Shown here one piece after another: positions 1 to 64,000 of a stretch of 64,000 bases of DNA; positions within the stretch are counted from its first letter, which is position 1; each line of letters opens with the position of its first letter. The stretch is from an uncultured Myxococcales bacterium. Lineage in GTDB: Bacteria > Myxococcota_A > Polyangia > Fen-1088. The position numbers were made by a program, and so were the translations under genes. Below the pieces are notes generated by a model. It saw nothing but the letters and a program-made list of their open reading frames with translations. It was not told where the DNA came from and ran no database searches. The stretch spans positions 23,672 to 87,671 of the forward strand of contig CAZJMY010000424.1 of assembly GCA_964546845.1 (NCBI GenBank), given 5' to 3'.

Positions 1-8
1 CGCGGTTC

Positions 9-443
9 GTGCGCCTGATGCAGGTCGGCGATGTCGCCGCGGTGACGCCCACCGGACAGGTCGGCGTCTTCCAGACGCGCCTGAAGCGACTCGAGGATCT
101 GGGCCTCGTGAGCGAGGTCCGGCGCGTCCAGCACGCAGGCGCCGCTCCGAGCTGGACGGCGACGTTCCGGCCGCCCCTCACGCTCGCGCGCCTCCTCTCC
201 GACGTGATGCTGCAGTACCGGATCTTCGTCGTGAGCATGAAGCGGTACCGCGACGAGGTGCTCGCGCGGCACCGCGACGCGATCGGGAAGGTTCTCGAGG
301 GCAAGCCCGCCACGCTCTCCGGGCTGATGGCCGTCTCCCAGCACGCGGGCCCGGCGCTCGGCTCGTGGATCGCGAGCGAGGCCGATCGAAAGCGCTTCAA
401 GCAAACGACCGCGGCCTACGGCCGCACGACGGGGGTGTTCTGA
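9..443 (+). CDS. hypothetical protein, possible winged-helix DNA-binding segment; may be 5-prime truncated at window edge
   Basis: Track ORF whose frame stays open back to nt 3. LKRLEDLGLVSEVRR resembles a wHTH segment. The stop overlaps the next start (TGATG at 441-445). Confidence 0.45.
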   Translation: MRLMQVGDVAAVTPTGQVGVFQTRLKRLEDLGLVSEVRRVQHAGAAPSWTATFRPPLTLARLLSDVMLQYRIFVVSMKRYRDEVLARHRDAIGKVLEGKPATLSGLMAVSQHAGPALGSWIASEADRKRFKQTTAAYGRTTGVF

Positions 444-1246
444 TGAACGCAGGTGCGCGAAAGCCGATCGACGGCGCGTTCCGGAGCTGGTCGGACGGAC
501 GGTGCGTCCACCTGGTCGTCCAGTTCACTGGCGGCAACCTCGGGCGCAGCCCCGTGACCATGCACGCCAAGACCGACCTCGTGCCGGCGCGCGCGGCGGT
601 CCGCCGCCGGTTCGTCACGAGCGGCTACACCGAGCTCGCCGGCGATCCGATCGCGACCGAGGCGATGGCCACGCGGGTCGGCCTGTTCAGCGCGTTCCGG
701 CGCATTGGCCGCGCGGCCAAGGGCGCGGCGCTCCTCGCCACGGCGCCGGTCCGGACGCTGGGCGGCGCCGGGGTCAACGTCCTCAAGACGACCGGCAACC
801 TCGCCAAGGGGATCGAGGCCACCACCGCGATCCCCGAGTACCTGACGCGGCCTCTCGCGTGGCGCCCGGGGCGGAAGAAGGGCGGGCCCGCAGCTGCGGC
901 ACCCGCCGGAGACCGCGCGCCAGACGCCGAAGCGAATCAACCCGAGGAGGAGGAACCCATGAGCGAAGAATCGAGCGGCGCCGCCGCAAAGCCAAAGGCC
1001 GATCAGGTGCGAAAGGCGTCGTCGCTGCTCCGGCGCGCCGCCTTCAGCCCGAAGTCGGCCAAGCACGTCACCAACATCGCCAAGGCCGCCGCCGCCGGCC
1101 ATCCGGGCGCGCTGGTCGCGCACGCCGCGATCGCTCAGGCGCGCAAACAGCAAGCGAGGCCGCCGGCGTCCGCCGCTGCGCTGCCGCCGATGCTACGGCC
1201 GCTCCGCTCGGCGTCGTTCACCTCCTGGGCGCGGGGGGCCGCGTAG
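443..1246 (+). CDS. hypothetical protein with Ala/Lys-rich basic C-terminal half
   Basis: Internal ATG of track ORF 365..1246, overlapping the upstream stop. Co-oriented and coupled with its neighbours. No recognisable domain. Confidence 0.5.
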   Translation: MNAGARKPIDGAFRSWSDGRCVHLVVQFTGGNLGRSPVTMHAKTDLVPARAAVRRRFVTSGYTELAGDPIATEAMATRVGLFSAFRRIGRAAKGAALLATAPVRTLGGAGVNVLKTTGNLAKGIEATTAIPEYLTRPLAWRPGRKKGGPAAAAPAGDRAPDAEANQPEEEEPMSEESSGAAAKPKADQVRKASSLLRRAAFSPKSAKHVTNIAKAAAAGHPGALVAHAAIAQARKQQARPPASAAALPPMLRPLRSASFTSWARGAA

Positions 1247-1253
1247 GCGAATC

Positions 1254-1922
1254 ATGCGCGGTCGCTACGAAAGGAATCCGGGTCGGATCGTCGAGCTGAG
1301 CGTCGGCGGCGCCCAGGACGTGCTGGATCTTCGCTGGCGGGACGAGATCGCGCACGTCATCTGCGTGACGCTGGTCGGCCCACCGCGCGCGAGCGCAGAC
1401 CTCGTCAATGCAGCCGCGTGCGTCGCCTTCGTCCAGTGGGGCGCCGGCGAAGCGGAGGCGGAGGCCGAGATTGACTTCGGCCTCGGCGGCGTGGTGTTCA
1501 CGCTCCCGGCCAGCTCGATCCGGATCACCGCCGCATACGAGGACAACTTCTCGGGCTCGGAGTCTGCGCCGCCAGTGCGCGTGGGCGCGTTTGCGTCGGT
1601 CGGGAGCGGCGCGCGGGTGTCAATGCTGACCCGTACGCGCTTCCAAGGATCGACGGTCGATCCGGCCGCCGTCGTCGACTTCGAGGTGCCTCCGTTCGCG
1701 AAGGCGGTGCGGGTGCTCGGCGGCGACCAGGCGACGCGCGCGCTGCGGCTCGAGCTCTTCAGCAACACCGGCGGCGCGCCCGTCTATGTCGTGCCGATCC
1801 CGGCCGGCGCGGACGCACCCCTCGTCGACCTTTCGCCCGACATCACGACCGTCAGGATGACCAACACGGGCGCCGCCCCCCTGCCCGCGGGCGCGCGCGC
1901 CATCTTCCAGCTGGGGATCTGA
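1254..1922 (+). CDS. hypothetical beta-rich protein (virion structural candidate)
   Basis: Track ORF. The stop overlaps the next ATG at 1920-1924. Alternating hydrophobic pattern typical of beta-sandwich proteins. No motif recognised. Confidence 0.5.
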   Translation: MRGRYERNPGRIVELSVGGAQDVLDLRWRDEIAHVICVTLVGPPRASADLVNAAACVAFVQWGAGEAEAEAEIDFGLGGVVFTLPASSIRITAAYEDNFSGSESAPPVRVGAFASVGSGARVSMLTRTRFQGSTVDPAAVVDFEVPPFAKAVRVLGGDQATRALRLELFSNTGGAPVYVVPIPAGADAPLVDLSPDITTVRMTNTGAAPLPAGARAIFQLGI

Positions 1923-2587
1923 TGGAGGTGCCCAAGATCATGATCTCCGCGGCCTGGGACCCGGTCATCGAACGGTTCGCCGGACACGTGCCTGTCGCGT
2001 TCATTCGCGCGCTCGTTCACGGAGAGTCCGGCGGCGACTCGCAGAAGGAGAACCCCGTCAGCCACGCGGCCGGGCTTCTGCAGATCACCGACATCGTCCG
2101 CAAGGACTGGAACGCGGCGCACCCCGACGCGCCGGTCAGCCGCACGGACCTCTTCGACCCCGAGACGAACGTTCGCATCGGGGCCGCCCTCCTCAACCGC
2201 ATCGTCCAGACCTACCGGCGTCACCGCACGCTGGCGCCGGACTGGCGCTCGCGTCGCTATGCGGAGCTCGTGGCGCTCGGCTGGAACGCCGGCTACAGCG
2301 ATCGCGGTGGCGTCGGTCTGGCGGTCGGCGAGCTGGAGGCGGCGGGCGCTCGGCCCGATGACGTGACGGTCGACTCAGTGGCTGCCGTCGCCGCAGGGCT
2401 CCCGAAGGCCTCGCGCTTCGTCGCGCTTCCAGCGCGCGTCGCGTACGCCAAGGCGGTCGCCGACCTGTACCTGGGGAGCCGGCGCGCGCCGGTCGTCGCG
2501 TCGCGCGGCAGCGCCGTGGGGCCGGTCGTCGTCGCAGCGCTCGGCGCGTTCGGTCTCGCCCACTTCGGACGCAGGGGGTCCGCATGA
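1922..2587 (+). CDS. SLT-domain lytic transglycosylase with C-terminal transmembrane anchor
   Basis: Motif GESGGDSQKENPVSHAAGLLQIT matches the SLT catalytic E-S ... GLMQ signature. C-terminal hydrophobic helix VGPVVVAALGAFGLAHF. Confidence 0.8.
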   Translation: MEVPKIMISAAWDPVIERFAGHVPVAFIRALVHGESGGDSQKENPVSHAAGLLQITDIVRKDWNAAHPDAPVSRTDLFDPETNVRIGAALLNRIVQTYRRHRTLAPDWRSRRYAELVALGWNAGYSDRGGVGLAVGELEAAGARPDDVTVDSVAAVAAGLPKASRFVALPARVAYAKAVADLYLGSRRAPVVASRGSAVGPVVVAALGAFGLAHFGRRGSA

Positions 2588-3060
2588 TCACGGTGAAGCA
2601 AGTCGATCAGCTGGTGATCGGTGACGACGCCGTCGCCGCGCGTCTCTGGCCGCGCCTGGGCCCGAAGGTTCGCCAGGCGTACACCGCGGATCGTGACGGG
2701 TGGGTGGGGCTGCGGCGGAAGGTAGAGGCCGGTGAGACGCTGCCCGCGTCCACGCTCGCGGCGCAGCACAAGGTGTTCTCGGGGTGGGCGCGGGCTCTTC
2801 GCGCGGCTTCGACCCGGCCCAGGCAAGCCGCTGCGCGATCGAGCGGTCGGCCGGCAGGCGCGGCTGCGACCGCCCCGCTCAGGCCCACCGCCGCGGCGAT
2901 CAGGCCGATGGCCACGGCGGTCGTGCCGCCGGTCGCGGCCGCCAGTCTGTCGTCGGTCCCCGCGCTTCCCAAGCCCACCGCAGGAGCCGGCACCGCCGTC
3001 GCAGGAGGCCTGCTCCTCGCCGGCCTCGTCGCCGTCGCCGCACGGAGGAAGCGCGCATGA
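2584..3060 (+). CDS. hypothetical protein, Ala/Pro-rich linker and C-terminal TM anchor
   Basis: ATGA overlap with the upstream stop. C-terminal helix AVAGGLLLAGLVAVAA followed by RRKRA. Confidence 0.5.
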   Translation: MITVKQVDQLVIGDDAVAARLWPRLGPKVRQAYTADRDGWVGLRRKVEAGETLPASTLAAQHKVFSGWARALRAASTRPRQAAARSSGRPAGAAATAPLRPTAAAIRPMATAVVPPVAAASLSSVPALPKPTAGAGTAVAGGLLLAGLVAVAARRKRA

Positions 3061-3533
3061 GCAACTTCTACGAGAGCGGGGTGAGCGAGGTCAGCGGCCG
3101 TCTCTTCTCGGTGCTTTCGCCGTCCGCCATCAAGCAAGAGATCGACTCGGTCGACCTCTATATCCGCCGCATCGACGGCGACGTTCAGGGGCACAAGGCG
3201 AAGGTGGCCGACCTGCTCCGGGACTGGCACCTCTTCGTAGAGGAGTGGACCACGTTCCGCGACGGCGCCGGCTGGTTTGCGCGGACGACGGGCGCCACCT
3301 ACGACAAGGCGCTCGACTTCCGAAAGCGAGCCGACGCCTGGGACGAGCTCGTCCATCGGCGTGGGGCCTCGACCGCGCCGGTGGGACCAACGCCGGCGCC
3401 CGCCCCCAAGGGCGACCTCATCGGCCCCCTCGTGAAGCTCGCGGGCATCGGTCTCGCCGCCTACGTCGGCGTGAGCCTCATCCAAATCTACAAGCAGCGG
3501 GAGGTTCGGTATGTCGAACGACCTGGAGCGTGA
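3057..3533 (+). CDS. hypothetical protein with C-terminal TM anchor
   Basis: Internal ATG of track ORF 2784..3533 in an ATGA overlap with the upstream stop. C-terminal helix LVKLAGIGLAAYVGVSLIQIY. Confidence 0.5.
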   Translation: MSNFYESGVSEVSGRLFSVLSPSAIKQEIDSVDLYIRRIDGDVQGHKAKVADLLRDWHLFVEEWTTFRDGAGWFARTTGATYDKALDFRKRADAWDELVHRRGASTAPVGPTPAPAPKGDLIGPLVKLAGIGLAAYVGVSLIQIYKQREVRYVERPGA

Positions 3534-4356
3534 TTCCGCGTCGTACGACCGGATCCGCAAGTGGTTGGCTCGGACGCTCGAGGGTGAGGGCGTGGATCGG
3601 CTGGTCATCCGGCACGACACCGGCGCCGAGGTGGCGACCATGCGCGGCGAGGAAGGCGGACCGTTCGAGAGCAAGGACGGCATCGTAGACGAGCTCGCCA
3701 CCGCCATCGCCGATCGGGTCTTCGAGGACGCAATCGGCCTCGGCGGCGTCCAGCGCTACATCGCCACGGCGTACGGCCTGGACAAGGTCGTCGCGCGGCT
3801 CACGTTGCGCGAGAACGCCGACGCGTCCGGGGCCGATCGGCAGCCGGGCGATCCCATCGACAGCGAGCCGCCCACGGAGCGGGGCCTGCTCACGCAGACG
3901 ATGCGCCACCTCGAGATCAGCGAACGCACGCACGCGACGGTCGTCGCGAACATCTTCGCGATGCAATCGCGGATGCTCCGCGAGAAGGACGAGCGTATCG
4001 CGCACCTCGAGGACCGGCACTGGGAGACGGTGATCGCCGCCGAGCAGCTCGTCAGCGACCACCACCGCCGCCAGCTCGAGAACCGAGCCGCCGACCAGAA
4101 GGCCGAGGCGATGCGCGAGGTGGTGGGCACGTTCCTGCAACTCGCGCCAACGGCCATCAACAAGATCGCCGGTCGTCGCGTGCTGCAGGAGAAGACGTCG
4201 CCGGCGCTGGTCGGCCTGCGCGCGCTGGTCGGCACCTTGAAGCCCGAGCAGCTCGAAGCGCTGAAGTTCGTCCTGACTCCCGCCCAGCTCGAGAACTTCA
4301 GCGAGATCGTCACCTCCGAGGTGGCCGACGAGGAGAACAAGACCGCCAGCCGATAG
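3511..4356 (+). CDS. hypothetical coiled-coil protein (scaffold-like candidate)
   Basis: Track ORF with GGGAGG 7 nt upstream of the ATG. Long charged helical segments in the central and C-terminal parts. Confidence 0.5.
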   Translation: MSNDLERDSASYDRIRKWLARTLEGEGVDRLVIRHDTGAEVATMRGEEGGPFESKDGIVDELATAIADRVFEDAIGLGGVQRYIATAYGLDKVVARLTLRENADASGADRQPGDPIDSEPPTERGLLTQTMRHLEISERTHATVVANIFAMQSRMLREKDERIAHLEDRHWETVIAAEQLVSDHHRRQLENRAADQKAEAMREVVGTFLQLAPTAINKIAGRRVLQEKTSPALVGLRALVGTLKPEQLEALKFVLTPAQLENFSEIVTSEVADEENKTASR

Positions 4357-4367
4357 GAGCGCCCGCC

Positions 4368-5408
4368 ATGCCCAACACGTTCACCGCTCTCGACGTCCCC
4401 ATCAACGACGGCTCCGGCGTCCCCTTCATCACCCGGGACCTCGGCCGGCCGAAGACCATCGTCTTCGCCGGGCCCGTCCTTGGCCGCTACATCGTCGAGG
4501 GCTCGAACGACGGCGGCAGCAACTGGGACATCCTGGTCGACGACAGCGGCCAGCAGGCGTTCTTCACGACCCCGACGCCCGGTGTCCGCACGTTCGACTG
4601 CATCGTCGACCGCGTGCGCGTCCGGAGCGTCGGCAACGCTTCCCTGGCGGCGCCACCAACGATCGCACTCGGCGCGCCGCCGGCCGTGGGGACGCCGGTG
4701 TTCGGGGTGCTGGACATGCCGGCCGCGCCGGGCCTGGGCGCCCCCTTCGACCTCGGAATGGCGGCCGGCGCCTTCAAGACGTTCATCCTTCGGGGCGCGA
4801 TCCCTGCCGGCTCGCGATACACCGTCCTCGGCTCGATCGACGGCACCCGCTTCGACGAGGTCATGCTCTTCACGAGCGACCAGCAGGGCGCGCGCCCGGT
4901 CGAGTTCTTCTGCCGCTTCCTCCGCGTCCAGCGGGCCGCCGGAGGACCGACGCCGGTCCTCGCCTTCGGCAGCGAGGGCATCCTCGAGCCGGCGGGCGCG
5001 GTCACCTCCGAGATCTCGATCGCCGAGGACGGCGAGGTGACGACCGACTCGAACACGAACGAGGAGGTCCTGCGCCAGTACCGAGTACCGCTGGTTCTCC
5101 TGACTCCGGTGAGCCTGGGCCTTACGCTGGCCGGCGAGAGCCGCGGACCGGCCACCGCTCGGCAGGTGACCTTCCGCGTCCGCGCCGGCGGGACGCCCGA
5201 CCAGCCCGACGGAGCGGAGTTGCTGGCGATCCAGGACGTCGGCCCGGGCGACGTCGGCATCGTGGGTCGGTCCACGGCGGCTTTCCCGCGCCCGACTGAC
5301 CCCGCCACCCTCATCAAGGTGACCGGACAGGGCGGCGGCGTGAGCGAAGGGGCGGCGCCCGCGACGCTCCGCAACCTCGTCCTCGTGTTCAACGCGGCCA
5401 ACCCCTGA
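4368..5408 (+). CDS. hypothetical structural protein with an internal tandem domain duplication
   Basis: Track ORF with AGGAG upstream. Residues ~4-90 and ~112-195 align to each other (F.LD.P..G.G.PF...KT...G...RY.V.GS.DG...RV). The C-terminal module is shared with 6042..6617. Confidence 0.6.
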   Translation: MPNTFTALDVPINDGSGVPFITRDLGRPKTIVFAGPVLGRYIVEGSNDGGSNWDILVDDSGQQAFFTTPTPGVRTFDCIVDRVRVRSVGNASLAAPPTIALGAPPAVGTPVFGVLDMPAAPGLGAPFDLGMAAGAFKTFILRGAIPAGSRYTVLGSIDGTRFDEVMLFTSDQQGARPVEFFCRFLRVQRAAGGPTPVLAFGSEGILEPAGAVTSEISIAEDGEVTTDSNTNEEVLRQYRVPLVLLTPVSLGLTLAGESRGPATARQVTFRVRAGGTPDQPDGAELLAIQDVGPGDVGIVGRSTAAFPRPTDPATLIKVTGQGGGVSEGAAPATLRNLVLVFNAANP

Positions 5409-5437
5409 TTCACCACGCCCACAAGGAGAACGCACCC

Positions 5438-5992
5438 ATGTCCCAGGATGTCGCGCAGAGGAATCTCGATCTCGGAGGCTTCCGGATCGCCAACCTCGGC
5501 GACCCGGCCGCCCCCGGGGACGCCACCAAGACCGACAACGCCAGCCGTCCGATAGCGGCGGCGCGCAACCCGAGCCCGGGCGCCAGCGCGCTCGCCTCTC
5601 CGGCTGATCACGTTCACCCGCTCGAGCCGGACTTCGTGTCGCTCGCCGATCCCGCTCTGCAGGTCGTCGGCGCCAAGACCGAGGTCTGGTTCGGCGTGAT
5701 CGACTTCGACGAGATCGTGGGCGACCAAGTCCAGGTCGGGCTCAGCGGCATGCTCCAGACCTGCCTCGTGCAGGCCTGGCTCGATGGGCAGGTCGGCAAC
5801 CCGACCGCCGGGACGCTGGTGATGAACATCGACAGCTCGTCGCCGACGCTGGTCCCGGTCGCCTCCATCAGCAGCGCGCCCTTCGCGCGCCCCTCCGGCG
5901 CCCACCTCCTGACGCTCACTGCCGAGGCCGTTGGCCCGGCGACGGAGGGACGAACCTTGGGCCGGATCGTCACCCTTCGCGGCCTCTCCTGA
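5438..5992 (+). CDS. spike / tail-fibre-like protein, paralogue A
   Basis: AAGGAG RBS. The N-terminus (DVAQRNLDLGGFRIANLGDPAAPGDATKTDN ... PADHVHP) is a paralogue of 6042..6617 and resembles phage fibre N-terminal motifs. Confidence 0.55.
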   Translation: MSQDVAQRNLDLGGFRIANLGDPAAPGDATKTDNASRPIAAARNPSPGASALASPADHVHPLEPDFVSLADPALQVVGAKTEVWFGVIDFDEIVGDQVQVGLSGMLQTCLVQAWLDGQVGNPTAGTLVMNIDSSSPTLVPVASISSAPFARPSGAHLLTLTAEAVGPATEGRTLGRIVTLRGLS

Positions 5993-6041
5993 ACAACTGA
6001 CTGACCGATCACCGCCACCCGACCAACAAAGGAGCAGCATC

Positions 6042-6617
6042 ATGGCAAGAGACGTAGCGCAACGAGACCTCGACCAGGCCGGACACCGGATCTCCAACAT
6101 CGGCGCGCCGACCACCGCCGGCGACGCCACCAGGACCGACAACACGACCGTGCCGCTCGCCAGCAGCGGCGCGGGGTCGCCGGGTACGAGCCTGCTCGCG
6201 GCCCCCGCCGACCACGTCCACCCGGCGGCCCCGGGCACGAGCAGCTTCTCCGTCACCCTGAGCGACCCGAGCGAGCAGTCCCAGACCGGTCCGACCGAGA
6301 CCGTGATCGCCCAGTTCCCGATCGACTTCATCGGCGCCCCCCCGCACCTCGTCCCCACCTTCAACGCGCTGGTCGACGTCGATTCCGGCACCGCCACCTT
6401 CAACGTCCGTCTCGCCGGGACGCCTGACGCCGCCGACGGCGATGTCATCGTCACGATCCTCAAGGACGCCTCGGGCGCGTTCGAGCTGAAGTCGAGCCTC
6501 GGCCCCGTCTTTGCCCTGCCGGCCGCCCCCGCCCTCATCAAGATCACGGCCGCCAACGACAACGCCGAGGCGAGCTGCCGGATCAGGAGCAAGACCGTCA
6601 CGCTCCGTGCCTCGTAA
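6042..6617 (+). CDS. spike / tail-fibre-like protein, paralogue B
   Basis: Internal ATG of track ORF 5931..6617, preceded by AAAGGAG. The N-terminus (DVAQRDLDQAGHRISNIGAPTTAGDATRTDN ... PADHVHP) is a paralogue of 5438..5992. Confidence 0.55.
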   Translation: MARDVAQRDLDQAGHRISNIGAPTTAGDATRTDNTTVPLASSGAGSPGTSLLAAPADHVHPAAPGTSSFSVTLSDPSEQSQTGPTETVIAQFPIDFIGAPPHLVPTFNALVDVDSGTATFNVRLAGTPDAADGDVIVTILKDASGAFELKSSLGPVFALPAAPALIKITAANDNAEASCRIRSKTVTLRAS

Positions 6618-6639
6618 GCGCGGCGATCGGCCACTCACC

Positions 6640-6819
6640 ATGACCTGGCAAAAAGTCGCCGCACTCGGACTGCTCGTTTTCGGTTCGGTTGCGGCGGCTG
6701 TCTTTCATGCGGACCTGATCGCGGCCACGCTGGCCGGCGCCGCCGCCGGCTTCGCCGTCAACCGCGAACCGAACGGCGCGCGGAATGGTGACAGCCCGGC
6801 TCCGCAGCCGCGTGCGTAA
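6640..6819 (+). CDS. small membrane protein (59 aa, two hydrophobic segments)
   Basis: Internal ATG of track ORF 6511..6819. Hydrophobic sequence MTWQKVAALGLLVFGSVAAAVF...LAGAAAGFAV. Confidence 0.35.
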   Translation: MTWQKVAALGLLVFGSVAAAVFHADLIAATLAGAAAGFAVNREPNGARNGDSPAPQPRA

Positions 6820-6872
6820 GCCCTTGTCGACGCGATCGGTGCCCACCGTTCATCTCCTTCGACTCGCGTCGG

Positions 6873-6914
6873 TCGGCCGGATCGCCAAGGGAGGCCGAAT
6901 GGCGATCCGGCCGA
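6873..6914. terminator. perfect 14-bp inverted repeat (TCGGCCGGATCGCC / GGCGATCCGGCCGA) with 14-nt loop between convergent genes
   Basis: Read directly from the sequence. Lies between the + gene ending at 6819 and the - gene ending at 6987. No T-tract. Confidence 0.3.
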
Positions 6915-6938
6915 GGCCGACTCGGGGCGCTGAGTCAC

Positions 6939-6959
6939 GTTCGATTCCGCCCAGCCCGA
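6939..6959 (+). other. tRNA 3-prime-end-like fragment (T-loop, T-stem 3-prime strand, acceptor 3-prime strand); candidate att core
   Basis: G-TTCGATT-CCGCC-CAGCCCG-A matches G53, the T-loop, T-stem 3-prime strand, a 7-nt acceptor strand and the discriminator. The upstream sequence lacks the complementary T-stem and acceptor 5-prime strands, so this is not a full tRNA. Confidence 0.3.
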
Positions 6960-6986
6960 GCCCGTGGCGCCAACATCGAGACGAGG

Positions 6987-7922
6987 TCAGCGCTTCGGGC
7001 GGATCAAGGCCTCCGGGGGCAGTAGTTCGTTCTCGCGCGGCTCGGCCTCGGGCTGAACCGTCACGTGGCTGCGGCCCACGGCGCCTTCGATCCGGCGTCC
7101 AACTTCGCGGGCAATCTCGACGCCGTGAGCGTTCGATTGAATGACGACGTGGGCCGTGATCACCGGAGCGTCACCGGTGAGTGACCACACGTGCAGATCG
7201 TGAACGTCGCGCACGCCCGGTGTGTCTCGGGCGAGCGACTCGAGCGACGCGACGTCGATCCCGGCGGGAACGCCCTCCATGAGGACATTGGTTGCATCCC
7301 GTAGCAGGCGCCATGCCCCGAAGAGAATGAGCGCAGAGATCACGATCGATGTGATCGGGTCCGCAATGGTCCAGCCGAGCGTCAAGATCAAGACTGCGGC
7401 CAGCAGCGCGGCGACAGAGCCGGCCGCGTCCGCCAGAACATGCGCGGCCGCCGCCCGCATGTTGAGATCGTGCACCCCGCCGCGGGAGAGGATCCACGCC
7501 GACAGGACGTTGATCAGGAGCCCGACAGCGGCTACGACGAGCATCGGCAGGGCGTGAATGGGTTGTGGCGCCGCGAATCGCCGAATGGCCTCGACGATCA
7601 CCGCGATGGCGGTCACACCGAGGACGATTCCATTGGCGGCGGCGGCCAAGATCTCTGCGCGTCGGTAGCCGAAGGTTTTTCGGTCGGACCGCGGGCGGGT
7701 CCCGAGCGCCTGAGCCCACAGCGCCAGTCCCAGCGCGCCCGCGTCCGTCAGCATGTGGCCCGCGTCTGAGAGCAGCGCGAGGCTGCCGGAGAGAAGCCCG
7801 GCCACGACCTCGACCACGAGGAACGATGCCGTCAGGGCCAGCGCTATCCAGAGGCGCCGTCTCGATGCGGCTCCGCGTTCTGCCGCGGCCGGCGTGTGCT
7901 CGTGATGTCCGTGATCCGCCAT
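6987..7922 (-). CDS. czcD: cation diffusion facilitator (CDF) divalent metal efflux transporter
   Basis: His-rich N-terminus MADHGHHEH, six hydrophobic helices, and HxxxD motifs in TM2 (HMLTD) and TM5 (HVLAD). Confidence 0.9.
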   Translation of the reverse strand: MADHGHHEHTPAAAERGAASRRRLWIALALTASFLVVEVVAGLLSGSLALLSDAGHMLTDAGALGLALWAQALGTRPRSDRKTFGYRRAEILAAAANGIVLGVTAIAVIVEAIRRFAAPQPIHALPMLVVAAVGLLINVLSAWILSRGGVHDLNMRAAAAHVLADAAGSVAALLAAVLILTLGWTIADPITSIVISALILFGAWRLLRDATNVLMEGVPAGIDVASLESLARDTPGVRDVHDLHVWSLTGDAPVITAHVVIQSNAHGVEIAREVGRRIEGAVGRSHVTVQPEAEPRENELLPPEALIRPKR

Positions 7923-7959
7923 GACGGTTCCTCCCCCTGGTGGTCCGCGATCCTATCGG

Positions 7960-8472
7960 TCAGTGCGCTTCGGTCCCCGTGAGGGCGGCCCGCGTCTCCT
8001 CGATGCTCTTCTGCCGCGACTCGGGGTGCTCGGCAACATACAGGTCGAGGAGCCGGTGCAGTGTGTGCCGTTCGGCGGGTGTCATCCGATGTTCGGGGTG
8101 CTTCTTCGGCGCGGCCTCCGCCGGTTCCTTGCGCGCGGGCAGGGCAGCGCGATCTTCCCCGGCTTCGGCGGCTCTCTCCTTGCGGCCCGCCGCCTCGGCC
8201 TTCTTGGTTTCGAGCTCGATCTCCTTCTCGAGCTGTTTGGCGCGCTTCTCATCGCAGCCCTTCGGCTCGCAATCGCCTGGACACCCGCACTTCGCCTTTC
8301 GGTCGCAGTAGCACGATCCGGCGGAATCCTTGCGACATCCGCAGGCGTTCACGCCTTCGTTTGGTTCGGCTGCCCGGGCGGGGTTGGCGCACGCGACAGC
8401 CGTCACTATGCCGGCAACGACGAGGAGCGGAAATGCGATCGAACCTGATCCTCCAGCGAGTCTATCGGTCAT
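7960..8472 (-). CDS. secreted or lipid-anchored Cys-cluster (metallothionein-like) protein with Lys/Glu-rich helix and His-rich tail
   Basis: Signal-like N-terminus ending VTAVAC. Nine Cys within ~32 aa (ACGCRKDSAGSCYCDRKAKCGCPGDCEPKGC). The start overlaps the RND gene stop by 11 nt. Confidence 0.6.
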   Translation of the reverse strand: MTDRLAGGSGSIAFPLLVVAGIVTAVACANPARAAEPNEGVNACGCRKDSAGSCYCDRKAKCGCPGDCEPKGCDEKRAKQLEKEIELETKKAEAAGRKERAAEAGEDRAALPARKEPAEAAPKKHPEHRMTPAERHTLHRLLDLYVAEHPESRQKSIEETRAALTGTEAH

Positions 8473-11400
8473 GTTGGTCTCCCCCTTCTGTTGGTGCCCC
8501 GCCGTCGACGGTTCTTGGTCGGCGATTTGCGAGGGCGTAAACGGCCGGAAACAGGAGCAGCGTCAGCGCGGTCGCCGTGATGAGGCCACCGATGACGACC
8601 GTGGCCAGGGGGCGCTCGACCTCGCTCCCCGGCGCGGTCGACAGCGCCATCGGGACGAAGCCGAGCGCCGCCACAAGTGCCGTCATCAGCACGGGACGGA
8701 GGCGCATCTCGGCCGCCTGTGCGATGGCATCGCGCGGTGACATGCCCCGTTCCTGCAAGTGGAGGCAGAACGACACCAGCACCAGCCCGTTCAAGACGGC
8801 GACGCCGAACAGCGCGATGAACCCGACGCCCGCTGAAATACTGAACGGGATGTCGCGCGCCAAAAGTGCCAGCACGCCGCCCACCGCGGCGAAAGGGATG
8901 TTGGCGAACACCAGCAGGGCCGGCTTGACCCTGCCGAAGGCCAACCAGAGGAGAAACACGATCAGTCCAAGTGCGAGCGGGACGACGATCGCCAGGCGCG
9001 CCCGGGCCGACGCGTAGTTCTTGAACTGGCCGCCCCATTCGACGCGGTAACCACCGGGGAGTTTCACCTTGGCGTCGACGGCGGCGCGTGCCTCCTCGAC
9101 TGCCGACACCACGTCGCGCCCCCGGACGTTGAACTCGACATTGAGCCGCCGGGACTGCTTGTCGCGGTTCACGAGCGCCGGGCCTGTCTCGAGTACCACG
9201 TCGGCGACGTCGCCCAGCGGGACGATCTGGCCGAGCGTCGACTTCAGGGGGAGGGCGCGCACGACGTCCAGGCTTCCCTGATAATCGAGGGCGGTGCGCA
9301 CGACCATCGCGAACCGGCGGTCTTTCTCGAATACCTCCCCGACGGTTCGCCCGACCGCCATCGTCTCGGTCACCGTGTTCACGTCCTCGACGGTGAGGCC
9401 GTAGCGCGCGAGCCGCGCGCGGTCCGGGCGGATCCTCAGGTAGGTGAGGCCGGCTCCCTGCTCGGCGCGGACGTCCACGACGCCCTGGATGCGCTCCAGC
9501 GCGGATACGGTCTCGCCCCCGAGTTGCTGGAGCTTGTCGAGATCCGGGCCGTAGATCTGCGCAGCGGCATCGGATCGGACGCCTGCGATGAGCTCGTTCG
9601 TCCGCATCTGGATCGGCTGCGACACGGCGGCCGACATCTCCGGCACCTCTCGCTCAACCCTCTCGGAGACCTCGCGCGCGAGCGCGGCCTTCGTCAGCCC
9701 GGAACGCCACTCGGCGCGCGGCTTGAGGAGGATGTAGACGTCGCTCTGCTCCATGCCCATCGGGTCCGTCGCGACTTCGGGCGCGCCCGCCCGCGCGACG
9801 ACGTGCTCTACCTCCGCGATGCCGGCGAGGGCGCGTTCCAACCGACTGTCGGTGGCGACCGTTTCGCTGAGCGCGATTCCGGGCAAGCGCCGCGCCTCCA
9901 GCAGGAGATCGCCTTCGTCGAGCTGCGGGACGAACTCGGCGCCGAGGCGCGACAGCAGCGCCCCTCCCGCCGCGAGCACGACCAGCCCTGCGGCAAGCGT
10001 GATCGAGGGCCGGGCCAGGACGCGCCGGAGCGCGGGCGTGTAGCCGCGGTGGGCCTGGCGCATCAGCCAGGTGTCGTGGCTGCCGCGCGCGGGCCTCAGG
10101 AACCGACTGGCCAGCACCGGCACCAGCGTCACCGACAAGATGAACGCTCCGGCGAGCGCGTAGAGCACGGTCAGCGCCATCGGATGAAACAGCTTTCCTT
10201 CGATGCCGCGGAGGGCGAGGATCGGAAGGTAGACGATGCCGATGATCACCGTTCCGAACACGCTGGCGCCCAGCACCTCCACGGAGGCATCTTTGACGAT
10301 GCCAGGCCGCTGGCCGGCCTCCAGGTCGCTCCCCTTGTCGCGCTGAGCCTCCGCCAGGCGCCGGACGGCGTTCTCGACGATGATGACGGCGCCGTCGACG
10401 ATGAGGCCGAAGTCGATGGCGCCGAGGCTCATCAGGTTGCCCGATGCGCCGGTCAGCGACATGACCGTGACGGCGAACAGCATCGACAGCGGGATCGTGC
10501 AGGCGACGATCAGGCCGGCCCGAACGTCCCCGAGCAGGACGAGCAACACGATCACGACCAGCCCGGCGCCTTCGGCGAGGTTCCTCGCCACGGTCTTTAT
10601 GGTTCGACTCACCAGCTCCGAACGATCATAGAAGGGCTCGACGGTGATGCCCGCGGGGAGGGTCCGGCGCAGTTCCTCGAGCCGTGCTTTCACGCGCTCG
10701 GTGACGACACGCGAGTTCTCGCCCATCAGCATCAGCGCGACGCCCACGACCACCTCGCCCTTGCCGTCCATGGTCGCGGCGCCGCGGCGCAGCCGGGGAC
10801 CAAACCGTACGTCGCCGACGTTGGCGACGGTGATGGGCACGCCCTGCGGAGTCGTGCCCACCACGACGGACTCGAGGTCGGCCAGGCTGGTCACCAGGCC
10901 GACGGTCCCGATGACCACCTGTTCGCGGTTGTGCTCGATGTAGCCGCCGCCGGCGTTGGCATTGGCGCGCTCGAGCGCGTGAATGACCTCTCCGACGGAG
11001 AGGCTGGCGGCCTGCAGGCGCTTCGGATCGATGACGACCTGGTATTGCTTGTCCTCGCCCCCGAAGCTGTTGACCTCGACGACGCCGGGAACGGTACGGA
11101 GCTGCGGGCCGATGTACCAGTCGAGCGTCTCCTCGAGCTCCATGAGCGTGTGCCCCTCGCCCCGGACCACGAACTGAAAGACCTCGCCGAGACCGGTCGC
11201 GATCGGCCCCATCTGCGGCCGTCCGTACGCGGCCGGCACGGCATCCTCGGCCTCGCGCATGCGCTCGAGGACCATCTGGCGAGCGAAGTAGATGTCGGTC
11301 CCGTCGTCGAACACGATGGTCACGACCGACAGGCCGTACTTCGAGATCGACCGGATCTCCGACACCTTGGGGATTCCCGCCATCGCGCGCTCGACAGGCA

Positions 11401-11605
11401 CCGTGACGTACTGCTCGACCTCCGTGGGGGCGAGCGCGGGAGCCGCCGTGATGACCTGAACCTGGATGTTGGTGATGTCCGGGACGGCATCGATGGGCAG
11501 GGTGATGGCCGACCGGACGCCGACAATGATCAGCAACAGCGCCCCCAGGATCACCAGGGCGCGGTGGCGGATCGACCATGCCACGATCGCGTTGAGAAGC
11601 GCCAC
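8462..11605 (-). CDS. czcA: HME-RND efflux pump, CzcA-type (divalent cation)
   Basis: GTG start at 11605, 1 nt after the upstream TGA (track ORF trimmed by 36 codons). TM4 signature DFGLIVDGAVIIVEN is typical of the HME1/2 (Czc) classes. 1047 aa. Confidence 0.92.
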   Translation of the reverse strand: MALLNAIVAWSIRHRALVILGALLLIIVGVRSAITLPIDAVPDITNIQVQVITAAPALAPTEVEQYVTVPVERAMAGIPKVSEIRSISKYGLSVVTIVFDDGTDIYFARQMVLERMREAEDAVPAAYGRPQMGPIATGLGEVFQFVVRGEGHTLMELEETLDWYIGPQLRTVPGVVEVNSFGGEDKQYQVVIDPKRLQAASLSVGEVIHALERANANAGGGYIEHNREQVVIGTVGLVTSLADLESVVVGTTPQGVPITVANVGDVRFGPRLRRGAATMDGKGEVVVGVALMLMGENSRVVTERVKARLEELRRTLPAGITVEPFYDRSELVSRTIKTVARNLAEGAGLVVIVLLVLLGDVRAGLIVACTIPLSMLFAVTVMSLTGASGNLMSLGAIDFGLIVDGAVIIVENAVRRLAEAQRDKGSDLEAGQRPGIVKDASVEVLGASVFGTVIIGIVYLPILALRGIEGKLFHPMALTVLYALAGAFILSVTLVPVLASRFLRPARGSHDTWLMRQAHRGYTPALRRVLARPSITLAAGLVVLAAGGALLSRLGAEFVPQLDEGDLLLEARRLPGIALSETVATDSRLERALAGIAEVEHVVARAGAPEVATDPMGMEQSDVYILLKPRAEWRSGLTKAALAREVSERVEREVPEMSAAVSQPIQMRTNELIAGVRSDAAAQIYGPDLDKLQQLGGETVSALERIQGVVDVRAEQGAGLTYLRIRPDRARLARYGLTVEDVNTVTETMAVGRTVGEVFEKDRRFAMVVRTALDYQGSLDVVRALPLKSTLGQIVPLGDVADVVLETGPALVNRDKQSRRLNVEFNVRGRDVVSAVEEARAAVDAKVKLPGGYRVEWGGQFKNYASARARLAIVVPLALGLIVFLLWLAFGRVKPALLVFANIPFAAVGGVLALLARDIPFSISAGVGFIALFGVAVLNGLVLVSFCLHLQERGMSPRDAIAQAAEMRLRPVLMTALVAALGFVPMALSTAPGSEVERPLATVVIGGLITATALTLLLFPAVYALANRRPRTVDGGAPTEGGDQHDR

Positions 11606-11606
11606 G

Positions 11607-12830
11607 TCACTCCTCCTCGCCGAACGTGCCCTTGAGGATCGCGCTCTTGAGGGTGAAGGTGCCGTCGACGACGACCTGTTCGCCCGCGCGCAGCCCGCCC
11701 AGGATCTCGACACGGCCCCCGGCCGATCGACCGACGGTCACGGGATGCAGCTCGAAGTCTCCGTCTGGCTGGCGAACGAAGACGGCGTCCTTGCCAGCGA
11801 TGCGCGTGACCGCCGAAAGAGGAACCACCACGCGCTTGGCGGGGACAGCGGCCGGCCCGACGACCACGCGCGCCGTACCGAAGAGCCCGACCTTGACGAG
11901 GTCAGCGTGATTGCTAACGAGCACGCGGGCGGTGACCGTCCGGGCCGCGGGATCGATCTGACGGCCGATGGTTTCGATCGAACCTTCGAACGTTTCGGCG
12001 GGATATGCGTTGAGGCGGACCTCCGCCCTGGCGCCGACCCTCACTCGAGCGAGATCCTTCTCGAATAGCCGGCCGAGGAAGTACACGTGGTCCAGATCGC
12101 CAATGACGGCGATGACGTGCTCCGGCTCGACCGTCTGGCCCTGGACGGCGTCTCGGCTCAGGACGAAGCCTGCCAGCGGCGAGCGGATGGCGACGCGGGC
12201 GCTTCCGCCCGCGGCCTGGTCGGCGCCCTGTCCGAACGCGCCTAGCGTCTGCTTTGCGGCGGCCACCTCGGCCTCGAGCGCGGCCGCTTCCGCCGCCGCC
12301 GCGGCGGTCTCCTGTCCCGCCGCCAGGTTCTTCGCCTCGAGGCTCTTCAGGCGGTCGGCGTTGAGCCGGGCGGCCCTCGCCCGCGCGGAGGCGGCCGCCA
12401 GGGTGGCGCGGGCGCGCGCCAGCTCGGGCGATTCAAGGATCGCGATGATCTGTCCCGCCTTCACGCGATCGCCCTCCTTCGCCTTCACGTCGATGACGCG
12501 GCCGGGGAGGCGAGCCGCAAGGCGGGCGGACCGGTCGGGGTCGGCGGCGATTTCGCCTGTCAGGTCCACGGTCCCGGGGAGGCTGTCAGAGGAGGCGGCG
12601 GCGGTCTTGATCCCCGCCGACTTCACGACGTCGGCCGCGAGCCGGACTTTCGTCGGCATCTCTTCGTGCCGCTCCGACTCGTCCTCGTGGTTGGGGCCGG
12701 CCGCCGTCGCCCTTGCGCCGCCGTATTTGGGCGCGGGCGCCCCTTCTGGGGCGCCCGTGCCCGAGCCCCCGCCGCGCGTGCATCCGATCAGCAGGACGGC
12801 TCCGAACGCCATGATTGCGAGCCCGTTCAT
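11607..12830 (-). CDS. czcB: RND membrane fusion protein (periplasmic adaptor)
   Basis: True ATG at 12830, in an ATGA overlap with the OMF stop. Signal/lipoprotein-like N-terminus MNGLAIMAFGAVLLIGC, coiled-coil hairpin and beta-barrel regions. The 797-aa track ORF is an artefactual extension. Confidence 0.88.
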   Translation of the reverse strand: MNGLAIMAFGAVLLIGCTRGGGSGTGAPEGAPAPKYGGARATAAGPNHEDESERHEEMPTKVRLAADVVKSAGIKTAAASSDSLPGTVDLTGEIAADPDRSARLAARLPGRVIDVKAKEGDRVKAGQIIAILESPELARARATLAAASARARAARLNADRLKSLEAKNLAAGQETAAAAAEAAALEAEVAAAKQTLGAFGQGADQAAGGSARVAIRSPLAGFVLSRDAVQGQTVEPEHVIAVIGDLDHVYFLGRLFEKDLARVRVGARAEVRLNAYPAETFEGSIETIGRQIDPAARTVTARVLVSNHADLVKVGLFGTARVVVGPAAVPAKRVVVPLSAVTRIAGKDAVFVRQPDGDFELHPVTVGRSAGGRVEILGGLRAGEQVVVDGTFTLKSAILKGTFGEEE

Positions 12831-14152
12831 CGGGGACCTCCCGCGGCTCCTGCGAGCGGCAGTCCCACCACACGACGGAGATCGACCCACGCGATCGCGC
12901 GGGCGAGCCGCAGGTCGATGTCGCCCTGCAAGAGCTCGATCAGGCTGCGCTGCCACTGCAGCGCTTCGCGTAGCGTCAGCTGACGCGCGACGATCGCTTC
13001 GCGCAGCGCGGAGAGATCGGCCTGCGCTCGCTTGATGAGATCGGTCGCGAACAGACCGGCGGCGGCGTCCCGGGCGCGAACCGCGGCGACCGCCCGCGCT
13101 ACCTCCAGTCGCACACGCCGACGAACCAGCTCCTCCGACGCTTCGGAGGCGTGGATCTGCGCCAGGATCTCCGAGATCTCGCCCGCGCGGGTTCGGCCGA
13201 CCGGCGCCGGCAGCGGAAGCGGGATGGCGAGCCCCAGGCCCATGATCCGATCGTTGATCTCGCCGCGTTCGAAGAACGCCGAGAGGGTGGGATTCGGCAC
13301 GCGCTCGCGCCGGACGAGCGCCAGGCGGCGCTCGAGCACCTGGCGCTCCATCTCGGCGGCGCCGATCTCGCCGCGCAGCCGAAGGGCTTGCTCGTCCAAG
13401 GGTCCGGCCGGCAAGGAAGTCTGCGGCGGGAGGAGCGTCGCAGGCAACGCGAGCGTGTCCGCTTGCACGCCCAGCGTGGAGGCCAACACCGCGCGCGCCT
13501 CGTCCAGACGCCGTCCGGCCTCGACGCGCGAAAGCCCGATCCGGGCCGCCTCCGCGCGCGCGACGTCGGCCTCCACGCCCGCGGCCAGCGCCTCCTTGGC
13601 CCGCCCTTCGGCGTATGCGGCCAGCGCGCCGGCGGTCCCGTCCAGTTGCGTTGCGAAACGAAGCGACTCCTGCGCGGCGACCGCTTCGTAGTAAGCGGCG
13701 AGCGCGCCAGCGGCCACCTCTTGCTCCGCGACCTCGACCTTGCGCGTCTGGACCGCGACCGCGATCTCCGCCTCGCCGACACGCGCCGCCCGTTGGCCGC
13801 CAATCTCGAGCTCCTGAGAGACGGTCACGTTCCAGTTCAGGACCGACGCCTGTTCGGGCTGGGGCCGGCGCCGGTTCGCCACATTGCCAGATATCGTCGG
13901 ATTGCTCGGGAGCAATACGCCTGCGGTCTCGCGCCGGCCCGCGGCCGCCTGCACTTGCGCGCGAGCAGCGCGGACGTCGGGGCTCGCCGCGAGCGCGCAA
14001 CGAACCACCGTGTCAGCATCTGCCGGACGGCTGCACACCGGCGCCAGCGCGGGGCCGCCCGGTTCGGAATCAGCAGGCGCGACCTGGCCGAAGGCCGCGC
14101 GCGTCCACGCGCCGGCGACGGCGAACGCCGCCACGATCATCATACGGTTCAT
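12827..14152 (-). CDS. czcC: TolC-like outer membrane factor
   Basis: Signal peptide, two-fold repeated helical OMF architecture, and first position in the OMF-MFP-RND operon. Confidence 0.88.
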   Translation of the reverse strand: MNRMMIVAAFAVAGAWTRAAFGQVAPADSEPGGPALAPVCSRPADADTVVRCALAASPDVRAARAQVQAAAGRRETAGVLLPSNPTISGNVANRRRPQPEQASVLNWNVTVSQELEIGGQRAARVGEAEIAVAVQTRKVEVAEQEVAAGALAAYYEAVAAQESLRFATQLDGTAGALAAYAEGRAKEALAAGVEADVARAEAARIGLSRVEAGRRLDEARAVLASTLGVQADTLALPATLLPPQTSLPAGPLDEQALRLRGEIGAAEMERQVLERRLALVRRERVPNPTLSAFFERGEINDRIMGLGLAIPLPLPAPVGRTRAGEISEILAQIHASEASEELVRRRVRLEVARAVAAVRARDAAAGLFATDLIKRAQADLSALREAIVARQLTLREALQWQRSLIELLQGDIDLRLARAIAWVDLRRVVGLPLAGAAGGPR

Positions 14153-14233
14153 GGTTCCCTCGCGTAATTGGGTCAGCGACTGCCGGGTCGGGACGCACCA
14201 CGCGCCCCAGACCTGCCGCCGCTCGGTGGATCG

Positions 14234-14566
14234 CTACGCGAGGGATTTCGGGACGTGCAGGATGTCGGCTGGTTCCGGCGAGGTGAAGCCGCCCGACGAG
14301 GAGATCCAAGAGCTCACCTGCGCGAGGGGGGCGACGAAGGCGACCGGCTCCGAGGCTGTCACCTGGGGGAGCGAGCAGCAACTGCACGAATGGCAGTTCG
14401 GCGGGCACTGCCCGCCCGAGAGATCCGTCGGGCACGGCTCGTCGCACTGCTCATCCCCGCAGAGCGCCGCCAGCCCGCTCACGTTGAACGTGAGCAGCGC
14501 GAGAAAGACGATTATCACGGCGCGCCGCACGAGGCGTGTATCCCACAACATCCGTGCGTTCGCCAC
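14234..14566 (-). CDS. small single-TM Cys-cluster protein (family member 1)
   Basis: N-terminal TM helix AVIIVFLALLTFNV followed by CGDEQCDEPCPTDLSGGQCPPNCHSCSCC. Sits at the head of the czc operon. Same architecture as 22760..23185 and 23872..24285. Confidence 0.5.
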   Translation of the reverse strand: MANARMLWDTRLVRRAVIIVFLALLTFNVSGLAALCGDEQCDEPCPTDLSGGQCPPNCHSCSCCSLPQVTASEPVAFVAPLAQVSSWISSSGGFTSPEPADILHVPKSLA

Positions 14567-14624
14567 CCAGCATCGCTAGCCGCGGCTCCCGCGGCGGTGA
14601 TTCCGCTACAATCAAAGCCAATCG

Positions 14625-14846
14625 ATGTTCGTCCGGGCTGGTCTCGTTGGGATCGCGCTCCTCCTCGTCGAGGGCACGGTCGTCGCCTGTCCGTTCTGCG
14701 GTGGCAAGGGCACCAACGGCTTGCTCGAGAATCTCATCCTGGTCGCCGCTCTCTGGTGGGGCGCGCGCTCTCTGCGGCGCTCGATGCAGCGGCGCCGGCT
14801 GCGGGAGCGCCCATCCGAGCCCGAAGGAACCGACGACGTGCAGTAG
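14625..14846 (+). CDS. small two-TM membrane protein with CPFCGG motif (tentative)
   Basis: Track ORF with high GC3 and two hydrophobic helices flanking ACPFCGGKG. No RBS or homologue recognised. Confidence 0.3.
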   Translation: MFVRAGLVGIALLLVEGTVVACPFCGGKGTNGLLENLILVAALWWGARSLRRSMQRRRLRERPSEPEGTDDVQ

Positions 14847-14849
14847 CCG

Positions 14850-15350
14850 TCAGCGGCGCCTCCGAGGCGATCGCGGGGAGCGGCGACGGCGGTGCTCGAC
14901 TACGGCGACCGCGACGCAGGCCATTGCGAGGATCGCTATCGATACGACCAACGCGGACCAGTCCCCGGCCGCCCCGTTCGATCGTTCGGACGCGAGCACC
15001 TGTTTTCCCTTGCGCGCCACGAGAGCGGCGACTACGGCCCGGTACGCGCTCTCCGCGGCGGCCGGCGACGACAGATCGCGACCGCGAAGAAGCTCTATCA
15101 TCTCTTTTCGTTCGCGTGCCGCGTCGGGGCAGTGGCAGGCGGACAGCGCAAGGCGCTCGCAACGATCGCAGAGGCAGACGAGATCGCCCCACAGCCGCCG
15201 TGCCACCGCGGCGGTCTGCGGATCGAGTTGCGACAGCTCGGCGGCAGCGGACGCGCCATGGTGATCGAGGTCGGACTCGGACGCAGCGGCGGGCGAGGCA
15301 GCGCTCAGGAAAGCGAGCAGCCCGACACCTACCCGCTGTGGGGTGCTCAC
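14850..15350 (-). CDS. CcmH/NrfF-like Cys-rich periplasmic protein with C-terminal TM anchor
   Basis: GTG start in a GTGA overlap with the cupredoxin gene stop. CLCDRCERLALSACHCPDAARERKEMIELL resembles the CcmH CxxC + helix pattern. C-terminal helix followed by an Arg-rich tail. Confidence 0.45.
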   Translation of the reverse strand: MSTPQRVGVGLLAFLSAASPAAASESDLDHHGASAAAELSQLDPQTAAVARRLWGDLVCLCDRCERLALSACHCPDAARERKEMIELLRGRDLSSPAAAESAYRAVVAALVARKGKQVLASERSNGAAGDWSALVVSIAILAMACVAVAVVEHRRRRSPRSPRRRR

Positions 15351-15817
15351 TGCACCTTTACCGTCCCTTTGAACATGTCCATCTTGCAAGCGTACTTGTT
15401 TTCGCCGGCCTTCGTGAACTTGGTCTTGATCGCGACGGGCTTGTTGAGCGGCAACGGCTTCTCGATCTTCTTCGAGCCGGTGTCGAGGACGACCTCCTTG
15501 ATGCAGGTCTGATCGGTCTTGCGCGTGAAGACGAGCTCGACGGGCTCGCCCTTCTTGACCTCGATGGTCGACGGCTCGAAGCCCTTGTCGGTGATGGCGA
15601 TCTCGACCTTCTCCGCGCCCTTCTTCGCTCCATCTTTGGCCTTCGCGTCCGAGGTGGGCGCGTCGGCCTTCTTGTCCATCTTCTCGGTCTTCTCGGCCTT
15701 GCCCTGGTCCATCTTCATCCCGCCCATGTCGTCGGCGGCGCCTGCCACGCGGGCGACGGTTCCGAGCGCGAAGGCGGTCAGCGAGATCAGCAGGGTGTTC
15801 TTGATTGTCCGGTTCAT
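15347..15817 (-). CDS. cupredoxin-like (EfeO-N/cupredoxin_1-type) periplasmic protein with Met/Lys-rich linker
   Basis: Signal peptide. VEIAITDKGFEPSTIEVKKGEPVELVFTRKTDQTC...YACKMDMFKGTVKV. Paralogue of 59991..60356. Confidence 0.7.
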   Translation of the reverse strand: MNRTIKNTLLISLTAFALGTVARVAGAADDMGGMKMDQGKAEKTEKMDKKADAPTSDAKAKDGAKKGAEKVEIAITDKGFEPSTIEVKKGEPVELVFTRKTDQTCIKEVVLDTGSKKIEKPLPLNKPVAIKTKFTKAGENKYACKMDMFKGTVKVQ

Positions 15818-15826
15818 GTTCAGCTC

Positions 15827-18800
15827 CTATTGCGTTTGAGTCGCGGCGGGCCAGACCACCTGGCGCGCCGTCGGTCGGTGAAGGATGTAGCTGGAGACCC
15901 CACCCAGGAACACGAGGCCGGCTGCGATCTCGCCGATGACCAGGCTGCGGCCAGGGAACGTGACGTAGATGCTCGCCACGGCGAACCCGGCAGCGAGGGC
16001 AGCCCCCGTCGCGACGATGGCCGCGTCAATCTGTTGCCGCCGGAGTAGCTGGCGCGCGCCGAGCTCCGTGAGCCGGCCCCAGAGCAACTGCTCGAGGCGC
16101 CAGTAGGTGACGATGACGGGGATGATCTCCAACGTCAGGAAAGCCGAGGTCAGCAGTCCGCCCACCATCGGCGCGGCAATCCGCTTCATGACGTCGGAGC
16201 CCGAACTGGTCGCCCAAAGGAGGGGCACCAGCCCGATCAGCATGGTGGAGACCGTCATGAGCTTTGGACGCACGCGCTGAACGGTCCCTTCCATGTGAGC
16301 GGCGACGATGTCGTCGAGGTTGCGGATGAGGCCCGCCGCTTTGCGCCGCTGGAAGGCGTGGTCGATGTACACAATCATGACGATGCCGGTCTGCGCCGCG
16401 AGGCCGACCAAGGCGATGATCCCGACCCAGACAGCCGTCGACAGCCGGTAATCGAGCAGGTACATCAGCCAGACGCTGCCGATGAGCGCGAACGGGATCG
16501 ACAACAGGATGATCAGGACCTCGATGAAGTTCCTGAACTGCAGGAACAGCAGCAGCGTGATGATCAGCAGCGTGACGGGTATGACAACCTTCATGCGCGC
16601 GAGCATCACGGCGAGCTGCTCGTACTGGCCGGTCCACTTCAGGAAGTAGCCGGCAGGTATCTTGAGATCGCCGCTCGCCATGGCCTTGGCTACCACCTCC
16701 TTCGCCTCGTTCACGTAGCCGCCGATGTCGCGCTGGCCTGAGTCGATGTCGACGTAGACGTATCCAACGAGCAGGCCCGCCTCGTCGCGCACCATGGGCG
16801 GGCCGCCGGCTACCTTGATGTCGGCGATCTGGCCGAGCGGGACGAAGCCCTGCCGGGTTGGTGCACCTGCGATACCCCCGACTGGGGCTGCCATCGGCGC
16901 GGCCATGTCGGGACTGCCGGCCATCGAGCCGCCGGACATGGTGCCCATGGGTGGCATCGGCATGTCGGTGGCCGTGGGCGGACCGCTCGGGAGGCGCGGG
17001 CGCGACATGCTCCCGGCGGACGATCCGGCCGACGTGCCGCTGCCCATGCCCTCCATGTTCTGGGCGAGGAAGATGGGGTGCGGCCAGCCCAGGGCGCCGG
17101 CCGACGCGAACATGGTTTTGCCGGGGGTGGTCTCGAGGGCCCCCTGCGAGCCCATCGGGGGCATCCCGCCGCCGGTGCTCGATCCGCCGCCCGAGCTACC
17201 ACCGCCGATCGGCACCAGCACCTGGCGCAGCGACTCGAGGTCACTGCGGAGGTCCTGCGGGTAGCGGACATTTATCGAGAAGCGGTTGCGGCCCTCGACG
17301 GTGGTGCCGATCGGCGCACCGCCGATGGCGCTCTCGATGACGCGCTCGACGTCGGCGATTCGCAGCCCGTAGCGCGCGAGCTCGTCGGGCTTCGGGGTGA
17401 TGTCCAGGTAAAGCCCGCCCAGGTTGCGCTCGTAGAGCACGCTGCGCGTCCCCTTGATGGGCGCCAGCAGGTGCTCGAGCGAGACCCCGACCTTCTCGAC
17501 CTCGTTGAGATCGGTGCCGAACACCTTGATACCGATCGGCGTGCGAACGCCCGTGGTCAGCATGTCGACGCGCGTCTTGATCGGCATCGTCCAGGCGTTG
17601 GTCCAGCCCGGAAACTGCATCTTGCCGTTCATCTCTGTCGTCAGCTCCTCCCACGACAGGCGCTGCTCCTCCGGCCAGATCGGTCGGAAGACCGGTTTGA
17701 GCCATCCGGGCGCCCAGCCCGAGTACCAGCGATCGTGATGCTTCTTCCGCCACTGCTCCGGCGGCCGCAGTTGCACCGTCGTTTCCACCATGGTGATCGG
17801 GGCGGGGTCGGTCGCGCTCTCGACGCGGCCGACCTTGCCGAACACTGTCTCGACCTCGGGGAAGCTGCGCAGGATTCGGTCCTGGTACTGGAGCTGTCGC
17901 TTCGCTTCCTCGATGGAGATGTTGGGGAACGTGATCGGCATGTAGAGGAGGTCGCCCTCGTTGAGCGGCGGCATGAACTCGTTGCCGAGGTGCATGGCGA
18001 CCGGTACCGCCGATGCGAGGGCGAGGAGGCCGATGGCGACCGTCGACTTCGGGCGCCGGAGCGCGACGTAGACGAAGGGTTCGTACAGCCGGATCAGGAA
18101 GCGCGAGACCGGGTGCTTCTTCTCGGGCAGGATCTTCCCGCGGATGAAGAGGTCCTGCAGCGCCGGCGCAAAGGTGATCGACAGCAGCGCCGAGATCAGC
18201 ATGACGAAGGTCTTGGTGTAGGCGAGCGGCTTGAAGAGCCGCCCTGCCTGCCCGTTCAGCGTGAACACTGGCAGGAACGCCACGGCGATGATCAGCAGCG
18301 AGAAGAAGATCGCCGGCGTGACCTCCTTGGCCGCCTCGATCAGGATGCGGTGCCGGTCGGCACCCGGTCCGGCGTGCTCGAGCTTCTTGTGCCCCGCCTC
18401 GATCATCACGATCTGGGCGTCGACCGTGGCGCCGATGGCGATGGCGATGCCACCGAGGCTCATGATCGTCGATGGGATGTCGAGCAGCACCATCGGGATG
18501 AACGACAGGGCCACGCTGATCGGCAGCGACAGGATCGGCAGCAGCGAGCTCCGGAAGTGGAGCAGGAACAGCATGATCACGATGCTGACGACGATCGCTT
18601 CCTCGGTGAGGGCGTGCTTCAGAGTGTCGATCGACCGCTCGATCAGTCCCGACCGGTCGTAGGCGATCTTCAGCTCGACGCCCTCCGGGAAGCTGGGCCT
18701 CAGCTCCTCGATCTTCTTCTTGACGCGGCCGATGACGTCGAGCGCGTTCTCGCCGTAGCGGGTGACGACGACCGCGCCAACCGCCTCACCCTCGCCGTTC

Positions 18801-19636
18801 CATTCAAGGAGTCCGCGCCGGATGTCTGGGCCGAAACGCACGGTGGCGACGTCCTTCACGAGCAACGGGGTGCCGCTCGGCCCGTTCGTGCGGATCGCGA
18901 TCTTCTCTATGGCGCCGAGGTCGTGGATGTAGCCGCGTCCGCGGACGTAGTACTCGCGCCCGGAGAATTCGATGATGCGGCCGCCCACGTCGTTGTTCGA
19001 CTGCCGGATAGCGTCCATGACCTCGGTCACCGTGACCCCGTAGGCGCGCAGGCGGTTGGGGTCGACGGTGACCTGGTACTGCTTCTGGTAGCCGCCCACG
19101 CTCGCTACCTCCGCGACGCCGTTCACGCTGCCGAGCGCGTACCGCAGCGTGAAGTCCTGGAACGTGCGCAGCTCGTCGAGGCTGTGCTTGCCGGACTTGT
19201 CCACCAGCGTGTACTGGAAGGTCCACCCGATTCCGGTGGCGTCGGGGCCGAGCGTCGGACTCACGCCGTCAGGTAGCGCGCCGCGGAGGCCATTCATGTA
19301 CTCGAGCACGCGGCTCCGCGCCCAGTAGATGTCGGTCCCCTCCTCGAAGATCACGTAGACGAACGACATCCCGAACATCGAGAAGCCGCGCACGTCCGTG
19401 ACGTGAGGCGTGCTGATCAGCTTGGACACGATCGGGTACGTGACCTGGTCCTCGATCAGCGTCGGACTTCGGCCCATCCACTCGGTGAAGACGATGACCT
19501 GTGGGTCCGACAGGTCAGGGATGGCGTCCAGCTTCATCTTCTTGATCGACACCAGCGACGCGACGAGCGCGAAGCCGACGCCCAGCAGGACCAGCAGCCG
19601 GTTGCGGGCACAGAACTCGATGATTTTCTCGACCAT
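15827..19636 (-). CDS. cusA: HME-RND efflux pump, CusA-type, with Met-rich insertion and C-terminal extension (1269 aa)
   Basis: TM4 signature AIGATVDAQIVMIE (monovalent Cus class). GAGGAG RBS. A ~118-aa insertion is encoded at ~16850-17213, and ~88 extra C-terminal residues contain two hydrophobic helices. Confidence 0.9.
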   Translation of the reverse strand: MVEKIIEFCARNRLLVLLGVGFALVASLVSIKKMKLDAIPDLSDPQVIVFTEWMGRSPTLIEDQVTYPIVSKLISTPHVTDVRGFSMFGMSFVYVIFEEGTDIYWARSRVLEYMNGLRGALPDGVSPTLGPDATGIGWTFQYTLVDKSGKHSLDELRTFQDFTLRYALGSVNGVAEVASVGGYQKQYQVTVDPNRLRAYGVTVTEVMDAIRQSNNDVGGRIIEFSGREYYVRGRGYIHDLGAIEKIAIRTNGPSGTPLLVKDVATVRFGPDIRRGLLEWNGEGEAVGAVVVTRYGENALDVIGRVKKKIEELRPSFPEGVELKIAYDRSGLIERSIDTLKHALTEEAIVVSIVIMLFLLHFRSSLLPILSLPISVALSFIPMVLLDIPSTIMSLGGIAIAIGATVDAQIVMIEAGHKKLEHAGPGADRHRILIEAAKEVTPAIFFSLLIIAVAFLPVFTLNGQAGRLFKPLAYTKTFVMLISALLSITFAPALQDLFIRGKILPEKKHPVSRFLIRLYEPFVYVALRRPKSTVAIGLLALASAVPVAMHLGNEFMPPLNEGDLLYMPITFPNISIEEAKRQLQYQDRILRSFPEVETVFGKVGRVESATDPAPITMVETTVQLRPPEQWRKKHHDRWYSGWAPGWLKPVFRPIWPEEQRLSWEELTTEMNGKMQFPGWTNAWTMPIKTRVDMLTTGVRTPIGIKVFGTDLNEVEKVGVSLEHLLAPIKGTRSVLYERNLGGLYLDITPKPDELARYGLRIADVERVIESAIGGAPIGTTVEGRNRFSINVRYPQDLRSDLESLRQVLVPIGGGSSGGGSSTGGGMPPMGSQGALETTPGKTMFASAGALGWPHPIFLAQNMEGMGSGTSAGSSAGSMSRPRLPSGPPTATDMPMPPMGTMSGGSMAGSPDMAAPMAAPVGGIAGAPTRQGFVPLGQIADIKVAGGPPMVRDEAGLLVGYVYVDIDSGQRDIGGYVNEAKEVVAKAMASGDLKIPAGYFLKWTGQYEQLAVMLARMKVVIPVTLLIITLLLFLQFRNFIEVLIILLSIPFALIGSVWLMYLLDYRLSTAVWVGIIALVGLAAQTGIVMIVYIDHAFQRRKAAGLIRNLDDIVAAHMEGTVQRVRPKLMTVSTMLIGLVPLLWATSSGSDVMKRIAAPMVGGLLTSAFLTLEIIPVIVTYWRLEQLLWGRLTELGARQLLRRQQIDAAIVATGAALAAGFAVASIYVTFPGRSLVIGEIAAGLVFLGGVSSYILHRPTARQVVWPAATQTQ

Positions 19637-19648
19637 GACGAATTCTCC

Positions 19649-21364
19649 TCAACGCCAAGGCTTCGGGATGGCCTTCTTGCAATCCTCTTCCATCGTTCCC
19701 ATTCCGCGGTGCTGGATCTCGCAGGCGCGGCAGGCCTGGTACTTGTCGGGGAACGTCTTCATGTCGAAGTCGGCGTCGCACGCCGACTTCGGAGCAGCGC
19801 CCCCCGTGGGCGCTTCGCCAGCGCCCGACGTCTGCCCTTCGATCGCCGCGCGGAGGCGGCTCTCGGAGTCGATGAGGAAGTTCCCGGTGGTCACCACCGT
19901 CTCGCCTTCGGCGACTCCGCTCAGGACTTCGACCCGGTCCTTCAGGTGGGAGCCGAGCTTCACCATGCGGGGCTCGAAGTGTCCGTCCTCCTTGGCCACG
20001 AACAGATACTGGGTCTCGCCTGTATCGACGACAGCTTCGGCCGCGACCATGAGGCCGGTCGTGGCCGGCAGGTCCAGGTGGACGGTGCCAAACATCCCGG
20101 GGCGAAGCCGCGGACCGGTGCGATCGAAGCGGTTCCTGAACTCGAGCCGCACCTTGAGCGTTCGACTCGCGGGGTCGACCGTCGGGTAGACGAACTGGAC
20201 CTTCCCTACGTGCGTCTCGCCCGGAAACGAGGTGAGCTCGAACCGGGCGTGCTGCCCGACGCGGATCCGCGACACATCTTGCTCGTAGATGTCCGCCGTC
20301 ACCCAGACCGTCCGAAGATCGGCGACCTGGAACAGTACCGTCCCCGGCTGGACGACGACGCCGACCAGGGCGTTCTTCGCCACGACGTAGCCTTCGACGG
20401 GTGAGCGGATCGCGATCGCGTCCACGGGCTTCCCCGATTTGACGATCTCGTCGATCTCGTGCGCCGAGATGCCCAGGAGCTCGAGCCGCCGACGCGCGTT
20501 GTCTTCCAGGCCGGCAGTCGGCGCCTCGTGATCGTGAACGCCGCCGGTGGCGGGCGGGGTGGCGCTCCAGCCGCGCGTCACCAGCAGCTCTTGTTCCGCG
20601 CGAAGGACGTCCGGGCTGTAGATCGTCGCCAGCACCTGACCGCGCCGCACGCTCTCCCCGGTCGCCGAGACCTTCAGCGACTGAACCCAGCCGCTGAACC
20701 GGGTCGTGACCTGAGCGAGGCCGCGCTCGTTCGCCTCGACCGAGCCGACCGTCCGCAGCTCGCCGCCCAGCGCCTCGCGCTTGACGACGGCGGTCTTCAT
20801 GCCGATGAGCTGGATTCGCTCCGGTGTGAGGTCGACGCCCGCGAGGCCGGGAACGGGAGCGGGCGCTGGCGGCGCGGCTGCCGCGGGCTCCGCTGCCGCT
20901 GGCCGGGGCACCATCTTCATTCCACAGTCGGGACACTTCGCGTTCGGATCGTCGGATGTCCGGTTCGGGTGCATCGGGCAGTAGTACTTGCCACCCGGCT
21001 GCGGCTGGCCTGCCGTTCCCGCCGCGGCCGCCGGCTTCATCGACGGCGACGGCTTCACCGGCCCCGTCGGCTTCGGCACCAGAGTCATGCTGCAGATCGG
21101 GCACTCGCCCGGATGGTCCTGCACCACCGCTGGGTGCATCGGGCAGTAGTAGAGCTGCCCGGACGATTCGGCCGTCGTGCCGCCGATGCGCACGCCCGCG
21201 AAGTGCATGATGGTGCCCACCGCCACCAGCGCGGTCAGGGCGACGAGGACCCACCTCACGATCGCCATCGTATGCGCGCCGCGCGGCGGCCCGACGGGCG
21301 CGGCATCGTCCGGCGGCGGCCCGTCCACCGGCGTCTTGTCGTCAATGCTCTTCAGCGTGCTCAT
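19649..21364 (-). CDS. cusB: RND membrane fusion protein with two N-terminal HMBD modules and Cys-rich C-terminus
   Basis: YYCPMHPAVVQDHPGECPICSMTLVPK and YYCPMHPNRTSDDPNAKCPDCGMKMVPR. MFP core. C-terminus ACDADF...CRACEIQH...EEDC. ATGA overlap with the OMF stop. Confidence 0.9.
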   Translation of the reverse strand: MSTLKSIDDKTPVDGPPPDDAAPVGPPRGAHTMAIVRWVLVALTALVAVGTIMHFAGVRIGGTTAESSGQLYYCPMHPAVVQDHPGECPICSMTLVPKPTGPVKPSPSMKPAAAAGTAGQPQPGGKYYCPMHPNRTSDDPNAKCPDCGMKMVPRPAAAEPAAAAPPAPAPVPGLAGVDLTPERIQLIGMKTAVVKREALGGELRTVGSVEANERGLAQVTTRFSGWVQSLKVSATGESVRRGQVLATIYSPDVLRAEQELLVTRGWSATPPATGGVHDHEAPTAGLEDNARRRLELLGISAHEIDEIVKSGKPVDAIAIRSPVEGYVVAKNALVGVVVQPGTVLFQVADLRTVWVTADIYEQDVSRIRVGQHARFELTSFPGETHVGKVQFVYPTVDPASRTLKVRLEFRNRFDRTGPRLRPGMFGTVHLDLPATTGLMVAAEAVVDTGETQYLFVAKEDGHFEPRMVKLGSHLKDRVEVLSGVAEGETVVTTGNFLIDSESRLRAAIEGQTSGAGEAPTGGAAPKSACDADFDMKTFPDKYQACRACEIQHRGMGTMEEDCKKAIPKPWR

Positions 21365-22656
21365 CGCCTCCCTCCCTCGACGGCGAGCGTCCCTGCCGCG
21401 CGTTCCAGATCGGCCTGGCTCGATGCCAGCTCCGCCAGCGCGCGCACGCGCTCGATGCGGACCTGCAGGTACGAGCGCAGGGCATCCAGGATGGTCGCCG
21501 CGTCGCCGCGTCCACCCGCGTAATCCGCCTGCGCTGCTTCCAGGCTCTTGCGCGCCTGCGCCAGCAGGTCCTGGTCGACGATCGTGAACGATTGCTTGGC
21601 CGAGTCCACGCGCGCCGCCGCATCCCGCAGCTCGTACCGCACGGCTACCTTCGCGGATTCCAGCGCGCGCTGCTCGGCGATTGCCGTCTGCTGCGCTTCC
21701 CGCTCCTCGTCATGGCGGCGGCCGGAGAGCCAGGGCAGGTTGATCGCAACCATCGCGCCGTAGGCGTGCTGGAAATCAGGAAACGTCGGCATGTACCAGT
21801 AGTCGAGGCCGACCATCAGCTGCGGGTACCGCGCCGAGAGGCGCGCGGCATCGAGCAGCGCCTGGCTGCGCCGCACGGCCCGGCTCGCGGCGTCGATCTC
21901 GGGGCGGTTCGCGTCGACGCCGCGCTCGAGCGCGGCGACATCGGCGGACGGCACCACGGTGAGATCTTCGGGCGGCCCGAGCGGCGCGTCGGCTGGGCGA
22001 TTCATGAGGGCGTTCAGGAGCGCCCGGCTCGACCGCTGCTCCCGCTCGATGCGCGCGACGTCGGTGTGAATGCGGGTCAGCTCCAACTCCAGGCGGAGGA
22101 CGTCCTGAACACTGCCGTGGCCCGTGCGCTGATTGAGCTTGGCCAGCTCCACGATCCGCGAGGTGAGGCCGGCGTGCTCGAGGTGCAGGCGCAGCTCCTG
22201 GTCAGATCGGTAGTAGACCGCGTACGTGCGGTGGACCTGCGCTGCGATGTCCTGCCGGCGCGCGCGGAGCGAATCCGCGGCGCTGCCGGCGTCCTCCGCC
22301 GCCGCCCGGCCACGGGCGTCCAGCGTTCCCCACGCCGGGAACGTCTGCCGCACGCCGAACATCACCGTGTTCGCCTCGTTCAGCGCATGAGGCCGCGCCA
22401 GGGGCACGCCCCATTGCTCGTACTTGGCCTCGAGGTCAGGCAGCCGGGACGCCGCCTGGCTGCGCGCCTCCGCGGCGCGCGCGCGTGCCTCGCCTTCCGC
22501 GACGTCGCGGTTTTGCTCCAGCGCGACGCGCAGAATCGTCTCGAGCCGTGCGCTACGGGCCAGCTCGGCCTCGTCGCCGGAGGCGGCCCGCGCGTTCCAA
22601 GCGGGCAGGAAGATGAGACAAGCAATTGCGATCGCAGTCAGTCGAACGGATCTCAT
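21361..22656 (-). CDS. cusC: TolC-like outer membrane factor
   Basis: ATG at 22656 gives the signal peptide MRSVRLTAIAIACLIFLPAWNARA. OMF repeat architecture and operon position. Confidence 0.87.
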   Translation of the reverse strand: MRSVRLTAIAIACLIFLPAWNARAASGDEAELARSARLETILRVALEQNRDVAEGEARARAAEARSQAASRLPDLEAKYEQWGVPLARPHALNEANTVMFGVRQTFPAWGTLDARGRAAAEDAGSAADSLRARRQDIAAQVHRTYAVYYRSDQELRLHLEHAGLTSRIVELAKLNQRTGHGSVQDVLRLELELTRIHTDVARIEREQRSSRALLNALMNRPADAPLGPPEDLTVVPSADVAALERGVDANRPEIDAASRAVRRSQALLDAARLSARYPQLMVGLDYWYMPTFPDFQHAYGAMVAINLPWLSGRRHDEEREAQQTAIAEQRALESAKVAVRYELRDAAARVDSAKQSFTIVDQDLLAQARKSLEAAQADYAGGRGDAATILDALRSYLQVRIERVRALAELASSQADLERAAGTLAVEGGRR

Positions 22657-22759
22657 GAGGCGCTCCCGAATCAGGATCGTTGAGGTTGTGGATACACGAA
22701 TGCCCAGAGCCACCCGGACGCGCGAGCGCGCACGAGTCAGCGTCGGTCGTGATCCGGCC

Positions 22760-23185
22760 TCAGATCAGGAACGCGTGCTTGAGGAGGACGAGGGGCGGGC
22801 CTTCGCGGGCCGGCCCATGTCGCTGCGCTGCCCGATCGAAACGAACGGCAGGAGGTAAGGCGACGGGAGCGAAAGGGGCGAGGAGAGCGACGGCGATGGT
22901 CGGCGTGAGATCGGGGGCCGACGATCGAGCGACGTCGCCTTTTGGCCGCTGGGCGTCCGCGATCTCCTGATCGCAGCAGTCCTGGGCTTTGAGGGTGGGC
23001 CCCGACGGCCGCTCCTCTTTCTGGTGCGAGCAGCAGCATGCCGTCCGCAAGAGGCCGTCGATCCGGCAGCGGAGCATCGCTTGCGCCGGCAGATAGACCA
23101 GCAGCAGCAGGGCAGGCGCGAGCGCCACCACTTTCTGCCAAAGGCTATGCCGCCGTGAAGTCACCTGTCCTAGAGAGTCCGTCAT
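22760..23185 (-). CDS. small single-TM Cys-cluster protein (family member 2)
   Basis: ATG at 23185. TM helix WQKVVALAPALLLLVYL, then RCRIDGLLRTACCCSHQ...AQDCCDQE. C-terminus PPLVLLKHAFLI matches member 3. Confidence 0.55.
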   Translation of the reverse strand: MTDSLGQVTSRRHSLWQKVVALAPALLLLVYLPAQAMLRCRIDGLLRTACCCSHQKEERPSGPTLKAQDCCDQEIADAQRPKGDVARSSAPDLTPTIAVALLAPFAPVALPPAVRFDRAAQRHGPAREGPPLVLLKHAFLI

Positions 23186-23282
23186 CGAGAGATTCCTGTC
23201 AAACCGTGGGGAAACACCGACGGGACTGTGGACAGGCCCGGTCCCGCGGATGCAGGACCGGGCCGATATCAGCCGGGCCGCA

Positions 23283-23768
23283 TTATCGCGAGCAGGCAAG
23301 CAGTCGGACGGCCGGCTTTGTGGCCCGCGGGCACGTCGGCGCCGGGGCAGCGGTCAGGGACACGCCGGGGACGACGGCTGCCTCATACTTGCGCTGCTGC
23401 GCCTCCGCCCACTGCACCATCCCCGACTTGTAGGCCGGGCCACCCATCGCCCGGTACTGCTGGGCGAGCTGGGCGTAGTGCTCGGCTTCGGGCGAGCGCG
23501 TGGCCGCTGGCGGTGCCGACAGCTGCTCCGCGAGCGCCGAGTACTTCGCGGCGTCGGCCTCCGCGCGTTGGATCATGCCGGTCTTGTACCCGACCCCGCC
23601 GAACGCGCGGTAGTGGTCCGCCTGCTCGCGATGGTGCTGCGCCATCGCCTGCGCTTCCGATGCGGTGGTGGGCTCCGCAGCCAATGCCCGGGTTGCGGGC
23701 AGGCCGAGGAGCAGCGCGCCCAGTGCGACAACGAGGTAACGAGAGGTCGATTTCGTCTTGGTAGTCAT
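23283..23768 (-). CDS. periplasmic two-repeat helical protein (family X, copy 1)
   Basis: Signal peptide. Internal repeat HYRAFGGVGYKTGMIQRAEADAAKY / QYRAMGGPAYKSGMVQWAEAQQRKY. Paralogue of 24483..25028. Confidence 0.6.
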   Translation of the reverse strand: MTTKTKSTSRYLVVALGALLLGLPATRALAAEPTTASEAQAMAQHHREQADHYRAFGGVGYKTGMIQRAEADAAKYSALAEQLSAPPAATRSPEAEHYAQLAQQYRAMGGPAYKSGMVQWAEAQQRKYEAAVVPGVSLTAAPAPTCPRATKPAVRLLACSR

Positions 23769-23871
23769 GACACACGTATCCTTTCGGTCCGAATCAGTCC
23801 CGTGAGCCTTTCGGCCGAGGGCGCCACAGGACGACGCGCGCCTCGGTCCGCCGTGCACGAACGGCGGCGGC

Positions 23872-24285
23872 TCAGATCAGGAAGGACTGCTTGGCCAGAA
23901 GGATCGGGACGGCCCGCGGGGGAGGCTGCGCCAGTCGGAAGGCCGGCCGCGTCTCAGCGCTCGGAGCGAAGGTGTCTATCGCGAGGAACGATTCAGGCGC
24001 GAGGAAGACCTTTGCCGTCGGCGCCGCAGCACGCGGCACAGTGACCGCCGTCGTGGGGCGCGCGTCGGCGCGGGAAACGCGGCAGCAACAGGCAGGAGAA
24101 ACCGTGGCCCGGTCAGTCGCGCCGGCAGCCCCGCTGTTGTGCCCGCCCGGGCAGCAGCACTCGGTGCGCGCGACCTGGTCGCCTTCGCAGACGAAGCTGA
24201 GAGCGCCCGACGCGAAGGCCGGCGTCACCAGCAGCGACAATGTCGCCACCGCGATCCAGAGCCTACGCAGACCGCTGAGCCTCAT
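23872..24285 (-). CDS. small single-TM Cys-cluster protein (family member 3)
   Basis: ATG at 24285. Signal/TM segment LWIAVATLSLLVTPAFA, then FVCEGDQVARTECCCPGG...SPACCCRVS. C-terminus VPILLAKQSFLI. Confidence 0.55.
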   Translation of the reverse strand: MRLSGLRRLWIAVATLSLLVTPAFASGALSFVCEGDQVARTECCCPGGHNSGAAGATDRATVSPACCCRVSRADARPTTAVTVPRAAAPTAKVFLAPESFLAIDTFAPSAETRPAFRLAQPPPRAVPILLAKQSFLI

Positions 24286-24482
24286 GCTTGTCGTTACGAA
24301 TGTGACCGCTCGGCGGTTACAACGCAAGGGGCGATGAGCAGGGGCGGCTTGGTGCATGGCGTCCATCGCGGAATCTCGTGCTCTTCACCTGGAGACGCAG
24401 CCGAGACCGAGTCCTTACACCCCGAAAGGTAGAAAGCGTCGATCTCGGCTACATCGAGGGGACGTTTCTGGCGGTGCCAGCA

Positions 24483-25028
24483 TCAATCTCGGACTGCCAG
24501 GAAGCAGACGATCGGCTTACTCGACCGGCAGGAGTGGTCGGTTGTGTGCATCGTTGCCGCGTCAGACATCGCTACCATCTCGTACTTTCGCTGCTGCGCC
24601 TCGGCCCACTGGACCAGGCCGGCCTTGTACGCGACGCCGCCCATCTGGCGGTAGCCCGCGGCTAGCTGCGCGTAGCGGTCGGCCTCAGGCGAGCGCTGCG
24701 CGTCTACTGCGGTGGGCCCGCGCAGCTCGATCGCCAGCGCGGTGTACTTCGCGGCCTCGGCTTCGGCCCGCTGCACGAGGCCCGCCTTGTAGCCGACACC
24801 GCCGAATGCTCTGTAGCGAACAGCGAGCTCACGATAGTGCTGCGCTCTCGCTTCGGCCGCCTCGGGGGTGAAAACCTCGAGCGCCGCGGTCGAAGTCTCC
24901 GCCGCGATCGATTGTGGCGGCGACGCCGTGGCCGTCACGGAAGCTTCGGGCTCCGCGGCCAGCGCGCTCGCAAGGGGGAGGGCGGCCAAGAATGCGCCCA
25001 CGATGACTCTCGAAATGTTGCTCTTCAT
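24483..25028 (-). CDS. periplasmic two-repeat helical protein (family X, copy 2)
   Basis: Signal peptide. Repeats RYRAFGGVGYKAGLVQRAEAEAAKY / GYRQMGGVAYKAGLVQWAEAQQRKY. C-terminal two-Cys tail as in copy 1. Confidence 0.6.
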   Translation of the reverse strand: MKSNISRVIVGAFLAALPLASALAAEPEASVTATASPPQSIAAETSTAALEVFTPEAAEARAQHYRELAVRYRAFGGVGYKAGLVQRAEAEAAKYTALAIELRGPTAVDAQRSPEADRYAQLAAGYRQMGGVAYKAGLVQWAEAQQRKYEMVAMSDAATMHTTDHSCRSSKPIVCFLAVRD

Positions 25029-25130
25029 GACTGGGATCCTTTCGGCGAACCGTGATGTTGAGATGTCCACTGATGCCTTCCCTACGCCGCCTGCTGCCGT
25101 CAGTTACGACCCGGCGGCTGGGGCGCATCC

Positions 25131-25697
25131 GTGGCAGACTTGCGCGCCGTGAGCGCGACGAACCGACAGGAACAAATGCTCGCCGAGCACCACCGGCAGT
25201 TCCTCGCCTTCCTCCGACCGCGCGTCGAGATCGACGCTGTTGCGGAGGACATCCTCCAGGATGCGTACGCGAAGAGTGTCAGCAGGTCGGCGGAAATCCG
25301 GGACGACGACAGTGTCGTGGCCTGGTTCTATCGGGTGCTACGAAACGCCGTCGTCGATCACTACCGCCGAGCAGGGGCGGACCGGAATACACGCGCCCGC
25401 TTCGAGACTGAGACCGAGGGATCGTTCGAGCCTGAGCTGCGCGACAACGTCTGCACCTGCGTCAGCTCCTTGCTCCCGGATCTGAAACCCGAATACGCCG
25501 ACATCCTCACCGCCGTCGACCTGAACGAGCGCTCGATCGGGGAGGTCGCGGCGGAGCGGGGGCTCACCGCCAACAACACCACCGTCCGGCTCCATCGAGC
25601 GCGCGCCGCTCTTCGTCGCCGGCTCGTAGACGTGTGCGGCGCATGCAGCGACCACGGCTGCATCGACTGTACCTGTCGAACGTCGCCACCGCGCTGA
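25131..25697 (+). CDS. ECF sigma-70 factor with C-terminal Cys-rich extension (CorE-like)
   Basis: Region 2 (AEDILQDAYAK...WFYRVLRNAVVDHYRR) and region 4 (LNERSIGEVAAERGLTANNTTVRLHRARAALRR), plus VCTC in the linker and CGACSDHGCIDCTC at the C-terminus. Start uncertain (GTG 25131 or ATG 25176). Confidence 0.85.
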   Translation: MADLRAVSATNRQEQMLAEHHRQFLAFLRPRVEIDAVAEDILQDAYAKSVSRSAEIRDDDSVVAWFYRVLRNAVVDHYRRAGADRNTRARFETETEGSFEPELRDNVCTCVSSLLPDLKPEYADILTAVDLNERSIGEVAAERGLTANNTTVRLHRARAALRRRLVDVCGACSDHGCIDCTCRTSPPR

Positions 25698-25699
25698 CT

Positions 25700-25745
25700 C
25701 TGCCGCGCCCTCGGTCAGTCGCAGCCTTTGCCCTTTCGGAGTGGC
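25700..25745 (+). repeat. ~45-nt intergenic motif, copy A (shared with 35630..35678)
   Basis: CTGCCGCGCCCTCGGTCAGTCGCAGCCTTTGCC begins 3 nt after the sigma gene stop. About 80% identical by eye to the sequence downstream of copA. Confidence 0.4.
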
Positions 25746-25751
25746 CTCCTG

Positions 25752-26540
25752 CTAGGCGCCCGATCTGTGCGCCCCGCCGACGGCGACCGTGCTCAAGAGA
25801 TCAGCGAAGGCGCGTGCGAGGTCCATGGTCGGCTCGGCGGCGAGCGCTGCGGCCGCTGCCTCCTCGATGCGGCAGCCGTCGAGCAGGCCCGTTCGCAGCG
25901 CGTGTTGGCCGGGTGAAAGGGCGCGGACGTAAGGACCACCCCCGTCGCAGGCGACTTCAAACAAACGTGGGCTCGCTTCGATGGCAAGCGGTCCGAAAAC
26001 GTCGTCGTTCTGATGCGAGCGCCAGATGTCGTCGATGGGCCAATCCGACTGCAGCAAACGCAGCGAGGGAACGAGGGGCAACTGCGCGTCAATCGAGAGC
26101 GCCGTTGCGCTCCTGCTCGCGGCCCAGGACAGGCTCGGTTCGGCCGGCGCCATGCATTCGTACGCCTGCTGCGCTTCGTGGAGCGCCCACTCGAGACGCG
26201 CGATGTCGACGAGATACGGAAGCCCGGCACACACAGGGAGAGCACCGATGCTAGCCGCGAGACCGTCGCCGTAGTGCGACAGCCTCGGATCGCGCGGGGG
26301 GGATCGGTCGATGTGGTGGCGCGCCAGCTGGCGGAAGAAGCCATCGCCGACCAGCCGGCGCGTCACCGGATAGACCTCGCCCAGCGCGAGCGTCAGCGAC
26401 TCGATGACGTGTTCGCGGTAAATTGCGAGGCGCTCATGGCTGCTGGCTGCGTCGTGCGCGAGCACTGCCGTGAGCTGCTCCATGTCTCCTCCCAGCACCG
26501 CAGCCTGGAGGAGCGCCTGGTTGCTGGCCGCGCGACTCAT
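25752..26540 (-). CDS. bufC: DUF2063-family protein (BufC/HvfC-like partner of DUF692)
   Basis: ATG at 26540 in an ATGA overlap with the DUF692 stop. ERLAIYREHV...YPVTRRLVGDGFF...LPYLVDIARLEWALHEA pattern. Confidence 0.8.
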   Translation of the reverse strand: MSRAASNQALLQAAVLGGDMEQLTAVLAHDAASSHERLAIYREHVIESLTLALGEVYPVTRRLVGDGFFRQLARHHIDRSPPRDPRLSHYGDGLAASIGALPVCAGLPYLVDIARLEWALHEAQQAYECMAPAEPSLSWAASRSATALSIDAQLPLVPSLRLLQSDWPIDDIWRSHQNDDVFGPLAIEASPRLFEVACDGGGPYVRALSPGQHALRTGLLDGCRIEEAAAAALAAEPTMDLARAFADLLSTVAVGGAHRSGA

Positions 26541-27361
26541 GAGGGAAGGTTGGTGGCGCCGGCGGCGACGGCGTCGGCGCGCCTGGCTTCCGCGAGCAAC
26601 GTCTGCAGATCCGGAATCCGCGTGTCCCACTCAACCAGCGTCGGGACATTGCCGAATCGACGTACGGCATCGGCATAGAGAGACAGCACCGCTGCCGGTA
26701 CGTGCGATCCGTGGTCGTCGATCAGCAGCGAGCCGGTGGCGAGGCGACGTTCGCAATGGCCGGCGAGGTGAATCTCGCCCACCGCGCCGCGGGGAAGTCC
26801 GTCGAGGTACGTCCGTGGATCGAAGCCGACGTTGAAGGCGGAGACAAAAACGTTGTTGACGTCGCACAACAATCCGCAGCCCGTCCGGCGCACCAGCTCG
26901 TGCAGGAATTGAGGCTCCGCCAGGCTGGAGTCCCGGAACGCGACGTAAAGTGAAGGGTTCTCGACCAGGATCGGCCTGCCCAGGCAATCTTGCAGGGCGT
27001 TGACCTTGGCCGTGACGATCGCCATCGTCTCTTCGTCATAGGTGATGGGGAGAAGGGCGTTCGTGAACACACCGCCGAGCCCCGCGAACGCGAGGTGCTC
27101 GGAGACCAACATCGGCTCCACGGCCTGCACCAGCTCGCGCAGCCGCGCCACATGCGCGGGGTCCAACCGCTCTGCCGAGCCCAGAGACAGCCCCACACCG
27201 TGTATGGAGATGGGATGCCGCTCCCGCAGCGTGAGCAACTTCCGGCGCGCGTCGCCGCGGTCCATGTAGTTCTCCGTATGGACTTCGAGCCACGCGGCGC
27301 CCGTCGCTCCCGCCACGAGGTCGTCGACGTGCGGCGCGCGCAAGCCGATACCGGCGTTCAT
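26537..27361 (-). CDS. bufB: DUF692 / MbnB-like iron enzyme (BufB/HvfB-like)
   Basis: GIGLRAPH...WLEVHTENY...ISIHGVGLSLGS...VSEHLAF...LLPITY...ILVENPSLY...CGLLCDVNNVFVS...EIHLAGH. The start directly abuts the precursor gene stop. Confidence 0.88.
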   Translation of the reverse strand: MNAGIGLRAPHVDDLVAGATGAAWLEVHTENYMDRGDARRKLLTLRERHPISIHGVGLSLGSAERLDPAHVARLRELVQAVEPMLVSEHLAFAGLGGVFTNALLPITYDEETMAIVTAKVNALQDCLGRPILVENPSLYVAFRDSSLAEPQFLHELVRRTGCGLLCDVNNVFVSAFNVGFDPRTYLDGLPRGAVGEIHLAGHCERRLATGSLLIDDHGSHVPAAVLSLYADAVRRFGNVPTLVEWDTRIPDLQTLLAEARRADAVAAGATNLPS

Positions 27362-27631
27362 CTATTTCTTCTCGGTCAGGTTACCGCCGACGATTTTCTG
27401 GCATGTGCCTGCCGGTACGTAGATCCAGCTTGCCGGGTCGCTGTCGACTTTCGACACATGACCGCAAGCGTGAGTCGACGTGTAGCAATCGTTTTGGCCG
27501 GCTCGCGAGACCCCATAGCACTTCTCGAACTTGTAGGTCGGTTTCTCGGGGTGGGTCTGGGCCATGGCCGCGGCGGCCACGCCGAGCGACAGAGCGCCGG
27601 CGATCGTCGATGCGAGAGCGTTGATCGTCAT
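27362..27631 (-). CDS. bufA: DUF2282 four-Cys precursor peptide (bufferin / HvfA-like)
   Basis: 89 aa. Sec signal ending AAMAQ. Core [23 protein letters not shown]...[12 protein letters not shown] with the four conserved Cys. The 219-aa track ORF is an extension. Confidence 0.85.
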
Positions 27632-27678
27632 GTTCGTCTCCTGGTTGTTGTTCGGTCCCTCAATGATGGTGAATCGTG

Positions 27679-28863
27679 CTAGAGCTGTCCGCGGACGCCG
27701 AGGAGGAAGACTCCCCCTCTCGCTCGAGGCAGCAGCGACGCGATGCCGTCGTTCTCCGAAAGCGTGAATGCGTAGACAGCGGTGTACAGCCGGAGCCGGG
27801 TCTCGAGGCGATAAGAGGCACCGATCTCGGCTGCGTACAGCTCGTTCCTGCTCACCGAGCCGTCGCGCCTGTGCGCCTGCTGCACGAACCCACCGGCGTC
27901 CCACGGGCCGGACTCGCGGTTTACGCTGGCAGTGAATCCGTAACCGATGCTCGACGACGGATCGTCCAGCATGAGTGTTCGCCGAGCGTAGTCGAGCGAG
28001 CCGCTGGCGCCGACGATCCACTCGTCATTGACCACCAGGGTGATGCCGGCGTTTCCGGAGTGGAGGTCGCGCGGAAACCTGCCACCCGCGCCGTCGCTGA
28101 GCGTCTGATGCCCGAATCCGTAGCTTCCCCCGATGCGCAGCACGTTCTGGCCAAAGTAGCGCTCGTGGACGATTCCGGCCTGCGCCGAGGAGGCGTAGTC
28201 CGCGCCGAACGGTGTGGGGTCTGCATTGGTTGTCCCCGCGAGCCCGAGCTGCAGACCGAAGAAGCGCGGGGAGACGTATATGAGCTTCGGCGAGAAGTCA
28301 CCCGCGAACGCCGTCGCGATACCGAGATAACTGAGGCTTGCTACTGCCGTCGCCACCGCGGGTGCGAGCAATGCCGTTTGCAAGCCGCCATGCGGAAACA
28401 GGTTGAGGCCGGAAGGTGGACCGAACTCGACGCCGGTGAAGGTGTAGCTGTTGGGCGCGTAGCCAACCAGTGTGTCCGGCAGCCCCTGCCGATAGCCAAG
28501 TTCGAGGCGACCCCACGGGGTGCTCAGGACCAGGCTGCGGTCTCCCACGCCTACCGGCCCCTGTCCCACACTCTGGACGACCACCCGCGGGCCGAAGCTG
28601 AAGCCGCCGGGGGCCTCTATACGAAGGTATGTGCGTAGCGCGATGTCGGCGCGACCGCGAAGCGCGTGCTCGGGTCGCGGTCCCTTCAGCCCGTCGACGA
28701 CGCCTCCTGTGAGGTTCGCGAAGCCCTCGACGGTCGCTGCGAAGGGCCGCTCGTCGCCCGAGATCTGTGCCTCGACTGCTGCGGGACGAAGCAGCACGAA
28801 CATGGCCGCAGCAGCTGCGATCGAGACCGCGAGGTCTCCCCTACAAACGCGAACATTTGGCAT
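27679..28863 (-). CDS. porin-like outer-membrane beta-barrel protein
   Basis: ATG at 28863 gives a signal peptide. Alternating beta-strand pattern rich in G/Y/F/R/D with frequent YGF / GxSY motifs. Function inferred from composition only. Confidence 0.55.
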
Positions 28864-29143
28864 TTGGCATCCTGGCCTCTCACGGGCCGTAGCCAATACG
28901 CCGGGTGAGCCCGGAGTTACGCCTCGACCCAAAATCGCCAGGAGAATGTCCGCCACCCTGCCGAACCGGAGCACGGGCGCAGCTCAAACGCCGAGCTCGG
29001 GTTGCTCGCGAGCAGCGGTTTCGGACGCCCGCATGGATGCAAGGCCTGAGTGGGCATGAGCGCGGCGGAGACGCCGTATCGCCAGCGAGTACGTGCCCGG
29101 ACCGAGCTCCCGTCGCGTCCGGGCGCCTCTACACGCCGCGCTC

Positions 29144-30697
29144 CTACCGGCCGAGCGCGTACTTGACGAAGTCTCTCAGGGCGTACTCCACTTTGGCAGG
29201 ATGCCAGTGAGGGTCGAGATTCAGTAGCGAGTTGGGATCGCCGAAAAGGAGCCCGAGGAATACCTCCGCGACGATGCGACCGCCGACGGGCCCCAGTTGC
29301 GGAGTGTTGACCGAGCCACCACCCGTCACCGGAATGGGCGTGGACACCTTGAAGTGCATCGCCTCCGCGAGGATGTACGTCCACAAGGGGCAGTTGTGCG
29401 CGAATGGTCTCAGGGCGGGTATCGAGGCGATGCTGCCAAGTGGCTGGTCCGGCTTGTCCACGGCCTTTCCGATGAGGATCTCTTCATCCCTGAGAACCGT
29501 GACCCCCATGGCCCGCGCGACGGCCTGTCCGGAAGGTAGTCCCAGGCGGAGGCCACGCTCCAGGTTTCGCACTGCGAGCGAAGATGGAGTGCTGGCCACC
29601 GCGGCTGGGAGGTTGTTTAGGGGGGTCACGAGGGATGTGTCGATCCGATAGGCGAATTGCAGCCGGCGTGCATTTTCCTCCAGCTGTGCCTGGGTCGGCG
29701 CCTCGCCCTCGGGCGTCTTCCCGTCGTCGCCGAGGGCGACTCCCGGGGCCCTGGTCTCGAGGTCGATCATCCGCCCCCAGTCGATACCCCCGTCGGGAAT
29801 CATGGCCTGGAACCCCGTCAGACCCTCGGGAAAGCCAGTCACTGGGAAGATCGGCCGCAAGACATTGTCGTTGAGGCGATAACCGGGACGGATCATCGAA
29901 TGACCGAGCCGGTACGCGGCGGCGGAGAATTCGACCGGCATGAACGGCTCGTGCTTCCAGTGGAAGAATTCGAGACGCGACCTGTCGTAATTCTTGCCTG
30001 ACTTCAGGCTGTTCAACACCGCCGGATGGACGATGCGCGGCAGGAAGTCGTTCAAGACGACATATTGATAGTGGAACCGCACCAGCTCTTGAATCTCGGC
30101 GAACGGCCGACCCGGGTTGTCCTTCAGCGTTCGATTGTGAAACCGCAAGAACAGACCGTGCAGCTGCGATACGATGCTGTTTTCGTCGTTCCGCGGATCT
30201 CCTATCAAGGCTCGGGCCGGCGTCGCACCGTTCCGAGGCAGGTCCTGGGCCCCGGGATCTCCACCGGTGATTGCGGCTCCAAGGAGGAATCCGTCGTTTC
30301 CATCGTACAGGTAGGGCTGGTCGTCCGGGCCACGTCCGTAGACGCTGTCCAGGTCGAAGGCGGGGGTGCGGAAGTCGACCAACGCGTCAGGGTCGTTTTG
30401 TTTCTGCAAGCTGCTCGCTGGATCGAACGTGATGTCGTGATCGATGAACTGCCCGAGGTACGTGTAGAGCGCCGGAATGCCGCTCTCTTCGTCGTCGGGG
30501 CCGTCCTTCGGAGGATCATCCAGCGTCGGCGACATCGCGGCGCCGAGAGTCCTCAGGTTGGCGATGCTGTCAGCATCGCCCCGGCCGAAATGTGCCGGCG
30601 GCAGGGAACGAAACATGCGCCCGAAACGCCCGTTGAAGGACGCCGAGCGGCCGGATGACATCAACCCGCGCAATGGTAATCCGTGTCGTGCACTCAT
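29144..30697 (-). CDS. animal-haem-peroxidase-family (peroxidase-cyclooxygenase superfamily) enzyme
   Basis: ATG at 30697 with GGAGG RBS. YLGQFIDHDITFD (distal His), GDPRNDEN, AAYRLGHSMIRP (proximal His). No signal peptide seen. The 738-aa track ORF is an extension. Confidence 0.85.
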   Translation of the reverse strand: MSARHGLPLRGLMSSGRSASFNGRFGRMFRSLPPAHFGRGDADSIANLRTLGAAMSPTLDDPPKDGPDDEESGIPALYTYLGQFIDHDITFDPASSLQKQNDPDALVDFRTPAFDLDSVYGRGPDDQPYLYDGNDGFLLGAAITGGDPGAQDLPRNGATPARALIGDPRNDENSIVSQLHGLFLRFHNRTLKDNPGRPFAEIQELVRFHYQYVVLNDFLPRIVHPAVLNSLKSGKNYDRSRLEFFHWKHEPFMPVEFSAAAYRLGHSMIRPGYRLNDNVLRPIFPVTGFPEGLTGFQAMIPDGGIDWGRMIDLETRAPGVALGDDGKTPEGEAPTQAQLEENARRLQFAYRIDTSLVTPLNNLPAAVASTPSSLAVRNLERGLRLGLPSGQAVARAMGVTVLRDEEILIGKAVDKPDQPLGSIASIPALRPFAHNCPLWTYILAEAMHFKVSTPIPVTGGGSVNTPQLGPVGGRIVAEVFLGLLFGDPNSLLNLDPHWHPAKVEYALRDFVKYALGR

Positions 30698-30888
30698 AGG
30701 AACCTCCTGCTGTTTTCCGACGTTCGGTGGTCGTTGGGACAACGTCCGTGGTGTCTCGGCGGTCGATGGCGCGTCGGCCGGTTCGCGCTGATCATCCAGT
30801 CGGGCAGAGCAGCGGCGGATGCGGGCCGCCCTGCCTTCCCCGGCTGGCCGTAGCGCCCCCACCAGCCCCGTGACCCTGCGCGAAAACG

Positions 30889-31641
30889 TCACACATCGAA
30901 CACGAGCTGTTCTCTCGCGCGCGCGAGCCGCTTTTGGGCCATCGCGACGTAGTCGGCGTTCATTTCCCATCCGAGGAAGCGGCGCCCGAGGCGGATGGCT
31001 GCCACGCCCGTGGTCCCGGAGCCCGCGAACGGGTCGACGATCAGCTCGCCCGGATTCGAGAACAAGCGAACGAGAGTCTCCATGAGGGCGAGCGGCTTCT
31101 GAGTCTGGTGACCGGTGCGCACGTCGCCGCCCTTGTTCACAATGAACACTCCATGGGAGCCGCCGCCGTTCCAGGCGCTCCGGCCGGGCGCGTGGCACGC
31201 CACGATCGACTCGTACCCGATCCCCGGGCGATCTCCCGAGTACTGCGGCTTGCCGTCCGGCTTGATCCACAGGCAGGTCCGCTTGTAGACAGCGCCGCCG
31301 CCCTCCAGCGCGGCACGCCACTTCATCGCCGCCTCGACTTGGCAAAAGACCAAGATCCACCGCCGCGCGAGGCGCGCCATTTGGCGCGCCGACTCGGCGC
31401 GCAGCTCCTCGGTAATCGGGGGGAACGTCAGGGGCTCGATCTCCAACCTACCGCCCGCCCGCGCCACGAGACGCTGGCTCGTGTGGGCCTCGGCTTCGTA
31501 AGGGGGATCGGTTATGACGACGTCCGCGGAGCCGTCCGGGAGCGACGACAAACCGGCCAAGCAGTCGCCCTCGGAAAGGGACCACGCCTGTGGCTCTCTG
31601 ACATCCGTTGCGGGCCGGCGCGTCCTGACCGAATTGGACAT
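30889..31641 (-). CDS. beta-class N6-adenine/N4-cytosine DNA methyltransferase (orphan)
   Basis: Motif IV VITDPPY precedes motif I VDPFAGSGTTGVAA (beta-class order). 250 aa. No adjacent endonuclease. Confidence 0.85.
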   Translation of the reverse strand: MSNSVRTRRPATDVREPQAWSLSEGDCLAGLSSLPDGSADVVITDPPYEAEAHTSQRLVARAGGRLEIEPLTFPPITEELRAESARQMARLARRWILVFCQVEAAMKWRAALEGGGAVYKRTCLWIKPDGKPQYSGDRPGIGYESIVACHAPGRSAWNGGGSHGVFIVNKGGDVRTGHQTQKPLALMETLVRLFSNPGELIVDPFAGSGTTGVAAIRLGRRFLGWEMNADYVAMAQKRLARAREQLVFDV

Positions 31642-31752
31642 TCGGACGGGAAAAGCGGAGCCAACAAGGGGTTTGTGACCACCCCTCGAGAACGCGCCCC
31701 TCCCCTTGGCATCTGGCCGAGACAGTTCCGGCGGGCGCTAAGAATGATCGGT

Positions 31753-32256
31753 CTAGCCGGCGTGTTGCTTCCGCCATCCGTAAGCGGTTACGCCGCGTGG
31801 CTTGTAGACGGACAGCGCGGTTGCCGCTAACAAGACGAGAACGGCAGCGATCGCGTCTCCGAGGAGCTGGATCCGAACGCTCCGTAGATCCCCGGCCGAC
31901 AGGGTCATCTCGGCCGCGGCCCGGGCGACGCCGCCGATCGGCTGGGTGTGCAGCAAGAGGAGCCCGCTCGCGAGGAGATTCAAGATCAGCTTCGCGAGCA
32001 CCCAGTAGTGGCGGAACAGACCCCACGGCGTGCCGAGCGCCTGGACGACGCCCGTCACCAGAGACGCGAAGCTCGCCGGTACAATCACCCACCAGGTGAC
32101 AGTGCTCGCCGCCAAATACGACGCCCTGACGGTCGCAGGATCCGGGCTCGCGAGACCGGCCCAGGCGAGCGCGAGGAATGTCACCACGGCGCCCAGCCAC
32201 CCGACGGAGCAGGTGACGTGCAGGGTGAGGAACAGCTTTCGGACCCCGGGGCGCAT
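31753..32256 (-). CDS. integral membrane protein (four predicted TM helices)
   Basis: Track ORF with four long hydrophobic segments. Family not recognised with confidence. Confidence 0.55.
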   Translation of the reverse strand: MRPGVRKLFLTLHVTCSVGWLGAVVTFLALAWAGLASPDPATVRASYLAASTVTWWVIVPASFASLVTGVVQALGTPWGLFRHYWVLAKLILNLLASGLLLLHTQPIGGVARAAAEMTLSAGDLRSVRIQLLGDAIAAVLVLLAATALSVYKPRGVTAYGWRKQHAG

Positions 32257-32261
32257 CGCTG

Positions 32262-32447
32262 TCAGCGAGAGCTCTTGGGCAGTTCAGCCCCAGGAACCGG
32301 GGGGCCACCATAGGAGCTGAACGGCGCGTGGTGCCGAAAGCCGCCGCCAGCCAGGTGAATCACGGCGAACACCACGACGAACGCCACAGCCAGAACGCCG
32401 CAGACCTTCACCCAGCGCGGGGCTCCCGGATACGGTTGTCGCTCCAT
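32262..32447 (-). CDS. small single-TM protein
   Basis: ATG at 32447 (the track start at 32483 is TTG). The stop lies 5 nt before the next gene. TM helix VCGVLAVAFVVVFAVIHLAGG. Confidence 0.4.
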   Translation of the reverse strand: MERQPYPGAPRWVKVCGVLAVAFVVVFAVIHLAGGGFRHHAPFSSYGGPPVPGAELPKSSR

Positions 32448-32516
32448 GGGGATCGGTTTTACGATACAAAGTGTCGCTATCAATTCACTGTGTCTCTCTT
32501 TTTCTTGGGTCGGCCG

Positions 32517-32522
32517 TATAAT
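32517..32522 (+). promoter_or_regulatory. consensus -10 hexamer TATAAT 6 nt upstream of the TetR GTG start (possible leaderless transcript)
   Basis: A perfect TATAAT in an otherwise very GC-rich intergenic region. No convincing -35 found. Confidence 0.25.
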
Positions 32523-32528
32523 GCAACC

Positions 32529-33098
32529 GTGCCGCGGCTATGGAACGACACCATCGAGACTCACCGGCGTGAGGTGCGCGACGCTATCCTGCAGACGACG
32601 GCCTCGCTCGCCAGCAAGCACGGGCTCACCGCCGTCACCGTGTCCCAGATCGCCGAGGAGACGGGGATCGGTCGCGCCACGCTCTACAAATATTTCCCCG
32701 ACGTAGAGGCCATCCTCGTCGCCTGGCACGACCAACACGTCGAGGCGCACCTCGAACATCTCGCTCGCCTCATTGACCAGCCGGGGAGCGCGGGCGAGCG
32801 GCTCCAGAGCGTCCTGTCGATGTACGCGCGCATTCAACACGAGCGCCACGGCTACCAATTCTCTCCGCTCGTCCACCGCGGCGAGCACGTCGCCCTCGCG
32901 GAGCAGAAGCTTCGGACGTTCCTGCGGGAGCTCATCGCAAAGGCTGCCAAGACCGGCGAGGTGCGTGACGACCTGGCGCCAGACGAGCTCGCCGGGTACT
33001 GCCTGCACGCGCTCTCAGGCGCGGGTGGTCTGCCTTCGCAGGCCGCCGTCCAGCGGCTGGTCAAGGTGACCCTGGCCGGCCTCCGGCCCGCGCGCTAG
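32529..33098 (+). CDS. TetR-family transcriptional regulator
   Basis: GTG start in the frame of track ORF 32328..33098. [30 protein letters not shown]. 189 aa. Confidence 0.85.
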
Positions 33099-33217
33099 GT
33101 GCCCGCAGAGTCGGCACGGGCCTCGGTCAAAGGCATGGAGTATGCACCGGGTGTAAGGCCGCAAGGCCGAGCGCGTCTCCTAGTAGTGAAACGGAGAGCG
33201 GAAAAGGAGATCGCGAG

Positions 33218-35599
33218 ATGAACCACCAGCATGACCACCGCGAGGCGGGCGGGACGCCTCACTCACACCACCTCCCGAGCGCAGCGGCTCCTCTCGAAAA
33301 GGACCCGGTCTGCGGCATGGATGTACCGGCGGATGCGCCGCTACGGAGCGACTACGGCGGCAAGACGTACGTCTTCTGCGGCAAGCGTTGCCTCGAGCGC
33401 TTCCGACAGAACCCGGCCGCGTTTGTCGGGAAGGCGCCCGATCAGACCGCGGCTCCGGCTCCGACCGCGACCGCTGGCGCCAAAGTCGAGTGGACGTGCC
33501 CCATGCACCCGCAAATCGTGCGCGACAAGTCGGGGACGTGCCCGATCTGCGGCATGGCGCTCGAGCCGCGAACAATCACTGCGGAGCCGCTGGACAATCC
33601 CGAGCTCAAGGACATGACGCGGCGGTTCTGGACGGCGGCGGCGGTCACCACCCCCCTCTTTCTGCTTGCGATGGGTGAGGTGATCCTGGTAGGCAACTTC
33701 GCGCGCTGGGTGTCGCCCCGGCTCCGGACTTGGATCGAGCTCGCGCTGGCAGCACCGGTCTGCCTCTGGGCGGCGTGGCCGTTCTATGTGCGGGCCGTGC
33801 AGTCGGTACGGAACCGCAGCCTGAACATGTTCACGCTCATCGGGCTCGGGGTGTCCGTGGCGTTCCTCTACAGCCTGGTCGCGACGCTCGCGCCCGGGAT
33901 CTTCCCGCCTTCGTTCCGCGAGCACGACGGGAGAGTGGGCGTCTACTTCGAGGCGGCCGGCGTGATCGTCACGTTGATCCTTCTCGGGCAGGTGTTGGAG
34001 CTGCGCGCCCGCAGTGCAACGGGCGCGGCGATCCGGAAGCTACTTGGGCTCGCGCCCAAGCAGGCCCGCCGGGTGGGCGCTGACGGCAGCGAGACAGACG
34101 TGCCGCTCGAGGAGGTACGCGTCGGCGATCGCCTGCGGGTCCGGCCGGGCGAGAAGGTTCCCGTCGATGGTGTGGTCGTCGAGGGACGCAGCCACGTCGA
34201 CGAATCCATGGTCAGCGGCGAGCCGATTCCGGTGCAGAAGGAGGTCGGTTCGAAGGTCGTCGGCGCCACGCTCAACAGCGCCGGGACCCTGGTCATCCGC
34301 GCGGAAAAGGTCGGCGCCGATACCCTCCTCGCACGGATCGTCGCCATGGTCGGGGAGGCACAGCGGAGCCGCGCACCCATTCAGAAGCTCGCCGACGTCG
34401 TGGCCAGCTACTTCGTGCCTGTCGTCATCGGCATTGGCGCCGTGACTTTCGTCGTCTGGTCGTTGGTCGGGCTCGAGCCTCGAGCGGCGCACGGCCTCAT
34501 CAATGCTGTCGCGGTCCTGATCATCGCCTGCCCGTGCGCGCTGGGCCTCGCTACGCCCATGTCAATCATGGTCGCGATGGGGCGCGGGGCGACGACCGGC
34601 GTCCTCTTTCGCAACGCGGAGGCGGTCGAGATCCTGCGCAAGGTCGACACGCTGGTCGTCGACAAGACGGGCACGCTGACCGAAGGCAAACCGAAGCTGG
34701 TCAGCGTCAACCCCTTCGGGCAAACGTCCGAGGCGGATCTCGTTCGTCTTGCGGCGGCCCTGGAGCGAGGCAGCGAGCATCCGCTCGCCGTCGCGGTCGT
34801 GAAGGGCGCTGAAGAACGAGGGATCGCACTCCCGGTGGCCACGGGCTTCGAGGCGGTGAACGGCAAGGGCGTGAAGGGCAACATCGAGGGGCGCGCGATC
34901 GCGATCGGCAACCGCGCGCTGCTCGCCGACCTGGGCATCGACGCGGCACCGTTCGCCGCGAAGGCCGAGGAGCTGCGCCGGGACGCGCAGACCGTTATCT
35001 TCGTCATCGTCGATGGGAAACCTGCTGGTCTCCTGGGGGTGGCCGATCCGATCAAGGACAGCACGCCCGAAGCGATGCGCGCCCTGCACGAGGAGGGCGT
35101 CCGGATCGTGATGCTCACCGGCGACAGCCGGACGACGGCCGAGGCCGTCGGTCGGAAGCTGGCGATCGACGAGATCGAGGCCGAGGTCCTACCCGACCAG
35201 AAGGCGAGCGTCGTGAAGCGTCTCCAGAGCCAAGGCCGGATCGTCGCGATGGCGGGCGATGGAATTAACGACGCTCCCGCGCTGGCGCAGGCGCAGGTCG
35301 GGATTGCCATGGGAACCGGCACCGACGTGGCGATGGAGAGCGCGGGCGTCACGTTGGTCCAAGGCGATCTCCGTGCCATCGCCCGTGCCCGCCGGATCAG
35401 CCGCCAGACCCTCGCGAACATCAAACAGAACCTCTTCTTCGCGTTCGTCTACAACATCGCGGGAATTCCCATCGCCGCGGGTGTGCTGTACCCCTGGTTC
35501 CACATCCTGGCGAGCCCGATGATGGCAGCCGCTGCCATGAGCCTCAGCTCAGTCTCGGTCGTTGGCAACGCCCTCCGTCTGCGGCGGGCCAGGATCTAG
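33218..35599 (+). CDS. copA: P1B-type copper-translocating ATPase with His-rich, YHS/TRASH and HMBD N-terminal modules
   Basis: CPC ([11 protein letters not shown]), [23 protein letters not shown]-terminus DPVCGMDV...[12 protein letters not shown] (YHS) and [26 protein letters not shown]. Confidence 0.93.
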
Positions 35600-35616
35600 C
35601 CTGGGGCCGGCCCAGG
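35600..35616 (+). terminator. GC hairpin CCTGGG-GCCGG-CCCAGG immediately after the copA stop
   Basis: Read from the sequence. 6-bp stem, 5-nt loop, no T-tract. Confidence 0.3.
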
Positions 35617-35629
35617 CGCGGCGCAGATT

Positions 35630-35678
35630 CTGCGTCGCCCTCTCGGCCAGTCGCAGGCTTTGCGCCGTCCGAATGGCG
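35630..35678 (+). repeat. ~45-nt intergenic motif, copy B (shared with 25700..25745)
   Basis: CTGCGTCGCCCTCTCGGCCAGTCGCAGGCTTTGCGCC lies downstream of copA. CTGCG...CGCAG can pair. Confidence 0.4.
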
Positions 35679-35705
35679 GAGTTCCATCGCCGCGCGTAGG
35701 GGCGT

Positions 35706-36029
35706 GTGGCACCACCCGTGCAAATGCCCGAAGGCATGACCAACCATGAGATGCTCGCCGGGGACGCAATTGAAGAGAGGTACCGGCGCCGGCTGCGCTG
35801 GGGTCTGGGAGCGTTCCTCGCCATCGCGTTCTTCTTCCTCTGGGAGGAGCACCGCGCTCATCTCTTTGCGGCGCTGCCGTGGCTGCTGCTGCTCGCCTGT
35901 CCCCTGATGCACCGCTTCATGCATCGGGGCCACCGATCGCACCATGACGAGGATCGGCCCACTTCGGGCGAGAAGGTCGCGGGCGACGAAGAACGAGAGC
36001 ACCAGCACGGCGGCCACGGCTGCTGCTGA
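35706..36029 (+). CDS. DUF2933-like small membrane protein with His/Cys-rich tail
   Basis: EEHRAHLFAALPWLLLLACPLMHRFMHRGH pattern and C-terminus HQHGGHGCC. Start uncertain (GTG 35706, ATG 35724 or ATG 35736). Confidence 0.6.
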   Translation: MAPPVQMPEGMTNHEMLAGDAIEERYRRRLRWGLGAFLAIAFFFLWEEHRAHLFAALPWLLLLACPLMHRFMHRGHRSHHDEDRPTSGEKVAGDEEREHQHGGHGCC

Positions 36030-36041
36030 AAGGACCACGCC

Positions 36042-36740
36042 ATGGATCACGGAACGAGTACTCCCGCATACGGCCTCTGGACGTTGGTCTTGATCAACTC
36101 CGCGGTCTTCATCCTGTTCGCTTTCAGCTTCTTCAAGCCGCGGACGAAGCGCGACTGGAGGACGTTCGGGAGCTTCTCGGCGTTCATTGTCGCGCTCTTC
36201 GTCGAAATGTACGGCTTTCCCCTGACGATCTACCTGCTGGCCGGATGGCTGGGGCGGCGTCTTCCGGGCGTCAACCTCTTCTCGCACGACGCGGGCCACC
36301 TCCTCTACGACCTGCTGGGCTTCAAGGGCAACCCGCACCTCAACCCGCTCCACATCGCGAGCAACCTGTTCATCCTCGCCGGATTCGTCGTGCTCGCGCG
36401 CGCGTGGCGCGTGCTGTTCGTCTCCCAGCAGGAGAAGAAGCTGGCCACGAGCGGACCCTACGCACGGATCCGCCACCCCCAGTACGTCGGCTTCATCGTC
36501 ATCATGTTCGGTTTCCTGCTCCAGTGGCCGACGCTGGTGACGCTGGTGATGTTCCCGATCCTGCTCGCCACCTATGTTCGGCTCGCGCACCGGGAGGAGC
36601 GGGAGGTCGAGGCAGAGTTCGGGGACGAATGGCGCGCCTACGCGGCTGTGACGCCGCGCTGGATCCCGAGCCTCGGCGAGGCGCGTGTCCCGGCGCATGG
36701 TCCTAGCCAGGCCGGGAGGCACGCCGAGCGGCCGGTCTGA
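36042..36740 (+). CDS. isoprenylcysteine carboxyl methyltransferase (ICMT)-family membrane methyltransferase
   Basis: Multi-TM protein. C-terminal [17 protein letters not shown]...[17 protein letters not shown] signature. Confidence 0.78.
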
Positions 36741-36765
36741 GCCTCTCTGCGAGCGTTGTGACCTG

Positions 36766-37469
<704 letters not shown>

Positions 37470-37470
<1 letters not shown>

Positions 37471-39830
37471 TGCGCGCGCTCGATCGCAAGCTGTTCCGCG
37501 ATCTCTGGCGCATGAAGGCGCAGGCAGCGGCGATCGCGCTGGTCGTCGCCGCCGGGGTGTCGCTGTTCGTCGCGATGGTGGCGACTTACCGGTCGATGAG
37601 CCTGTCCGAGCACCACTACTACACGCGCTGGCGATTCGCCCAGGTCTGGTCGGATCTCTCTCGCGCGCCAACCTCCATCACGCGCGACATCGCCGCGCTT
37701 CCAGGCGTCGCGGCCGTGGAAGGCCGCGTGAAGCACCACGCGGTCCTGGACGTGCCGGGCATGGCGCAGCCGGCGTCAGCGGTGCTCGTCTCGATTCCGC
37801 CGACGGCCGGCCACGGCGTCAATGACCTCTACCTCCGCCGGGGGCGGCACGTGGAGCCGGGGCACGGGGCCGAAGTGCTGGTCAGTGAAGCCTTCGCCGA
37901 GAAGAACCACCTCGTGCTCGGCGACACGATGATCGCCACGATTGCGGGCCGCCACGTCCAGCTCCGATTCGTGGGCGTGGCACTCTCGCCCGAATACGTG
38001 ATGCCGGTGCCGCCGAGCGGCCTCGCCCCCGACGACCGCCGGTTCGCGGTGATCTGGATGGCTCGGGACGAGCTGCAGAGCCTGTTCGACCTGCGGGGCG
38101 CGATCAACGAGGTCGCCGTCCTGCTTGCCCCGGGCGCGGACGAACGCGCCGTCGCGAGCGCGATCGATCGCGTCCTCGCGCCCTACGGCGGTCGCGGTGC
38201 CTATGGGCGGGACAGCCAGCCCTCCCACACCATGCTCGAGGAGCACATCCGGCCGCTCAAGTCGGTCGCGCTCATCGTTCCCACGATCTTCCTTCTGGTC
38301 GCCGCGTTCCTCGTCAACATTGTCCTCTCGAGGTTCGTGGCCACTCAGCGGGAGCAGATCGGCCTGCTCAAGGCGTTCGGGTACTCGTCGGGCCGCGTGG
38401 CCCTGCATTACCTCGAGCTGACCATGCTGATCGTGCTTACCGGCGTCATCGTCGGGCTGCCCATCGGCGCCCGCCTGGGGTTGGGCTTCGCCCGCTTCTA
38501 CGGCGCCTTCTTCCGCTTTCCCGTCCTCGTGTTCCGGATCGAGCCGGCGCTGATGGTGGGCGCGCTCCTGATCGCCACCGTCACCACCGGGCTCGGCGCG
38601 CTCGGCAGCGTGCGCCGAGTCCTCGCGCTTCCTCCTGTCGTGGCGATGACGCCCGAGATCCCCGCGTTTCGGCGCACGCTCCTCGATCGGATGGGCGTGT
38701 CTCGATGGCTGGCGCCGGCTTGGCGGATGGTCGTGCGCAACCTGCTGAAGCGGCCGCTGCGCTCCGGGCTAGCGGTGGCGGGCATGGCGTTCGCGGTGTC
38801 CGTCATCCTGATTGGCAGCGCGACCGCGGACGCGACCGATCGGATGCGCGACGTGCGCTATCAGGCGGCCGAGCGACAGGACGTGACCGTCTCCCTGATG
38901 GATGCGCGCGCCATCGGCACCGCTCGGGACTTCCTGGCCCTGCCCGGCGTGACGCGCGTCGAGCCGTATCGCGTGGTGCCGGCTCGCTTCGCCGGCGACC
39001 GACAGATGCAGGACGTCGCTCTTTACGGGTTGCCGTCCGGCGGTGTCCTGCGAAGGGTTGTCGACAACGACTACCACGTTTTCTCGGTGCCTCCCGATGG
39101 GGCGATCGTGACCGCCTGGCTTGCCAAACACTTCGGCCTCGGGCGCGGCGATCCGTTGAAGCTCGAGATCCGGGAGAAGCGGCGCCGCCTCGTCACGACC
39201 CGCGTCGTCGACGTCGTGCCGGAACCGCTGGGCTTGGCGGTGTACATGGACCTCGGCGCGCTCGGACGACTGCTCGGCGAGCCGGAGACCTACTCGGTCG
39301 CCAATCTCACCATCGATCCGATGCGTGAGCGCGAGCTGTTCGGGACGTTGAAGCGGACCCCGGCGGCGGTTGCCGTCGACTTTCGGAGAGGGGCGCTGGC
39401 GAGCTTCCGGCAGATGAGCGACGCGGTTGCCGTCTTCATCCGGAAGGTGGAGGTCATCTTCGCGATCATCATCGCGTTCGGTGTCGTGTACAACACCGCC
39501 AAGATCGCACTGGCCGAGCGGTCACGCGAGCTCGCCACCCTGCGTGTCCTCGGGTTCACGCGGCGCGAGGCGTCCGCGATCCTGCTGGGCGAGCTGGGCG
39601 TGCTCGCCGCGCCGGCCGTTCCGCTCGGCCTGCTCATGGGCCACTGGCTCTCGGGCCTGGTGATCGGTGCCTGGGCGGGAGAGCGGATGCACCCGCCTGT
39701 GATCGTCGCCGCGTCGACCTACGGCCTTGCGCTGGTGGTGTTCGTGTTCGGCCTCGCGGCATCGGCCTTGCTGGTGCGCAGAAATCTCGATCGCCTCGAC
39801 CTGGTCGGGGTGTTGAAGGCGAGGGAGTGA
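37470..39830 (+). CDS. ABC transporter permease with two FtsX-type domains
   Basis: The ATG overlaps the upstream TGA by 1 nt. N-terminus RKLFRDLWRMKAQ, large extracytoplasmic loops, and two blocks of 3-4 TM helices. Confidence 0.87.
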
Positions 39831-39832
39831 CC

Positions 39833-41047
39833 ATGAACAGGGGAAAGCGAACGAAGACAGTCGTCTGGCTCGGCATTCTCGCCGCGCTGGCCGCGGCGGT
39901 GGCGTGGAGCCTGAGACCACAACCGGTCGCCGCGACGATTGCAACTGTCACGCGTGGGCCGCTCGCGGCAACGGTGAGCGCGGAGGGGCGCGCGCGCGTC
40001 AAGGATCTGTACGTCATCGCGGCGCCCGTCGACGGCCAGCTGGAGCGCGTCATCGCCCGTCCTGACGACGCGGTTGCCGCTGGCGCGACGGTGGCCGAGA
40101 TCCGCCCGGCCGCGTCGCGCCCGCTCGACCCGCGCACCCGCGCCGAGGCAGGCGCCGCGGTGGCGACGGCCGAGGCGGCCGTGGCGCGCGCCGACGCTGC
40201 CCAGCGAGAGGGCGAGGCCGCGCTCGAGCACGCCAACAGCCTCCTGTCGACGGCGCGCCAGCTCACCGACAAGGGCGCCGCGCCCCGCGCGGACCTGGAG
40301 CACCGGGGCCATGAGGCGGAAATCCGCCGGGGAGCCGCCGAAGGCGCGGCGGCGGCCGCCCGTCAGGCGCGGGCCGAGCTGGCCCGGGCGCGTGCGGTCC
40401 TCGCGCCCACCACCGCCAAACCGGGACAGCCCACGCCGGTGCAGGCGCCGGTGGCGGGAAGGATCCTTCGCGTCATGCGCGAGAGCGCCGGCCCGATCGC
40501 CGCCGGGACGCCCTTGCTGGAGGTCGGCGACATAGCCCACCTGGAGGTGCACGCCGATCTGTTGTCGGGCGACGCCGCCGACGTCCGGCCAGGCGCCGAC
40601 GCGACCATCACTGGGTGGGGCGGTCCCAGGCCGATTCACGCGTGCGTCCGCCGGATCGACCCCGCGGCCTTCACCAAGGTCTCAGCGCTCGGTCTGGAAG
40701 AGCAGCGGGTGCACGTGGTGCTCGACCTGACGGAGCGGCCGCCGCCTGGTCTCGGTCACGATTATCGAGTGGACGCCGCCATCGTGGTGTGGGAGGGCAA
40801 GGACGTTCTACGCGCCCCGTCGACGGCACTGTTTCGGTCGGTTGACCGGTGGACCGTCTTCGTCGTTCGCGACGGCCGCGCCCGCAAGGTCCCCGTCGAG
40901 GTCGGACCCAGTGACGGCACCGCGACTGTAATCACCAAAGGCCTCGCCGAAGGGGACAGCGTCATCGTTCAACCGTCAGACGTCATCGACGAGGGCACGC
41001 GCATCGACGGCAGTATCCGTACGCCCGTGGGGCCGGGCTCGTCGTAG
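39833..41047 (+). CDS. HlyD-family periplasmic adaptor
   Basis: ATG 6 nt after GAGGGAG. N-terminal TM helix, Ala/Arg/Glu coiled-coil hairpin, beta-barrel C-terminus. Confidence 0.85.
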   Translation: MNRGKRTKTVVWLGILAALAAAVAWSLRPQPVAATIATVTRGPLAATVSAEGRARVKDLYVIAAPVDGQLERVIARPDDAVAAGATVAEIRPAASRPLDPRTRAEAGAAVATAEAAVARADAAQREGEAALEHANSLLSTARQLTDKGAAPRADLEHRGHEAEIRRGAAEGAAAAARQARAELARARAVLAPTTAKPGQPTPVQAPVAGRILRVMRESAGPIAAGTPLLEVGDIAHLEVHADLLSGDAADVRPGADATITGWGGPRPIHACVRRIDPAAFTKVSALGLEEQRVHVVLDLTERPPPGLGHDYRVDAAIVVWEGKDVLRAPSTALFRSVDRWTVFVVRDGRARKVPVEVGPSDGTATVITKGLAEGDSVIVQPSDVIDEGTRIDGSIRTPVGPGSS

Positions 41048-41057
41048 CGGGCAGCCT

Positions 41058-41075
41058 CGCGTCGGCGGACCGACG
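41058..41075. terminator. hairpin GCGTCGG-CGGA-CCGACGC between convergent genes
   Basis: A 7-bp perfect stem with a 4-nt loop, exactly between the stops at 41047 (+) and 41078 (-). Confidence 0.4.
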
Positions 41076-41077
41076 CC

Positions 41078-42337
41078 TCACGCGAGGTCACGAGCGATCG
41101 CGTCTATCGCCTTCAATCCCTGACCGAAGCGGGCCATGGCTTCCCGATGCTTCTCGAGTTCGCCGTAGGGCAGGTAGCGTACGTGCAAATCTCCGACGCG
41201 CTGGAACGCAGGCCGGCGGAGCTGCGCGCGGACGTCCTCCTCGCGATCATCGGGCGCGACCAGAAAGAGGGCCCGCGTGGCGCTGCCCGGCGCGCCGAGC
41301 GCCAGGTCGAGCAGGCGCACAATGCCGCTGTAGATCGAGGTCGTGTGCTCGACTTCGAAGGCGGCGACGACGGCGCCACCGTTCTTGTCAATCCAGAGCA
41401 CGTCGATCAGGCGAATGGCGTCGACGCCGGGCACGCCCGACAGCCACGCCGGGAGGTGATCGAGGCAGCCGTCGCCGAGCTGCCCCCCGTCGAGCGGGCG
41501 CCCGCGATCGTTCACCGCCACCCACACGTCGAAGCCGAGCGCGCGACCGAGATCGCGCAGCCAGCCCTGGACCTCCGTGTGGGTCCGGTCGTCCGCTCGG
41601 GCGCCTTCGCGGGCATTTCGCTCCTTCGCGCTCTCTTCGCGGACGTGGAGGAGATCCTGCTCCCAGGCCGCGCGCGCCGCGGCGTCGTCGCTCCGAGGCG
41701 GAGCGGCGTAGCGACCGCCCCCGACGTCGAACAACAGCCCGCCGAAGGCGCCCAGGTCATTCGACAGGAGGTCACGGTGATCGGCGTTCATCCGCAAGAT
41801 GCCGGAGCGCATCGCCAGGTACTCCTCCCAGCTTCCGAGCTTGACCGATGCTCCGGTGAGCGCGTTGTAGCCGCGCACGATGGCTGTGTTGAACGGCGGC
41901 GCGATCGTCGGGTGGAGGAAATACAGGAGATTGGCGGCGGCCGGCCCCAGGCCCTTGATCGCGTGTCGGTCGAGCTCCCGGATCGCGTCGATGACCGCGT
42001 CGGCGCCTTGGCAGCAGACGCAGGTGTCGAGGAAGCGGCCGAAGGCCCGCTGGTTGTCTGGCGATTCGTAGATGTCGGGGATCCGCAGCTTCGGCTTCCA
42101 AAGGAACGCGTGGTCGGCGCCCTTGAAGATCTGGCGCTGCTCCGCGATCGACTTCACCACCACCTCCAGTGACGACCCGCGATACTGGCTTCCGAAGGTC
42201 CCCGCCTCGATCTCCTGCACGACCGTGGTGAGCCCGCGCCGGATCGAGCGGAAGTTCTTGAGCCGTTCCTCCCACAGGAACCAGCTGCGGTAGGTCCCGC
42301 CCGGATCGTCCCGCCACCGTGCGATCAGCGTTCGCAT
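41078..42337 (-). CDS. hypothetical protein with a C-terminal restriction-endonuclease-like (PD-(D/E)xK-type) region
   Basis: C-terminus HTEVQGWLRDLGRALGFDVWVA...IDVLWID...AAFEVEHTTSIYSGIVRLLDL resembles a nuclease core. N-terminal ~230 aa are unassigned (LGPAAANLLYFLHPTIAPPFN). Confidence 0.55.
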   Translation of the reverse strand: MRTLIARWRDDPGGTYRSWFLWEERLKNFRSIRRGLTTVVQEIEAGTFGSQYRGSSLEVVVKSIAEQRQIFKGADHAFLWKPKLRIPDIYESPDNQRAFGRFLDTCVCCQGADAVIDAIRELDRHAIKGLGPAAANLLYFLHPTIAPPFNTAIVRGYNALTGASVKLGSWEEYLAMRSGILRMNADHRDLLSNDLGAFGGLLFDVGGGRYAAPPRSDDAAARAAWEQDLLHVREESAKERNAREGARADDRTHTEVQGWLRDLGRALGFDVWVAVNDRGRPLDGGQLGDGCLDHLPAWLSGVPGVDAIRLIDVLWIDKNGGAVVAAFEVEHTTSIYSGIVRLLDLALGAPGSATRALFLVAPDDREEDVRAQLRRPAFQRVGDLHVRYLPYGELEKHREAMARFGQGLKAIDAIARDLA

Positions 42338-42368
42338 TCGTTCCGATGGTACCGGATCTCGCGGCTCC

Positions 42369-43046
42369 TCAAGAGGCTTCGCCGGGGCCGATGACGTTCG
42401 GCACGTGGTGCTCGCGGCAACATGGAGGCAGCTCGTCGAAAAGGCGCCTCAGAGCGTCGGCGGCTTTGGCCAAAAAATCGGCTTGGCTCTCGACGAAGAA
42501 TCGGCGCGGGTGACCGCGCCACGCCTCCTCGATGCGCAGGTCGATGGCCGCCGCGGTCGCGGCCGGCTCGACTCGCAGCTTGTTGCTGTGGTCGTATCCG
42601 AGCGCTACGGACGGCGTTCGCAGATGAATCACGGTGTCGTAGCGCGCCAGCTCTGTCTCGCGGGTGGTGCCGGTCTCAGCGAGGAATTCGTTCTCGTCGC
42701 TCGGCCAGTACGCCAGGCCGTCCAGTGTTCCGCGATCGCATAGCGTGACGGCGGGGGCTCCGTCGGGCCCGATGAGCCGCTCGAGCTGCCGCTGCACATG
42801 GAAGATGGCTCGCTGTGCCGCCTTGCGCGACGCCTCGGAGTCCTCGCGCGGGAATCCGCCGCCGAACAGGATGCTGGCCGCCTCCGGCAGGACCCGCACG
42901 TGCTTGCAGAAGTAGCGCCGGACGAGCTCGAGGACGGCGGTCTTCCCTGCCCCGGGGCCTCCGGTAAGCACGACGCGCCGGCCGAGGTGCACGTCGGCGC
43001 ACGCGCAAGCGACGGGCCCAGCGGTCGACGCTGCGCCGGGGGTCAC
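42369..43046 (-). CDS. P-loop ATPase (NadR/AAA_28-like)
   Basis: Walker A LTGGPGAGKT and DRG (Walker B-like) CDRGTLDGLAYW. 31 nt upstream of the nuclease-like gene on the same strand. Confidence 0.65.
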   Translation of the reverse strand: MTPGAASTAGPVACACADVHLGRRVVLTGGPGAGKTAVLELVRRYFCKHVRVLPEAASILFGGGFPREDSEASRKAAQRAIFHVQRQLERLIGPDGAPAVTLCDRGTLDGLAYWPSDENEFLAETGTTRETELARYDTVIHLRTPSVALGYDHSNKLRVEPAATAAAIDLRIEEAWRGHPRRFFVESQADFLAKAADALRRLFDELPPCCREHHVPNVIGPGEAS

Positions 43047-43103
43047 GCCACTCCGATCGCAACGGCCGGGTCAGGCGAACAAGGTGGGTGAGCGTCTCCC
43101 GGC

Positions 43104-43158
43104 TTCATCGTTCGCGCCTCCGCAGAGAGCGCGGCTCCTAGAGAACACGAACGATGAA
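43104..43158. repeat. perfect 11-bp inverted repeat TTCATCGTTCG / CGAACGATGAA separated by 33 nt
   Basis: Read from the sequence. Lies between the 3-prime end of 43210..43578 and the start of the ATPase gene. Confidence 0.3.
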
Positions 43159-43209
43159 CCCGAGGTTCGACTTCAGGATACGAGGCGACGGGGAGCATCG
43201 CCCATCACC

Positions 43210-43578
43210 CTATTTCCCCTGCAGCTCTTTTGCCCGCAAGGTGTGATAGTCAGCAGCCTTTTCGGCATCGGCCGCCAGCTTGTCGGCGTCCTTGGCGATC
43301 AGCTCGCAGTGCTTCTTCATCTTTACCGCGTTGGCGTTGGGAGTGGGCCCGTTGGTCGGCTGGTGCTGAGCCGCATAGGCGGCCGCCATGGCTTTATGAT
43401 CCTCGGCGACCTTCTTGTACTGCGCCGCCTGATCTTTGTATTGCTTCGCGAGCGCCTCGTGCTCCGCCACGGTCGTGGGCACCTTGGCCTCGTCGGCGAA
43501 TGATGTCGTCGCCGTGAGCGCAAATGCGGCGAAGGCAAGGGACGCGAGCAGCGGTCGGATTCGGGTAGCAGCTATCAT
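43210..43578 (-). CDS. periplasmic helical protein (family Y, copy 1)
   Basis: ATG at 43578 with AGGAGAG RBS. Signal peptide. AEHEALAKQYKDQAAQYKKVAEDHKAMAAAY...KMKKHCELIAKDADKLAADAEKAADYHTLRAKEL. Confidence 0.62.
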   Translation of the reverse strand: MIAATRIRPLLASLAFAAFALTATTSFADEAKVPTTVAEHEALAKQYKDQAAQYKKVAEDHKAMAAAYAAQHQPTNGPTPNANAVKMKKHCELIAKDADKLAADAEKAADYHTLRAKELQGK

Positions 43579-43645
43579 GATTCTCTCCTGTGGTCGTGTG
43601 GTGGTGTTGGCCTGCCCACTCACTCGAGTGGCCCGGCTTGTGCTT

Positions 43646-44017
43646 CTACTTTCCAGCCAGCTCCTTGGCGCGCAGCGTGTGGAAGTCCGCCGCCTTCTCG
43701 GCGTCGGCCGCAAGCTTGTCGGCGTCCTTCGCCAGCATCTCGCAGTGCTTCTTCATCTTCTCGTTCCACGGATTCTTCATGCCGCCCTTCGCGTCCGGAT
43801 GCGCCTTCGCGTAGACGGCGGCCATCTCCCTGTGTTCATCCGCGGTCTTCTTGTACATCGCGGCCTCCTCCTTGTACTGCTTCGCCAGCGCTTCGTGCTC
43901 TGCGGTCGTGGTCGGCACCTTCGCCGATTCGCCGGCGACGGACGCAGTTGCGGTAAGCGCGAAGGCGACGAACGCGAGCGAGGCGAGGATCGTGCGGGTC
44001 TTGGTAGCGAGCTTCAT
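43646..44017 (-). CDS. periplasmic helical protein (family Y, copy 2; tandem paralogue)
   Basis: ATG at 44017 with AAGGAGAAA RBS. Nearly colinear with copy 1. About 88% nt identity over a ~62-nt block (43262-43323 vs 43698-43759). Confidence 0.62.
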   Translation of the reverse strand: MKLATKTRTILASLAFVAFALTATASVAGESAKVPTTTAEHEALAKQYKEEAAMYKKTADEHREMAAVYAKAHPDAKGGMKNPWNEKMKKHCEMLAKDADKLAADAEKAADFHTLRAKELAGK

Positions 44018-44150
44018 GACGTTTCTCCTTTTTTCTTGGTTCGTGAATCGGATACGGAACCCGGGTATGCAGCCCGCGTTCCAACCGAAGCGCTCGGTCC
44101 GAATCTCGGCTCCGAGCGGAGCGAACATAGGAAAATGCGTAGGGGACCTC

Positions 44151-44175
44151 CAGTGTGACCTCGGGAGTTACACTG
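44151..44175. promoter_or_regulatory. imperfect inverted repeat CAGTGTGAC-N7-GTTACACTG (candidate operator)
   Basis: Located in the divergent intergenic region between 44017 (-) and the regulator start at 44335 (+). 8 of 9 arm positions pair. Confidence 0.25.
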
Positions 44176-44334
44176 AGGGATTCGGCACGTCCTTCATCGA
44201 CGGCGCCGGTAAGCGCAGGAATTGCGCGGATCGCGAAGCCGTTCCGCAAAACCCCGTGGGGCACGTACCTTGCCTTCCCGTCTACCGTCTTTCGTACCCA
44301 ACCCCCGTTTGAACAGAAACATGGCGGAAACGAC

Positions 44335-44616
44335 GTGAACTCTCGGGACAAGAGCGAGCTCGGTGCTCGCCTGAAGAGGATCGCTGGCCAGGTGGCCGGG
44401 ATTCAGCGCATGCTCGACGAGGATCGCTCGCTGCTGGAGGTCGTCACCCAGCTGAGCGCAGTGCGCGCCGCTCTGGGAGGCGTCGCGAACATCATCGTAG
44501 GTGCCCACGTCGAGGAGCGCATCAACAAGATGCTGGCCAGCGACGATGCGCGAGAACAGCGGGCGCTGGTCAGCGAGCTGGTGGGCTTGTTCGAGAAGCG
44601 CCATCGCGACGTGTGA
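44335..44616 (+). CDS. CsoR/RcnR/FrmR-family (DUF156) metal-responsive repressor lacking the canonical Cys ligands
   Basis: GTG start in frame (93 aa). LKRIAGQVAGIQRMLDEDRSLLEVVTQLSAVRAALGGVANIIVGAHVEE. The usual Cys before the TQ motif is Leu, and the H-x3-C position reads H-V-E-E. Confidence 0.82.
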   Translation: MNSRDKSELGARLKRIAGQVAGIQRMLDEDRSLLEVVTQLSAVRAALGGVANIIVGAHVEERINKMLASDDAREQRALVSELVGLFEKRHRDV

Positions 44617-45304
44617 CGGCCGCGGGCAACGGCTCACGAAACAGATCACCCTTCGATCAATTCGGAAAGCCTCGGCGCGCATCACGACCTCGAGAGAGCG
44701 AAGTACTCGGCACAATCGGGGGGCCGGTCGCGACAGCGTCTCGGTCTGGGCTGGCGTCAACCCAACGCGACGACGGATCGATAGAGCAACTGGCGATGAT
44801 GGCCAAATCACACCATCCCTTAGCCAGGACGATGCACCATCGGTTGTCGCCCATTTGAGATCTCCAAATGGCATTGAGTCGCGCGATGGAGCGGGGAGAA
44901 GGCCGCCGAAGAAGCTCCCGCGCGCCCGACGCAGGTCAACACGCACGCGCACGAATCGCACAGCGCAAGCTTGCGTGGCGAAGAATGTGCGCGCTTTCTC
45001 GCCGTAACCGGCGCGGTCACACGAGTGTGCACAGTCGATGCCAGCAGGAGCGAATCCCCGTAGACGCAGATCGTTCGTCGGGTCAACCGTGCGGGCATAC
45101 CCCGCTGCCGCGTCGGGAGTCGAGCCCGAAAGCACAGGGAATCGTCAACGACACCTCCGGTCTGCGGAACAGCGGATGCCATTGGTCCAACCGCGAGCAG
45201 GCTTGCCGAAGCGCGACGGTGATCGTGCCGTAACCCTACCGGCTACGGGGCCAGAACGCGTCCTTTGAGCCTGTGGCGCGGTCGTTGCTTCGAGGAGTCC
45301 CGTG

Positions 45305-46594
45305 ATGCACACCAAGTCGATCTCGCGCAGACGAAGTGCCGGCGCCTCGGCGTTCGTTGCGCTTCTCCTCGCATCACCCGCCGTGGCGCACGCGCAAGGC
45401 GTCGCCAAGCTCGATCCCCTCGTCGAGGAAGCCGTCAGCCATCATCCCGCGGTCCGGAGCGCCGAGCGGATCGCCGGCGCCGCGGCCGAGGTCGTCTCGC
45501 GCGAGGGCTCCCTCCCTGACCCGATGCTGTCGGGCGGCGTGCGGAATCTCCGTGTGGACAGCCCGCGACTCAGCTCCGATCCCATGAGTGGTGTCGAGAT
45601 CGCCATTACCCAGGACATCCCGTTTCCGGGGAAGCGCGCTCGGCGCGCGAGGGTCGCGAGCGCGAACGCAGATGTGGCTCGACGCGACGCCACGGCCGTC
45701 GCGGTCGGTGCGGCGCTGCGTGTGCGGCAAGCCTATTGGCGCCTTCGCTTCGCGGAAGAGGCAGAGCGGATCACGCGCGAGGGTGTGGACATTCTCGCCC
45801 ACCTCTCCGAGATCACGAAGGCGCGCGTCTCCGTGGGGCAAGCTGCGCAGCAGGACTTCTTCCAGGCGGAGGTGGCCCGCGGGCGGGCCGTCGGGATGGT
45901 GCAGGAGCGGGCGCAAATGCTCGTCACCGCGCGCCGAGAACTCAACAGCGCCGTCGGGCGCCCACCGGAGACGCCCGTCGGGCCCACAGAAGCACCATCC
46001 GAACCTCCGCCTCTGCATCCTTCGATGATCACGGCGGCGGCCGCTCGCGCAAATCCTGAACTCCTGACCATGATCGCGCGCGCCACCGCCGCCTCTCGCG
46101 CCGTCGAGGAAGCCAGATACGATCGCTGGCCGGACCTCCAGGTCGGCGCCAGTTACATGTTTCGTGCCGCGGTTCCTGGAGATCCCGCCAACGGCGCCGA
46201 CATGTTCAGCGTCGGGATGGGCGTGACGCTGCCCTTCTGGATCGCACGCAAGCAGGACGCACACCTGCGCGAGGCTCGTGAGAGCCTCGCCGCGGCCGAA
46301 GCAGGCATCGACACGAGCGCCCTCGTCGCCGCCACGGCCGCGCAGACCGCGCTCGACGTGGTCGAGCGGCTCACCCGCGAGATCGCGTTGTTCGAAGACG
46401 AGGTGACACCAAATGCTGAGCAGGCGGTCGCGACCGGGACCGCTGACTATCGCGTAGGCAAAACCGCCTTCGTCTCACTCTTGCAAAGCTGGCAAGCGCT
46501 GCTCGATGCGCAACTCGACTCCGCCCGGCTCCGTTCCGAGCGGGCGCAGGCGCTCGCCGAAATTCAGGCGCTCACCGGAGAAGCGGCGCGGTGA
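45305..46594 (+). CDS. cusC: TolC-like outer membrane factor
   Basis: Signal peptide ending AVAHAQG. OMF repeat architecture. GTGA overlap with the next gene. Confidence 0.87.
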   Translation: MHTKSISRRRSAGASAFVALLLASPAVAHAQGVAKLDPLVEEAVSHHPAVRSAERIAGAAAEVVSREGSLPDPMLSGGVRNLRVDSPRLSSDPMSGVEIAITQDIPFPGKRARRARVASANADVARRDATAVAVGAALRVRQAYWRLRFAEEAERITREGVDILAHLSEITKARVSVGQAAQQDFFQAEVARGRAVGMVQERAQMLVTARRELNSAVGRPPETPVGPTEAPSEPPPLHPSMITAAAARANPELLTMIARATAASRAVEEARYDRWPDLQVGASYMFRAAVPGDPANGADMFSVGMGVTLPFWIARKQDAHLREARESLAAAEAGIDTSALVAATAAQTALDVVERLTREIALFEDEVTPNAEQAVATGTADYRVGKTAFVSLLQSWQALLDAQLDSARLRSERAQALAEIQALTGEAAR

Positions 46595-48042
46595 GTGACG
46601 AGAGTAACAGAGAGGATGCGAGGAAAATGACCACGACGACAACGCCTGTCTCAGGGATACATTGGTGGAGCCGCGTGCACAGTGTCGGCGCCCTTTCGAT
46701 TGGCGCGGTCCTGCTCGTCGCGGGCATCGCGATCGGCGCGAGTCTGAGCCACATCGGCAGACGGACGGTCGCGGGTGTGGGCGTACCGACCCAGAAAGAG
46801 ACAGCCATGGGACCAGCCGTCACGGCATCGGACCCTGCCTCGCCGCCGACGGCGACGAAGCCCGTCACTCGCGTCAAGATCTCTCCCGAACGCCAGCAGC
46901 TCATCGGTGTTCGGACGGCGATCGTGGGCGCCTCAGTTGCGGAGGGGACGATCCGCACCGTCGGCATCCTCGCCTACGACGAGACCAAGGTGACCGAGAT
47001 GCATGCCAAGGTGGCGGGCTGGGTGGAGAAGGTCAACGTCGATTACGTCGGCAAGTCGGTGCGGAAGGGCGATCCGCTGCTCTCGCTCTACAGCCCTGAC
47101 CTGGTCGCCGCCCAGCTCGACTACCTCGTGTCACTGAAGAGCGTGGGAGGGAAGGTTGCGACGCCGACATCGGTCGGCCGACACCTCGACCATTCGCTCA
47201 CCGAAGCAAGCCGGATGCGGCTCAAGCTGCTCGACATGACGGACGCTCAGATCGCAGACCTCGAGCGGACGGAGCGTCCATCCAGGACTGTGACGCTGTA
47301 CTCGCCGTTCTCCGGCGTCGTGATCGAGCGCAAGGCTTTCTCCGGGCAGTACATCACGCCGGATATGGCGACGGTGAAGATCGGGGATCTCACGACGATC
47401 TGGGCGATCGCCCAGGTGTACGAATACGAGATCGGCAAGGTGAAGATCGGTGACGTCGCGGAGGTTCAGTTCCCCTACGAACAGGCGAAGCCGGTGGCGG
47501 GACGAGTGAGCTTCATCTACCCGGACGTCGATCCGCATACGCGCACGGCGCGGGTCCGCGTCGCGTTCCGCAACCCGGGCGTGAAGCTCAAGCCGGAATC
47601 GTTCGTGACGATCACTCTTCACGCCGCGGGTAAGTCTCGGCTCTCCGTGCCGAGAGAAGCGGTGATCGACACCGGCCCCAGGCAATACGTCCTGATGGCG
47701 CTGCCCGACGGCTACTTCGAGCCCCGAGACGTCTCGGCCGGCGAGCCCGAGGGTGACTCCATCCCGATCTCGGCTGGCCTCGTCCCTGGCGAGCGCGTGG
47801 TCACGTCGGCGCAGTTCTTGATTGATTCGGAGACGAACCTCCAGGCCGCGATGCAGTCGATGTCGATGACGATGCCTGGAATGAAGACGGACGAGAAATC
47901 CCCCGGGGACGACATGAGGGGGATGGACATGAGCAAGGGGACCGGCACGAAACCAAGCTCTGCACCAGTGCCTGGAGACGACATGAAGGGAATGGACATG
48001 GGGCCTGCCACGCCGGCGCGAACGGGAACGGATCGCAGATGA
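46591..48042 (+). CDS. cusB: RND membrane fusion protein with Met-rich C-terminal tail
   Basis: MFP core (GTIRTVGILAYDETKV...LYSPDLVAAQ...). Tail with MQSMSMTMPGM and a duplicated GDDM(R/K)GMDM. ATGA overlap with the RND gene. Confidence 0.9.
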   Translation: MSDESNREDARKMTTTTTPVSGIHWWSRVHSVGALSIGAVLLVAGIAIGASLSHIGRRTVAGVGVPTQKETAMGPAVTASDPASPPTATKPVTRVKISPERQQLIGVRTAIVGASVAEGTIRTVGILAYDETKVTEMHAKVAGWVEKVNVDYVGKSVRKGDPLLSLYSPDLVAAQLDYLVSLKSVGGKVATPTSVGRHLDHSLTEASRMRLKLLDMTDAQIADLERTERPSRTVTLYSPFSGVVIERKAFSGQYITPDMATVKIGDLTTIWAIAQVYEYEIGKVKIGDVAEVQFPYEQAKPVAGRVSFIYPDVDPHTRTARVRVAFRNPGVKLKPESFVTITLHAAGKSRLSVPREAVIDTGPRQYVLMALPDGYFEPRDVSAGEPEGDSIPISAGLVPGERVVTSAQFLIDSETNLQAAMQSMSMTMPGMKTDEKSPGDDMRGMDMSKGTGTKPSSAPVPGDDMKGMDMGPATPARTGTDRR

Positions 48043-51000
48043 TCAAGAAGCTGATCGCGTTTTCGGCGCGGAGCCCGTTCGTCGTCGTCCTATTGATGGT
48101 CGTCATCGTGGGCGCCGGCGTGTGGGCGATTCGCCATACACCGATTGACGCGATCCCGGATCTCTCGGATGTGCAGGTCATCGTGACGACTAACTGGGAG
48201 GGCCGCAGCCCGACGCTGGTCGAGGACCAGGTCACTTACCCCATCGTGACCGCCCTGCTGTCGGCGCCGCGGGTGAAGGTGGTCCGCGGGTTCTCGTACT
48301 TCGACATCTCGTTCGTCTACGTCATCTTCGAGGACGGCACCGATCAGTATTGGGCCCGCTCGCGTGTCCTCGAGTACTTGAACGGCTTGCAAGGCCGCCT
48401 CCCGGCCGGCGCACAGCCCGTGCTCGGACCGGACGCGACCGGCGTCGGCTGGGGATTCGAATACGCGCTCGTCGACAAGACCGGAAAGCATGATCTCGCC
48501 GAGCTCCGGACGCTGAACGACTGGTACGTGCGCTATTGGCTGCGATCTGTGACTGGCGTGGCCGACGTCGCCCCGGTGGGTGGTTTCGTCAAGCAGTATC
48601 AGATCGAGATCGATCCGAACGCGCTGCTCGCCTACAACGTGCCCATCGATCGCGTGATCGCGGCCGTGCGGAAGAGCAACAACGATGTCGGTGGGCGCGT
48701 GGTCGAGTGGACCGGCCACGAGTACATGGTGAGAGGTGAAGGTTACGTCAAGAACGTGGCCGATCTCGAGCAGGTGGGCCTCGGGGCGAAGCCGGACGGC
48801 ACGCCCATCCTCGTGAAGAACATCGCACGCGTTCACCTCGGGCCGGAGATGCGCCGAGGGGTAGCCGAGCTCGACGGTCAAGGCGACGCGGCCGGCGGCA
48901 TCGTCGTCATCCGGTCGGGCGTCGACACCTACGGTGTGCTGTCCGCGATCAAGAAGGCAATCAGAGAAAAGATCCAACCAGCCCTTCCTCCGGGCGTAAA
49001 GCTGGTCACCACCTACGATCGCTCGCAGCTCATCGAGCGGTCGATCGAGACCCTCAAGGGGAAGCTGATCGAGGAGATGGCGATCGTTTCGCTGGTGTGC
49101 ATCGTCTTCCTCTGGCATTTCCGCAGCGCGCTTGTCGCGATCCTGACGCTTCCCTTGGCGCTCTTGCTCGCCTTTGTCGCCATGCGCCTCGTGGGCCTCG
49201 GTTCGAACATCATGAGCCTGGGCGGAATTGCGATCGCCATCGGCGCGATGATCGACGCCGCGATCATCATGATCGAGAACGCCCACAAGCACATCGAGCA
49301 CGCGGGCGACACGAAACCTCGGCGTGAGATCCTCATCGAGGCGGCTCAGGAGGTGGGGCGGCCGCTCTTCTTCTCGCTCCTCATCATCACGGTGTCGTTC
49401 CTGCCCATCTTCACTCTGGAGGCGCAAGAGGGCCGCCTCTTCAAGCCGCTCGCCTTCACGAAGACGTTCTCGATGGGGTTCGCGGCGCTGACCTCGGTGA
49501 TGATCGTCCCGTTCTTGATGGTGCTGTTCATCAGGGGGCGGATCCCTCGCGAGGACAGCAACCCCGTGAACCGATTACTCATCTGGGCGTATCACCCGTT
49601 CGTCAGGCTGGTCCTCCGTCATCGCGCGCTCACGCTGCTTGCGGCGGCTGTGCTCCTCGGCAGCACCGTGCCGGTGATCATGAAGCTCGGCTCGGAGTTC
49701 ATGCCGCCGCTCTATGAGGGGACGCTGCTCTACATGCCGCTCACCCTCCCGGGCGCTTCGGTGGCGACGTCGCAGCAGATCCTGGCGCTACAAGACAAGC
49801 TCATCAAGGAGATCCCCGAAGTGGCGTCGGTGTTCGGTAAGGCCGGCCGCGCCGAGACGGCCACTGACCCGGCGCCGCTCGAGATGATCGAAACGGTCAT
49901 CAACCTCAAACCCGAGTCGGAATGGCGCCCTGGGATGACCCCCGACAAGGTCGTCGCGGAGCTCGACAAGAGGGTACGAGTGCCCGGCGTCGCCAATGCC
50001 TGGACCATGCCCATCAAGGCGCGCGTCGACATGCTCTCGACAGGTATCAGGACGCCCGTTGGAATCAAGATCTTCGGGCCGACCCTCGAGACGATCAACG
50101 ACATCGGGGCGCAGATCGAGGGGGCGCTCGGTTCGGTACGCGGGACCCGCAACGTCTTTTCCGAGCGGGTCACCGGCGGCTACTACGTCGACTTCAAGGT
50201 GAGACGCGACCAGATCGCGCGTTACGGCCTCACGGTCGAGGACGTGGAGATGGTGATCGAGTCGGCGATCGGCGGCGCCAACGTGACTACGACCATCGAG
50301 GGGCGCGAGCGCTACCCGGTGAACGTACGCTACCAGCGCGCCTACCGGACCGACGTCAAGGCGCTGAAGAGGACGCTCATCGCCGCTGGCGACGGCACGC
50401 AGATCCCTCTCGAGCAGGTCGCCGACATCAGCCTCAGCACCGGACCGACCGTGATCCGGACCGAGCAGGCGCAGCTTCTCGGGTACGTCTACGTCGACGT
50501 GTCCGATCGCGACATCGGAGGGTACGTAAACGACGCCAAGCAAGCCGTGGCGAGAATGGTGAAGCTGCCGACCGGCTATACGCTGGAATGGAGCGGGCAG
50601 TACGAGTACATGCTTCGCGCCAAGGAGCGCCTCAAGGTCGTCATTCCGATCACCCTGCTCGCCGTCATCGTGCTTCTCTACTTCAACACGCGCAACGTCG
50701 CCAAGATCGTCATCGTCCTTCTCGCCGTGCCCTTCTCGTTGATCGGCGCTTTCTGGGTGGTTTATCTGCTCGGCTACAACCTGAGCGTTGCCGTCTGGGT
50801 TGGCTTCATCGCGCTGGCCGGAGTCGACGCCGAGACCGGCGTGGTTATGCTGCTTTACCTCGACGCCGCTTACGATCGCGCGAAGAGCGAGGACCGGATG
50901 AACGGCCTTCGCGATCTCCAGCTCGCAGTCGAGGACGGGGCCGTCAAGCGCATCCGACCCAAGATGATGACGGTCATGGCGATCCTGATGGGGCTCCTGC

Positions 51001-51182
51001 CCATCATGTGGAGCAGGGGCGCGGGTGCCGACGTCATGAAGCGGATAGCCGCGCCCATGGTGGGTGGGGTCGTGACGTCGTTCATCTTGGAGCTGCTGAT
51101 CTACCCCGTGATCTTCACGCTCTGGAAGAAGCGGGAAGTGCTGGCGCGGCAGCGTCAGACGAGCAATGGCGGTGAGCCGTGA
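48039..51182 (+). CDS. cusA: HME-RND efflux pump, CusA-type (1047 aa)
   Basis: TM4 signature AIGAMIDAAIIMIEN. Colinear with 15827..19636 except for that gene's insertion and extension. Confidence 0.93.
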   Translation: MIKKLIAFSARSPFVVVLLMVVIVGAGVWAIRHTPIDAIPDLSDVQVIVTTNWEGRSPTLVEDQVTYPIVTALLSAPRVKVVRGFSYFDISFVYVIFEDGTDQYWARSRVLEYLNGLQGRLPAGAQPVLGPDATGVGWGFEYALVDKTGKHDLAELRTLNDWYVRYWLRSVTGVADVAPVGGFVKQYQIEIDPNALLAYNVPIDRVIAAVRKSNNDVGGRVVEWTGHEYMVRGEGYVKNVADLEQVGLGAKPDGTPILVKNIARVHLGPEMRRGVAELDGQGDAAGGIVVIRSGVDTYGVLSAIKKAIREKIQPALPPGVKLVTTYDRSQLIERSIETLKGKLIEEMAIVSLVCIVFLWHFRSALVAILTLPLALLLAFVAMRLVGLGSNIMSLGGIAIAIGAMIDAAIIMIENAHKHIEHAGDTKPRREILIEAAQEVGRPLFFSLLIITVSFLPIFTLEAQEGRLFKPLAFTKTFSMGFAALTSVMIVPFLMVLFIRGRIPREDSNPVNRLLIWAYHPFVRLVLRHRALTLLAAAVLLGSTVPVIMKLGSEFMPPLYEGTLLYMPLTLPGASVATSQQILALQDKLIKEIPEVASVFGKAGRAETATDPAPLEMIETVINLKPESEWRPGMTPDKVVAELDKRVRVPGVANAWTMPIKARVDMLSTGIRTPVGIKIFGPTLETINDIGAQIEGALGSVRGTRNVFSERVTGGYYVDFKVRRDQIARYGLTVEDVEMVIESAIGGANVTTTIEGRERYPVNVRYQRAYRTDVKALKRTLIAAGDGTQIPLEQVADISLSTGPTVIRTEQAQLLGYVYVDVSDRDIGGYVNDAKQAVARMVKLPTGYTLEWSGQYEYMLRAKERLKVVIPITLLAVIVLLYFNTRNVAKIVIVLLAVPFSLIGAFWVVYLLGYNLSVAVWVGFIALAGVDAETGVVMLLYLDAAYDRAKSEDRMNGLRDLQLAVEDGAVKRIRPKMMTVMAILMGLLPIMWSRGAGADVMKRIAAPMVGGVVTSFILELLIYPVIFTLWKKREVLARQRQTSNGGEP

Positions 51183-53517
<2,335 letters not shown>

Positions 53518-53521
<4 letters not shown>

Positions 53522-53799
53522 CCCCGGAGCGACAAGATGGCGACCTCAAGCGTGCGGTGGAGCGACGCCGGGCCCGCCGCGACCGATGGCTGCGCGAGGG
53601 CGAGCGGCCGCTCGCGCGCAACCTGGCTCTCGTCGGGACGCTCGGGTGGCTCATCGTCGTCCCGGCGCTCCTCGGCGCGCTGGCGGGTCACGCCCTCGAT
53701 CGTCGCGCTGGCACCGGGGTGACGTTCACGTCCGCGCTCATCTTCGCTGGTGTTGCGATCGGGTGCTGGCTCGCCTTCAGCCACGTGAGGCGCTCATGA
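53518..53799 (+). CDS. atpQ: AtpQ (AtpI-like) small membrane protein of N-ATPase operons
   Basis: 93 aa with an Arg-rich N-terminus and two TM helices. Assigned by position between atpC and atpR. Confidence 0.65.
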
Positions 53800-54080
53800 C
53801 GATCAAGGCTGTGCTGGTCGCGCTCCTGTTCGCCTTCGGCGGGTTCGGTGTCGGTCTCGCGCACCTGGCCACACTGCGCGGCAACCTGCGCCTTTATCTC
53901 GACGGAGGGGTGCGTGTCGCGGCGGTGGCAGCTCACGTCGCCCGCCTCGCGCTCTTGGCCACTGTCTGGATCGTCGCAGCGCGCGTCAGTGGCGCCGTCG
54001 GGCTGCTCGCAGGTTTCGCCGGCTTCCTTCTGGCCCGGCTGGCCGTCACCTCCCGGATGAACATGAGGGAACGGCGATGA
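53796..54080 (+). CDS. atpR: AtpR small membrane protein of N-ATPase operons
   Basis: ATGA overlap. 94 aa with three hydrophobic segments and embedded Arg ([12 protein letters not shown]). Assigned by position before atpB. Confidence 0.65.
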
Positions 54081-54751
54081 GCCGAGCTTCTCCCCTCGAG
54101 ACGGAGATCTTGTTCCACCTGGGCTCGATCCCGATTGCGCGTCCAGTGGTGACGACGTTCGCGATCACCCTCTTGCTTGGTCTCGGCAGCTGGGCGGTCA
54201 CTCGTCACATGCGGGTCGCGCCTGGTCGTTCGCAGGCGGTGCTCGAAGCGGTCGTGACCTGGATCGGCGATCAAGTGCAGGAGATCGTGCGGCGCGATCC
54301 GACGCCGTTCGTCCCGCTGCTTGGAACTTTGTTCCTGTACATAGCGGTCGCGAACTTGTCGGCGGTCCTACCCGGGGTGAAGTCCCCGACCGCGAGCATC
54401 GAGACGCCGGCGGCGCTGGCCATCGTGGTCTTCTTTGCGGCCCATGCCTACGGGATCCGGGCGCAAGGGGTGAAGCGCTATTTTGCCTCGTACCTCGAGC
54501 CCAATCCCCTGCTCTTGCCCCTCAACATCGTCTCGGAGATCACGAGGACATTCTCGCTCATGGTCCGGCTCTTCGGAAACATGATGAGCCACGAGCTGGT
54601 GCTCGGAATCGTGGCCACCATCGCCGGCCTCCTCGTGCCGATTCCCTTCATGGCGCTGGGGATCCTGGTGGGGGTCATCCAGGCATACATCTTTTCGATC
54701 TTGGCAACCGTGTTCGTGGGCGCGGCCGTAGGGGCCGTCGAGAAAGGATAG
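54077..54751 (+). CDS. atpB: ATP synthase a subunit
   Basis: ATGA overlap. Conserved stator Arg region [14 protein letters not shown]. Five or six TM helices. Confidence 0.87.
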
Positions 54752-54756
54752 AGAAA

Positions 54757-54999
54757 ATGACCGTTCAAGTGATCAGCGTGATTTGTGCAACCGTCGCCGT
54801 GTCGATCGGCGCCATCATCCCGCCTCTTGCAGAGGGGCGCGCTATCGTCGCAGCGCTGGAGGCCATCGCCCGCCAGCCCGAGGCGCAGGGGCCCCTGTCA
54901 CGGACCCTGTTCGTCGGCCTCGCGATGATCGAGACGATGGCGATCTATTGCCTCGTCGTGGCGCTGCTGCTGCTCTTCGCGAACCCCTACGCCCGTTAA
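54757..54999 (+). CDS. atpE: ATP synthase c subunit (proteolipid)
   Basis: 80-aa helical hairpin with ARQPE loop. Helix-2 carboxylate in [11 protein letters not shown] and an additional helix-1 Glu in PPLAEGRA. Confidence 0.88.
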
Positions 55000-55018
55000 G
55001 GGCGATCCCGGATACACC

Positions 55019-55756
55019 ATGAGCGGGTGGACCCTAGTCTTCCAGATCGTGAACTTCGTGGTCCTCGCGGCCGTGCTCCGCCGTTTCCTGTTCAAACCGG
55101 TTGCCGCCATGGTTGCGAAGCGCCAGCAGAATCTGGCGGCCACCGCCGCGGAGGGGGAGCGCGTTCGCCGTGAGGCCGAGGCGCTTCGTCTCAACGCCGA
55201 CAAGGCCCTCGCCGAGGCGGTCGAGATCCGCGAGCGAGCGCTCGCCGAGGGGCGGGCGCAGATAGCGCGAGAGCGGGAGGAGACCCTCGCGAAGGCTCGG
55301 CAGGAGGCGAGCAGCACCCTCGACGTGGCCAGGCACGAGATTGATCGCGAGCGCGACAAGGCGGCCGACGCCGCCGCGACCGGGGCGTTGGATCTGGCCG
55401 CCGTGATCGCGCGACGGTTGCTCGAGCAGGTCTCCGCGACGTCGTTGGTCGACGCATTCCTCGCCCGGCTCTGCGAGCACCTCGACGGCGCCTCCGAAGA
55501 GAGCAAGCGCGCGCTGCGCGACGATCTCGGCGCCCGCGAGCTCCTCGTGGCGACGGCGCCCCCGCTCGGCCCCGACGCCGGCCCACGGTGGCGCGCGGAC
55601 ATCGCGCGGCGTCTCGGCGACGGGGTCGCCATAAGGCTCGTCGCCGACGACGCCCTGGTGGCCGGCGCCGAGCTGCGCTTCCCGCACACGACACTCTCTT
55701 TCTGCTGGCGCGATGGCATTAAGGCCGCACGCGAGGAGTTGGCGCGCCATGCCTAG
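55019..55756 (+). CDS. atpF: ATP synthase b subunit (long, 245 aa)
   Basis: N-terminal TM helix followed by an Ala/Arg/Glu-rich long helix. Assigned by operon position. Confidence 0.72.
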   Translation: MSGWTLVFQIVNFVVLAAVLRRFLFKPVAAMVAKRQQNLAATAAEGERVRREAEALRLNADKALAEAVEIRERALAEGRAQIAREREETLAKARQEASSTLDVARHEIDRERDKAADAAATGALDLAAVIARRLLEQVSATSLVDAFLARLCEHLDGASEESKRALRDDLGARELLVATAPPLGPDAGPRWRADIARRLGDGVAIRLVADDALVAGAELRFPHTTLSFCWRDGIKAAREELARHA

Positions 55757-57275
55757 CGTTACCGAACAGGTTGTCGGGCGCCTCGAGCGGGCGCGTGCGG
55801 CCGCCGAAGGTCTGACAACCGAGCCGGTCGAGCGCGAGCGCGGCACCGTCGAGACCGTGGGTGCGGGGGTGGTCACCGTCTCCGGGCTCCCCAGCACGCG
55901 TCTCGATGAGATCCTCCGCCTGTCCGGCGACAGCTACGCGATGGCGGTCGTGCTCGACGTCGATCGAATCGGCGCCGTGCTCCTCGATCGCGCCGACACC
56001 GTCACCGCCGGCGGGGAGGTCAGCGGCACCGGCGAGGTCCTCCGGGTGCCGGTCGGCGAGGGGCTGCTCGGTCGGATCGTCGATCCGCTCGGCCGGCCGC
56101 TCGACGGCGGCCCTGCGATCGAGGCGGTCCGGCGCGATCCCATCGAGCGTCCGGCACCCACGATCATCGAGCGGGACCTCGTGACCGAGCCCTTGCACAC
56201 GGGCCTCTTGGTGGTCGATGCGATGATCCCCATCGGGCGCGGGCAACGCGAGCTCATCATCGGGGATCGGGTGACGGGCAAGACGCAGGTGGCGTTGGAC
56301 GCGGTGCTGGCGCAGCGAACGTCGGACGTGGTGTGCGTCTACGCCGCGGTAGGGCAGAAGGCATCCGCGATCGGACGTCTGATCGAGGAGGTCAAGGCCT
56401 CGGGACCGTTCGATCGCTGCATCTTCGTCGTGGCAGAGGCCGACGACCAGCCCGGCATGCAATGGATCGCTCCCTACGCCGCCTGCACGATGGCGGAGTA
56501 CTTCCGCGACCGCGGCGGCCACGCGCTGCTCATCATCGACGACCTGACGAAGCACGCGATCGTCCACCGCGAACTCTCGCTCTTGCTCCGGAACCCTCCC
56601 GGCCGTGAAGCCTACCCGGGCGACGTCTTCTATCTCCACGCGCGCCTACTCGAGCGCGCCGCCAAGCTGTCGAAGGAGAGGGGCGGCGGCTCGCTCACCG
56701 CGCTGCCGATCGCCGAGACGCAGGGCGGGAACATGAGCGCATACATTCCGACCAACCTCATTTCGATCACCGATGGGCAGATCTACCTCGAGACCAAGTT
56801 GTTTCACGAGGGACAGAAGCCGGCCGTCAATGTGGGCAAGAGCGTCAGTCGCGTGGGGGGTAAGACCCAGCCTCACGCTATTCGCTCCCTCGCCGGGAGC
56901 CTGCGCCTCGACTACGCGCAGTTCCTAGAGTTGGAGGTGTTCGCTCGATTCGGCCAGGTCCTCGACCCCCGAACCGAGCAGGCCCTCGACCGCGGGCGCC
57001 GGATCCGCGCGGCCCTCGAGCAGCCGCAGTCCGAGCCGCATGCGCTGGTGACTGAGGCGGCCATCCTCGTCGCGGTCCGGGAGGGGGTGCTCGACGGACT
57101 ACCTCTTCCCAAAGTGGCGCCCTTCATGCGAGCGCTGGGATCAGATCTGAGCACATGGGAGCCTGGCCTCGTCGAGCGCGTCGAGCACACGGGCCGCCTC
57201 GACGAGCCGGATCGCACCCGCATTGTCGACTGGCTCCGCCGGCGGGCGCAGGCAATTGCGAAGGGCGGAGGCTAG
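55749..57275 (+). CDS. atpA: ATP synthase alpha subunit
   Basis: The ATG at 55749 overlaps the atpF end. Walker A GDRVTGKTQVAL. Alpha-type core. Confidence 0.92.
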   Translation: MPSVTEQVVGRLERARAAAEGLTTEPVERERGTVETVGAGVVTVSGLPSTRLDEILRLSGDSYAMAVVLDVDRIGAVLLDRADTVTAGGEVSGTGEVLRVPVGEGLLGRIVDPLGRPLDGGPAIEAVRRDPIERPAPTIIERDLVTEPLHTGLLVVDAMIPIGRGQRELIIGDRVTGKTQVALDAVLAQRTSDVVCVYAAVGQKASAIGRLIEEVKASGPFDRCIFVVAEADDQPGMQWIAPYAACTMAEYFRDRGGHALLIIDDLTKHAIVHRELSLLLRNPPGREAYPGDVFYLHARLLERAAKLSKERGGGSLTALPIAETQGGNMSAYIPTNLISITDGQIYLETKLFHEGQKPAVNVGKSVSRVGGKTQPHAIRSLAGSLRLDYAQFLELEVFARFGQVLDPRTEQALDRGRRIRAALEQPQSEPHALVTEAAILVAVREGVLDGLPLPKVAPFMRALGSDLSTWEPGLVERVEHTGRLDEPDRTRIVDWLRRRAQAIAKGGG

Positions 57276-57277
57276 CG

Positions 57278-58132
57278 ATGGAGCGCGCGTCCGAGCTGCA
57301 AGGCCGAATCCACAACCTCGAAGAGCTGGGGGAGGTCGTTGGCGCGCTGCGCTCGGTGTCGGCGGCGCGTGTTCAGCAGGCGCACGGGATCCTCGATGCC
57401 GTTCGCCAATACACCTCGATAATCCAGGACGCGCTCGGTGAAGCGACCCGTGGTCCTTCGCTCCCGCCCCGCGCCGCTGAGGGTTTCGAGACGACAGGCC
57501 TCGTCGTCGCGTTCGGCTCGGAGCATGGTTTTGTCGGCGCCTTCAACGACCGCATCCTCGAGCACGCCGCGATCCAGCGCAGGCCCGGTGACGGCCTCCT
57601 GGTCGTCGGATCGCGGGCCGTGCTGGCCGCCAACGAACGTCGCGAGGTGATCGCCTGGAGCTGTCCCATGGCGTCCCAGGTCGGCGGGCTCGATGAGGTC
57701 GCGCTCCAGGTGGCGGAGGAGCTCGGGCGCAGCGGCGCAGAGCGCGAGCCAGGACGCGTGATTCTCGTCTATACCCGCAGCTCGGGCGGTCCAACCTGGC
57801 GAATCGTCACCGAGACCCTGCTTCCTGTCGACATTCGCGCCTATTCGCCGACTCGGCTGGATCGACCTATGGCGCTCTCGAACCTTCCGGCGCGGCTCCT
57901 GATAGACGGTCTGGTCGGCGAGCTGCTATTCGCCCAGCTCGCCCATGCCGCCACCGAGTCCTTCGCCAGCGAGAACGCCGCCCGGCTCGCCGCCATGGAG
58001 TCCGCGACCGACAACATCGAGGACAAGCTCGGTGGCCTCGGTCGTATCGAGCGCGAGCTTCGGCAGGAAGAGATCACTACCGAGCTGCTGGACATCGTAA
58101 CTGGAGCCGAGGCGATCGGCGAGGAGCACTGA
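57278..58132 (+). CDS. atpG: ATP synthase gamma subunit
   Basis: ATG at 57278, 2 nt after the atpA stop. N-terminal (RIHNLEELGEVVGALRSVSAARV) and C-terminal (QEEITTELLDIVTGAEA) coiled-coil helices. Confidence 0.85.
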   Translation: MERASELQGRIHNLEELGEVVGALRSVSAARVQQAHGILDAVRQYTSIIQDALGEATRGPSLPPRAAEGFETTGLVVAFGSEHGFVGAFNDRILEHAAIQRRPGDGLLVVGSRAVLAANERREVIAWSCPMASQVGGLDEVALQVAEELGRSGAEREPGRVILVYTRSSGGPTWRIVTETLLPVDIRAYSPTRLDRPMALSNLPARLLIDGLVGELLFAQLAHAATESFASENAARLAAMESATDNIEDKLGGLGRIERELRQEEITTELLDIVTGAEAIGEEH

Positions 58133-58133
58133 G

Positions 58134-59975
58134 ATGAAAGATCCCGTCTGTGGCATGCCTGTCGAACCGACGACGCCGTTCCGCGCCTCGTGGGAAGGCA
58201 GCGACTACTACTTCTGTTCGGCCCTGTGCCGGGAGGCTTTTCTCTCCCGACCGGGCGAAACGATCCCCCGCGAGCTTCCTTCGCCGGCCGCGGAGAACCG
58301 CGCCTCGAGGCGCGTCGCGTATCTGACCATGGAGATCGCCCTCGATTCCCGGATGGCGACTTACAGCGGGGGCCTCGGCGTCCTCGCGGGCGACACAGTC
58401 CGCGCCGCCGCCGATCTCGGCGTGCCCCTCGTGGCCGTCACGCTCCTCTATCGCGATGGCTATCTCGCGCAGTCAATCGATCCTGCTTCCGGCCAGCAGG
58501 AAACTCCCGAGCGCTGGCCCTTCGGAGAGTTTCTGCAACCGCTGGCAGAGACCGCCGAGGTCACGATCGACGGTCGCGCGGTCCGCGTGCGGGCGTGGCG
58601 GTACGATGTGGTCGGGGTCGCTGGGGCCAAGTGCCCCGTCCTGTTCCTCGATACCGAGCTTCCCGAGAACGATCCGCTCGATCGGGCGCTCTGCGGCCGG
58701 CTCTACTCGGGAGACGATCGGTACCGTCTGGCCCAGGAGGTGGTGTTGGGCGTCGGCTCGGTCCGCGTCCTGGATGCCCTGGGCTACTCCGGTATCGACC
58801 GCTATCACATGAACGAAGGCCACGCCGCGCTCGCGCCGCTCGAGCTGGCGCGTCGCCTGAATGCCGGGCGACCCGAGATGGAGTGGCGCTTCGATGACGT
58901 CCGCCGTCGCTCGGTCTTCACCACGCACACGCCCGTCGCGGCGGGCCACGACCACTTCTCACGGGAAATCGCGCAGCGCGTGCTCGGGGGAATGGTGCCA
59001 CCGCGGGTGTTGGAAATGCTGGGTGGCGACGGACAGCTCGACATGACCTCGTTGGCCCTGAATCTGTCGGGATACGTCAACGGCGTCGCACGCAAACACG
59101 CCGAGATCTCCCGCCAGATGCACCCCGGGTACGGCATCCATCACATCACGAACGGCGTCCACTCGAAGACCTGGACGGCGACCGCGTTTAGGGCGCTCTA
59201 CGATCGCCACCTGCCAGGCTGGGACGGCGACCCGTCGATGTTGCGGAACGCGATCGCCCTTCCGTCCGAGGAGGTGTGGCAGGCCCACCTGACCAGCAAG
59301 GCCGAGCTGATCGAGGTCGTTCGTCGGCTGACCGGCACGAATCTCGACGCGGGCGCGCTGACCATCGGGTTCGCGCGGCGAGCGACCCAGTATAAAAGGG
59401 CCGATCTGGTGTTCGACGATCTGCCGCGTCTTCGCGAGATCGCGCGGCGGCGGCCGGTCCAACTGGTCTTCGCGGGCAAAGCGCATCAACGCGACGACGA
59501 AGGGAAGCGTATCATCAGGCGCATTCTCGAGATCGGGCGCGAGCTGGGACGCGACGTGCCGGTCGTGTACCTGCCCAACTACGACACGGCGCTCGCGCGA
59601 GCCGTCGTCGCCGGGGTGGACGTCTGGCTCAACACGCCGCAAAGGCCCCTCGAGGCATCGGGCACGTCCGGAATGAAGGCTGCCCACAACGGCGTTCCGA
59701 GCCTGAGCGTGCTCGACGGCTGGTGGATCGAGGGCTGCGTCGAGGGTGTGACCGGCTGGGCGATTGGCGATCTCCGCCCACCCGGCGATCCGAACGAGGA
59801 TCGCCGGAGCGAGGCGCAGGATCTGCTGACGAAGCTCGACAGGCAGATCCTGCCCGCCTACTACGACGAACGGGAACGCTGGATCTCGATCATGCGCCAC
59901 GTGATCAGCCTGAACGCGTCGTTCTTCAACACGCACCGCATGGTCCAGCAGTACGTGACCAACGCCTATATCTGA
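58134..59975 (+). CDS. glgP: alpha-glucan phosphorylase (GlgP family) with N-terminal YHS/TRASH metal-binding domain
   Basis: N-terminus [10 protein letters not shown]...[12 protein letters not shown]. Core YLTMEIAL...[11 protein letters not shown]...LLYRDGY and PLP-Lys motif [14 protein letters not shown]. Starts 1 nt after the atpG stop. Confidence 0.87.
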
Positions 59976-59990
59976 ATGCTCAACGCAGGT

Positions 59991-60356
59991 TCACTCGACC
60001 ATGATCGCGCCGCCGTGCATCTTCATGCTGCACGCGAAGCCGCGCTCGCCCGATTTGGCGAACGTGACCGCCACCTCCACCGGCTGATTGAGCGGGAGCT
60101 TCCGGGACACAGTCTTGTCGTCGTCGAGATAGATGACGACGTCCTTCGCGCAGGTGTGGTCCGTACGCCGCGTGAACACAAGCGTTACCGGCTCACCCTT
60201 CTTGACCGCAAGCCGCTTCGGCGAGAAGCCCTCCTCGGTCACGCTGATCTCGATCCGTCTCGCCGCCTTGTCCCCCCCGAGGAGCGCGCCGCTCCGGAGA
60301 GAATAGGCCGCAGCCAGGAGCAGGACGAAGACGCGGGCGTAAGCGTGAGTTCTCAT
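59991..60356 (-). CDS. cupredoxin-like periplasmic protein (paralogue of 15347..15817)
   Basis: ATG at 60356. 121 aa with signal peptide. [35 protein letters not shown]...[11 protein letters not shown]. The 464-aa track ORF is an extension. Confidence 0.7.
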
Positions 60357-60476
60357 GTCGGCCTCCCGCGCGATTGTGGATCGAAACGGGAGTGGTGTCT
60401 GCCACGAGCGGTCGCCTGTGACTCCAACGGTTACATTGTCCTTCCAAAACGACCTCCGTAGACTGCTTGGCCTGCA

Positions 60477-60959
60477 ATGACGACGACCACCCGCTTCGGG
60501 ATGTTGACCGAGCACCTTCACCGTGGGCCCCTGTGGCTCGCGCTCTGCCTTGCGAGGCCTGGCGCGGCTCTCGGCCACCTTGGGCACTCGCACGCGCCGC
60601 TGATCAAACGCACGGCCGAAGAGATCGCGGCATTCAAGGCAGCCGAGCCCGTGTTCGCGCAATACTGCTATCGATGCCACACCCACTCCGGCAAGAAATC
60701 GAAACCCAAGGCGCTCGCTCACCTCGACATGGATCAGTACCCATTCGGCGGCCATCACGCAGGCGAGGCGGCCGCCGTCATCCGGAAGGTCTTGGGCGCG
60801 ACCGGCGTGAAGGCCACGATGCCCTCCGACGATCCGGGCGCCGTCTCCGGCGACGCGCTCGCGAAGATTCTCGCCTGGGCAGACGCCTTCGATCGCGCCC
60901 ACCCGAGCGACGCCCCCGCGAAGCCGACCCATCGCCACAGCCATGAGGATTTGAAGTGA
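60477..60959 (+). CDS. c-type cytochrome-like protein (PSCyt1-like CxxCH domain) with His-rich C-terminus
   Basis: EPVFAQYCYRCHTHSGKKSKPKALAHLDMD ... ATMPSDDPGAVSGDALAKILAWADA. C-terminus HRHSHEDLK. Confidence 0.55.
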   Translation: MTTTTRFGMLTEHLHRGPLWLALCLARPGAALGHLGHSHAPLIKRTAEEIAAFKAAEPVFAQYCYRCHTHSGKKSKPKALAHLDMDQYPFGGHHAGEAAAVIRKVLGATGVKATMPSDDPGAVSGDALAKILAWADAFDRAHPSDAPAKPTHRHSHEDLK

Positions 60960-61381
60960 GCCGTGCGCCGGGCACCTTCGTGGTGGGCTTGGCTCTGGCG
61001 ATGAGCTGCGCCTCGCAGCCGCCGCCGCGCCCCGTGGCGGTCGACCCCTCGAACCCATCCGCGCCGGAGGCGCCGCCCCTCGAGACGTCGAACGTACTCG
61101 CCCCCGTGCCATCACCGACGCCGGAGGCCCATCCTGCGCAGCCCGACGGTGCAGCTGCTGGGTTGCCGGCGCCGATGCCCGAGCACCATCACGGCGCCAC
61201 GGCGAGGGAGGCTGGCGGCGGAGACCATCAGATGGAAGCGCCTCGGGCCCCTGCCTCCGAGTCTCCCGCAACCGTCTACACGTGCCCCATGCATCCCGAG
61301 GTGATTTCGGCCGAGCCCGGCTCGTGCCCGAAGTGCGGGATGAAGCTCGTCCCGAAGCGAGCGACCGAGGGCAAACAGTGA
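60956..61381 (+). CDS. lipoprotein with Pro-rich linker, His cluster and C-terminal HMBD module
   Basis: GTGA overlap. Lipobox-like LALAMSC. PEHHHG. YTCPMHPEVISAEPGSCPKCGMKLVPK. Confidence 0.65.
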   Translation: MSRAPGTFVVGLALAMSCASQPPPRPVAVDPSNPSAPEAPPLETSNVLAPVPSPTPEAHPAQPDGAAAGLPAPMPEHHHGATAREAGGGDHQMEAPRAPASESPATVYTCPMHPEVISAEPGSCPKCGMKLVPKRATEGKQ

Positions 61382-62787
61382 CCAAGGCGCGCGCGTTCGC
61401 GCTCGCCGCGCTCGTCGGTGCCGGTTGTGCGAGCGTTTCGCCCGAGCGGGGTCATGACCGGGTCTCGGCGATCGTCGGCGAGCGCACGGGCCATAAGACC
61501 CGATGGGAGAAGGGGCCTCCCGATGATGCTCGGATCGCCGACTGGGTGCGCGACCTCGCCTCCAAGGGGCTGACCCGCGCGCGCGCCGTCGAGATCGCGT
61601 TGGTGAACAACCCGGGCCTTCAGGTCACGTACGAAGAGCTGGGAGTTTCGCAGGCCGACATGGTGCAAGCCGGTCTCCTGCGGAACCCGACCTTCGGCGC
61701 CGAGCTCGGGTTTCGGCTCAACAACGGCGCCAACGACGAGCTCCGCCTCTCGCTGGTCCAGGACTTCCTCGACCTCTTCGTCCTGCCGCTTCGCAAGGAG
61801 ATCGCCGGAGAGCAGTTCGAGGCCGACACCTTGAACGTGGCCAGCCGAGCGCTGGAAGTGGCGGCCGACGTAGAGAAAGCTGTCATCGCTGTCCAAGCGA
61901 GCGTCGAATTGGTCGCGTTTCGGCGAACCGTCGTCGACGCCGCCGCCGCGACCGCCGATCTGGCGGAGCGCCAGCTCCAGGCCGGGAACATCAGCGAGCT
62001 CGAGCGAGCGACGCAATCCGCGACCTGGCAGCAGGCCAAGCTGGATCTGGCGCGGGACGAGGTCGAGCTACTCGAAGGGCGCGAGCGCATCAACCGCCTT
62101 CTTGGGCTATGGGGCGAGACCACCCGATGGCGCTTCGCCGAGTCGCTCTCTCCCCTCCCGGCGGCCGATCCGAAGCTCGACTACCTCGAATCCTTCGCGA
62201 TGCGCCAGCGGCTCGACGTCGCTGTGGCCAGCCGGCGCGTGGCGCTGCTTTCGAAAGCGGTCGGCCTCGCGCGCAGCACCCGTCTGGTCGGCCGCCTCGA
62301 CGTGGGTGTGGACATGCACCATGACCCGAACGGCCCGCGACTGCTTGGACCGAACCTGGTCATCGAGCTCCCGATTTTCGACCAGAGGCAGGCGGTCATC
62401 GCTCGGCTCGAGGCGCAACGACGGGAGCAGCAGCGGAGGCTCGACGAGGTCGCCGTCGACGCCCGTTCGGAGGTCAGGCTGGCGGCCGTAAAGCTGCAGG
62501 CCGCCCGGCAGACCGCCGCTCACTACCGTGACGTGCTCGTCCCGTTGCGACAGACCATCTCCGAGCAGGCGCTCCTGCACTACAACGGGATGTTCATCAG
62601 CGTCTTCCAGCTCCTCGCCGCGAAGCAAGGCGAGGTCGACGCGCGCCGCGGGTACCTCGAGGCGCTGCGAGACTACTGGAGCTCTCGGGCCGAGCTGGCG
62701 CGAGCGGTAGGTGGAGCCCTCCCGCCGGCAGAGCGCACCGCGCCCACGAAGAGCGATCAGGAAGGACAGCGTCACGATGGACCGTGA
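61378..62787 (+). CDS. outer membrane factor lipoprotein (NodT/TolC-like)
   Basis: GTG start in a GTGA overlap. Lipobox LVGAGC. OMF repeat architecture. Confidence 0.85.
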   Translation: MTKARAFALAALVGAGCASVSPERGHDRVSAIVGERTGHKTRWEKGPPDDARIADWVRDLASKGLTRARAVEIALVNNPGLQVTYEELGVSQADMVQAGLLRNPTFGAELGFRLNNGANDELRLSLVQDFLDLFVLPLRKEIAGEQFEADTLNVASRALEVAADVEKAVIAVQASVELVAFRRTVVDAAAATADLAERQLQAGNISELERATQSATWQQAKLDLARDEVELLEGRERINRLLGLWGETTRWRFAESLSPLPAADPKLDYLESFAMRQRLDVAVASRRVALLSKAVGLARSTRLVGRLDVGVDMHHDPNGPRLLGPNLVIELPIFDQRQAVIARLEAQRREQQRRLDEVAVDARSEVRLAAVKLQAARQTAAHYRDVLVPLRQTISEQALLHYNGMFISVFQLLAAKQGEVDARRGYLEALRDYWSSRAELARAVGGALPPAERTAPTKSDQEGQRHDGP

Positions 62788-64000
62788 GAAGAAGAGCGAT
62801 CTGATGAGCCGCCGCGCGCTCCTGCTGGCCGGAGGCGCCGGCGGCACGGTGCTGGCGGCGGCCGGTGCGTCCCGGGCCGCCGAGGTGGCGGCCGCCGCCC
62901 ACCCGCATCCCGCACCGGGGACGCGCAATGCCTCCGCGCGGGCGCTTCCGCCGGGGCGACCAGGACACGATTACCTCCCCGTGACAGTTCCGAACGGCTC
63001 GAAGTTGCCCTGGAAGATCGTCGACGGCGTCAAGGTGTTTCACATGGTGGCCGAAGAGGTCGACCACGAGCTCGCCCCCGGGTTGAAGGTCCGGTGCTGG
63101 GGCTACAACGGCCGGGTTCACGGACCGGTCATCGAGGCGGTCGAATTCGATCGCGTGCGTATCTACGTCACGAACCGACTCGCGGCCCCGACGACCGTGC
63201 ACTGGCACGGGATCCTGCTGCCAAACGGGATGGACGGCGTTGGCGGGCTCACCCAGAAGGCGATTCAGCCCGGCGAGACGTTCAAGTACGAGTTCACGCT
63301 GCACCAGACGGGCACGGGGATGTACCACTCGCACCACGACGAGATGACCCAGATCGCGCTGGGGCTCACGGGCCTCATCGTCATCCATCCGCGCCACGCG
63401 CGCCGGCGCGTCGACCGGGACTTCGCCCTTCTGCTTCACGAATGGCGTATCGATCCAGGCGCCAAGCGCCCGAACCCGAACGAGATGACCGAGTTCAACA
63501 TGCTCACCATGAACGCCAAAGCCTTCCCCGGCACCGCGCCGCTCGTGGTCCGGACCGGCCAGCGTGTCCGGGTGCGCATCGGCAATCTATCTCCGATGGA
63601 TCACCACCCGATCCACCTCCACGGCTACCAGTTCCGGATCACCGAGACTGACGGCGGTGAGATCGCCGATTCGGCGCAATGGCCCGAGACGACGGTGCTG
63701 GTCCCCGTGGGCAGCACGCGGACGATCGAGCTCGTCGCCGACGAGCCCGGCGACTGGGCGATGCACTGCCACATGACCCACCACGTGATGAACCAGATGG
63801 GGCACGGCGTCCCCAATCTCATCGGCGTCGAGCCCGGAACGCTCGACGAGCACGTACGCAAGGTCGTTCCCGGTTACATGACCATGGGCCAGACGGGAAT
63901 GGCGGACATGGGCGACATGGGCATGCCGGTGCCCCCCAACAGCATCCCGATGCTCGGGGGCAAGGGAAAGCACGACACCATCACCATGGGTGGCATGTTT
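62777..64000 (+). CDS. multicopper oxidase (CopA/CueO-like), TAT signal, 3-prime partial
   Basis: Translated by hand; not in the ORF track because no stop occurs before the window end. MSRRALLLAGG twin-Arg signal. HWHG, YHSHH, HPIHLHG, HCHMTHH copper sites. Met-rich C-terminal region. Confidence 0.88.
   Translation, partial: MDREKKSDLMSRRALLLAGGAGGTVLAAAGASRAAEVAAAAHPHPAPGTRNASARALPPGRPGHDYLPVTVPNGSKLPWKIVDGVKVFHMVAEEVDHELAPGLKVRCWGYNGRVHGPVIEAVEFDRVRIYVTNRLAAPTTVHWHGILLPNGMDGVGGLTQKAIQPGETFKYEFTLHQTGTGMYHSHHDEMTQIALGLTGLIVIHPRHARRRVDRDFALLLHEWRIDPGAKRPNPNEMTEFNMLTMNAKAFPGTAPLVVRTGQRVRVRIGNLSPMDHHPIHLHGYQFRITETDGGEIADSAQWPETTVLVPVGSTRTIELVADEPGDWAMHCHMTHHVMNQMGHGVPNLIGVEPGTLDEHVRKVVPGYMTMGQTGMADMGDMGMPVPPNSIPMLGGKGKHDTITMGGMF

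Follow-up and report, generated by a model that had tools for sequence, protein, structure and literature searches.

Non-tailed phages are under-sampled, and the bacterial non-tailed dsDNA groups known to us are recognised by a double- or single-jelly-roll capsid protein together with an FtsK/HerA ATPase. To our knowledge, a packaging ATPase is present in nearly all known icosahedral dsDNA phages. Among archaeal viruses, the Portogloboviridae (Sulfolobus polyhedral virus 1) are icosahedral and membrane-containing, with ~20 kb of dsDNA, a single-jelly-roll shell, no packaging ATPase and a protein-condensed genome. We know of no bacterial counterpart of such viruses.

Here we analyse a stretch of 64,000 nucleotides (the window) from a Polyangia metagenome-assembled genome (MAG). 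The window opens on a widespread, well-conserved module that has the parts list of a non-tailed virus, and in which neither hallmark is recognisable. Our best reading is that these are the late genes, for particle formation and host entry, of an integrated temperate element. We lean towards regarding the element as a provirus of an undescribed group of tailless viruses, known here from genes alone; judging by its gene content, the module most likely builds a tailless, membrane-containing particle. The group is large, and is found mainly in Polyangia (Myxococcota).

The element shares with the Tectiviridae, such as PRD1, a set of beta-barrel proteins, many small membrane proteins, a compact and translationally coupled late operon, and proteins that, like vertex spikes, combine a conserved N-terminus with a variable head. 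PRD1 P7 is a lytic transglycosylase held in the membrane by a C-terminal helix, as the SLT protein of the element appears to be. Unlike PRD1, the element lacks an FtsK/HerA ATPase, a detectable double-jelly-roll capsid protein and a protein-primed polymerase; it integrates, extends over at least ~20 kb and uses a primase-helicase, and it shows no sequence similarity in INPHARED. The Sphaerolipoviridae, Matshushitaviridae and Simuloviridae, which have vertical single-jelly-roll capsid proteins and genomes of 16-19 kb, are near the core element in size, and they resemble its inferred design in their small jelly-roll proteins, internal membrane and temperate members. Their two capsid genes, however, are adjacent and follow the packaging ATPase, whereas the candidate genes of the element (g208 and g222) lie three genes apart, without an ATPase and without a sequence match to these families. 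The Portogloboviridae and other ATPase-less dsDNA viruses would resemble the element in the mechanism proposed below; they differ in their archaeal hosts, and none is among the top 50 Foldseek matches of g222 or g208.

A conserved operon of late genes

A sequence-only reading of positions 1-6819 had listed eleven co-oriented ORFs on the + strand. All of them are present and translationally coupled, as follows.

3..443, +, g224, C-terminal part (146 of 224 aa; 5' end open in the window)
443..1246, +, g267, Ala/Pro/Lys/Glu-rich low-complexity protein
1254..1922, +, g222, two predicted tandem eight-stranded beta-sandwich domains
1922..2587, +, SLT lytic transglycosylase with C-terminal transmembrane anchor (PF01464 and hydropathy)
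2584..3060, +, g158a, tail-anchored membrane protein, TM 135-153
3057..3533, +, g158b, tail-anchored membrane protein, TM 121-142
3511..4356, +, g281, acidic, largely helical protein
4368..5408, +, g346, two similar beta domains and a variable C-terminal module
5438..5992, +, g184, fibre-like paralogue with a conserved N-terminal ~65 aa
6042..6617, +, g191, fibre-like paralogue of g184
6640..6819, +, g59, small membrane protein, TM 6-24, final gene of the module

The couplings reported earlier hold at 441-445 (TGATG) and at 2584 and 3057 (ATGA); the junction at 1920-1924 is TGATG rather than the ATGA type that had been given for it. A further pair of neighbouring genes overlaps by 23 nt at 3511, and the AGGAG ribosome-binding sites ahead of 4368, 5438 and 6042 stand 7-10 nt from their starts.

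This 6.8-kb block is the distal part, about half to two-thirds, of a ~9-kb module whose gene order is g195, g208, g171, g224, g267, g222, SLT-TM, g158a, g158b, g281, g346, one or two fibre paralogues, and g59. The same 13-14 genes occur in unchanged order in more than 40 loci, mostly from Polyangia MAGs and from soil and other metagenomes. Against four relatives (dS 0.35-2.8), dN/dS is 0.04-0.7 for 13 of 13 module genes tested, a range which indicates that all eleven window genes are under purifying selection. Because these ratios are low and the order is kept in more than 40 independent loci, the ORFs are genes and not chance ORFs. The distribution of the element family is patchy: of 401 genomes sampled from the phylum, 6 carry it, and one MAG has two copies.

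The proteins had also been described as orphans by eye. That description stands for the databases searched, the SLT domain apart: there is no protein match to the module families among the 50,697 phage records of INPHARED, no module family was found in the 2.9 million viral contigs of IMG/VR with the sequence patterns used, and no module family has a PDB sequence match. It does not stand for metagenomes, where the families are large. Even if the module is non-viral, it comprises several large protein families with no Pfam/PHROG match or PDB sequence relative, and the mobile element of soil myxobacteria that carries it is of a new type.

The core cassette

Five successive genes, g208-g171-g224-X-g222, form a cassette that is kept in the divergent loci L005/L019, L017 and L062 at 25-35% identity and 50-64% GC; genes like g208, g171 and g222 recur in further Myxococcota genomes at 61-74% GC.

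The beta-rich character proposed for 1254..1922 is borne out by the AlphaFold2 model of g222, which is all-beta and without helices (pLDDT 88, pTM 0.86). Foldseek matches this model only to proteins with two beta-sandwiches (TM <=0.46), including the STIV A223 penton base, PyShell and XepA. No double-jelly-roll capsid protein is among its top 50 matches; such proteins typically carry helices, which the g222 model does not. The family is large, with more than 100 clusters at 60-99% identity and 1,190 clusters at 50% identity (E<=1e-3). None of 106 sampled members matches Pfam or PHROGs, and g222 itself has a weak match to a PHROG 'head protein' (E 0.017). We regard g222 as the hallmark of the group and as a candidate capsid or vertex protein.

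In g208, a small jelly-roll core lies behind N-terminal (D/E)EILG repeats. Weak fold matches to this core are the PRD1 P5 knob, the CCMV coat protein, a cyanophage cement protein and a chain of HHIV-2, the last being a further likeness to the Sphaerolipoviridae group. These matches have E >= 2.6e-3, the TM-scores over the g208 and g222 models together are <=0.48, and no double-jelly-roll capsid protein is among the 50 matches listed for g208. The gene has the strongest codon bias (GC3 0.95) and the lowest dN.

The remaining cassette proteins are g171, a Cys-His-Asp peptidase-like protein, and g224, a conserved, alpha-rich core protein. The full g224 ORF (L001 17440..18114) encodes 224 aa; it begins at contig position C424:23440, 231 nt before the window, and its first 78 codons lie upstream. 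It has 23 invariant positions in common with homologues of 33-37% identity in L005, L017 and L019, has HMM matches in L062, and has no PDB sequence match.

Membrane, fibre-like and helical proteins

The transglycosylase and its membrane anchor, proposed from the sequence alone, are confirmed by a Pfam match (PF01464, E 5.8e-9) and a Kyte-Doolittle segment at residues 198-216; the protein is 67-83% identical in relatives, with dN/dS 0.11-0.23. The same hydropathy analysis agrees with the anchors suggested for the two 158-aa proteins (C-terminal, 135-153 and 121-142) and the 59-aa protein (N-terminal, 6-24). In g158a the N-terminal 80 aa are conserved and an Ala/Pro-rich linker is variable, while identity in relatives is 50-84% for g158b and 68-90% for g59.

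Variation in the module is concentrated in the fibres and in the C-terminus of g346. The two fibre-like proteins are indeed paralogues (34% identity, E 3e-27), and their N-terminal motif weakly matches phage genes that are mostly annotated as tail fibre. Some relatives are missing g184, and g191 is one of the module's most variable genes (34-71% identity in relatives, dN/dS up to 0.73). The gene at 4368..5408 had been put forward for a possible capsid fold, and its sequence points elsewhere: g346 contains two galactose-binding-like repeats (residues ~5-103 and ~112-202; 31% internal identity, E 1.5e-7) with the motif R-Y-x-V-E-G-S-x-D-G-x-x-W/F and a weak Pfam match to F5_F8_type_C. Its C-terminus is 29% identical to g191 (E 3e-8), a variable module common to both, and in relatives the N-terminal 205 aa are kept and the C-terminus is swapped. 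It therefore looks like a candidate receptor-binding or vertex protein.

Two helical or low-complexity proteins complete the set. The g281 alignment has 84% mean column identity; the protein has relatives of 30-34% identity in L055-L061 and HMM matches in L069 and L070, and is a candidate scaffold or assembly factor. Across relatives g267 ranges in length from 245 to 421 aa while keeping its position in the cassette (50-60% identity, dN/dS 0.31-0.40); we infer a candidate scaffold or DNA-condensing protein.

An envelope machine would also be compatible with the SLT enzyme, the many membrane proteins, the peptidase-like protein and the variable adhesin-like ones. Such an apparatus would release no free particle: its adhesins, peptidoglycan-cutting enzymes and membrane proteins would form an envelope-spanning or surface structure through which the element passes between cells in contact, or would serve some other role at the surface. 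The lack of a packaging ATPase and of matches to these families in viral contig collections is likewise consistent with it. Yet the element ORFs contain no Pfam or PHROG match to a relaxase, coupling protein or VirB4-type ATPase, nor to secretin or pilin families; the SLT domain is the only part common to the module and conjugative (ICE/T4SS) systems, and we know of no precedent for an ATPase-free transfer machine. The jelly-roll proteins, and an EILG-repeat protein followed by a peptidase-like gene, rather resemble shell maturation, and the phage-like N-terminal motif of the fibres and the homing endonucleases inside the module of one relative also argue for a virus. We consider a non-viral apparatus unlikely.

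Hallmarks of known viruses

No terminase, portal or tail genes had been seen in the 6.8 kb, with the proviso that an ordinary terminase, portal or HK97 capsid upstream would make the module the fibre/lysis end of a tailed prophage. We find none of these in the 23.6 kb upstream: no ORF of contig positions 1-31,000 matches terminase, portal, HK97 or tail families (Pfam, PHROG), tail tube and tape-measure genes included. The absence extends to the whole MAG, which has no match to PF05065 or PF03237, and to the precomputed Pfam annotation of the relatives, which holds no tailed-phage hallmark family. Because terminase, portal and HK97 capsid are missing upstream, the module is not the end of a tailed prophage. 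The weak fibre motif of g184 and g191 and the 'head protein' match of g222 speak for that origin; the right-hand borders of the L003 and L007 elements, formed by a recombinase and host genes, speak against it. The upstream sequence rules the ordinary tailed prophage out, and we leave it almost no probability.

The FtsK/HerA packaging ATPase, which the earlier reading had suggested looking for upstream, is absent there, throughout the element and in four divergent relatives. No module protein of the window's element has a Walker A motif, and the late modules of L005, L017, L019, L022 and L062 have only isolated Walker A motifs with no Walker B following. Across the MAG, PF01580 matches only the chromosomal FtsK, encoded on a different contig.

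The element ORFs include no polymerase family; the replication gene is a Toprim + DUF927 primase-helicase. Of Tectiviridae features, we see no protein-primed family B polymerase and no inverted terminal repeats; of the Corticoviridae, no rolling-circle (P12-like) Rep family among element ORFs, and a conserved element of ~20 kb or more as against a ~10-kb circular genome; of the Helvetiavirae, no second capsid gene adjacent to g208 and no ATPase; and of the Inoviridae and other filamentous phages, no Zot-type ATPase, rolling-circle Rep or ~50-aa major coat protein family (Pfam, PHROG).

These results bear on the earlier likening of the module to tectivirus- or corticovirus-like elements with an internal membrane. 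The parts list does fit: beta-barrel proteins and vertex spikes, small membrane proteins, and a transglycosylase anchored in a membrane as P7 is. Weak fold matches include the PRD1 P5 knob and the penton base A223 of STIV. Membership of the PRD1/PM2-type lineage (Tectiliviricetes), its proteins having diverged beyond the reach of our searches, does not follow. The defining ATPase is absent in all lineages, no double-jelly-roll protein is among the 50 matches listed per model, TM never exceeds 0.48, and the primase-helicase stands in place of a protein-primed polymerase or Rep. We judge such membership distinctly improbable.

A possible mechanism

If the module does build a virus particle, g208, g222 or both would form a protein shell round a membrane in which the transglycosylase and the tail-anchored proteins sit. 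During maturation g171 may cut the EILG-repeat N-terminus of g208, and g281 and g267 may act as scaffold or DNA-condensing proteins. With no packaging ATPase, the genome would therefore be enclosed by co-assembly or condensation, and not pumped in. The host would be bound by g346 and the fibres, and at entry the membrane-anchored transglycosylase would open the peptidoglycan, as PRD1 P7 does. Against the virus reading we have counted the missing packaging ATPase, the generic fold matches, the absence of matches in the viral collections searched and the lack of an adjoining recombinase.

More tentatively, we propose that the g208-g171-g224-X-g222 cassette may serve as the morphogenetic hallmark of temperate dsDNA viruses of bacteria that form a large group, unrelated to known phage lineages and so far missed by virus-detection pipelines. 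Their membrane-containing particle would consist of novel small jelly-roll proteins, with a Cys-His-Asp peptidase acting on EILG repeats, and would enclose ~20 kb or more of DNA without a packaging ATPase. The cassette group spans at least ~1,200 hallmark-protein clusters at 50% identity, in hosts of 50-74% GC. Should the group form particles, no earlier icosahedral-type group of bacterial dsDNA viruses without a packaging motor would be known to us, and the failure to find such elements in IMG/VR or PHROGs would be explained. Profiles of g222 and g208 can be used at once to mine metagenomes.

The integrating element and its cargo

The 23.6 kb upstream of the window contain three further module genes (g195, g208, g171) and the start of g224. 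Farther upstream are the 1,045-aa Toprim-DUF927 primase-helicase and regulators. Other genes of the element code for a divergent pair of MerR/excisionase-like regulators, a Hel308-like helicase accompanied by a WYL regulator, and a DNA methylase. At the end of the contig, 22 kb upstream, there is a tyrosine integrase. On the right, two features follow the module.

6820..30888, no strand assigned, cargo slot with ~24 kb of metal-resistance genes (CDF transporter, czc/cus RND pumps, bufferin cluster, others)
30889..31641, -, element-linked N6/N4 DNA methyltransferase

Nucleotide homology to relatives ends by ~6781 and is back at 30897, and the methyltransferase has 86% protein identity to its L007 counterpart, which there comes after the module, with similarity also to those in L003, L013, L014 and L015. 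The right-hand boundary of the element is not at 6819. In L003 and L007 a large serine recombinase and then host genes come after the methylase, ~4-5 kb past the module, and the conserved element from replication module to recombinase measures ~20 kb or more in relatives. No recombinase adjoins the module in the window's copy, which has lost it and carries the 24 kb of cargo, with its module genes intact. Its own replication gene, the recombinase and host genes at the borders of relatives, and the patchy distribution support placing the module in a mobile element that integrates and has a primase-helicase of its own.

A backbone of integrase or recombinase and primase-helicase, with defence genes in cargo slots, is also seen in P4-like satellites and PICI-type islands. 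The element might accordingly be a satellite or defective element that replicates and integrates by itself and takes its shell and packaging from a co-resident or superinfecting helper virus, the module serving only entry, adhesion and remodelling. The lack of a packaging ATPase and of a proven capsid protein, and the lost recombinase, agree with this. Those islands, however, have few or no structural genes, or HK97-type ones, whereas the element has 13-14 conserved late genes, far above the number we know of in satellites. Codon bias and conservation peak in g208, the jelly-roll protein; neither the MAG nor the surroundings of any relative contain a tailed-phage capsid or terminase; and in four divergent lineages no gene set other than the cassette looks structural. 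Dependence on a helper is therefore improbable in our view, and we retain the provirus reading.

The interval from g59 to the methylase holds 0.2-6 kb of variable genes in relatives, whose cargo slots include the defence genes DarTG, HsdM and a PLD-like nuclease. In the source genome, a defence island adjoins the element.

A co-oriented block of functional genes

The sequence-only reading had placed eleven co-oriented ORFs at positions 1-6819, and all of them are found on the plus strand, together with the start/stop coupling and the AGGAG sites that it described. The contig that carries them (CAZJMY010000424.1, hereafter C424) is 141,850 bp long, with the window at its positions 23,672-87,671, and belongs to a metagenome-assembled genome (MAG) of 6.46 Mb in 1,020 contigs, with approximately 70% GC and 84% completeness; the closest relatives of the element come from Polyangia MAGs. 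We name the genes of the module by the length of their products in amino acids.

Gene content from the left contig end to the end of the module
C424:1-8000 (L002 and L001 1-1941): tyrosine integrase truncated at the end of the contig, AbiJ-like gene, Hachiman pair (HamB helicase and HamA); defence island adjoining the element
Upstream, after the Hachiman genes, -: WYL regulator
Upstream, after the WYL gene: Hel308-like helicase (906 aa), then small ORFs
Upstream, after the small ORFs: primase-helicase with Toprim and DUF927 (1,045 aa); FRG-domain protein
Upstream, between the FRG-domain protein and g195, divergent: MerR/excisionase-like gene
Directly upstream of the window, +: g195, g208 (L001 16208-16834, that is, C424:22208-22834) and g171, part of the same block as the module genes of the window
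Starting upstream and ending at 443, +: g224, whose last 146 codons form the first ORF of the window (3..443)
443..1246, +: g267
1254..1922, +: g222
1922..2587, +: SLT transglycosylase
2584..3060 and 3057..3533, +: g158a and g158b
3511..4356, +: g281
4368..5408, +: g346
5438..5992 and 6042..6617, +: fibre-like paralogues g184 and g191
6640..6819, +: g59

The transglycosylase assignment is borne out by a Pfam match to the SLT domain (E 5.8e-9), and hydropathy supports the proposed membrane anchors: the SLT protein and the two 158-aa proteins each have a C-terminal transmembrane helix, and the 59-aa protein has an N-terminal one. The two supposed spike genes are indeed paralogues (34% identity, E 3e-27). 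All other module proteins lack a significant match in Pfam or PHROGs, and profile searches with g222, g208, g171, g224, g346 and a wide g222 alignment returned no sequence relative in the PDB. In comparisons with four relatives by the method of Nei and Gojobori, dN/dS lies between 0.04 and 0.7 in each of the 13 module genes tested (dS 0.35-2.8), and we therefore conclude that these genes are functional.

The sequence upstream of the window would have made the module the end of an ordinary tailed prophage had it carried terminase, portal or HK97 capsid genes. None is present in the 23.6 kb upstream, and PF05065 and PF03237 have zero matches across the whole MAG, so that a tailed-prophage end is scarcely credible. 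The element is not a tailed phage.

An integrative mobile element

Relatives of g222 form more than 100 clusters in soil metagenomes, at 60-99% identity, and from contigs around relatives of g222 and g281 we obtained more than 40 loci. These loci share the gene order o260-o72-o162-primase-[variable]-MerR(-)-g195-g208-g171-g224-g267-g222, where o260 is a gene of the left arm, followed by SLT-g158a-g158b-g281-g346-fibre(s)-g59. Their left arm holds a WYL gene, sometimes a RecA-like gene, a Hel308-like helicase and variable cargo that includes DarTG and HsdM. Two of the loci (L003 and L007) continue beyond the module with one or two small minus-strand genes, an N6/N4 methylase (-) and a large serine recombinase (+), after which host genes begin. 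The family is patchy, occurring in 6 of the 401 genomes sampled from the phylum, and one MAG has two copies. Given the recombinase next to host genes, the patchiness and the MAG with two copies, this is an integrative mobile element.

In L003 (7948-8460) the g171 homologue has an in-frame stop and is called as two genes, and this copy may be decaying. In L015, which comes from a Polyangia MAG, the cargo slot downstream of the module contains homologues of the left-arm genes o166, o181 and o260 in inverted orientation (16887-18576); this indicates module shuffling between elements. The MAG studied here has a second, fragmentary module of WYL, RecA-like and Hel308-like genes on contigs C1007, C64 and C103, with 68-80% protein identity to the genes of the element; no second structural module accompanies it in the assembled part, and the left-arm module may also occur on its own.

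The right boundary of this copy

The methylase of the element, whose protein is 86% identical to its L007 counterpart, is found at 30889..31641 (-), 24 kb beyond g59. Since the interval between g59 and the methylase is a variable cargo slot of 0.2-6 kb in relatives, the right boundary does not lie at 6819. In this copy the interval (6820-30888) is filled by a 24-kb island of metal-resistance genes (CDF, czc, cus and bufferin genes, among others), and this island may be cargo of the virus-like element or an insertion into it. A large serine recombinase is absent from the entire MAG; this copy may no longer be excisable by its original enzyme.

We also considered as attR a fragment resembling a tRNA 3' end (6873-6959; 6939-6959). 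ARAGORN finds no tRNA gene within contig positions 1-35,671, no tRNA gene in the MAG matches the fragment, and the one other 26-nt match in the MAG is on a contig that has no tRNA gene. The fragment has no repeat upstream, and no direct repeat of at least 14 nt linking both sides was found. Lacking a tRNA and a repeat, and with the methylase 24 kb further on, the fragment was rejected as a boundary.

Candidate shell and receptor-binding proteins

The products of the conserved late module comprise beta-sandwich proteins, variable fibre-like proteins, small membrane proteins and a transglycosylase anchored in the membrane. The confident model of g222 (pLDDT 88, pTM 0.86) consists of two tandem eight-stranded beta-sandwiches without helices, and Foldseek lists only two-sandwich proteins among its matches, all with low TM scores. 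They include the diatom PyShell, XepA, tandem CBMs, the STIV A223 penton base (rank 9), birnavirus VP2 and picornavirus polyproteins; double-jelly-roll capsid proteins are missing from the matches listed.

The second candidate, g208, begins with 2-4 (D/E)EI[LM]G repeats, retained in relatives down to 25% identity, followed by a linker and a domain of about 110 residues, for which the model shows a small jelly roll (pLDDT above 90 in the core). The fold search with this domain gave weak matches, the best at E 2.6e-3; among them are a TNF-like lectin, a phage fibre, the PRD1 P5 knob, a cyanophage cement protein, CCMV coat protein, nucleoplasmin and an HHIV-2 chain. This gene combines the highest GC3 (0.95) with the lowest dN, which would be typical of a structural protein made in large amounts. 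The repeats may serve as a signal for processing or for anchoring. In g171 the motifs G-x-G-D-C and Y-H are invariant and (E)D-P is conserved, a Cys-His-Asp order that would be that of papain or transglutaminase-like enzymes. This peptidase-like gene directly follows g208 in the loci examined, except that L017 and L062 have an additional ORF and that the order differs in L067/L068.

The sequence-only reading had singled out 4368..5408 (g346) as well as g222 for a possible jelly-roll fold. The former is internally repeated (31% identity, E 1.5e-7), and its C-terminus resembles that of 6042..6617 (E 3e-8). Residues 1-205 are conserved, with the motif R-Y-x-V-E-G-S-x-D-G-x-x-W/F present twice; this part is galactose-binding-domain-like, with a weak Pfam match to F5_F8_type_C, and in relatives the C-terminus of the protein is replaced. 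Because this C-terminus is swapped between relatives and is common to a fibre paralogue, we favour a receptor-binding role and reject a double-jelly-roll capsid protein. The N-terminal 25 residues of the fibre paralogues weakly match 91 phage records, each match individually non-significant (E 0.03-10) and, among the matches listed, mostly annotated as tail fibre.

Packaging and the proposed particle

No module protein of this element contains a Walker A motif, and the sole FtsK in the MAG is chromosomal, on a different contig. Canonical P-loop proteins in relatives are limited to RecA/DnaB-like genes of the replication module. Since these RecA/AAA_25-type genes lie in that module on the other strand, match the DnaB_C/RecA families and have no counterpart in this element, they were rejected as packaging ATPases.

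The module had been likened to tectiviruses and corticoviruses. The ATPase and the replication genes speak against placing it in Tectiviridae or Corticoviridae, and the fold matches do not decide on the capsid fold; we would therefore say that the element works like these viruses, not that it is a member. A highly diverged virus of PRD1/PM2 type is quite improbable. The reading that we lean towards, by a modest preponderance of probability, is a tailless particle with a membrane: g208 and/or g222 would form its shell, g171 would mature g208, g346 and the fibres would bind the host, and DNA would be enclosed without a motor. An element without a motor might also be a satellite that depends on a helper, which we think unlikely. 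Membrane-anchored and surface-binding proteins might instead serve a non-viral contact or surface apparatus, to which we assign a small probability.

A large uncharacterised group

Profiles of g208, g171, g224 and g222 recover this cassette, with its gene order unchanged, in three divergent lineages of 50-64% GC (L005/L019, L017/L022 and L062), and further Myxococcota genomes (61-74% GC) have g208-, g171- and g222-like genes. In the first two lineages further small ORFs come after the cassette, among which, in L005, are numerous tail-anchored membrane proteins and an SLT protein; a protein of 1,126 or 1,354 aa comes next. Inside the late module of L017, two homing-endonuclease-like ORFs (16156-16932 and 19409-20188) have NUMOD3 motifs, with a weak GIY-YIG match in the second.

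An exhaustive HMM search with g222 yields 1,190 clusters at 50% identity (E<=1e-3), 306 of them at E<=1e-10, and none of 106 sampled family members matches Pfam or PHROGs. With the patterns tried, IMG/VR gave no match to profiles of g222, g208 and g224 or to a remote family member; the 50,697 phage records of INPHARED gave none to the 14 concatenated proteins or to the SLT protein alone. Full-text search of the literature found no description of the element, and a 2026 survey of myxobacterial viruses proposes six new viral groups, naming only tailed phages among them. The element belongs to a large uncharacterised group.

A reduced cassette with g208-, g171-, g281- and g222-like genes occupies a stand-alone contig of 17,409 bp (L069, G230:C4:1-17409; 61% GC) in a near-complete genome of the same class (11.5 Mb, 10 contigs). 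No terminal repeat was found on this contig, which also encodes a Lys/Pro/Ala-rich histone-H1-like ORF and may represent an episomal form.

Follow-up and report, generated by a model that had tools for sequence, protein, structure and literature searches.

A lineage-specific, methionine-rich insertion, predicted to be disordered, in a CusA-type RND pump of uncultured Myxococcota

The funnel subdomains of RND pumps contain an additional β-hairpin past helix α2 (PMC8277102), and in AcrAB-TolC the funnel domain is engaged by the adaptor β-barrel ring (PMC13095208). Hand-over of Cu(I)/Ag(I) to CusA is based on Met residues, involving the N-terminal Met triad of CusB together with CusF (PMC8277102). 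Met-rich periplasmic regions, such as the segment of E. coli CueO with its 14 Met, bind Cu(I) in a statistical manner, acting as a "Cu sponge" with low affinity per site, and the role of these domains is still termed elusive (PMC11840665). PcoB has a His/Met-rich disordered N-terminal domain; copper resistance requires this region of PcoB, which tolerates changes in both sequence and size (PMC12509749).

The pump considered here is encoded in a window of 64,000 nucleotides (contig CAZJMY010000424.1), by which we mean the whole stretch of DNA that was analyzed, from an uncultured soil bacterium of the Polyangia (Myxococcota). The permease gene (15827..19636, minus strand; 1,269 aa) was assigned as CusA-type (HME4-like) RND from its open reading frame and its Pfam, NCBIfam, PDB, and Foldseek matches, and an exact-sequence look-up found no identical protein on record. 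Four genes on one strand follow the order outer-membrane factor, adaptor, pump, cupredoxin. The CusC/TolC-like outer-membrane factor (450 aa; 21361..22713, minus strand) has two Pfam OEP matches. The CusB-like adaptor, a membrane-fusion protein (571 aa; 19649..21364, minus strand), matches Pfam HlyD_D23, HMBD twice, and HlyD_3; it carries two HMBD Cys motifs N-terminally and a Cys4 tail C-terminally, and its score against the NCBIfam CusB subfamily lies below the cut-off. The cupredoxin-like periplasmic protein (156 aa; 15347..15817, minus strand), with a match to Pfam Cupredoxin_1 and a faint one to CopI, has a Met-rich N-terminal region (DDMGGMKMDQG...KMDKK). With adaptor and outer-membrane factor in its operon, this is a tripartite HME-RND system. 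The order of the first three genes is conserved in related loci, in many of which a cupredoxin follows the pump, and the same operon is found in a 93%-identical relative and in one relative with a shortened loop. The surrounding island contains a P1B ATPase, a CDF transporter, and two further RND systems. A colinear paralogue of the pump (48039..51182; 1,047 aa) has an adaptor with a Met-rich C-terminal tail.

Profile and fold place the pump in the CusA/CzcA heavy-metal efflux RND family. It scores 1025.8 bits against TIGR00914 (NCBIfam; cut-off 701) and 665 bits against Pfam ACR_tran, E. coli CusA entries in the PDB match it at E = 4e-288, and the top Foldseek hits of its model are CusA/CusBA structures (3ne5/3k07; 3ne5_A, E = 1e-72). 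Residues M566/M616/M692 and E618 align exactly with M573/M623/M672 and E625 of CusA. We take the TM4 signature of CusA-type (HME4) pumps to be AxGxxVDxxIVxIEN and that of CzcA-type pumps to be DFG..DGA..VEN. TM4 of the pump reads AIGATVDAQIVMIEA versus AVGAMVDAAIVMIEN in CusA, a single change of the last Asn to Ala; TM4 of the third RND in the window is of the CzcA type, DFGLIVDGAVIIVEN. These residue patterns support the assignment of the pump to the CusA-type RNDs for Cu(I)/Ag(I), with transport of these ions predicted.

Judged by aligned residues, the pump would not be an equivalog of E. coli CusA in the sense of a stepwise methionine shuttle. Of the 4 Met pairs presumed to form the CusA relay (M271-M755, M391-M1009, M403-M486, and M410-M501), M391/M1009 is the one left intact, the other positions being I272, P775, T404, and Q494, and this pattern is common to the wider clade with or without the insert described below. 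The proton relay of CusA-type pumps presumably consists of D405, E939, and K984. In the pump, D406 and K1125 are kept (CusA D405, E412, and K984 are all retained), and E939 is replaced by Q1082, as it is in 77 of 77 related loci that cover the position. We considered and rejected the idea that the loop compensates for the lost exit pair M271-M755: in the wider clade, including members with tips of 3-10 aa, Ile is almost universal at position 272 and Met never occurs at position 775, and the paralogue likewise has no M755.

The Met-rich insert comprises aa 811-929 (119 aa; 16850..17206, minus strand), as delimited by alignments, composition, and AF2. BLASTP against the paralogue gives 52% identity until ...LRQVLVPIGGGSS and restarts at VPLGQIADI. 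Alignment to E. coli CusA structures is interrupted at the same place (query 807 = chain 794, query 932 = chain 803), and a MAFFT alignment that includes E. coli CusA and AcrB opens a single clean gap of ~116 columns at the insert. A preliminary description of this DNA, which used the same paralogue, had reported a Met/Gly/Ser-rich insertion of ~118 aa in a CusA-type RND pump. That insertion is real, its break and quoted sequence hold, and the interval given for it (16850-17213) is essentially exact, since the inserted residues correspond to 16850-17206; its 14 Met come to 13 on recounting. The insert has 0 Cys, 1 His, and 70% G/S/P/A/T. Met makes up 10.9% of it versus 2.7% of the rest of the pump (binomial P = 2e-5), and since the GC3 of the pump gene is 91%, composition does not favor the ATG codon. 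Other low-complexity linkers, in the adaptor of the same operon, have 0-1 Met each.

A sequencing or assembly error had been named at the outset as something that could undo the observation. Nothing speaks for such an artefact, or for one of gene calling, a frameshifted or chimeric region for instance, except the low-complexity look of the segment. A single uninterrupted ORF runs through the insert in frame with a coding-like GC3 of 87%, and homologous inserts are present in over 100 independent proteins from metagenomes and MAGs (JGI, ENA, NCBI), with carriers in ~28 GTDB species genomes from varied projects and assemblers, long-read contigs included. Because the in-frame insert recurs in so many independent proteins, sequencing or assembly error is excluded, and we attach practically no weight to an artefact.

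Alignment to CusA structures, which had been proposed as the way to locate the insertion point, together with AF2 modeling indicates that the insert lies at the tip of a β-hairpin in the DC (docking/funnel) subdomain. The earlier placement in the porter/docking region thus stands for docking and fails for the porter domain. In the AF2 model, two confidently predicted strands flank the insert downstream of a helix at aa 794-804. The first arm, VLVP (aa 806-809; 17210..17221, minus strand; AF2 strand E807-810, block pLDDT 73), aligns with AcrB "YVRA" preceding D795/G796, and the second, GFVP (aa 930-933; 16838..16849, minus strand; AF2 E930-933, block pLDDT 80), aligns with AcrB "VPFS" and CusA "ITLA". 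The insert itself corresponds in the alignment to the tip residues A794-D795-G796-Q797-M798 of AcrB and P791-M792-K793 of CusA. Over the insert, pLDDT is 26-31 in one run and 36-50 in the other, with no secondary structure in either, in models whose quality is moderate (mean pLDDT 64 and 71) and in which low pLDDT does not prove disorder; neither of the two models has a confident stretch that would mark an ordered island. The insert is thus predicted to be intrinsically disordered, in agreement with the disordered loop first proposed.

The preliminary description had likewise proposed a survey of HME-RND sequences for similar insertions. Homologous inserts, 55-140 aa long, number at least 126 and occur in MAGs of Myxococcota (mostly Polyangia); every carrier found is an uncultured MAG. 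The insert is not peculiar to one genome and marks out a clade of uncultured Myxococcota pumps. For other inserts at this site, the HME-RND sample covered the lineage of the paralogue, and among the 119 nearest relatives listed there, all 1042-1064 aa long, none has room for such an insert. An exhaustive profile search, comparing an HMM of 48 inserts with 1.84 billion protein representatives, gave 12 matches, 11 of them fragments from the same RND clade and 1 a chance eukaryotic repeat; it detected the insert module in no other protein and no homology to known Met-rich domains. Origin by domain capture was rejected because this search gave no other protein context, and origin by microsatellite-like expansion because no DNA tandem repeats were found in 16850-17213. 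The papers and solved structures that we searched do not describe a Met-rich disordered loop on such a pump, in line with the original remark that none had been seen.

Among 120 close relatives, 18 keep no more than 5-54 aa of the insert. These shortenings fall at no fewer than 10 separate places in the tree, with natural short forms such as "GQRAY", and hairpin-tip length ranges from 3 to 128 aa across the wider clade. Such repeated, independent shortening indicates that the insert is dispensable for basic pump function. Distant insert-bearing members have 2-4 Met per 64-93 aa and still keep LAQ...M and SDAP, so Met-richness is not the sole conserved property. A shift of the Met-rich region to the adaptor tail upon loss of the loop was rejected, as no complementary pattern was seen: adaptor tails average 0.88 Met with the loop versus 0.81 without it, and neither the adaptor Cys4 tail nor the HMBD number correlates with insert presence.

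Four motif islands with 80-95% conservation stand amid variable linkers, and the insert is therefore not featureless low complexity; the first picture of it was right on Met-richness and is refined in this respect. Motif 1, MPPMGSQGAL (17135..17164, minus strand; family consensus PMGTQGAL, core PMGTQG; 80-95% column conservation), has the pattern G[TS][QEDK]G in 105/126 inserts. Relatives with short tips retain "MGTEG", "MGKDG", or "MGKEG" at this site, and Motif 1 is probably the ancestral hairpin turn. Motif 2, WPHPIFLAQNMEGMG (17042..17086, minus strand), was recognized by column conservation and consists of a hydrophobic-LAQ element followed by MxxM and GG. It is the most deeply conserved element of the insert: L47, Q49, and M51 each reach at least 90%, A48 is found in 48/48 sampled inserts, LA[QE] in 114/126 inserts, and the complete pattern in 95/126, and the motif is kept in members with 73-80% identity. 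Motif 3, SRPRLPSGP (16979..17005, minus strand), has R69, L72, and P73 conserved at 90% or more, with an RPRLP-like pattern in 99/126 inserts. Motif 4, (S/T)D(M/A)P plus the Met cluster TDMPMPPMGTMSGGSMAGSPDMAAPMAAP (16883..16969, minus strand), contains an invariant D81; [STA]D.P occurs in 118/126 inserts, and the cluster is the densest in the insert, with 7 Met per 29 aa.

Over the family, Met averages 8.3% in the 126 inserts versus 2.8% elsewhere in the same proteins, and M-x(1-3)-M pairs number 352 versus 264±13 after shuffling, above every shuffle. Some family members carry "GLMDHSMGSGGxMP" in the insert, which resembles what we take to be the MDHSxMxGM repeats of CopA/PcoA. The insert is under purifying selection, with a dN/dS of 0.21-0.41 as against ~0.1 for the core, values that are rough because dS (0.9-1.7) approaches saturation and the inserts cannot be aligned with certainty.

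The pump carries 2 other additions, both overlooked in the preliminary description. A Trp-rich insert of 29 aa, KKHHDRWYSGWAPGWLKPVFRPIWPEEQR (aa 631-659; 17660..17746, minus strand; BLASTP and alignment), directly follows the metal-site strand with M616/E618. It is conserved and lineage-specific, being missing from the paralogue and E. coli CusA and having a counterpart in 79 of 79 related loci. The C-terminal extension (aa 1190-1269; 15830..16069, minus strand), identified from hydropathy, family conservation, and AF2, contains two hydrophobic helices (aa 1195-1224 and 1231-1261; AF2 pLDDT 83-95) that are putatively TM13/TM14. Most of the clade has this extension, and a subset of ~1090 aa does not.

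For the function of the Met-rich insert, our tentative preference, with a probability of roughly 0.4, is for a genuine lineage-specific disordered loop serving as a flexible multi-Met sponge or relay for Cu(I)/Ag(I) at the exit/adaptor interface. The Met enrichment, MxM/MxxM clustering, and pLDDT below 50 are those of a Met-rich flexible periplasmic segment. From composition and analogy we infer that the loop would bind Cu(I)/Ag(I), and we likewise infer the direction of metal transfer and the contact with a partner. Each protomer would contribute one loop, which makes three in the trimer, and these would leave the pump at its top rim, where metal would exit the funnel and the adaptor β-barrel ring would be seated. 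There the loops may hold soft metal ions at low affinity and hand them on to the adaptor and outer-membrane duct, with thioether ligands supplied by the LAQ-MxxM-GG element and the downstream Met cluster, while RPRLP and SD(A/M)P probably serve to place the loop against subunits that are its partners. Consistent with this are the conserved three-Met site and E625 equivalent, the HME4-type TM4, and the copper-type operon, as well as a hairpin tip that faces the adaptor ring according to funnel alignment (PMC8277102, PMC13095208). The predicted disorder, the high Met content without Cys, the excess of M-x(1-3)-M pairs in spite of the GC3 of the gene, the motif conservation under purifying selection, and the analogy with Met-rich Cu(I) regions (PMC11840665) and PcoB (PMC12509749) point the same way. 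Against it, the loop has been shortened in close relatives, and in the distant Met-poor members a feature other than bulk Met is conserved; the AF2 models are moderate and dN/dS rough. Moreover, the tip is probably enclosed by or pressed on the adaptor ring, and the loop could be mainly an assembly element.

In a rival account, LAQNM, RPRLP, and SDAP would be docking peptides for the adaptor β-barrel/lipoyl ring or the outer-membrane factor tip, stabilizing or regulating the tripartite complex, with Met-richness secondary. Conserved islands in variable linkers are typical of short linear interaction motifs, these motifs survive in the distant Met-poor members, and the hairpin faces the adaptor β-barrel ring. 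We nevertheless consider it unlikely, as no partner feature (adaptor tails, HMBD number, or Cys4 tail) co-varies with the insert, relatives lacking the loop have the same operon partners, and the Met enrichment and M-x-M clustering are left unexplained. Those same Met features also weigh on a functionless expansion, that is, neutral or near-neutral Gly/Ala/Ser/Pro-rich growth that a high-GC genome tolerates at the tip of a hairpin on the protein surface. The predicted disorder, the variable length (98-140 aa), the repeated shortening with the gene kept, and the range of tip lengths across the wider clade would all be expected from it, but the enrichment of Met is threefold and runs counter to the GC bias, adaptor linkers are nearly free of Met, the DNA lacks tandem repeats, dN/dS is 0.2-0.4 and not ~1, and the motifs persist at saturated dS. 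We regard such an expansion as rather doubtful.

Flexible, Met-rich composition with MxM/MxxM would also suit a tethered arm that, like CusF or the N-terminal CusB tail, captures periplasmic Cu(I)/Ag(I) and carries it down into the PC1/PC2 cleft and on to the three-Met site, a role in uptake and not in exit. The three-Met site is intact, 119 aa is enough length to reach the cleft, and Met-rich tails occur on the adaptor of the paralogue (C-terminus) and on the cupredoxin (N-terminus). However, the anchor is the funnel top, which the adaptor ring engages in assembled pumps, so access of the loop to the bulk periplasm and the cleft is doubtful; the operon also already has a candidate periplasmic copper protein. 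We regard a capture arm as distinctly doubtful. A further reading, which we consider improbable, is that the three loops of the trimer, together ~350 uncharged Gly/Ser/Pro/Met-rich residues, form a thioether-rich polymer brush filling the lumen inside the adaptor ring above the pump. Such a brush might act as a permeation phase selective for soft metals, or as a one-way valve, letting Cu(I)/Ag(I) hop outward and hindering back-flow and other solutes, and the LAQ-MxxM-GG elements of the three protomers might join on the three-fold axis into a single Met site. If true, it would be the counterpart, in a bacterial efflux pump, of the FG-nucleoporin barrier or of the Ctr1 Met rings.

Taken together, the original interpretation stands for a CusA-type pump with a Met-rich insertion predicted to be disordered, gives way on the porter site, and is refined by the motif islands and by the spread of the insert over a clade. 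The DC hairpin tip of RND pumps can accept a large insertion predicted to be disordered, which is relevant to adaptor-docking models and to RND pump engineering. More than 100 loop sequences and the independent natural shortenings provide a ready comparative and mutational series that can test flexible thioether arrays in metal hand-over or pump assembly, and that bears on the route which Cu(I)/Ag(I) takes out of the CusA funnel, through the adaptor, and along the outer-membrane duct.

Among known systems, E. coli CusA (PDB 3K07, 3NE5) is like the pump in fold, family, three-Met site, TM4 signature, and operon partners. Its tip has 6 residues (TPMKQQ), in contrast to 119 aa at the same place here; the pump further adds the 29-aa Trp-rich insert and ~80 C-terminal residues, and has Ile for M271, Pro for M755, Thr for M403, Gln for M501, and Gln for E939. 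CusB and CusF are separate proteins or tails on the entry side, whereas the loop is within the pump and would lie on the exit side. PcoB also has a poorly conserved, disordered, Met-containing region on a membrane component of periplasmic copper export, and its tolerance of size changes resembles the length variation of the insert. That region is a His-dependent terminal tail on a β-barrel, in contrast to an internal loop with 0.6% His and conserved motifs, and the search of 1.84 billion representatives found no sequence homology between the two. The Met-rich domains of CueO and PcoA/CopA and the His-Met tail of CopI are likewise periplasmic, flexible, multi-Met segments, but their hosts are oxidases or cupredoxins and the host of the insert is a transporter; the CueO segment also differs in being partly folded over the T1 site. 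Ctr1 is a eukaryotic trimeric Cu(I) channel with extracellular Mets motifs and an MxxxM pore ring. Although it differs in fold and transport direction, and the analogy is functional only, Ctr1 shares with this pump a trimeric state and MxM/MxxM on flexible segments at what would be the mouth of the Cu(I) pathway.

The pump, a CusA-type RND protein, is encoded by one long ORF of 1269 aa (15827..19636, (-)), and it is this ORF that hosts the insert. In BLASTP the pump matches the second, colinear CusA-like pump of the window (48039..51182, 1047 aa; the paralogue) with 52% identity as far as ...SLRQVLVPIGGGSS, and the match restarts at VPLGQIADI. A phmmer search of PDB sequences matches E. coli CusA (E = 4e-288), with the identical break between query 807 (chain 794) and query 932 (chain 803). 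A MAFFT alignment with AcrB and E. coli CusA (sequence from NC_000913) likewise marks the insert by a single clean gap. These alignments place it at aa 811-929 (16850-17206, (-)); the coordinates and sequence quoted in the preliminary description were right, but its 14 Met are 13 on recount. The insert consists largely of Gly (22.7%), Ser and Pro (13.4% each), Ala (12.6%) and Met (10.9%), with a single His, no Cys, and 4 acidic balanced by 4 basic residues. Outside the insert Met makes up 2.7% of the pump (binomial P = 2e-5 for the enrichment). Since GC3 is 91% in the gene and 87% in the insert, the excess of ATG codons is not explicable by compositional drift. Tandem DNA repeats were sought in the insert segment and none were found. 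The adaptor of the same operon has Pro/Ala-rich linkers with only 0-1 Met.

The pump is a member of the heavy-metal RND family. It matches Pfam ACR_tran and the NCBIfam model TIGR00914, "CusA/CzcA family" (1026 bits, with the cut-off at 701), and its top Foldseek matches are CusA and CusBA structures. By alignment, it also keeps the three-Met Cu(I)/Ag(I) site of CusA and E625 (as M566, M616, M692 and E618), which bears out the earlier assignment to the CusA type. TM4 reads AIGATVDAQIVMIEA, the CusA counterpart being AVGAMVDAAIVMIEN. Only 1 of the 4 CusA methionine relay pairs is intact: M271 is replaced by Ile, M755 by Pro, M403 by Thr and M501 by Gln. In addition, the equivalent of E939, a proton-relay residue in CusA, is Gln (Q1082). 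The pump is not an equivalog of E. coli CusA. Most of the substitutions (I272, P775, T404, Q494, Q1082) recur throughout almost all of the Myxococcota clade, whether the loop is present or absent. Nearly all of 79 analyzed GTDB loci have Ile at position 272, Thr404 and Gln1082; at position 775 most have Pro and none has Met. Gln494 is found mainly in the closest relatives, with Arg elsewhere. The paralogue retains M271, M403, M486, M410, M501 and E939.

Two further additions distinguish the pump. A Trp-rich insert of 29 aa (KKHHDRWYSGWAPGWLKPVFRPIWPEEQR; aa 631-659, 17660-17746, (-)) directly follows the M616/E618 strand of the three-Met site; neither E. coli CusA nor the paralogue has it, and it is present (27-29 aa) and conserved in 79/79 related loci. 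A C-terminal extension of ~80 aa (aa 1190-1269, 15830-16069, (-)), identified by alignment and AF2, is modeled as two hydrophobic helices (aa 1195-1224 and 1231-1261, pLDDT 83-95), which suggests an RND permease with 14 helices. Most members of the clade keep this extension, among them most of the 79 GTDB loci, and a subset of ~1090 aa lacks it.

AF2 predicts the insert to be disordered. A first model (residues 1-1190, 66-sequence alignment, mean pLDDT 64) places helix 794-804 and strand 807-810 before 117 residues without secondary structure (pLDDT 26-31), followed by strand 930-933; in a second model (residues 540-1269, mean pLDDT 71) the insert is again coil, at pLDDT 36-50. The flanking strands align with AcrB "YVRAADGQM/VPFSAF", so the insert takes the place of the AcrB turn A794-D795-G796-Q797, whose CusA counterpart is T790-P791-M792-K793-Q794-Q795. 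The D795/G796 tip of AcrB is reportedly the "TolC-docking" hairpin of the 2005 cross-linking studies by Tamura and colleagues. Funnel/docking subdomains carry an extra β-hairpin after helix α2 (PMC8277102), and on alignment and modeling the insert-bearing hairpin corresponds to that of the C-terminal subdomain (DC). The funnel domain is engaged by a ring of adaptor β-barrel domains in current AcrAB-TolC structures (PMC13095208), and the loop accordingly emerges on the upper rim of the pump. It lies at the exit funnel/adaptor interface, outside the porter domain; of the "porter/docking" site proposed earlier, the docking part stands, at the DC hairpin tip, and the porter part does not.

A search of 5.8 billion proteins returned 120 clusters of relatives at 74-93% identity, most of them 1240-1290 aa long; wherever a name is given, it is that of a "Polyangia" or "Myxococcales" MAG. 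Of these clusters, 102 (103 including the query) have a homologous insert that is 98-140 aa long and contains 5-16 Met, while in the other 18 it is reduced to 5-54 aa, usually with both ends kept. In a neighbor-joining tree of core columns, these short forms are scattered among long forms at at least 10 separate places, which indicates that the insert is ancestral to the clade and has been repeatedly truncated. The short forms are real variants: several have long contigs or multiple assemblies behind them, and one (P0047) lies in the same operon on a 289-kb contig. That the insert is an artefact has a practically nil probability and is refuted by the homologous inserts of these relatives.

In the GTDB species genomes, the best 80 of 179 relatives, all MAGs and almost all Myxococcota, were kept and 79 analyzed. 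Of the 29 loci with core identities of at least 73%, 24 have a long DC-tip insert (58-128 aa) and 5 a truncated one (18-52 aa); in another subclade the tip measures ~25-32 aa and contains one or two "GM" motifs, and the other loci have 3-15 aa. One MAG (JBKJQC01, Polyangiales ant_bin.485) encodes two long-insert pumps, L013 and L016, with inserts of 106 and 92 aa, so the family can be multi-copy per genome. All loop carriers found are uncultured. An exhaustive search of 1.84 billion cluster representatives with a profile built from 48 inserts matched 12 proteins, 11 of them fragments, frameshifted pieces or divergent members of the same RND clade and the twelfth a chance eukaryotic repeat; the module was found in no other protein context in this set. 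Similar insertions are common within the clade; the 119 nearest relatives of the paralogue (82-93% identity, all 1042-1064 aa) and the CusA and ZneA chains of the PDB search (1045-1055 aa) are too short for one. Full-text literature searches found no published description of such a pump insert, and the author of the preliminary description had known of none.

Long inserts (n = 126) share four conserved islands: PMGTQGAL (scored as G[TS][QEDK]G, 105/126), hydrophobic-LAQ-(x)M-x(1-2)-M-GG (scored as LA[QE], 114/126), an RPRLP-like motif (99/126) and a [STA]D(A/M/V)P-like motif (118/126). PMGTQG looks like the turns of short-tip relatives ("RAMGTEGG", "PMGKDG", "TMGKEG") and probably represents the hairpin turn in its ancestral form. 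LAQ...MxxM and SDAP are what remains in the most distant members with an insert, where the Met count is down to 2-4. The 126 long inserts average 8.3% Met, compared with 2.8% elsewhere in the proteins, and 0.6% His, and they lack Cys. M-x(1-3)-M pairs number 352 versus 264±13 in composition-preserving shuffles, an excess that is indicative only, because the sequences are related. Against four close orthologues, Nei-Gojobori dN/dS is 0.21-0.41 for the insert versus 0.07-0.13 for the core, with an insert dS of 0.9-1.7 that is near saturation and an uncertain alignment. This indicates purifying selection on the insert, relaxed approximately threefold.

Upstream of the pump, its operon encodes an outer-membrane factor (21361-22713, (-)) and a CusB-like adaptor (19649-21364, (-)) with two N-terminal HMBD Cys motifs, YYCPMHP...CPxC. 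The conserved C-terminal Cys4 tail of this adaptor, C..DFD...C(R)xCExQHRGMGTMEEDCKKAIPKPWR, is found again in a subset of related operons, independent of the loop. Upstream of the outer-membrane factor gene lies a small ORF (22760-23299, (-)) with a single hydrophobic segment, Cys clusters (LRCRIDGLLRTACCCSH...QDCC) and no Pfam match; it is conserved in place in the most closely related loci (L001-L004, L014, L023). Directly downstream of the pump, and in its operon, is a cupredoxin-like protein (15347-15817, (-)). The ORF that follows (14850-15389, (-)) contains a Cys-rich motif (LVCLCDRCERLALSACHC) and, at its C terminus, a hydrophobic segment, and may be reminiscent of CcmH/NrfF-type thiol-redox proteins; a 93%-identical pump relative has a 170-aa ORF in the corresponding position. 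The N-terminal region of the cupredoxin-like protein is Met-rich (DDMGGMKMDQG...KMDKK), and the protein faintly matches CopI, whose His-Met tail is necessary for Cu resistance in Rubrivivax gelatinosus (PMC11840665).

The window is a multi-system metal-resistance island, with a P1B ATPase, a CDF transporter and two further RND systems around the pump operon. The third RND pump (8462-11713, (-)), with its own outer-membrane factor (12827-14152, (-)), has a CzcA-type TM4, DFGLIVDGAVIIVEN, the signature of a divalent-cation pump. In the paralogous operon, the CusB-like adaptor (46591-48042, (+)) has a Met-rich C-terminal tail in which DDM(R/K)GMDM motifs recur (...AAMQSMSMTMPGMK...DDMRGMDMS...DDMKGMDMG...), another Met-rich disordered appendage on a different Cus-type subunit of the same genome. 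An unusual domain pairing at 58134-59975 (+) joins a YHS metal-binding domain, at the N terminus, to a partial carbohydrate-phosphorylase-like domain.

What the loop does can be framed by these observations. It would be an assembly tether, a rather unlikely role, if its conserved motifs served docking; these do persist where Met is scarce, but no adaptor feature co-varies with the loop. A neutral, tolerated expansion would fit the repeated loss and variable length, and is nevertheless unlikely given the dN/dS values, the motif conservation and the Met enrichment against GC bias. The anchor point under or inside the adaptor ring makes it quite unlikely that the loop is a periplasmic capture arm feeding the cleft. 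We tentatively prefer, with a probability of about 0.4, a multi-Met sponge or relay at the pump exit, where the loop would hand ions from the funnel to the adaptor and outer-membrane duct and the non-Met motifs would position it. Three loops would add ~350 residues within the adaptor ring or next to it, and a water-filled flexible mesh need not block transport in an ion pump, unlike in a drug pump; a more radical version, in which a thioether brush works as a selective phase or as a valve against back-flow, is very unlikely. The natural deletion series makes the question of loop function testable.

The original observation is thus confirmed, and its interpretation is partly supported and sharpened: the insert sits at the DC hairpin tip, has conserved motifs, and is clade-wide with repeated loss. 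What is new is a CusA-type pump with an undescribed, predicted-disordered, Met-rich accessory loop, whose position and conservation an RND specialist would find surprising. The loop is uncharged and Met-enriched, with conserved short motifs under selection and an anchor at the exit/adaptor interface. In CusA itself, Cu(I) moves along methionine sites (PMC8277102). Flexible, thioether-rich periplasmic segments combine low per-site affinity with high avidity for Cu(I)/Ag(I), as a "Cu sponge" (PMC11840665), and Cu resistance requires a His/Met-rich disordered region on the outer-membrane copper channel PcoB, a region in which altered length and sequence are tolerated (PMC12509749).

Follow-up and report, generated by a model that had tools for sequence, protein, structure and literature searches.

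An ECF sigma factor of the CorE-like type is encoded at positions 25131-25697 of the window, by which we mean the whole 64,000-nucleotide stretch of DNA from an uncultured Myxococcales bacterium that was analyzed. The gene is a further CorE-like sigma gene, an ordinary addition to a known family. The comparisons described below make it probable, and we hold this with good confidence, that its product senses a metal, most likely copper, by itself and without an anti-sigma factor, and that it activates two promoters of the form TGTAA(G/T)-N16-CGTC, the neighboring bufferin operon probably being no direct target. It is the only sigma factor of this type in the genome, a 6.45-Mb MAG with 70.7% G+C that is 84% complete.

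The sigma gene and its cysteine motifs

The open reading frame at 25131-25697 (plus strand) predicts a protein of 188 residues ending in ...VDVCGACSDHGCIDCTCRTSPPR*, with the stop codon at 25695-25697. According to Pfam, the protein comprises sigma2 and sigma4 domains only, with Sigma70_r2 at residues 18-82 and Sigma70_r4_2 at residues 110-161, both above cut-off. NCBIfam TIGR02937 (sigma70-ECF) scored 54.8 bits against a cut-off of 42.9, and the top specific NCBIfam match was SigZ (TIGR02959/NF007215; E of 7e-28 over residues 14-175), with 98 bits, far below the equivalog cut-off of 212. The reading frame, the stop codon and the two sigma regions agree with the original prediction made for this gene. 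Its start codon is to be moved: the true start is most likely GTG 25149, which gives a protein of 182 residues, because the N termini of orthologues (MSAP.../MTAP...) align at V7 of the 188-residue frame and because an upstream element, TGnCA(A/G/C)nnT followed after 7 to 9 nt by the start codon, is conserved in 12 orthologous loci. The gene call in the source annotation starts at ATG 25176 (173 residues). Cysteine and histidine residues are numbered from 25131 (188-residue frame) throughout, as in the original prediction. The features of the gene are as follows.

25131-25697, plus strand: CorE-like ECF sigma factor gene (open reading frame and translation; Sigma70_r2 and Sigma70_r4_2; SigZ as best NCBIfam match)
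25132-25140, plus strand: TGnCAnnnT element TGGCAGACT, 8 nt before GTG 25149 and common to 12 orthologous loci
25452-25460, plus strand: CxC motif (Cys108-Thr-Cys110) in the sigma2-sigma4 linker, invariant in 28 homologues
25635-25694, plus strand: Cys-rich C-terminal domain, C169-G-A-C172-S-D-H175-G-C177-I-D-C180-T-C182 plus a 6-residue tail, with conserved Cys and His

The element TGGCAGACT may be read as the extended -10 of a sigma70-type promoter, from which the sigma mRNA would be leaderless. A generic scan for sigma70 promoters and terminators around the gene returned nothing useful. No ECF-type motif was found upstream of the gene on the plus strand, which fits the incomplete autoregulation reported for CorE-like sigma factors.

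The original prediction had named seven cysteines (108, 110, 169, 172, 177, 180 and 182) and had proposed their loss in orthologues as an observation that would count against it. All seven are found at these positions, and neither they nor His175 vary among 28 homologues with identities down to 48%. In an alignment of 110 homologues, the same set is invariant or at least 90% conserved; in the 182-residue numbering of that alignment, C102 is invariant and C104 is at least 90% conserved. The tail follows the pattern C-x2-C-x2-H-x-C-x2-C-x-C over approximately 20 residues. Its cysteines (C-x2-C-x4-C-x2-C-x-C) are kept in 157 of 162 relatives translated from their loci, the histidine also being kept in 126 of these 157. 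An AlphaFold2 model based on 110 sequences (mean pLDDT of 79, pTM of 0.43) resolves the two sigma domains well. The tail (165-182) and the linker (85-93), in contrast, have pLDDT values of less than 50, and the model neither supports nor rejects a contact between the CxC motif and the tail.

This arrangement corresponds to the published definition of CorE-like sigma factors. A CxC motif between sigma2 and sigma4.2 is their defining, essential and strictly conserved motif (PMC4937300, PMC6851896), and a C-terminal Cys-rich domain (CRD) of 21 to 50 residues, which is essential for activity, follows sigma4. Four cysteines, equivalent to 181, 184, 192 and 194 of CorE, define this tail. The family is further characterized by the lack of an anti-sigma factor, a metal-related gene context and incomplete autoregulation. 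In the protein studied, C169, C172, C180 and C182 match the spacing of the four defining cysteines, C177 corresponds to C189 of CorE, and H175 is present in addition; the length of the tail lies at the short end of the CRD range. The alignments support the conclusion that every sequence-level signature of the CorE-like type is present and conserved, and with it the original prediction of a CorE-like sigma factor with a Cys-rich tail.

The former group ECF44 (CorE-like) has been merged into ECF238, where Casas-Pastor et al. placed SigZ alongside CorE2. Membership of the protein studied in ECF238 is suggested indirectly, by SigZ being the best match and by homologues with 49 to 54% identity in the four genera named below. 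Assignment to a group with a separate anti-sigma partner had been named at the outset as a finding that would argue against the prediction; the best family match, SigZ, is a member of ECF238. SigZ of Bacillus subtilis (ECF238 subgroup 9), the best curated family match, likewise has no anti-sigma factor, but it carries only two C-terminal cysteines.

Comparison with the two CorE proteins of Myxococcus xanthus can be made residue by residue. CorE (MXAN_3426), which is copper dependent, has its CxC motif at C120/C122 and its tail cysteines at C181, C184, C189, C192 and C194, and these published residue numbers give the same spacing as in the protein studied, with a constant offset of 12. Both proteins consist of sigma2 and sigma4, lack an anti-sigma factor and have copper genes in their neighborhood. 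The tail of CorE is, however, longer, with 38 residues and a sixth cysteine that is absent from the tail of approximately 20 residues studied here. CorE2 (MXAN_5263), which is Cd/Zn dependent and belongs to ECF238 subgroup 15, is nearly identical in length and numbering; the CxC motif is at 108/110 in both proteins, and the tail cysteines are offset by 0 to 1 (C178 of CorE2 corresponding to C189 of CorE).

Homologues with 49 to 54% identity are present in genomes of Myxococcus, Pyxidicoccus, Corallococcus and Archangium. Loci of the first two genera were considered as orthologues of CorE or CorE2 and rejected as such, because their neighbors match neither published locus; they are further paralogues. 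The family is widespread, occurring in Myxococcota, Acidobacteriota, Nitrospirota, Planctomycetota and Gemmatimonadota. The distribution of the sigma factor in the host genus is patchy: an orthologue with 66 to 68% identity was found in two genomes, and a relative with 44 to 48% identity in ten.

Neighborhood, candidate family promoter and predicted targets

Four small genes lie divergently from the sigma gene on the minus strand. They form two paralogous pairs, in each of which a repeat protein is combined with a Cys-rich single-pass protein, and none of the four matched a Pfam or NCBIfam family. They are followed by genes for an outer-membrane factor (OEP), a CusB protein with an HMBD, a pump of the CusA/CzcA family and a CopI-like cupredoxin. 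On the other side, convergent with the sigma gene, are bufC (DUF2063), bufB (MNIO, with a score that exceeds the equivalog cut-off for BufB) and bufA (DUF2282, BufA1), with a porin gene preceding them. Pfam and NCBIfam therefore identify both flanks as the original prediction had described them, namely, a cus operon with accessory genes on one side and a bufferin-type cluster on the other. It had also stated that no anti-sigma-like gene is adjacent. In keeping with this, Pfam and NCBIfam detected no anti-sigma domain in the called genes within about 5 to 6 kb of the sigma gene, and the four small divergent proteins are without a cytoplasmic N-terminal domain. With the cus-type pump, the cupredoxin, the bufferin cluster and a CopA-type ATPase gene around it, the sigma gene is located in an island of copper-resistance genes, in agreement with the metal-related context of the family.

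In orthologues with 65 to 73% identity, the neighbor that is kept is the divergent small-protein/cusCBA operon and not the bufferin cluster. The order of this operon is preserved beside the sigma gene at loci L085, L086, L088 and L089 and on the contig of P0005, and partly at L092 and L102. Among distant relatives, it is genes for a CopA-like ATPase and for CusB that mostly adjoin the sigma gene, and P1B ATPases of the same kind flank it in 26 of 80 distant loci.

The intergenic regions before the ATPase genes that lie beside distant family members share a candidate promoter, TGTAA(G/T)-N16-CGTC, which was present in all 11 of those inspected and in 102 of 160 family loci. Of 122 matches, 90 lie at most 500 bp from the sigma gene, which corresponds to approximately 6 per 10 kb, compared with 0 to 0.3 beyond 1.5 kb downstream. 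Upstream of the sigma genes, scattered matches reach approximately 3.5 kb and mostly stand in front of ATPase genes located 5' of the sigma gene. Positions outside the search pattern are conserved as well (93% have T at -1, 91% have C at +27 and 71% have T two bases before CGTC), as are GC and then TGAA downstream of the motif. The forms tolerated in the family are GTAA(G/T)-N16-CGT(C/T), and CGTA is never paired with N16. The exact motif is absent from the three myxococcal relatives that were checked (L002, L005 and L012). The -35 proposed for CorE contains AAC, which differs from the TGTAA(G/T) of this motif; as a candidate family promoter the motif is new here, in that it was not found written out in the CorE-like literature examined.

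Two exact copies of the motif are present in the window, whereas 0.03 would be expected from shuffles. A weight matrix (PWM) built from 98 family sites gave these two sites the top scores in the genome, with 26.5 bits for the site at 24394-24419 and 20.0 for that at 33152-33177; the next score was 18.4, inside a coding sequence, and the one after it 14. Both sites lie less than 8 kb from the gene and are predicted targets of the sigma factor studied. The sites and the genes behind them are listed below.

24394-24419, minus strand: predicted target promoter 1, TGTAAG-N16-CGTC(T), exact motif with 26.5 bits, in the gap that separates the first divergent gene from the Cys-rich gene
15347-24366, minus strand: predicted target operon (gene calls, Pfam and NCBIfam; CusA/CzcA, CopI-like)
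23872-24366 or 23872-24285, minus strand: Cys-rich small protein at the head of the operon
23283-23768, minus strand: repeat protein
22760-23185, minus strand: second Cys-rich small protein
21361-22713, minus strand: OEP
19649-21364, minus strand: CusB with HMBD
15827-19636, minus strand: CusA
15347-15817, minus strand: CopI-like cupredoxin
33152-33177, plus strand: predicted target promoter 2, TGTAAG-N16-CGTC(T), exact motif with 20.0 bits, 41 nt separating its end from the copA start codon
33218-35599, plus strand: CopA-like copper-type P1B ATPase of 793 residues that contains a CGM...FC domain at its N terminus, an HMBD and the motifs CPC and MSLSS

The ATPase scored 587 bits with TIGR01511 (cut-off of 397), and 643 as CopA versus 351 as ZntA. 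In orthologues with 69 to 71% identity, the motif is kept before the same divergent operon, and at L085, L086 and L092 it occupies the corresponding position; in other orthologues it lies a short way 3' of the sigma gene and precedes genes that encode HMBD motifs. From the position and conservation of these sites, the sigma factor most likely switches on the cusCBA-type operon and the CopA-type ATPase. [quoted passage not shown]

The nature of the metal can be addressed through a single position of the tail. In M. xanthus, one residue after the second tail cysteine switches metal specificity, this being Ala185 in the Cu-sensing CorE and Cys174 in the Cd/Zn-sensing CorE2, which controls a CDF transporter. 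The protein studied has Ser173 at this position, which differs from CorE2 and, like the alanine of CorE, is not a cysteine. Among 157 relatives the position is occupied by Ala, Ser or Thr in 155 and by Leu or Val in 2, and never by Cys. Copper is favored because of this serine, the CorE-like spacing of the cysteines and the copper-exporter character of the predicted targets. It is unlikely, in our judgment, that the tail and the CxC motif, instead of sensing copper, bind Zn/Cd in the manner of CorE2, or that they coordinate a structural zinc or form a redox-sensitive thiol/metal center as a reporter of oxidative stress. Such a reading would draw on the response of CorE2 to Cd/Zn with the same architecture and a single switching residue, on reviews that liken the CRD and the CxC motif to the redox-sensing motifs of ZAS proteins, on the invariant His175, which is absent from the discussion in the CorE papers examined, and on the disorder of the tail in the metal-free AlphaFold2 model. 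It does not agree with the near-uniform Ala/Ser/Thr at the specificity position, nor with the predicted targets being a Cu-type P1B ATPase, a CusCBA-type pump and a CopI-like cupredoxin, nor with the location of family members, mostly beside CopA-like ATPases and CusB genes. Copper thus remains the most likely metal.

The GTAAC...CGTA elements and the bufferin operon

A different pattern, GTAAC...CGTA, is matched four times in the window, against 0.09 matches expected. Three of the matches are intergenic and lie on both sides of the sigma gene, as follows.

25083-25107, minus strand: GTAACT-N15-CGTA, SigF-type, upstream of the first divergent gene (24483-25028)
24295-24320, minus strand: GTAACC-N16-CGTA, with ATG 24285 following after 9 nt and target promoter 1 lying 99 nt upstream
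28897-28920, minus strand: GTAACT-N14-CGTA, SigF-type, upstream of the porin-bufA-bufB-bufC operon, in a region with a family PWM score of -11

The fourth, at 60164-60188, falls within the coding sequence of a cupredoxin and was discounted as probably due to chance.

A search of the regions 25029-25130, 28864-29143 and 60357-60476 for a shared -35/-10 pair had been proposed originally; the implied idea that such a pair would belong to this sigma factor is not supported. Two of the three regions do share an element, GTAACT-N14/15-CGTA. This motif is, however, of the SigF type, and the family PWM gave scores between -20 and -9, far below zero, in all three regions. Elsewhere in the genome, the GTAACC...CGTA motif is found before a DoxX-sigF-nrsF operon (contig C596) and a gene for a secreted MsrB-MsrA fusion, and a contig of only 3 kb (C96) carries four copies, before DoxX, orphan bufA-like, GlcG-like and glycosidase-like genes. 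The genome encodes two NrsF (DUF1109) homologues above the Pfam cut-off, on C596 and on contig C995, each directly behind an ECF sigma gene. The SigF-like sigma factor of C596, where the pair is complete, is 23% identical to the one studied and has no Cys tail. The sigma factor studied departs from the SigF/NrsF group, which is recognized by a co-transcribed DUF1109 gene and by the absence of a Cys-rich tail.

The SigF-NrsF system of Caulobacter vibrioides offers a precedent for these elements. It too is an ECF sigma factor tied to metal stress and bufferin clusters, and it controls both bufferin operons through GTAACC-N16-CGAA, a site that resembles the elements at 25083-25107, 24295-24320 and 28897-28920; moreover, sigma/NrsF genes are known as members of Buf1 clusters. 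SigF-NrsF nevertheless belongs to a different family, being paired with the membrane anti-sigma factor NrsF and lacking a Cys tail.

GTAAC-N15-17-CGTA was rejected as the promoter of the sigma factor studied, since it precedes sigF-nrsF and orphan bufferin/DoxX genes and resembles the published SigF site, and since the CorE-like family uses another motif. We consider it quite unlikely that this sigma factor nonetheless reads GTAAC(T/C)-N14-16-CGTA, in addition to or instead of the family motif, such that the gene at 24483-25028, the cus-type operon and the porin-bufferin operon would form one regulon. The excess of the pattern over chance and its intergenic placement on both sides of the sigma gene would suit such a regulon, as would the conservation, beside the sigma gene of orthologues, of the element before the Cys-rich gene; furthermore, the elements at 25083-25107 and 28897-28920 share CGTAACT...CGGCGTA, slightly unlike the TGTAACC class found elsewhere in the genome. 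The 160 family loci, however, are enriched in GTAA(G/T)-N16-CGT(C/T), and GTAAC-N16-CGTA occurs 0 times near their sigma genes. Other contigs carry the motif before bufferin-related genes as well as before the DoxX-sigF-nrsF operon, and it matches the Caulobacter SigF site, which is experimentally defined and governs bufferin operons. Finally, the porin-bufferin cluster is absent beside orthologous sigma genes, and no homologue of the porin (E of at most 1e-20) was found in 24 genomes of the same genus. Given the SigF-type motif and the two NrsF/sigma pairs in the genome, the bufferin operon is more likely to be under SigF-like control, and it is probably not a direct target of the CorE-like sigma factor.

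The element at 24295-24320 is conserved at L085, L086, L088, L089 and L102, with a variant at L092. It could be a second promoter, either SigF-type or sigma70-type (TTGCGT-N17-CACATT), or an element of the 5' UTR. As an observation apart from the assignment of the bufferin operon, the presence of GTAAC...CGTA elements at the cus-type operon suggests that other regulators act on this operon.

Proposed mechanism of metal-dependent activation

Activation of the sigma factor by metal has been shown experimentally for CorE and CorE2 of M. xanthus. By analogy with these proteins, the sigma factor studied would be inactive until the CxC motif and the tail cysteines bind a metal, which is most likely copper. 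Its gene would be transcribed constitutively from the extended -10, giving a leaderless mRNA translated from GTG 25149, without autoregulation. The corE gene, in contrast, is partly autoregulated, whereas the gene studied has no ECF-type motif upstream; CorE2 is closer in this respect, its own gene not being induced by metal and no anti-sigma factor accompanying it. Once active, the sigma factor would direct RNA polymerase to the two strong TGTAA(G/T)-N16-CGTC promoters less than 8 kb from its gene. Promoter 1 would give rise to the small Cys-rich and repeat proteins, CusC, CusB, CusA and the CopI-like cupredoxin, and promoter 2 to the CopA-type ATPase. The MAG being 84% complete, more target promoters or an unlinked partner may be absent from the assembly.

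Direct sensing of metal by a C-terminal Cys-rich extension is also described for OrbS of Burkholderia cenocepacia, an ECF-type sigma factor for iron starvation. OrbS belongs to another ECF group and responds to iron and not to copper, and the metal is reported to repress its activity.

Control by an unrecognized partner, be it one of the small divergent Cys-rich membrane proteins or an unlinked anti-sigma factor, with the tail as only a docking site, is very improbable: a Cys-rich single-pass gene does adjoin the sigma gene at L085, L086, L088, L089, L092 and L102 and, judged by layout, on the P0005 contig, the MAG is incomplete, and in M. xanthus the lipoprotein MXAN_5262, which is not an anti-sigma factor, modulates the response of CorE2, but the small proteins carry no anti-sigma domain and their N termini have hardly any cytoplasmic part, their genes are divergent and stand behind a predicted target promoter and so look like targets, they are missing in distant family members, and over-expression and genetic tests with CorE revealed no anti-sigma factor. 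The reading preferred here is accordingly that of a sigma factor that would respond to its metal without a partner.

A more elaborate version of this reading is possible, although we regard it as doubtful. The cus operon may be wired to two ECF sigma factors, with a distal TGTAAG-N16-CGTC promoter served by the CorE-like sigma factor and proximal and upstream GTAAC...CGTA elements served by SigF/NrsF, which would also act on the bufferin genes; in addition, the invariant histidine could mean a metal site unlike the one proposed for CorE. If this were true, cytoplasmic and envelope copper signals would be combined at one operon.

The findings place a CorE-like sigma factor in the phylum in which the CorE-like family was discovered. 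The bufferin operon is set apart from this sigma factor and assigned, probably, to control of the SigF type, as in Caulobacter. The predicted regulon of two units would tie Cys-rich proteins that have so far been unannotated to cytoplasmic copper sensing, and the family-wide candidate promoter TGTAA(G/T)-N16-CGT(C/T) would allow the regulon of any CorE-like sigma factor to be predicted. Because they need no partner, such sigma factors are attractive as metal biosensors made of one protein, and a defined promoter makes this use testable.

Downstream conservation in the CorE-family promoter

The CorE-family promoter, TGTAA(G/T)-N16-CGTC, is unusual in being conserved downstream, near the expected transcription start. 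Across the family sites (98 loci, e.g., L022, L034, and L080), the −10 element CGTC is followed by (A/T)GC and, 5 to 6 nt further, by TGAA, with a C at +27 in 91% of the sites. In the window, this downstream extension occupies positions 24381-24393 and 33178-33190. A TetR-family regulator gene (32328-33098, + strand) ends 54 nt upstream of the CorE-type promoter of copA, and because of this proximity copA may also be under a second regulator.

Scanned with the CorE-family promoter matrix, the window gives its third-highest score (4.0 bits) at 14990-15013 (− strand), where GCAAGG-N15-CGTC sits in the gap upstream of the second cus-type operon. This match is weak and may be due to chance. The operon comprises:

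14234-14566, small Cys-rich gene
12827-14152, OEP
8462-11713, CusA

SigF/NrsF-type motif

Outside the window, the motif TGTAACC-N15-CGTA points to a probable regulon of SigF/NrsF (an ECF sigma and anti-sigma pair) in the same genome, where it was found on five other contigs:

C96, 1491-2620
C596, 5080-6977
C627, 963
C10, 1555
C181, 471 and 2618

The 3-kb contig C96 carries four copies, ahead of DoxX, an orphan DUF2282-like bufA, a GlcG-like gene, and a glycosidase-like gene, and one copy on C596 lies upstream of DoxX-sigF-nrsF. Further copies in the genome lie ahead of an SDR gene and of a gene for a secreted MsrB-MsrA fusion.

Within the window, a related element lies 9 to 11 nt upstream of the Cys-rich gene's start codon:

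24295-24320, − strand, GTAACC-N16-CGTA element

It is conserved at the equivalent place in five loci carrying orthologues of the sigma gene (L085, L086, L088, L089, and L102), and within it lie a CGTAA direct repeat and a small GC dyad (CCGCC.GGCGG). The element may serve as a promoter, either SigF-type or sigma70-type (TTGCGT-N17-CACATT), or as a 5′-UTR structure. Another GTAAC-N16-CGTA match, at 60164-60188 (− strand), falls within a CopI-like cupredoxin coding sequence (59991-60356), and the − strand downstream of it carries no gene. Chance is the probable explanation, even though the expectation for the whole window is only 0.09 matches.

Repeat proteins and the porin-bufferin unit

Two paralogous secreted proteins, 51 to 57% identical, are encoded at:

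24483-25028, − strand
23283-23768, − strand

Each contains two copies of the repeat HYR..A..YRA.GG..YK.G.VQ.AEA...KY and a C-terminal Cys pair. Neither matched any Pfam or NCBIfam family, and both were found again in orthologous cus-type operons.

The bufferin operon is headed by a porin:

27679-28863, − strand

A further 24 genomes from the same genus yielded no homologue of this porin at E ≤ 1e-20, a distribution that makes the porin-bufferin unit look like a recent acquisition in the host lineage.

Follow-up and report, generated by a model that had tools for sequence, protein, structure and literature searches.

A conserved porin gene precedes a DoxX-less bufferin-type gene cluster and accompanies one BufA1 subfamily

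In the window analysed here (the whole 64-kb stretch of DNA) we found a bufferin-type gene cluster preceded on the same strand by a porin gene, and comparison with other loci showed that this porin is a conserved partner of the precursor gene bufA and not an incidental neighbour. The porin family to which it belongs is known only from the position directly upstream of one particular BufA1 subfamily, a linkage newly shown here. We consider it likely that the four genes porin-bufA-bufB-bufC make up one operon, forming a porin-first, DoxX-less variant of the Buf1 type in a copper/metal-resistance island, in which porin and bufferin would be made together, as is suggested by the conserved adjacency and by the promoter-like elements upstream of the porin. 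Bufferins are reported, in work of 2024, to be a very widespread defence against copper. The core set consists of the precursor, an MNIO enzyme, a DUF2063 protein and DoxX, which are found in the cytoplasm, the inner membrane or the periplasm. With a conserved porin that is dedicated to one precursor subfamily, the outer membrane joins the compartments of this system, and the question arises whether bufferins act at the channel where copper enters.

The gene bufA (27362-27631, minus strand) encodes an 89-aa BufA1/DUF2282 bufferin precursor, which matched Pfam PF10048 with 81.3 bits (cut-off 22.4) and in the translation of which the Cys motifs EKCYG, NDCYT, HACGH and GTCQK were read. The four cysteines (C38, C49, C56 and C77) were invariant across 116 homologues, as were E36, K37, Y39, G40, N47, W69 and G75. 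By reading the sequence, a hydrophobic stretch and an A-M-A followed by Q (residues 22-25) were found at the N terminus, where the AF2 model has a helix at residues 9-22; the predicted signal peptide covers residues 1-24, and the mature part starts with QTHPEK. In the same model residues 21-30 had a pLDDT of about 62, and the core reached 86-96. The ATG of bufB (26537-27361, minus strand), encoding a 274-aa MNIO (DUF692) bufferin maturase, comes immediately after the TAG of bufA. BufB scored 343.8 bits against NCBIfam MNIO_BufB (cut-off 310) and 320.9 bits against PF05114, matched MbnB weakly (59.8 bits), and had PDB 3BWW as its nearest solved structure (113 bits). Invariant in 18 BufBs were H54, E88, H89, E134, D167, N170, H198, D215, H217 and E244, all of which, except for E88, we take to be the counterparts of the MbnB iron ligands. 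The third gene, bufC (25752-26540, minus strand), encodes a 262-aa DUF2063 partner protein (PF09836, 71.1 bits, cut-off 27.2) and overlaps bufB by an ATGA that was read directly in the sequence; BufC homologues with 33-37% identity were found by tblastn directly after bufB in 80 of 80 genome loci. A PDB sequence search with BufA and BufC as queries gave zero matches.

The initial annotation had described this trio as bufferin-type, with a four-Cys DUF2282 precursor carrying a Sec signal, a DUF692 gene directly after its stop codon and an overlapping DUF2063 partner. These features were found at the given positions, the Sec signal as a prediction read from the sequence. The DUF692 and DUF2063 assignments were upheld by the HMMs and the four cysteines are conserved in orthologous loci, and bufABC is confirmed at the level of sequence as a genuine bufferin-type (Buf1-type) gene cluster. 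The statement that such trios are also named HvfABC proved imprecise: NCBIfam keeps BufB and HvfB as separate families, and while the BufB cut-off was passed, BufB reached only 205.9 bits against HvfB (cut-off 360) and BufC 30.7 bits against HvfC (cut-off 142). The cluster resembles buf1ABCD of Caulobacter vibrioides (CCNA_03363-03366), one of the clusters also called gig-like operons (PMC11626156, PMC12452194), in having a BufA1 with four cysteines and a predicted Sec signal, an MNIO BufB and a DUF2063 protein, whose genes are ordered alike and joined closely or with overlaps. From buf1 it differs in the porin before bufA, in the lack of a bufD after bufC, and in the conserved Q-x-H-P-E-K-P-T-Y extension of the mature peptide. 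In Caulobacter, BufB and BufC turn the two central cysteines of BufA into 5-thiooxazoles, and Buf1 accumulates in the periplasm (PMC11626156).

The porin gene (27679-28863, minus strand) lies 47 bp upstream of bufA and encodes a 394-aa protein with a Sec signal peptide that matched Pfam Porin_4 (44.1 bits, cut-off 27). Its AF2 model (pLDDT 83, pTM 0.81) shows 16 strands and a 63-residue L3 loop, and Foldseek aligned it with OmpT, OmpU, Omp38, PorB and OmpF at E values of 1e-13 to 1e-10, with a probability of 1.00 for OmpT, Omp38, PorB and OmpF. The predicted 16-stranded barrel, the long L3 constriction loop and the Porin_4 match are shared with general trimeric diffusion porins such as OmpF/OmpC, OmpT/OmpU of V. 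cholerae, Omp38 of Burkholderia and PorB of Neisseria. However, the porin is only 10-16% identical to these, and its family is small, sharply bounded, always followed directly by a bufferin gene and apparently driven by stress-type promoters. About 70 representatives were retrieved at E <= 1e-30 among 1.84 billion proteins; with the full-length profile, members scored from 533 down to 268 bits, whereas generic porins started at about 123 bits. In the profile alignment (A1), which has the porin of the window as its first (reference) sequence, no conserved His, Met or Cys was found among family members, and the conserved residues were ordinary features of diffusion pores, i.e. the L3 loop and the basic ladder. 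A copper-specific binding site inside the pore is thus unsupported, and with conserved residues of the ordinary pore type the porin would not need to handle copper specifically.

The porin had initially been called the cluster's own, and the search with the porin as query bore this out. In all 67 metagenomic loci in which 300 bp or more could be read behind the porin, loci that are not phylogenetically independent, bufA followed directly on the same strand, with gaps of 19-168 bp, and the same was seen in eight further loci. Porin homologues with a readable context, from 74% down to 28% identity, were all followed by bufA, and clustering of the porin sequences gave 40 groups at 90% identity and 26 groups at 70%. 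When neighbouring genes were clustered over 86 loci, the porin was present in 72 and bufA in 60, any other gene occurring in at most 22; the genes that flank the pair varied between loci. Named relatives of the unit were found only in Pseudomonadota and Steroidobacteraceae MAGs. Exact matches to the sequence were limited to two Logan assemblies and one NCBI contig, the window ORFs scanned included no housekeeping marker, and a placement in Myxococcota found no support in these results. Most of the porin-bufA pairs have no adjacent MNIO gene, so that for some of them BufA may stay unmodified or receive its modification in trans. In this they resemble the stand-alone BufA1 precursors reported in genomes (PMC12452194), many members of the porin family being followed by a bufA without an MNIO gene next to it, and they differ from these in the conserved porin and often a sigma54-type motif. 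The linkage may explain part of those stand-alone precursor genes.

The search from the side of BufB had given another picture. No porin or peroxidase homologue was present within 10 kb in any of the 80 closest BufB loci of species-representative genomes, among which the best BufB match was only 60% identical, and this first suggested that the porin was a chance neighbour, a view that was overturned by the porin-side search. A BufB distance tree placed the porin-linked BufBs as mutual nearest neighbours in small groups only; they were otherwise equidistant from the canonical ones (BLOSUM62-based distance 0.40-0.47, identity 45-61%). The tree contained no clean clade of porin-linked BufBs. The word 'porin' is absent from the two bufferin papers searched, the supplement of PMC12452194 and the captophorin preprint. 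The published pipeline took in unrelated genes only at a distance of up to 10 bp from a core gene (PMC12452194), a rule that would exclude the porin, and a strict intergenic-distance filter in genome mining can thus hide real partners.

The initial annotation had noted that no DoxX gene accompanies the trio, and this was found to be true of the whole window: tblastn with two BufD-type DoxX queries gave a best E value of 0.3 over the 64 kb, and none of the 40 window ORFs scanned had a DoxX match in Pfam. DoxX stood directly after bufC in 0 of 16 porin-linked bufABC clusters and in 76 of 89 canonical ones (Fisher p = 2e-11), which makes its absence a systematic trait of the porin-linked architecture and not a local oddity. 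The lack of DoxX does not exclude membership of the bufferins, as DoxX is dispensable for bufferin function in Caulobacter and the buf2 cluster lacks it (PMC11626156). The porin may be a functional stand-in for DoxX in the porin-linked architecture.

Porin-linked BufAs also form a recognizable subfamily. The motif HPE[KR]P was present in 68 of 81 bufA ORFs from porin loci and in none of 86 canonical ones. After the predicted cleavage at an AxA followed by Q, the mature proteins start with a segment containing the conserved H-P-E-K-P-T-Y-K-[FY]-E-K-C-Y-G, to which the BufA of the window conforms, and among 46 unique porin-linked BufAs this N-terminal segment was as conserved as the Cys core. 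A sister group has the mature start Q-V-N-V-P-K-P, and a few sequences have the His further in. Six genomes carry a canonical bufABCD in addition to a porin-bufA pair (L089, L132, L133, L140, L146 and L161), and in these the motif was found only in the porin-linked copy.

With respect to the genes in front of the trio, the initial annotation was right in placing both a porin and a haem peroxidase there on the same strand, but the peroxidase did not prove to be part of the unit. It is encoded at 29144-30697 on the minus strand (517 aa, An_peroxidase 55.4 bits), 280 bp from the porin. It belongs to a family with at least 8000 homologues at about 70% identity, was absent from all the porin-bufA loci examined, and has a 75%-identical homologue that sits amid unrelated genes. 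Its size as a family, its absence from these loci and the promoter-like motif that separates it from the porin led us to reject it as a component of the system, and we regard it as a separate, unrelated gene. More widely, the window contains genes for a cupredoxin, CusCBA with heavy-metal binding domains, a DUF2933 protein, a multicopper oxidase, a CopA-type P-ATPase with YHS and HMBD domains, and two more RND pumps, so by its predicted gene content the bufferin cluster sits in a copper/metal-resistance island.

By homology with the characterised Caulobacter system (PMC11626156) the following course of events can be proposed. In the cytoplasm BufB, a multinuclear non-haem iron oxidase, would together with BufC convert C49 and C56 into 5-thiooxazoles; the Sec signal peptide of BufA would be cut after A-M-A, C38 and C77 would form a disulphide, and the mature bufferin of about 65 residues would chelate copper in the periplasm. 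Produced together, porin and bufferin would make up a two-part system of outer membrane and periplasm. The porin might then serve as the outer-membrane channel under copper stress with the bufferin at its periplasmic mouth, where the flexible, conserved N-terminal segment of BufA could act as a docking or metal-capture element and incoming copper could be chelated at once on passing the porin. The cleaved start, X-X-His, resembles an ATCUN Cu(II) site; this start is not universal among porin-linked BufAs, and cyclisation of the N-terminal Gln could block such a site. Tentatively, porin and bufferin may form a physical copper trap, in which the N-terminal segment docks at or threads into the mouth of the porin and passes copper on to the thiooxazole site. 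If true, such a trap would make the bufferin the first RiPP to work with an outer-membrane channel dedicated to it, and would give a first sign of bufferins acting at the entry of the metal and not as free periplasmic buffers.

Physical contact is not needed if the porin is a co-regulated, stress-specific replacement, for instance one with lower permeability for copper, and if the N-terminal segment of BufA is a recognition element for BufB and BufC or an extra metal site. We regard this account as possible and somewhat doubtful. It agrees with the fold of the porin, which matches general diffusion porins, and with its conserved residues, which are of the generic pore type and include no metal ligands; also the P-T-Y-K-F-E-K-C stretch of BufA is well ordered in the model and may simply belong to the fold. 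Yet co-regulation requires no strict adjacency, and the adjacency was found in 67 of 67 loci from at least 26 lineages at 70% identity, persisting under two promoter types and between unrelated flanking genes. Moreover, the BufA motif coincides almost perfectly with the porin (68/81 against 0/86), which points to co-adaptation, and its confinement to the porin-linked copy in genomes with two clusters argues against a recognition element for BufB and BufC.

The strict linkage, with the porin gene first in the operon, would also suit an export route, in which the porin passes the bufferin or its copper complex across the outer membrane for action at the surface or outside the cell, similar to methanobactin. 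We know of no outer-membrane step for bufferins, and a dedicated outer-membrane protein could supply the missing one. Methanobactin is a secreted chalkophore that is taken up via a TonB-dependent transporter; its operons (MbnA/B/C and the outer-membrane receptor MbnT) resemble the present locus in combining a copper-binding RiPP, an MNIO enzyme with its partner, and an adjoining gene for an outer-membrane protein. In contrast, the precursor of the window would be exported by Sec, its product is expected in the periplasm, and its outer-membrane partner would be a passive porin. OmpF-type pores pass solutes of roughly 600 Da, and a folded protein of about 7 kDa with a disulphide bond would be too large for such a 16-stranded porin with a constricting L3, which has neither an energy source nor a plug domain. 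As Buf1 of Caulobacter accumulates in the periplasm (PMC11626156), we consider export improbable. Very improbable is an ordinary bufABC that lost DoxX, with porin and peroxidase as chance neighbours. DoxX-less clusters are known, such as buf2 of Caulobacter (PMC11626156), and the 80 closest BufB loci, without either homologue within 10 kb, spoke for it; for the peroxidase this explanation is correct, but for the porin it is refuted by the conserved linkage, the family boundary, the BufA motif and the DoxX contrast.

For the preferred reading of a porin-first operon, the regulatory elements of the locus are of interest. An ECF-type promoter-like motif, GTAACT-N14-CGTA, is located at 28897..28920 (minus strand), between the stop codon of the peroxidase and the porin, and ends 34 nt before the ATG of the porin gene, so that the operon probably begins with the porin. 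No terminator-like site was found between porin and bufA, and a scan of 24300-31800 for sigma-70 promoters and terminators gave nothing above the shuffled background. As pattern matches, which are not mapped transcription starts, GTAAC-N14-17-CGTA occurred five times in the window where 0.14 occurrences were expected, and 0 of 100 shuffles reached five; three of the five copies lie upstream of genes around bufABC. Among ten distinct porin-bufABC loci, five had GTAAC-N14-19-CGT upstream of the porin, compared to a background of 0.6% per 150 bp. The motifs upstream of the porin were of the ECF type in porin-bufABC loci and often of the sigma54 type in porin-bufA pairs. In Caulobacter the buf operons are driven by a sigmaF site, GTAACC-N16-CGAA, to which the motif of the window is similar (PMC3511200), and this GTAAC...CG resemblance, together with the metal-stress context, is a further likeness to buf1 of C. 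vibrioides.

A candidate regulator is encoded at 25176..25697 on the plus strand, convergent with bufC. This ECF sigma factor (Sigma70_r2 and r4_2) has a CXC motif, C-T-C at residues 93-95, in the sigma2-sigma4 linker and a Cys-rich C-terminus (CGACSDHGCIDCTC); a CXC plus a C-terminal Cys-rich domain is the signature of the copper-sensing CorE (PMC8999054), whose CorE-like group was formerly known as ECF44 / ECF238. It shares both signature features and the lack of an adjacent anti-sigma gene with CorE/CorE2 of Myxococcus xanthus (PMC8999054), from which it differs in being CorE-like by signature only, its NCBIfam scores being SigZ-like and below the cut-off. Compared to SigF/NrsF of C. vibrioides, it is CorE-like with a Cys-rich tail and has no NrsF anti-sigma factor. 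It is likely the copper-responsive regulator of the locus, and we infer its link to the promoter-like sites. A CorE-like tail was rejected as a general feature of the system, as the sigma factors beside the related loci L083 and L089 lack it.

Taken with porin-bufABC, the sigma factor, three promoter-like sites and small secreted Cys-rich proteins upstream of cusCBA make the locus a compact candidate copper regulon. The third copy of the motif (24295..24320, minus strand) precedes a gene for a small Cys-rich protein with a CCC motif, whose ATG at 24285 follows about 10 nt after the end of the copy. The second copy, GTAAC-N15-CGTA at 25083..25107 (minus strand), lies 55 nt upstream of a gene for a secreted repeat protein (24483..25028, minus strand; 181 aa), which had zero matches in Pfam and NCBIfam. 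This protein consists in part of two repeats of about 45 aa (YRxxGGVxYKAGLVQxAEAxxxKY); as its gene follows a copy of the promoter-like motif, it may belong to the same regulon.

The buf cluster lies within a minus-strand run of five genes in the window, which has a G+C content of about 68%. Their order is the one reported in the initial annotation, namely a haem peroxidase (29144-30697, 517 aa), a porin (27679-28863, 394 aa), bufA (27362-27631, 89 aa), bufB (26537-27361, 274 aa) and bufC (25752-26540, 262 aa). The TAG stop codon of bufA is followed by the ATG of bufB with no spacer and bufB and bufC share an ATGA overlap, while gaps of 47 bp and 280 bp separate porin from bufA and peroxidase from porin, respectively. 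Based on HMM searches, all three products of the trio scored above their Pfam cut-offs: BufA matched DUF2282/BufA1 (81 bits, cut-off 22.4), BufB matched MbnB_TglH_ChrH (321 bits, cut-off 25) and BufC matched DUF2063 (71 bits, cut-off 27.2). BufB also passed the cut-off of the NCBIfam model MNIO_BufB (343.8 bits, cut-off 310) and stayed below that of HvfB (205.9 bits, cut-off 360), and its closest solved structure is the DUF692 protein 3BWW. The four cysteines of BufA and their E-K-C-Y-G, N-D-C and G-x-C contexts did not vary among 116 homologues, and the His/Asp/Glu/Asn set of BufB was invariant in 18 homologues. The two upstream genes matched Porin_4 (44 bits, cut-off 27) and An_peroxidase (55 bits, cut-off 25), and no BufD-type DoxX gene was detected anywhere in the 64 kb. 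The initial annotation, which had described a bufferin-type trio lacking DoxX and preceded on the same strand by a porin and a haem peroxidase, is thus fully confirmed, and the locus is a genuine bufferin cluster of an apparently undescribed architecture.

Whether the porin is a neighbour or a partner of the bufferin appeared in opposite ways depending on the side from which the search was made. The search from the BufB side covered the 80 nearest loci in species-representative genomes, none above 60% identity; every locus contained bufA and bufC, 68 contained a BufD-like DoxX gene, and none a porin or peroxidase homologue. Starting from the porin, only 36 homologues were found in 5.8 billion proteins, and each one on a readable contig was directly followed by a BufA1 gene, one of these being apparent. 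Five distinct porin-BufA1 contexts were obtained in this way, with porin identities of 58%, 57%, 45%, 40% and 38%; the apparent case is a sixth, with 74% porin identity, in which the contig ends within the gene that follows the porin, leaving 61 aa of it. Scanning metagenomes with the porin alignment gave 80 loci at 35-60% identity, and a same-strand bufA homologue was located 19-168 bp after the porin in every one of the 67 loci with at least 300 bp of downstream sequence. The 86 collected porin sequences formed 40 clusters at 90% and 26 at 70% identity, and the genes flanking the pair were variable. When neighbouring ORFs of the 86 loci were clustered all against all, the porin (72 loci) and bufA (60) were much more widespread than any other gene, followed by bufB (22), bufC (20), DoxX (17) and CusA (12). 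A porin profile gave 70 matches at E <= 1e-30 among 1.84 billion representative proteins, with full-length scores between 533 and 268 bits, and generic porins followed only at about 123 bits, which makes this a small family with a sharp boundary. A more distant member (31% identity, BLASTP E = 6e-34, hhalign probability 100%) is found directly upstream of a sister BufA group that has a different mature start.

The absence of DoxX from the window is a systematic trait of a porin-first, DoxX-less architecture, since DoxX followed bufC in none of 16 porin-linked bufABC operons and in 76 of 89 canonical ones (Fisher p = 2e-11, ignoring relatedness). Most members of the porin family are found in porin-bufA pairs with no adjoining MNIO gene. 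At six related loci (L089, L132, L133, L140, L146 and L161), a canonical bufABCD operon with DoxX is located within a few kb of such an MNIO-less pair, suggesting that one BufBC set may modify two precursors.

The porin-linked BufA proteins share a predicted mature start, in which A-x-A is followed by Q-x-H-P-E-K-P-T-Y-K-[FY]-E-K-C-Y-G. The H-P-E-[KR]-P core was present in 68 of 81 bufA ORFs from porin loci compared to none of 86 from canonical loci, and the exceptions were opposite-strand second canonical copies, two H-V-E-K-P variants and truncated ORFs. Across 46 unique sequences this N-terminal segment matched the Cys core in conservation. AF2 modelled residues 21-30 of the window BufA with a pLDDT of about 62, a lower confidence than the 86-96 of the core. 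If cleavage follows the A-x-A rule, the mature peptide of about 66 of 77 sequences would begin with Q-[VT]-H; this would be an X-X-His, ATCUN-like start that is not universal and whose N-terminal Gln may cyclise.

AF2 modelled the porin as a barrel of 16 strands (pLDDT 83, pTM 0.81), in which the L3 loop is 63 residues long and includes a helix. Foldseek matched the model to OmpT and OmpU of V. cholerae, Burkholderia Omp38, Neisseria PorB and OmpF (E = 1e-13 to 1e-10), which are fold matches at 10-16% identity. The invariant residues (G118, R119, E121, G123, R125, P129...G159, K193, Y196, P199, G203) group in strand 5, L3, strand 6 and then a periplasmic turn, and the family alignment has no conserved His, Met or Cys. 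The porin looks like a real diffusion pore rather than a metal-binding protein. The peroxidase is a separate gene: its family is very large and well conserved, as all but three of 8000 scored candidates matched, many at about 70% identity, and the named matches came from Pseudomonadota and Acidobacteria. One homologue with 75% identity is located amid glycosidase and lectin-like genes, and none was found near porin-bufA loci among those examined.

At related loci, promoter-like elements were found upstream of the porin and none between porin and bufA. The element GTAAC-N14-19-CGT preceded 5 of 10 distinct porin-bufABC loci (background 0.6% per 150 bp), and a sigma54-type TGGCAY-N5-TTGC preceded 20-25 of 41 porin-bufA pairs (background 1-3%), so the pair seems to be wired to two stress regulators, depending on the lineage. 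Most of the pairs without bufBC (L100-L165) have the sigma54-type element, at 24-57 nt before the porin ATG, with TTGCGG/CCGCAA-like repeats further upstream, and another related locus, L087, has a sigma54 activator gene in its vicinity.

In the window itself GTAAC-N14-17-CGTA occurred five times, against 0.14 expected by chance. The motif is similar to GTAACC-N16-CGAA, the sigmaF site from which the buf operons of Caulobacter are driven (PMC3511200). Three minus-strand copies are located just before start codons near the buf cluster: at 28897-28920, between peroxidase and porin and 34 nt before the porin ATG; at 25083-25107, 55 nt before the gene for a 181-aa secreted repeat protein; and at 24295-24320, where about 10 nt separate it from the start codon of the gene for a CCC-motif protein. 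Their positions suggest a small ECF regulon. The other two (60164-60188 and 63855-63877, minus strand) overlap genes, in sense or antisense orientation, and may have arisen by chance. An ECF sigma factor gene (25176-25697, plus strand) is convergent with bufC. Its product combines a C-T-C motif, located in the linker between sigma2 and sigma4, with the Cys-rich C-terminal tail CGACSDHGCIDCTC, and thus carries both signatures of copper-sensing CorE-like sigma factors, a CXC-type linker motif and a Cys-rich C-terminus (PMC8999054). No anti-sigma gene was found beside it, and the sigma factors adjoining the related loci L083 and L089 are without the Cys-rich tail. No terminator-like site was found between porin and bufA. 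Judged from the sequence, the transcription unit is likely to be porin-bufA-bufB-bufC, with the CorE-like sigma factor as its candidate regulator.

Previously, the core genes of bufferin clusters were described as those for the precursor, the MNIO, the DUF2063 protein and DoxX, plus sigma/NrsF for Buf1 (PMC11626156, PMC12452194), with further conserved genes in extremely low proportions (PMC12452194). In the latter study an unrelated gene was accepted only if no more than 10 bp separated it from a core gene, a rule that excludes the porin with its distance of 19-168 bp to bufA. Neither paper contains the word 'porin', nor do the supplements searched or the captophorin preprint, and the sole match of a full-text search for DUF2282 and porin was off-topic by its title and abstract. 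Within the literature searched, the porin partnership is apparently unreported.

Judged by homology with the Caulobacter system, BufB and BufC would form two thiooxazoles on C49 and C56 of the BufA peptide, Sec would export it, and a product with a C38-C77 disulphide would chelate periplasmic copper. The added element is a dedicated, probably co-expressed porin, and the bufferin would work at its periplasmic mouth via the conserved N-terminal segment. We favour such functional coupling; that the two proteins form a physical complex is rather doubtful. In the main rival reading, the porin is a stress porin that is co-regulated with the bufferin but acts independently of it. That the bufferin leaves the cell through this pore is unlikely given the modelled fold. 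Coupling at the periplasmic mouth is a specific mechanism, which this conserved and apparently unreported porin-bufferin variant makes testable.

The genes around the buf cluster form a metal-resistance island. Downstream of bufC, in the stretch that separates the sigma factor gene from cusC, two tandem gene pairs on the minus strand (22760-25028) encode four small secreted or Cys-rich proteins without a Pfam or NCBIfam match. One member of each pair (24483-25028 and 23283-23768) is secreted and has two repeats of about 45 aa, YRxxGGxxYKxGxxQxAEAxxxKY; the other (23872-24285 and about 22760-23185) is small, with CCC/CC motifs and the C-terminus ...L(A)K(Q/H)(S/A)FLI. The related contig with 74% porin identity encodes proteins at matching positions, the likeness being one of length and position. 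These may be uncharacterised copper-related envelope proteins. Beyond them on the minus strand are an outer-membrane efflux protein and a CusB-like adaptor with heavy-metal binding domains, and next a CusA-type RND pump and a cupredoxin. Compared with cusA (GC3 of 0.91), the buf, porin and peroxidase genes have a slightly lower GC3, 0.77-0.82.

Upstream, an N6/N4 DNA methyltransferase gene (30889-31641, minus strand) is located between the peroxidase gene and those for a membrane protein with weak similarity to DUF2269 and for a TetR regulator, and further upstream are a CopA-type P-ATPase with YHS and HMBD domains, a DUF2933 protein and an ICMT-like methyltransferase. No restriction-enzyme match was found among the neighbouring genes scanned, and this DNA methyltransferase, along with the presence of three RND systems within 64 kb, hints at a horizontally acquired island. 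Other parts of the window encode two further RND pumps and a multicopper oxidase. The genes for an ATPase_gene1 protein, an ATP-synthase B subunit and an alpha/beta subunit (53461-57275, plus strand) resemble a portion of an operon for an N-type (alternative F-type) ATPase. The protein encoded at 58134-59975 (plus strand) joins an N-terminal YHS metal-binding domain with a domain resembling glycogen phosphorylase (a weak match to Phosphorylase at 86 bits), an unusual combination within the metal island. Additionally, a small secreted protein, about 120 aa long and cupredoxin-like by eye, is encoded at about 59991-60353 (minus strand) within a long spurious ORF, of which it takes up the C-terminal part.
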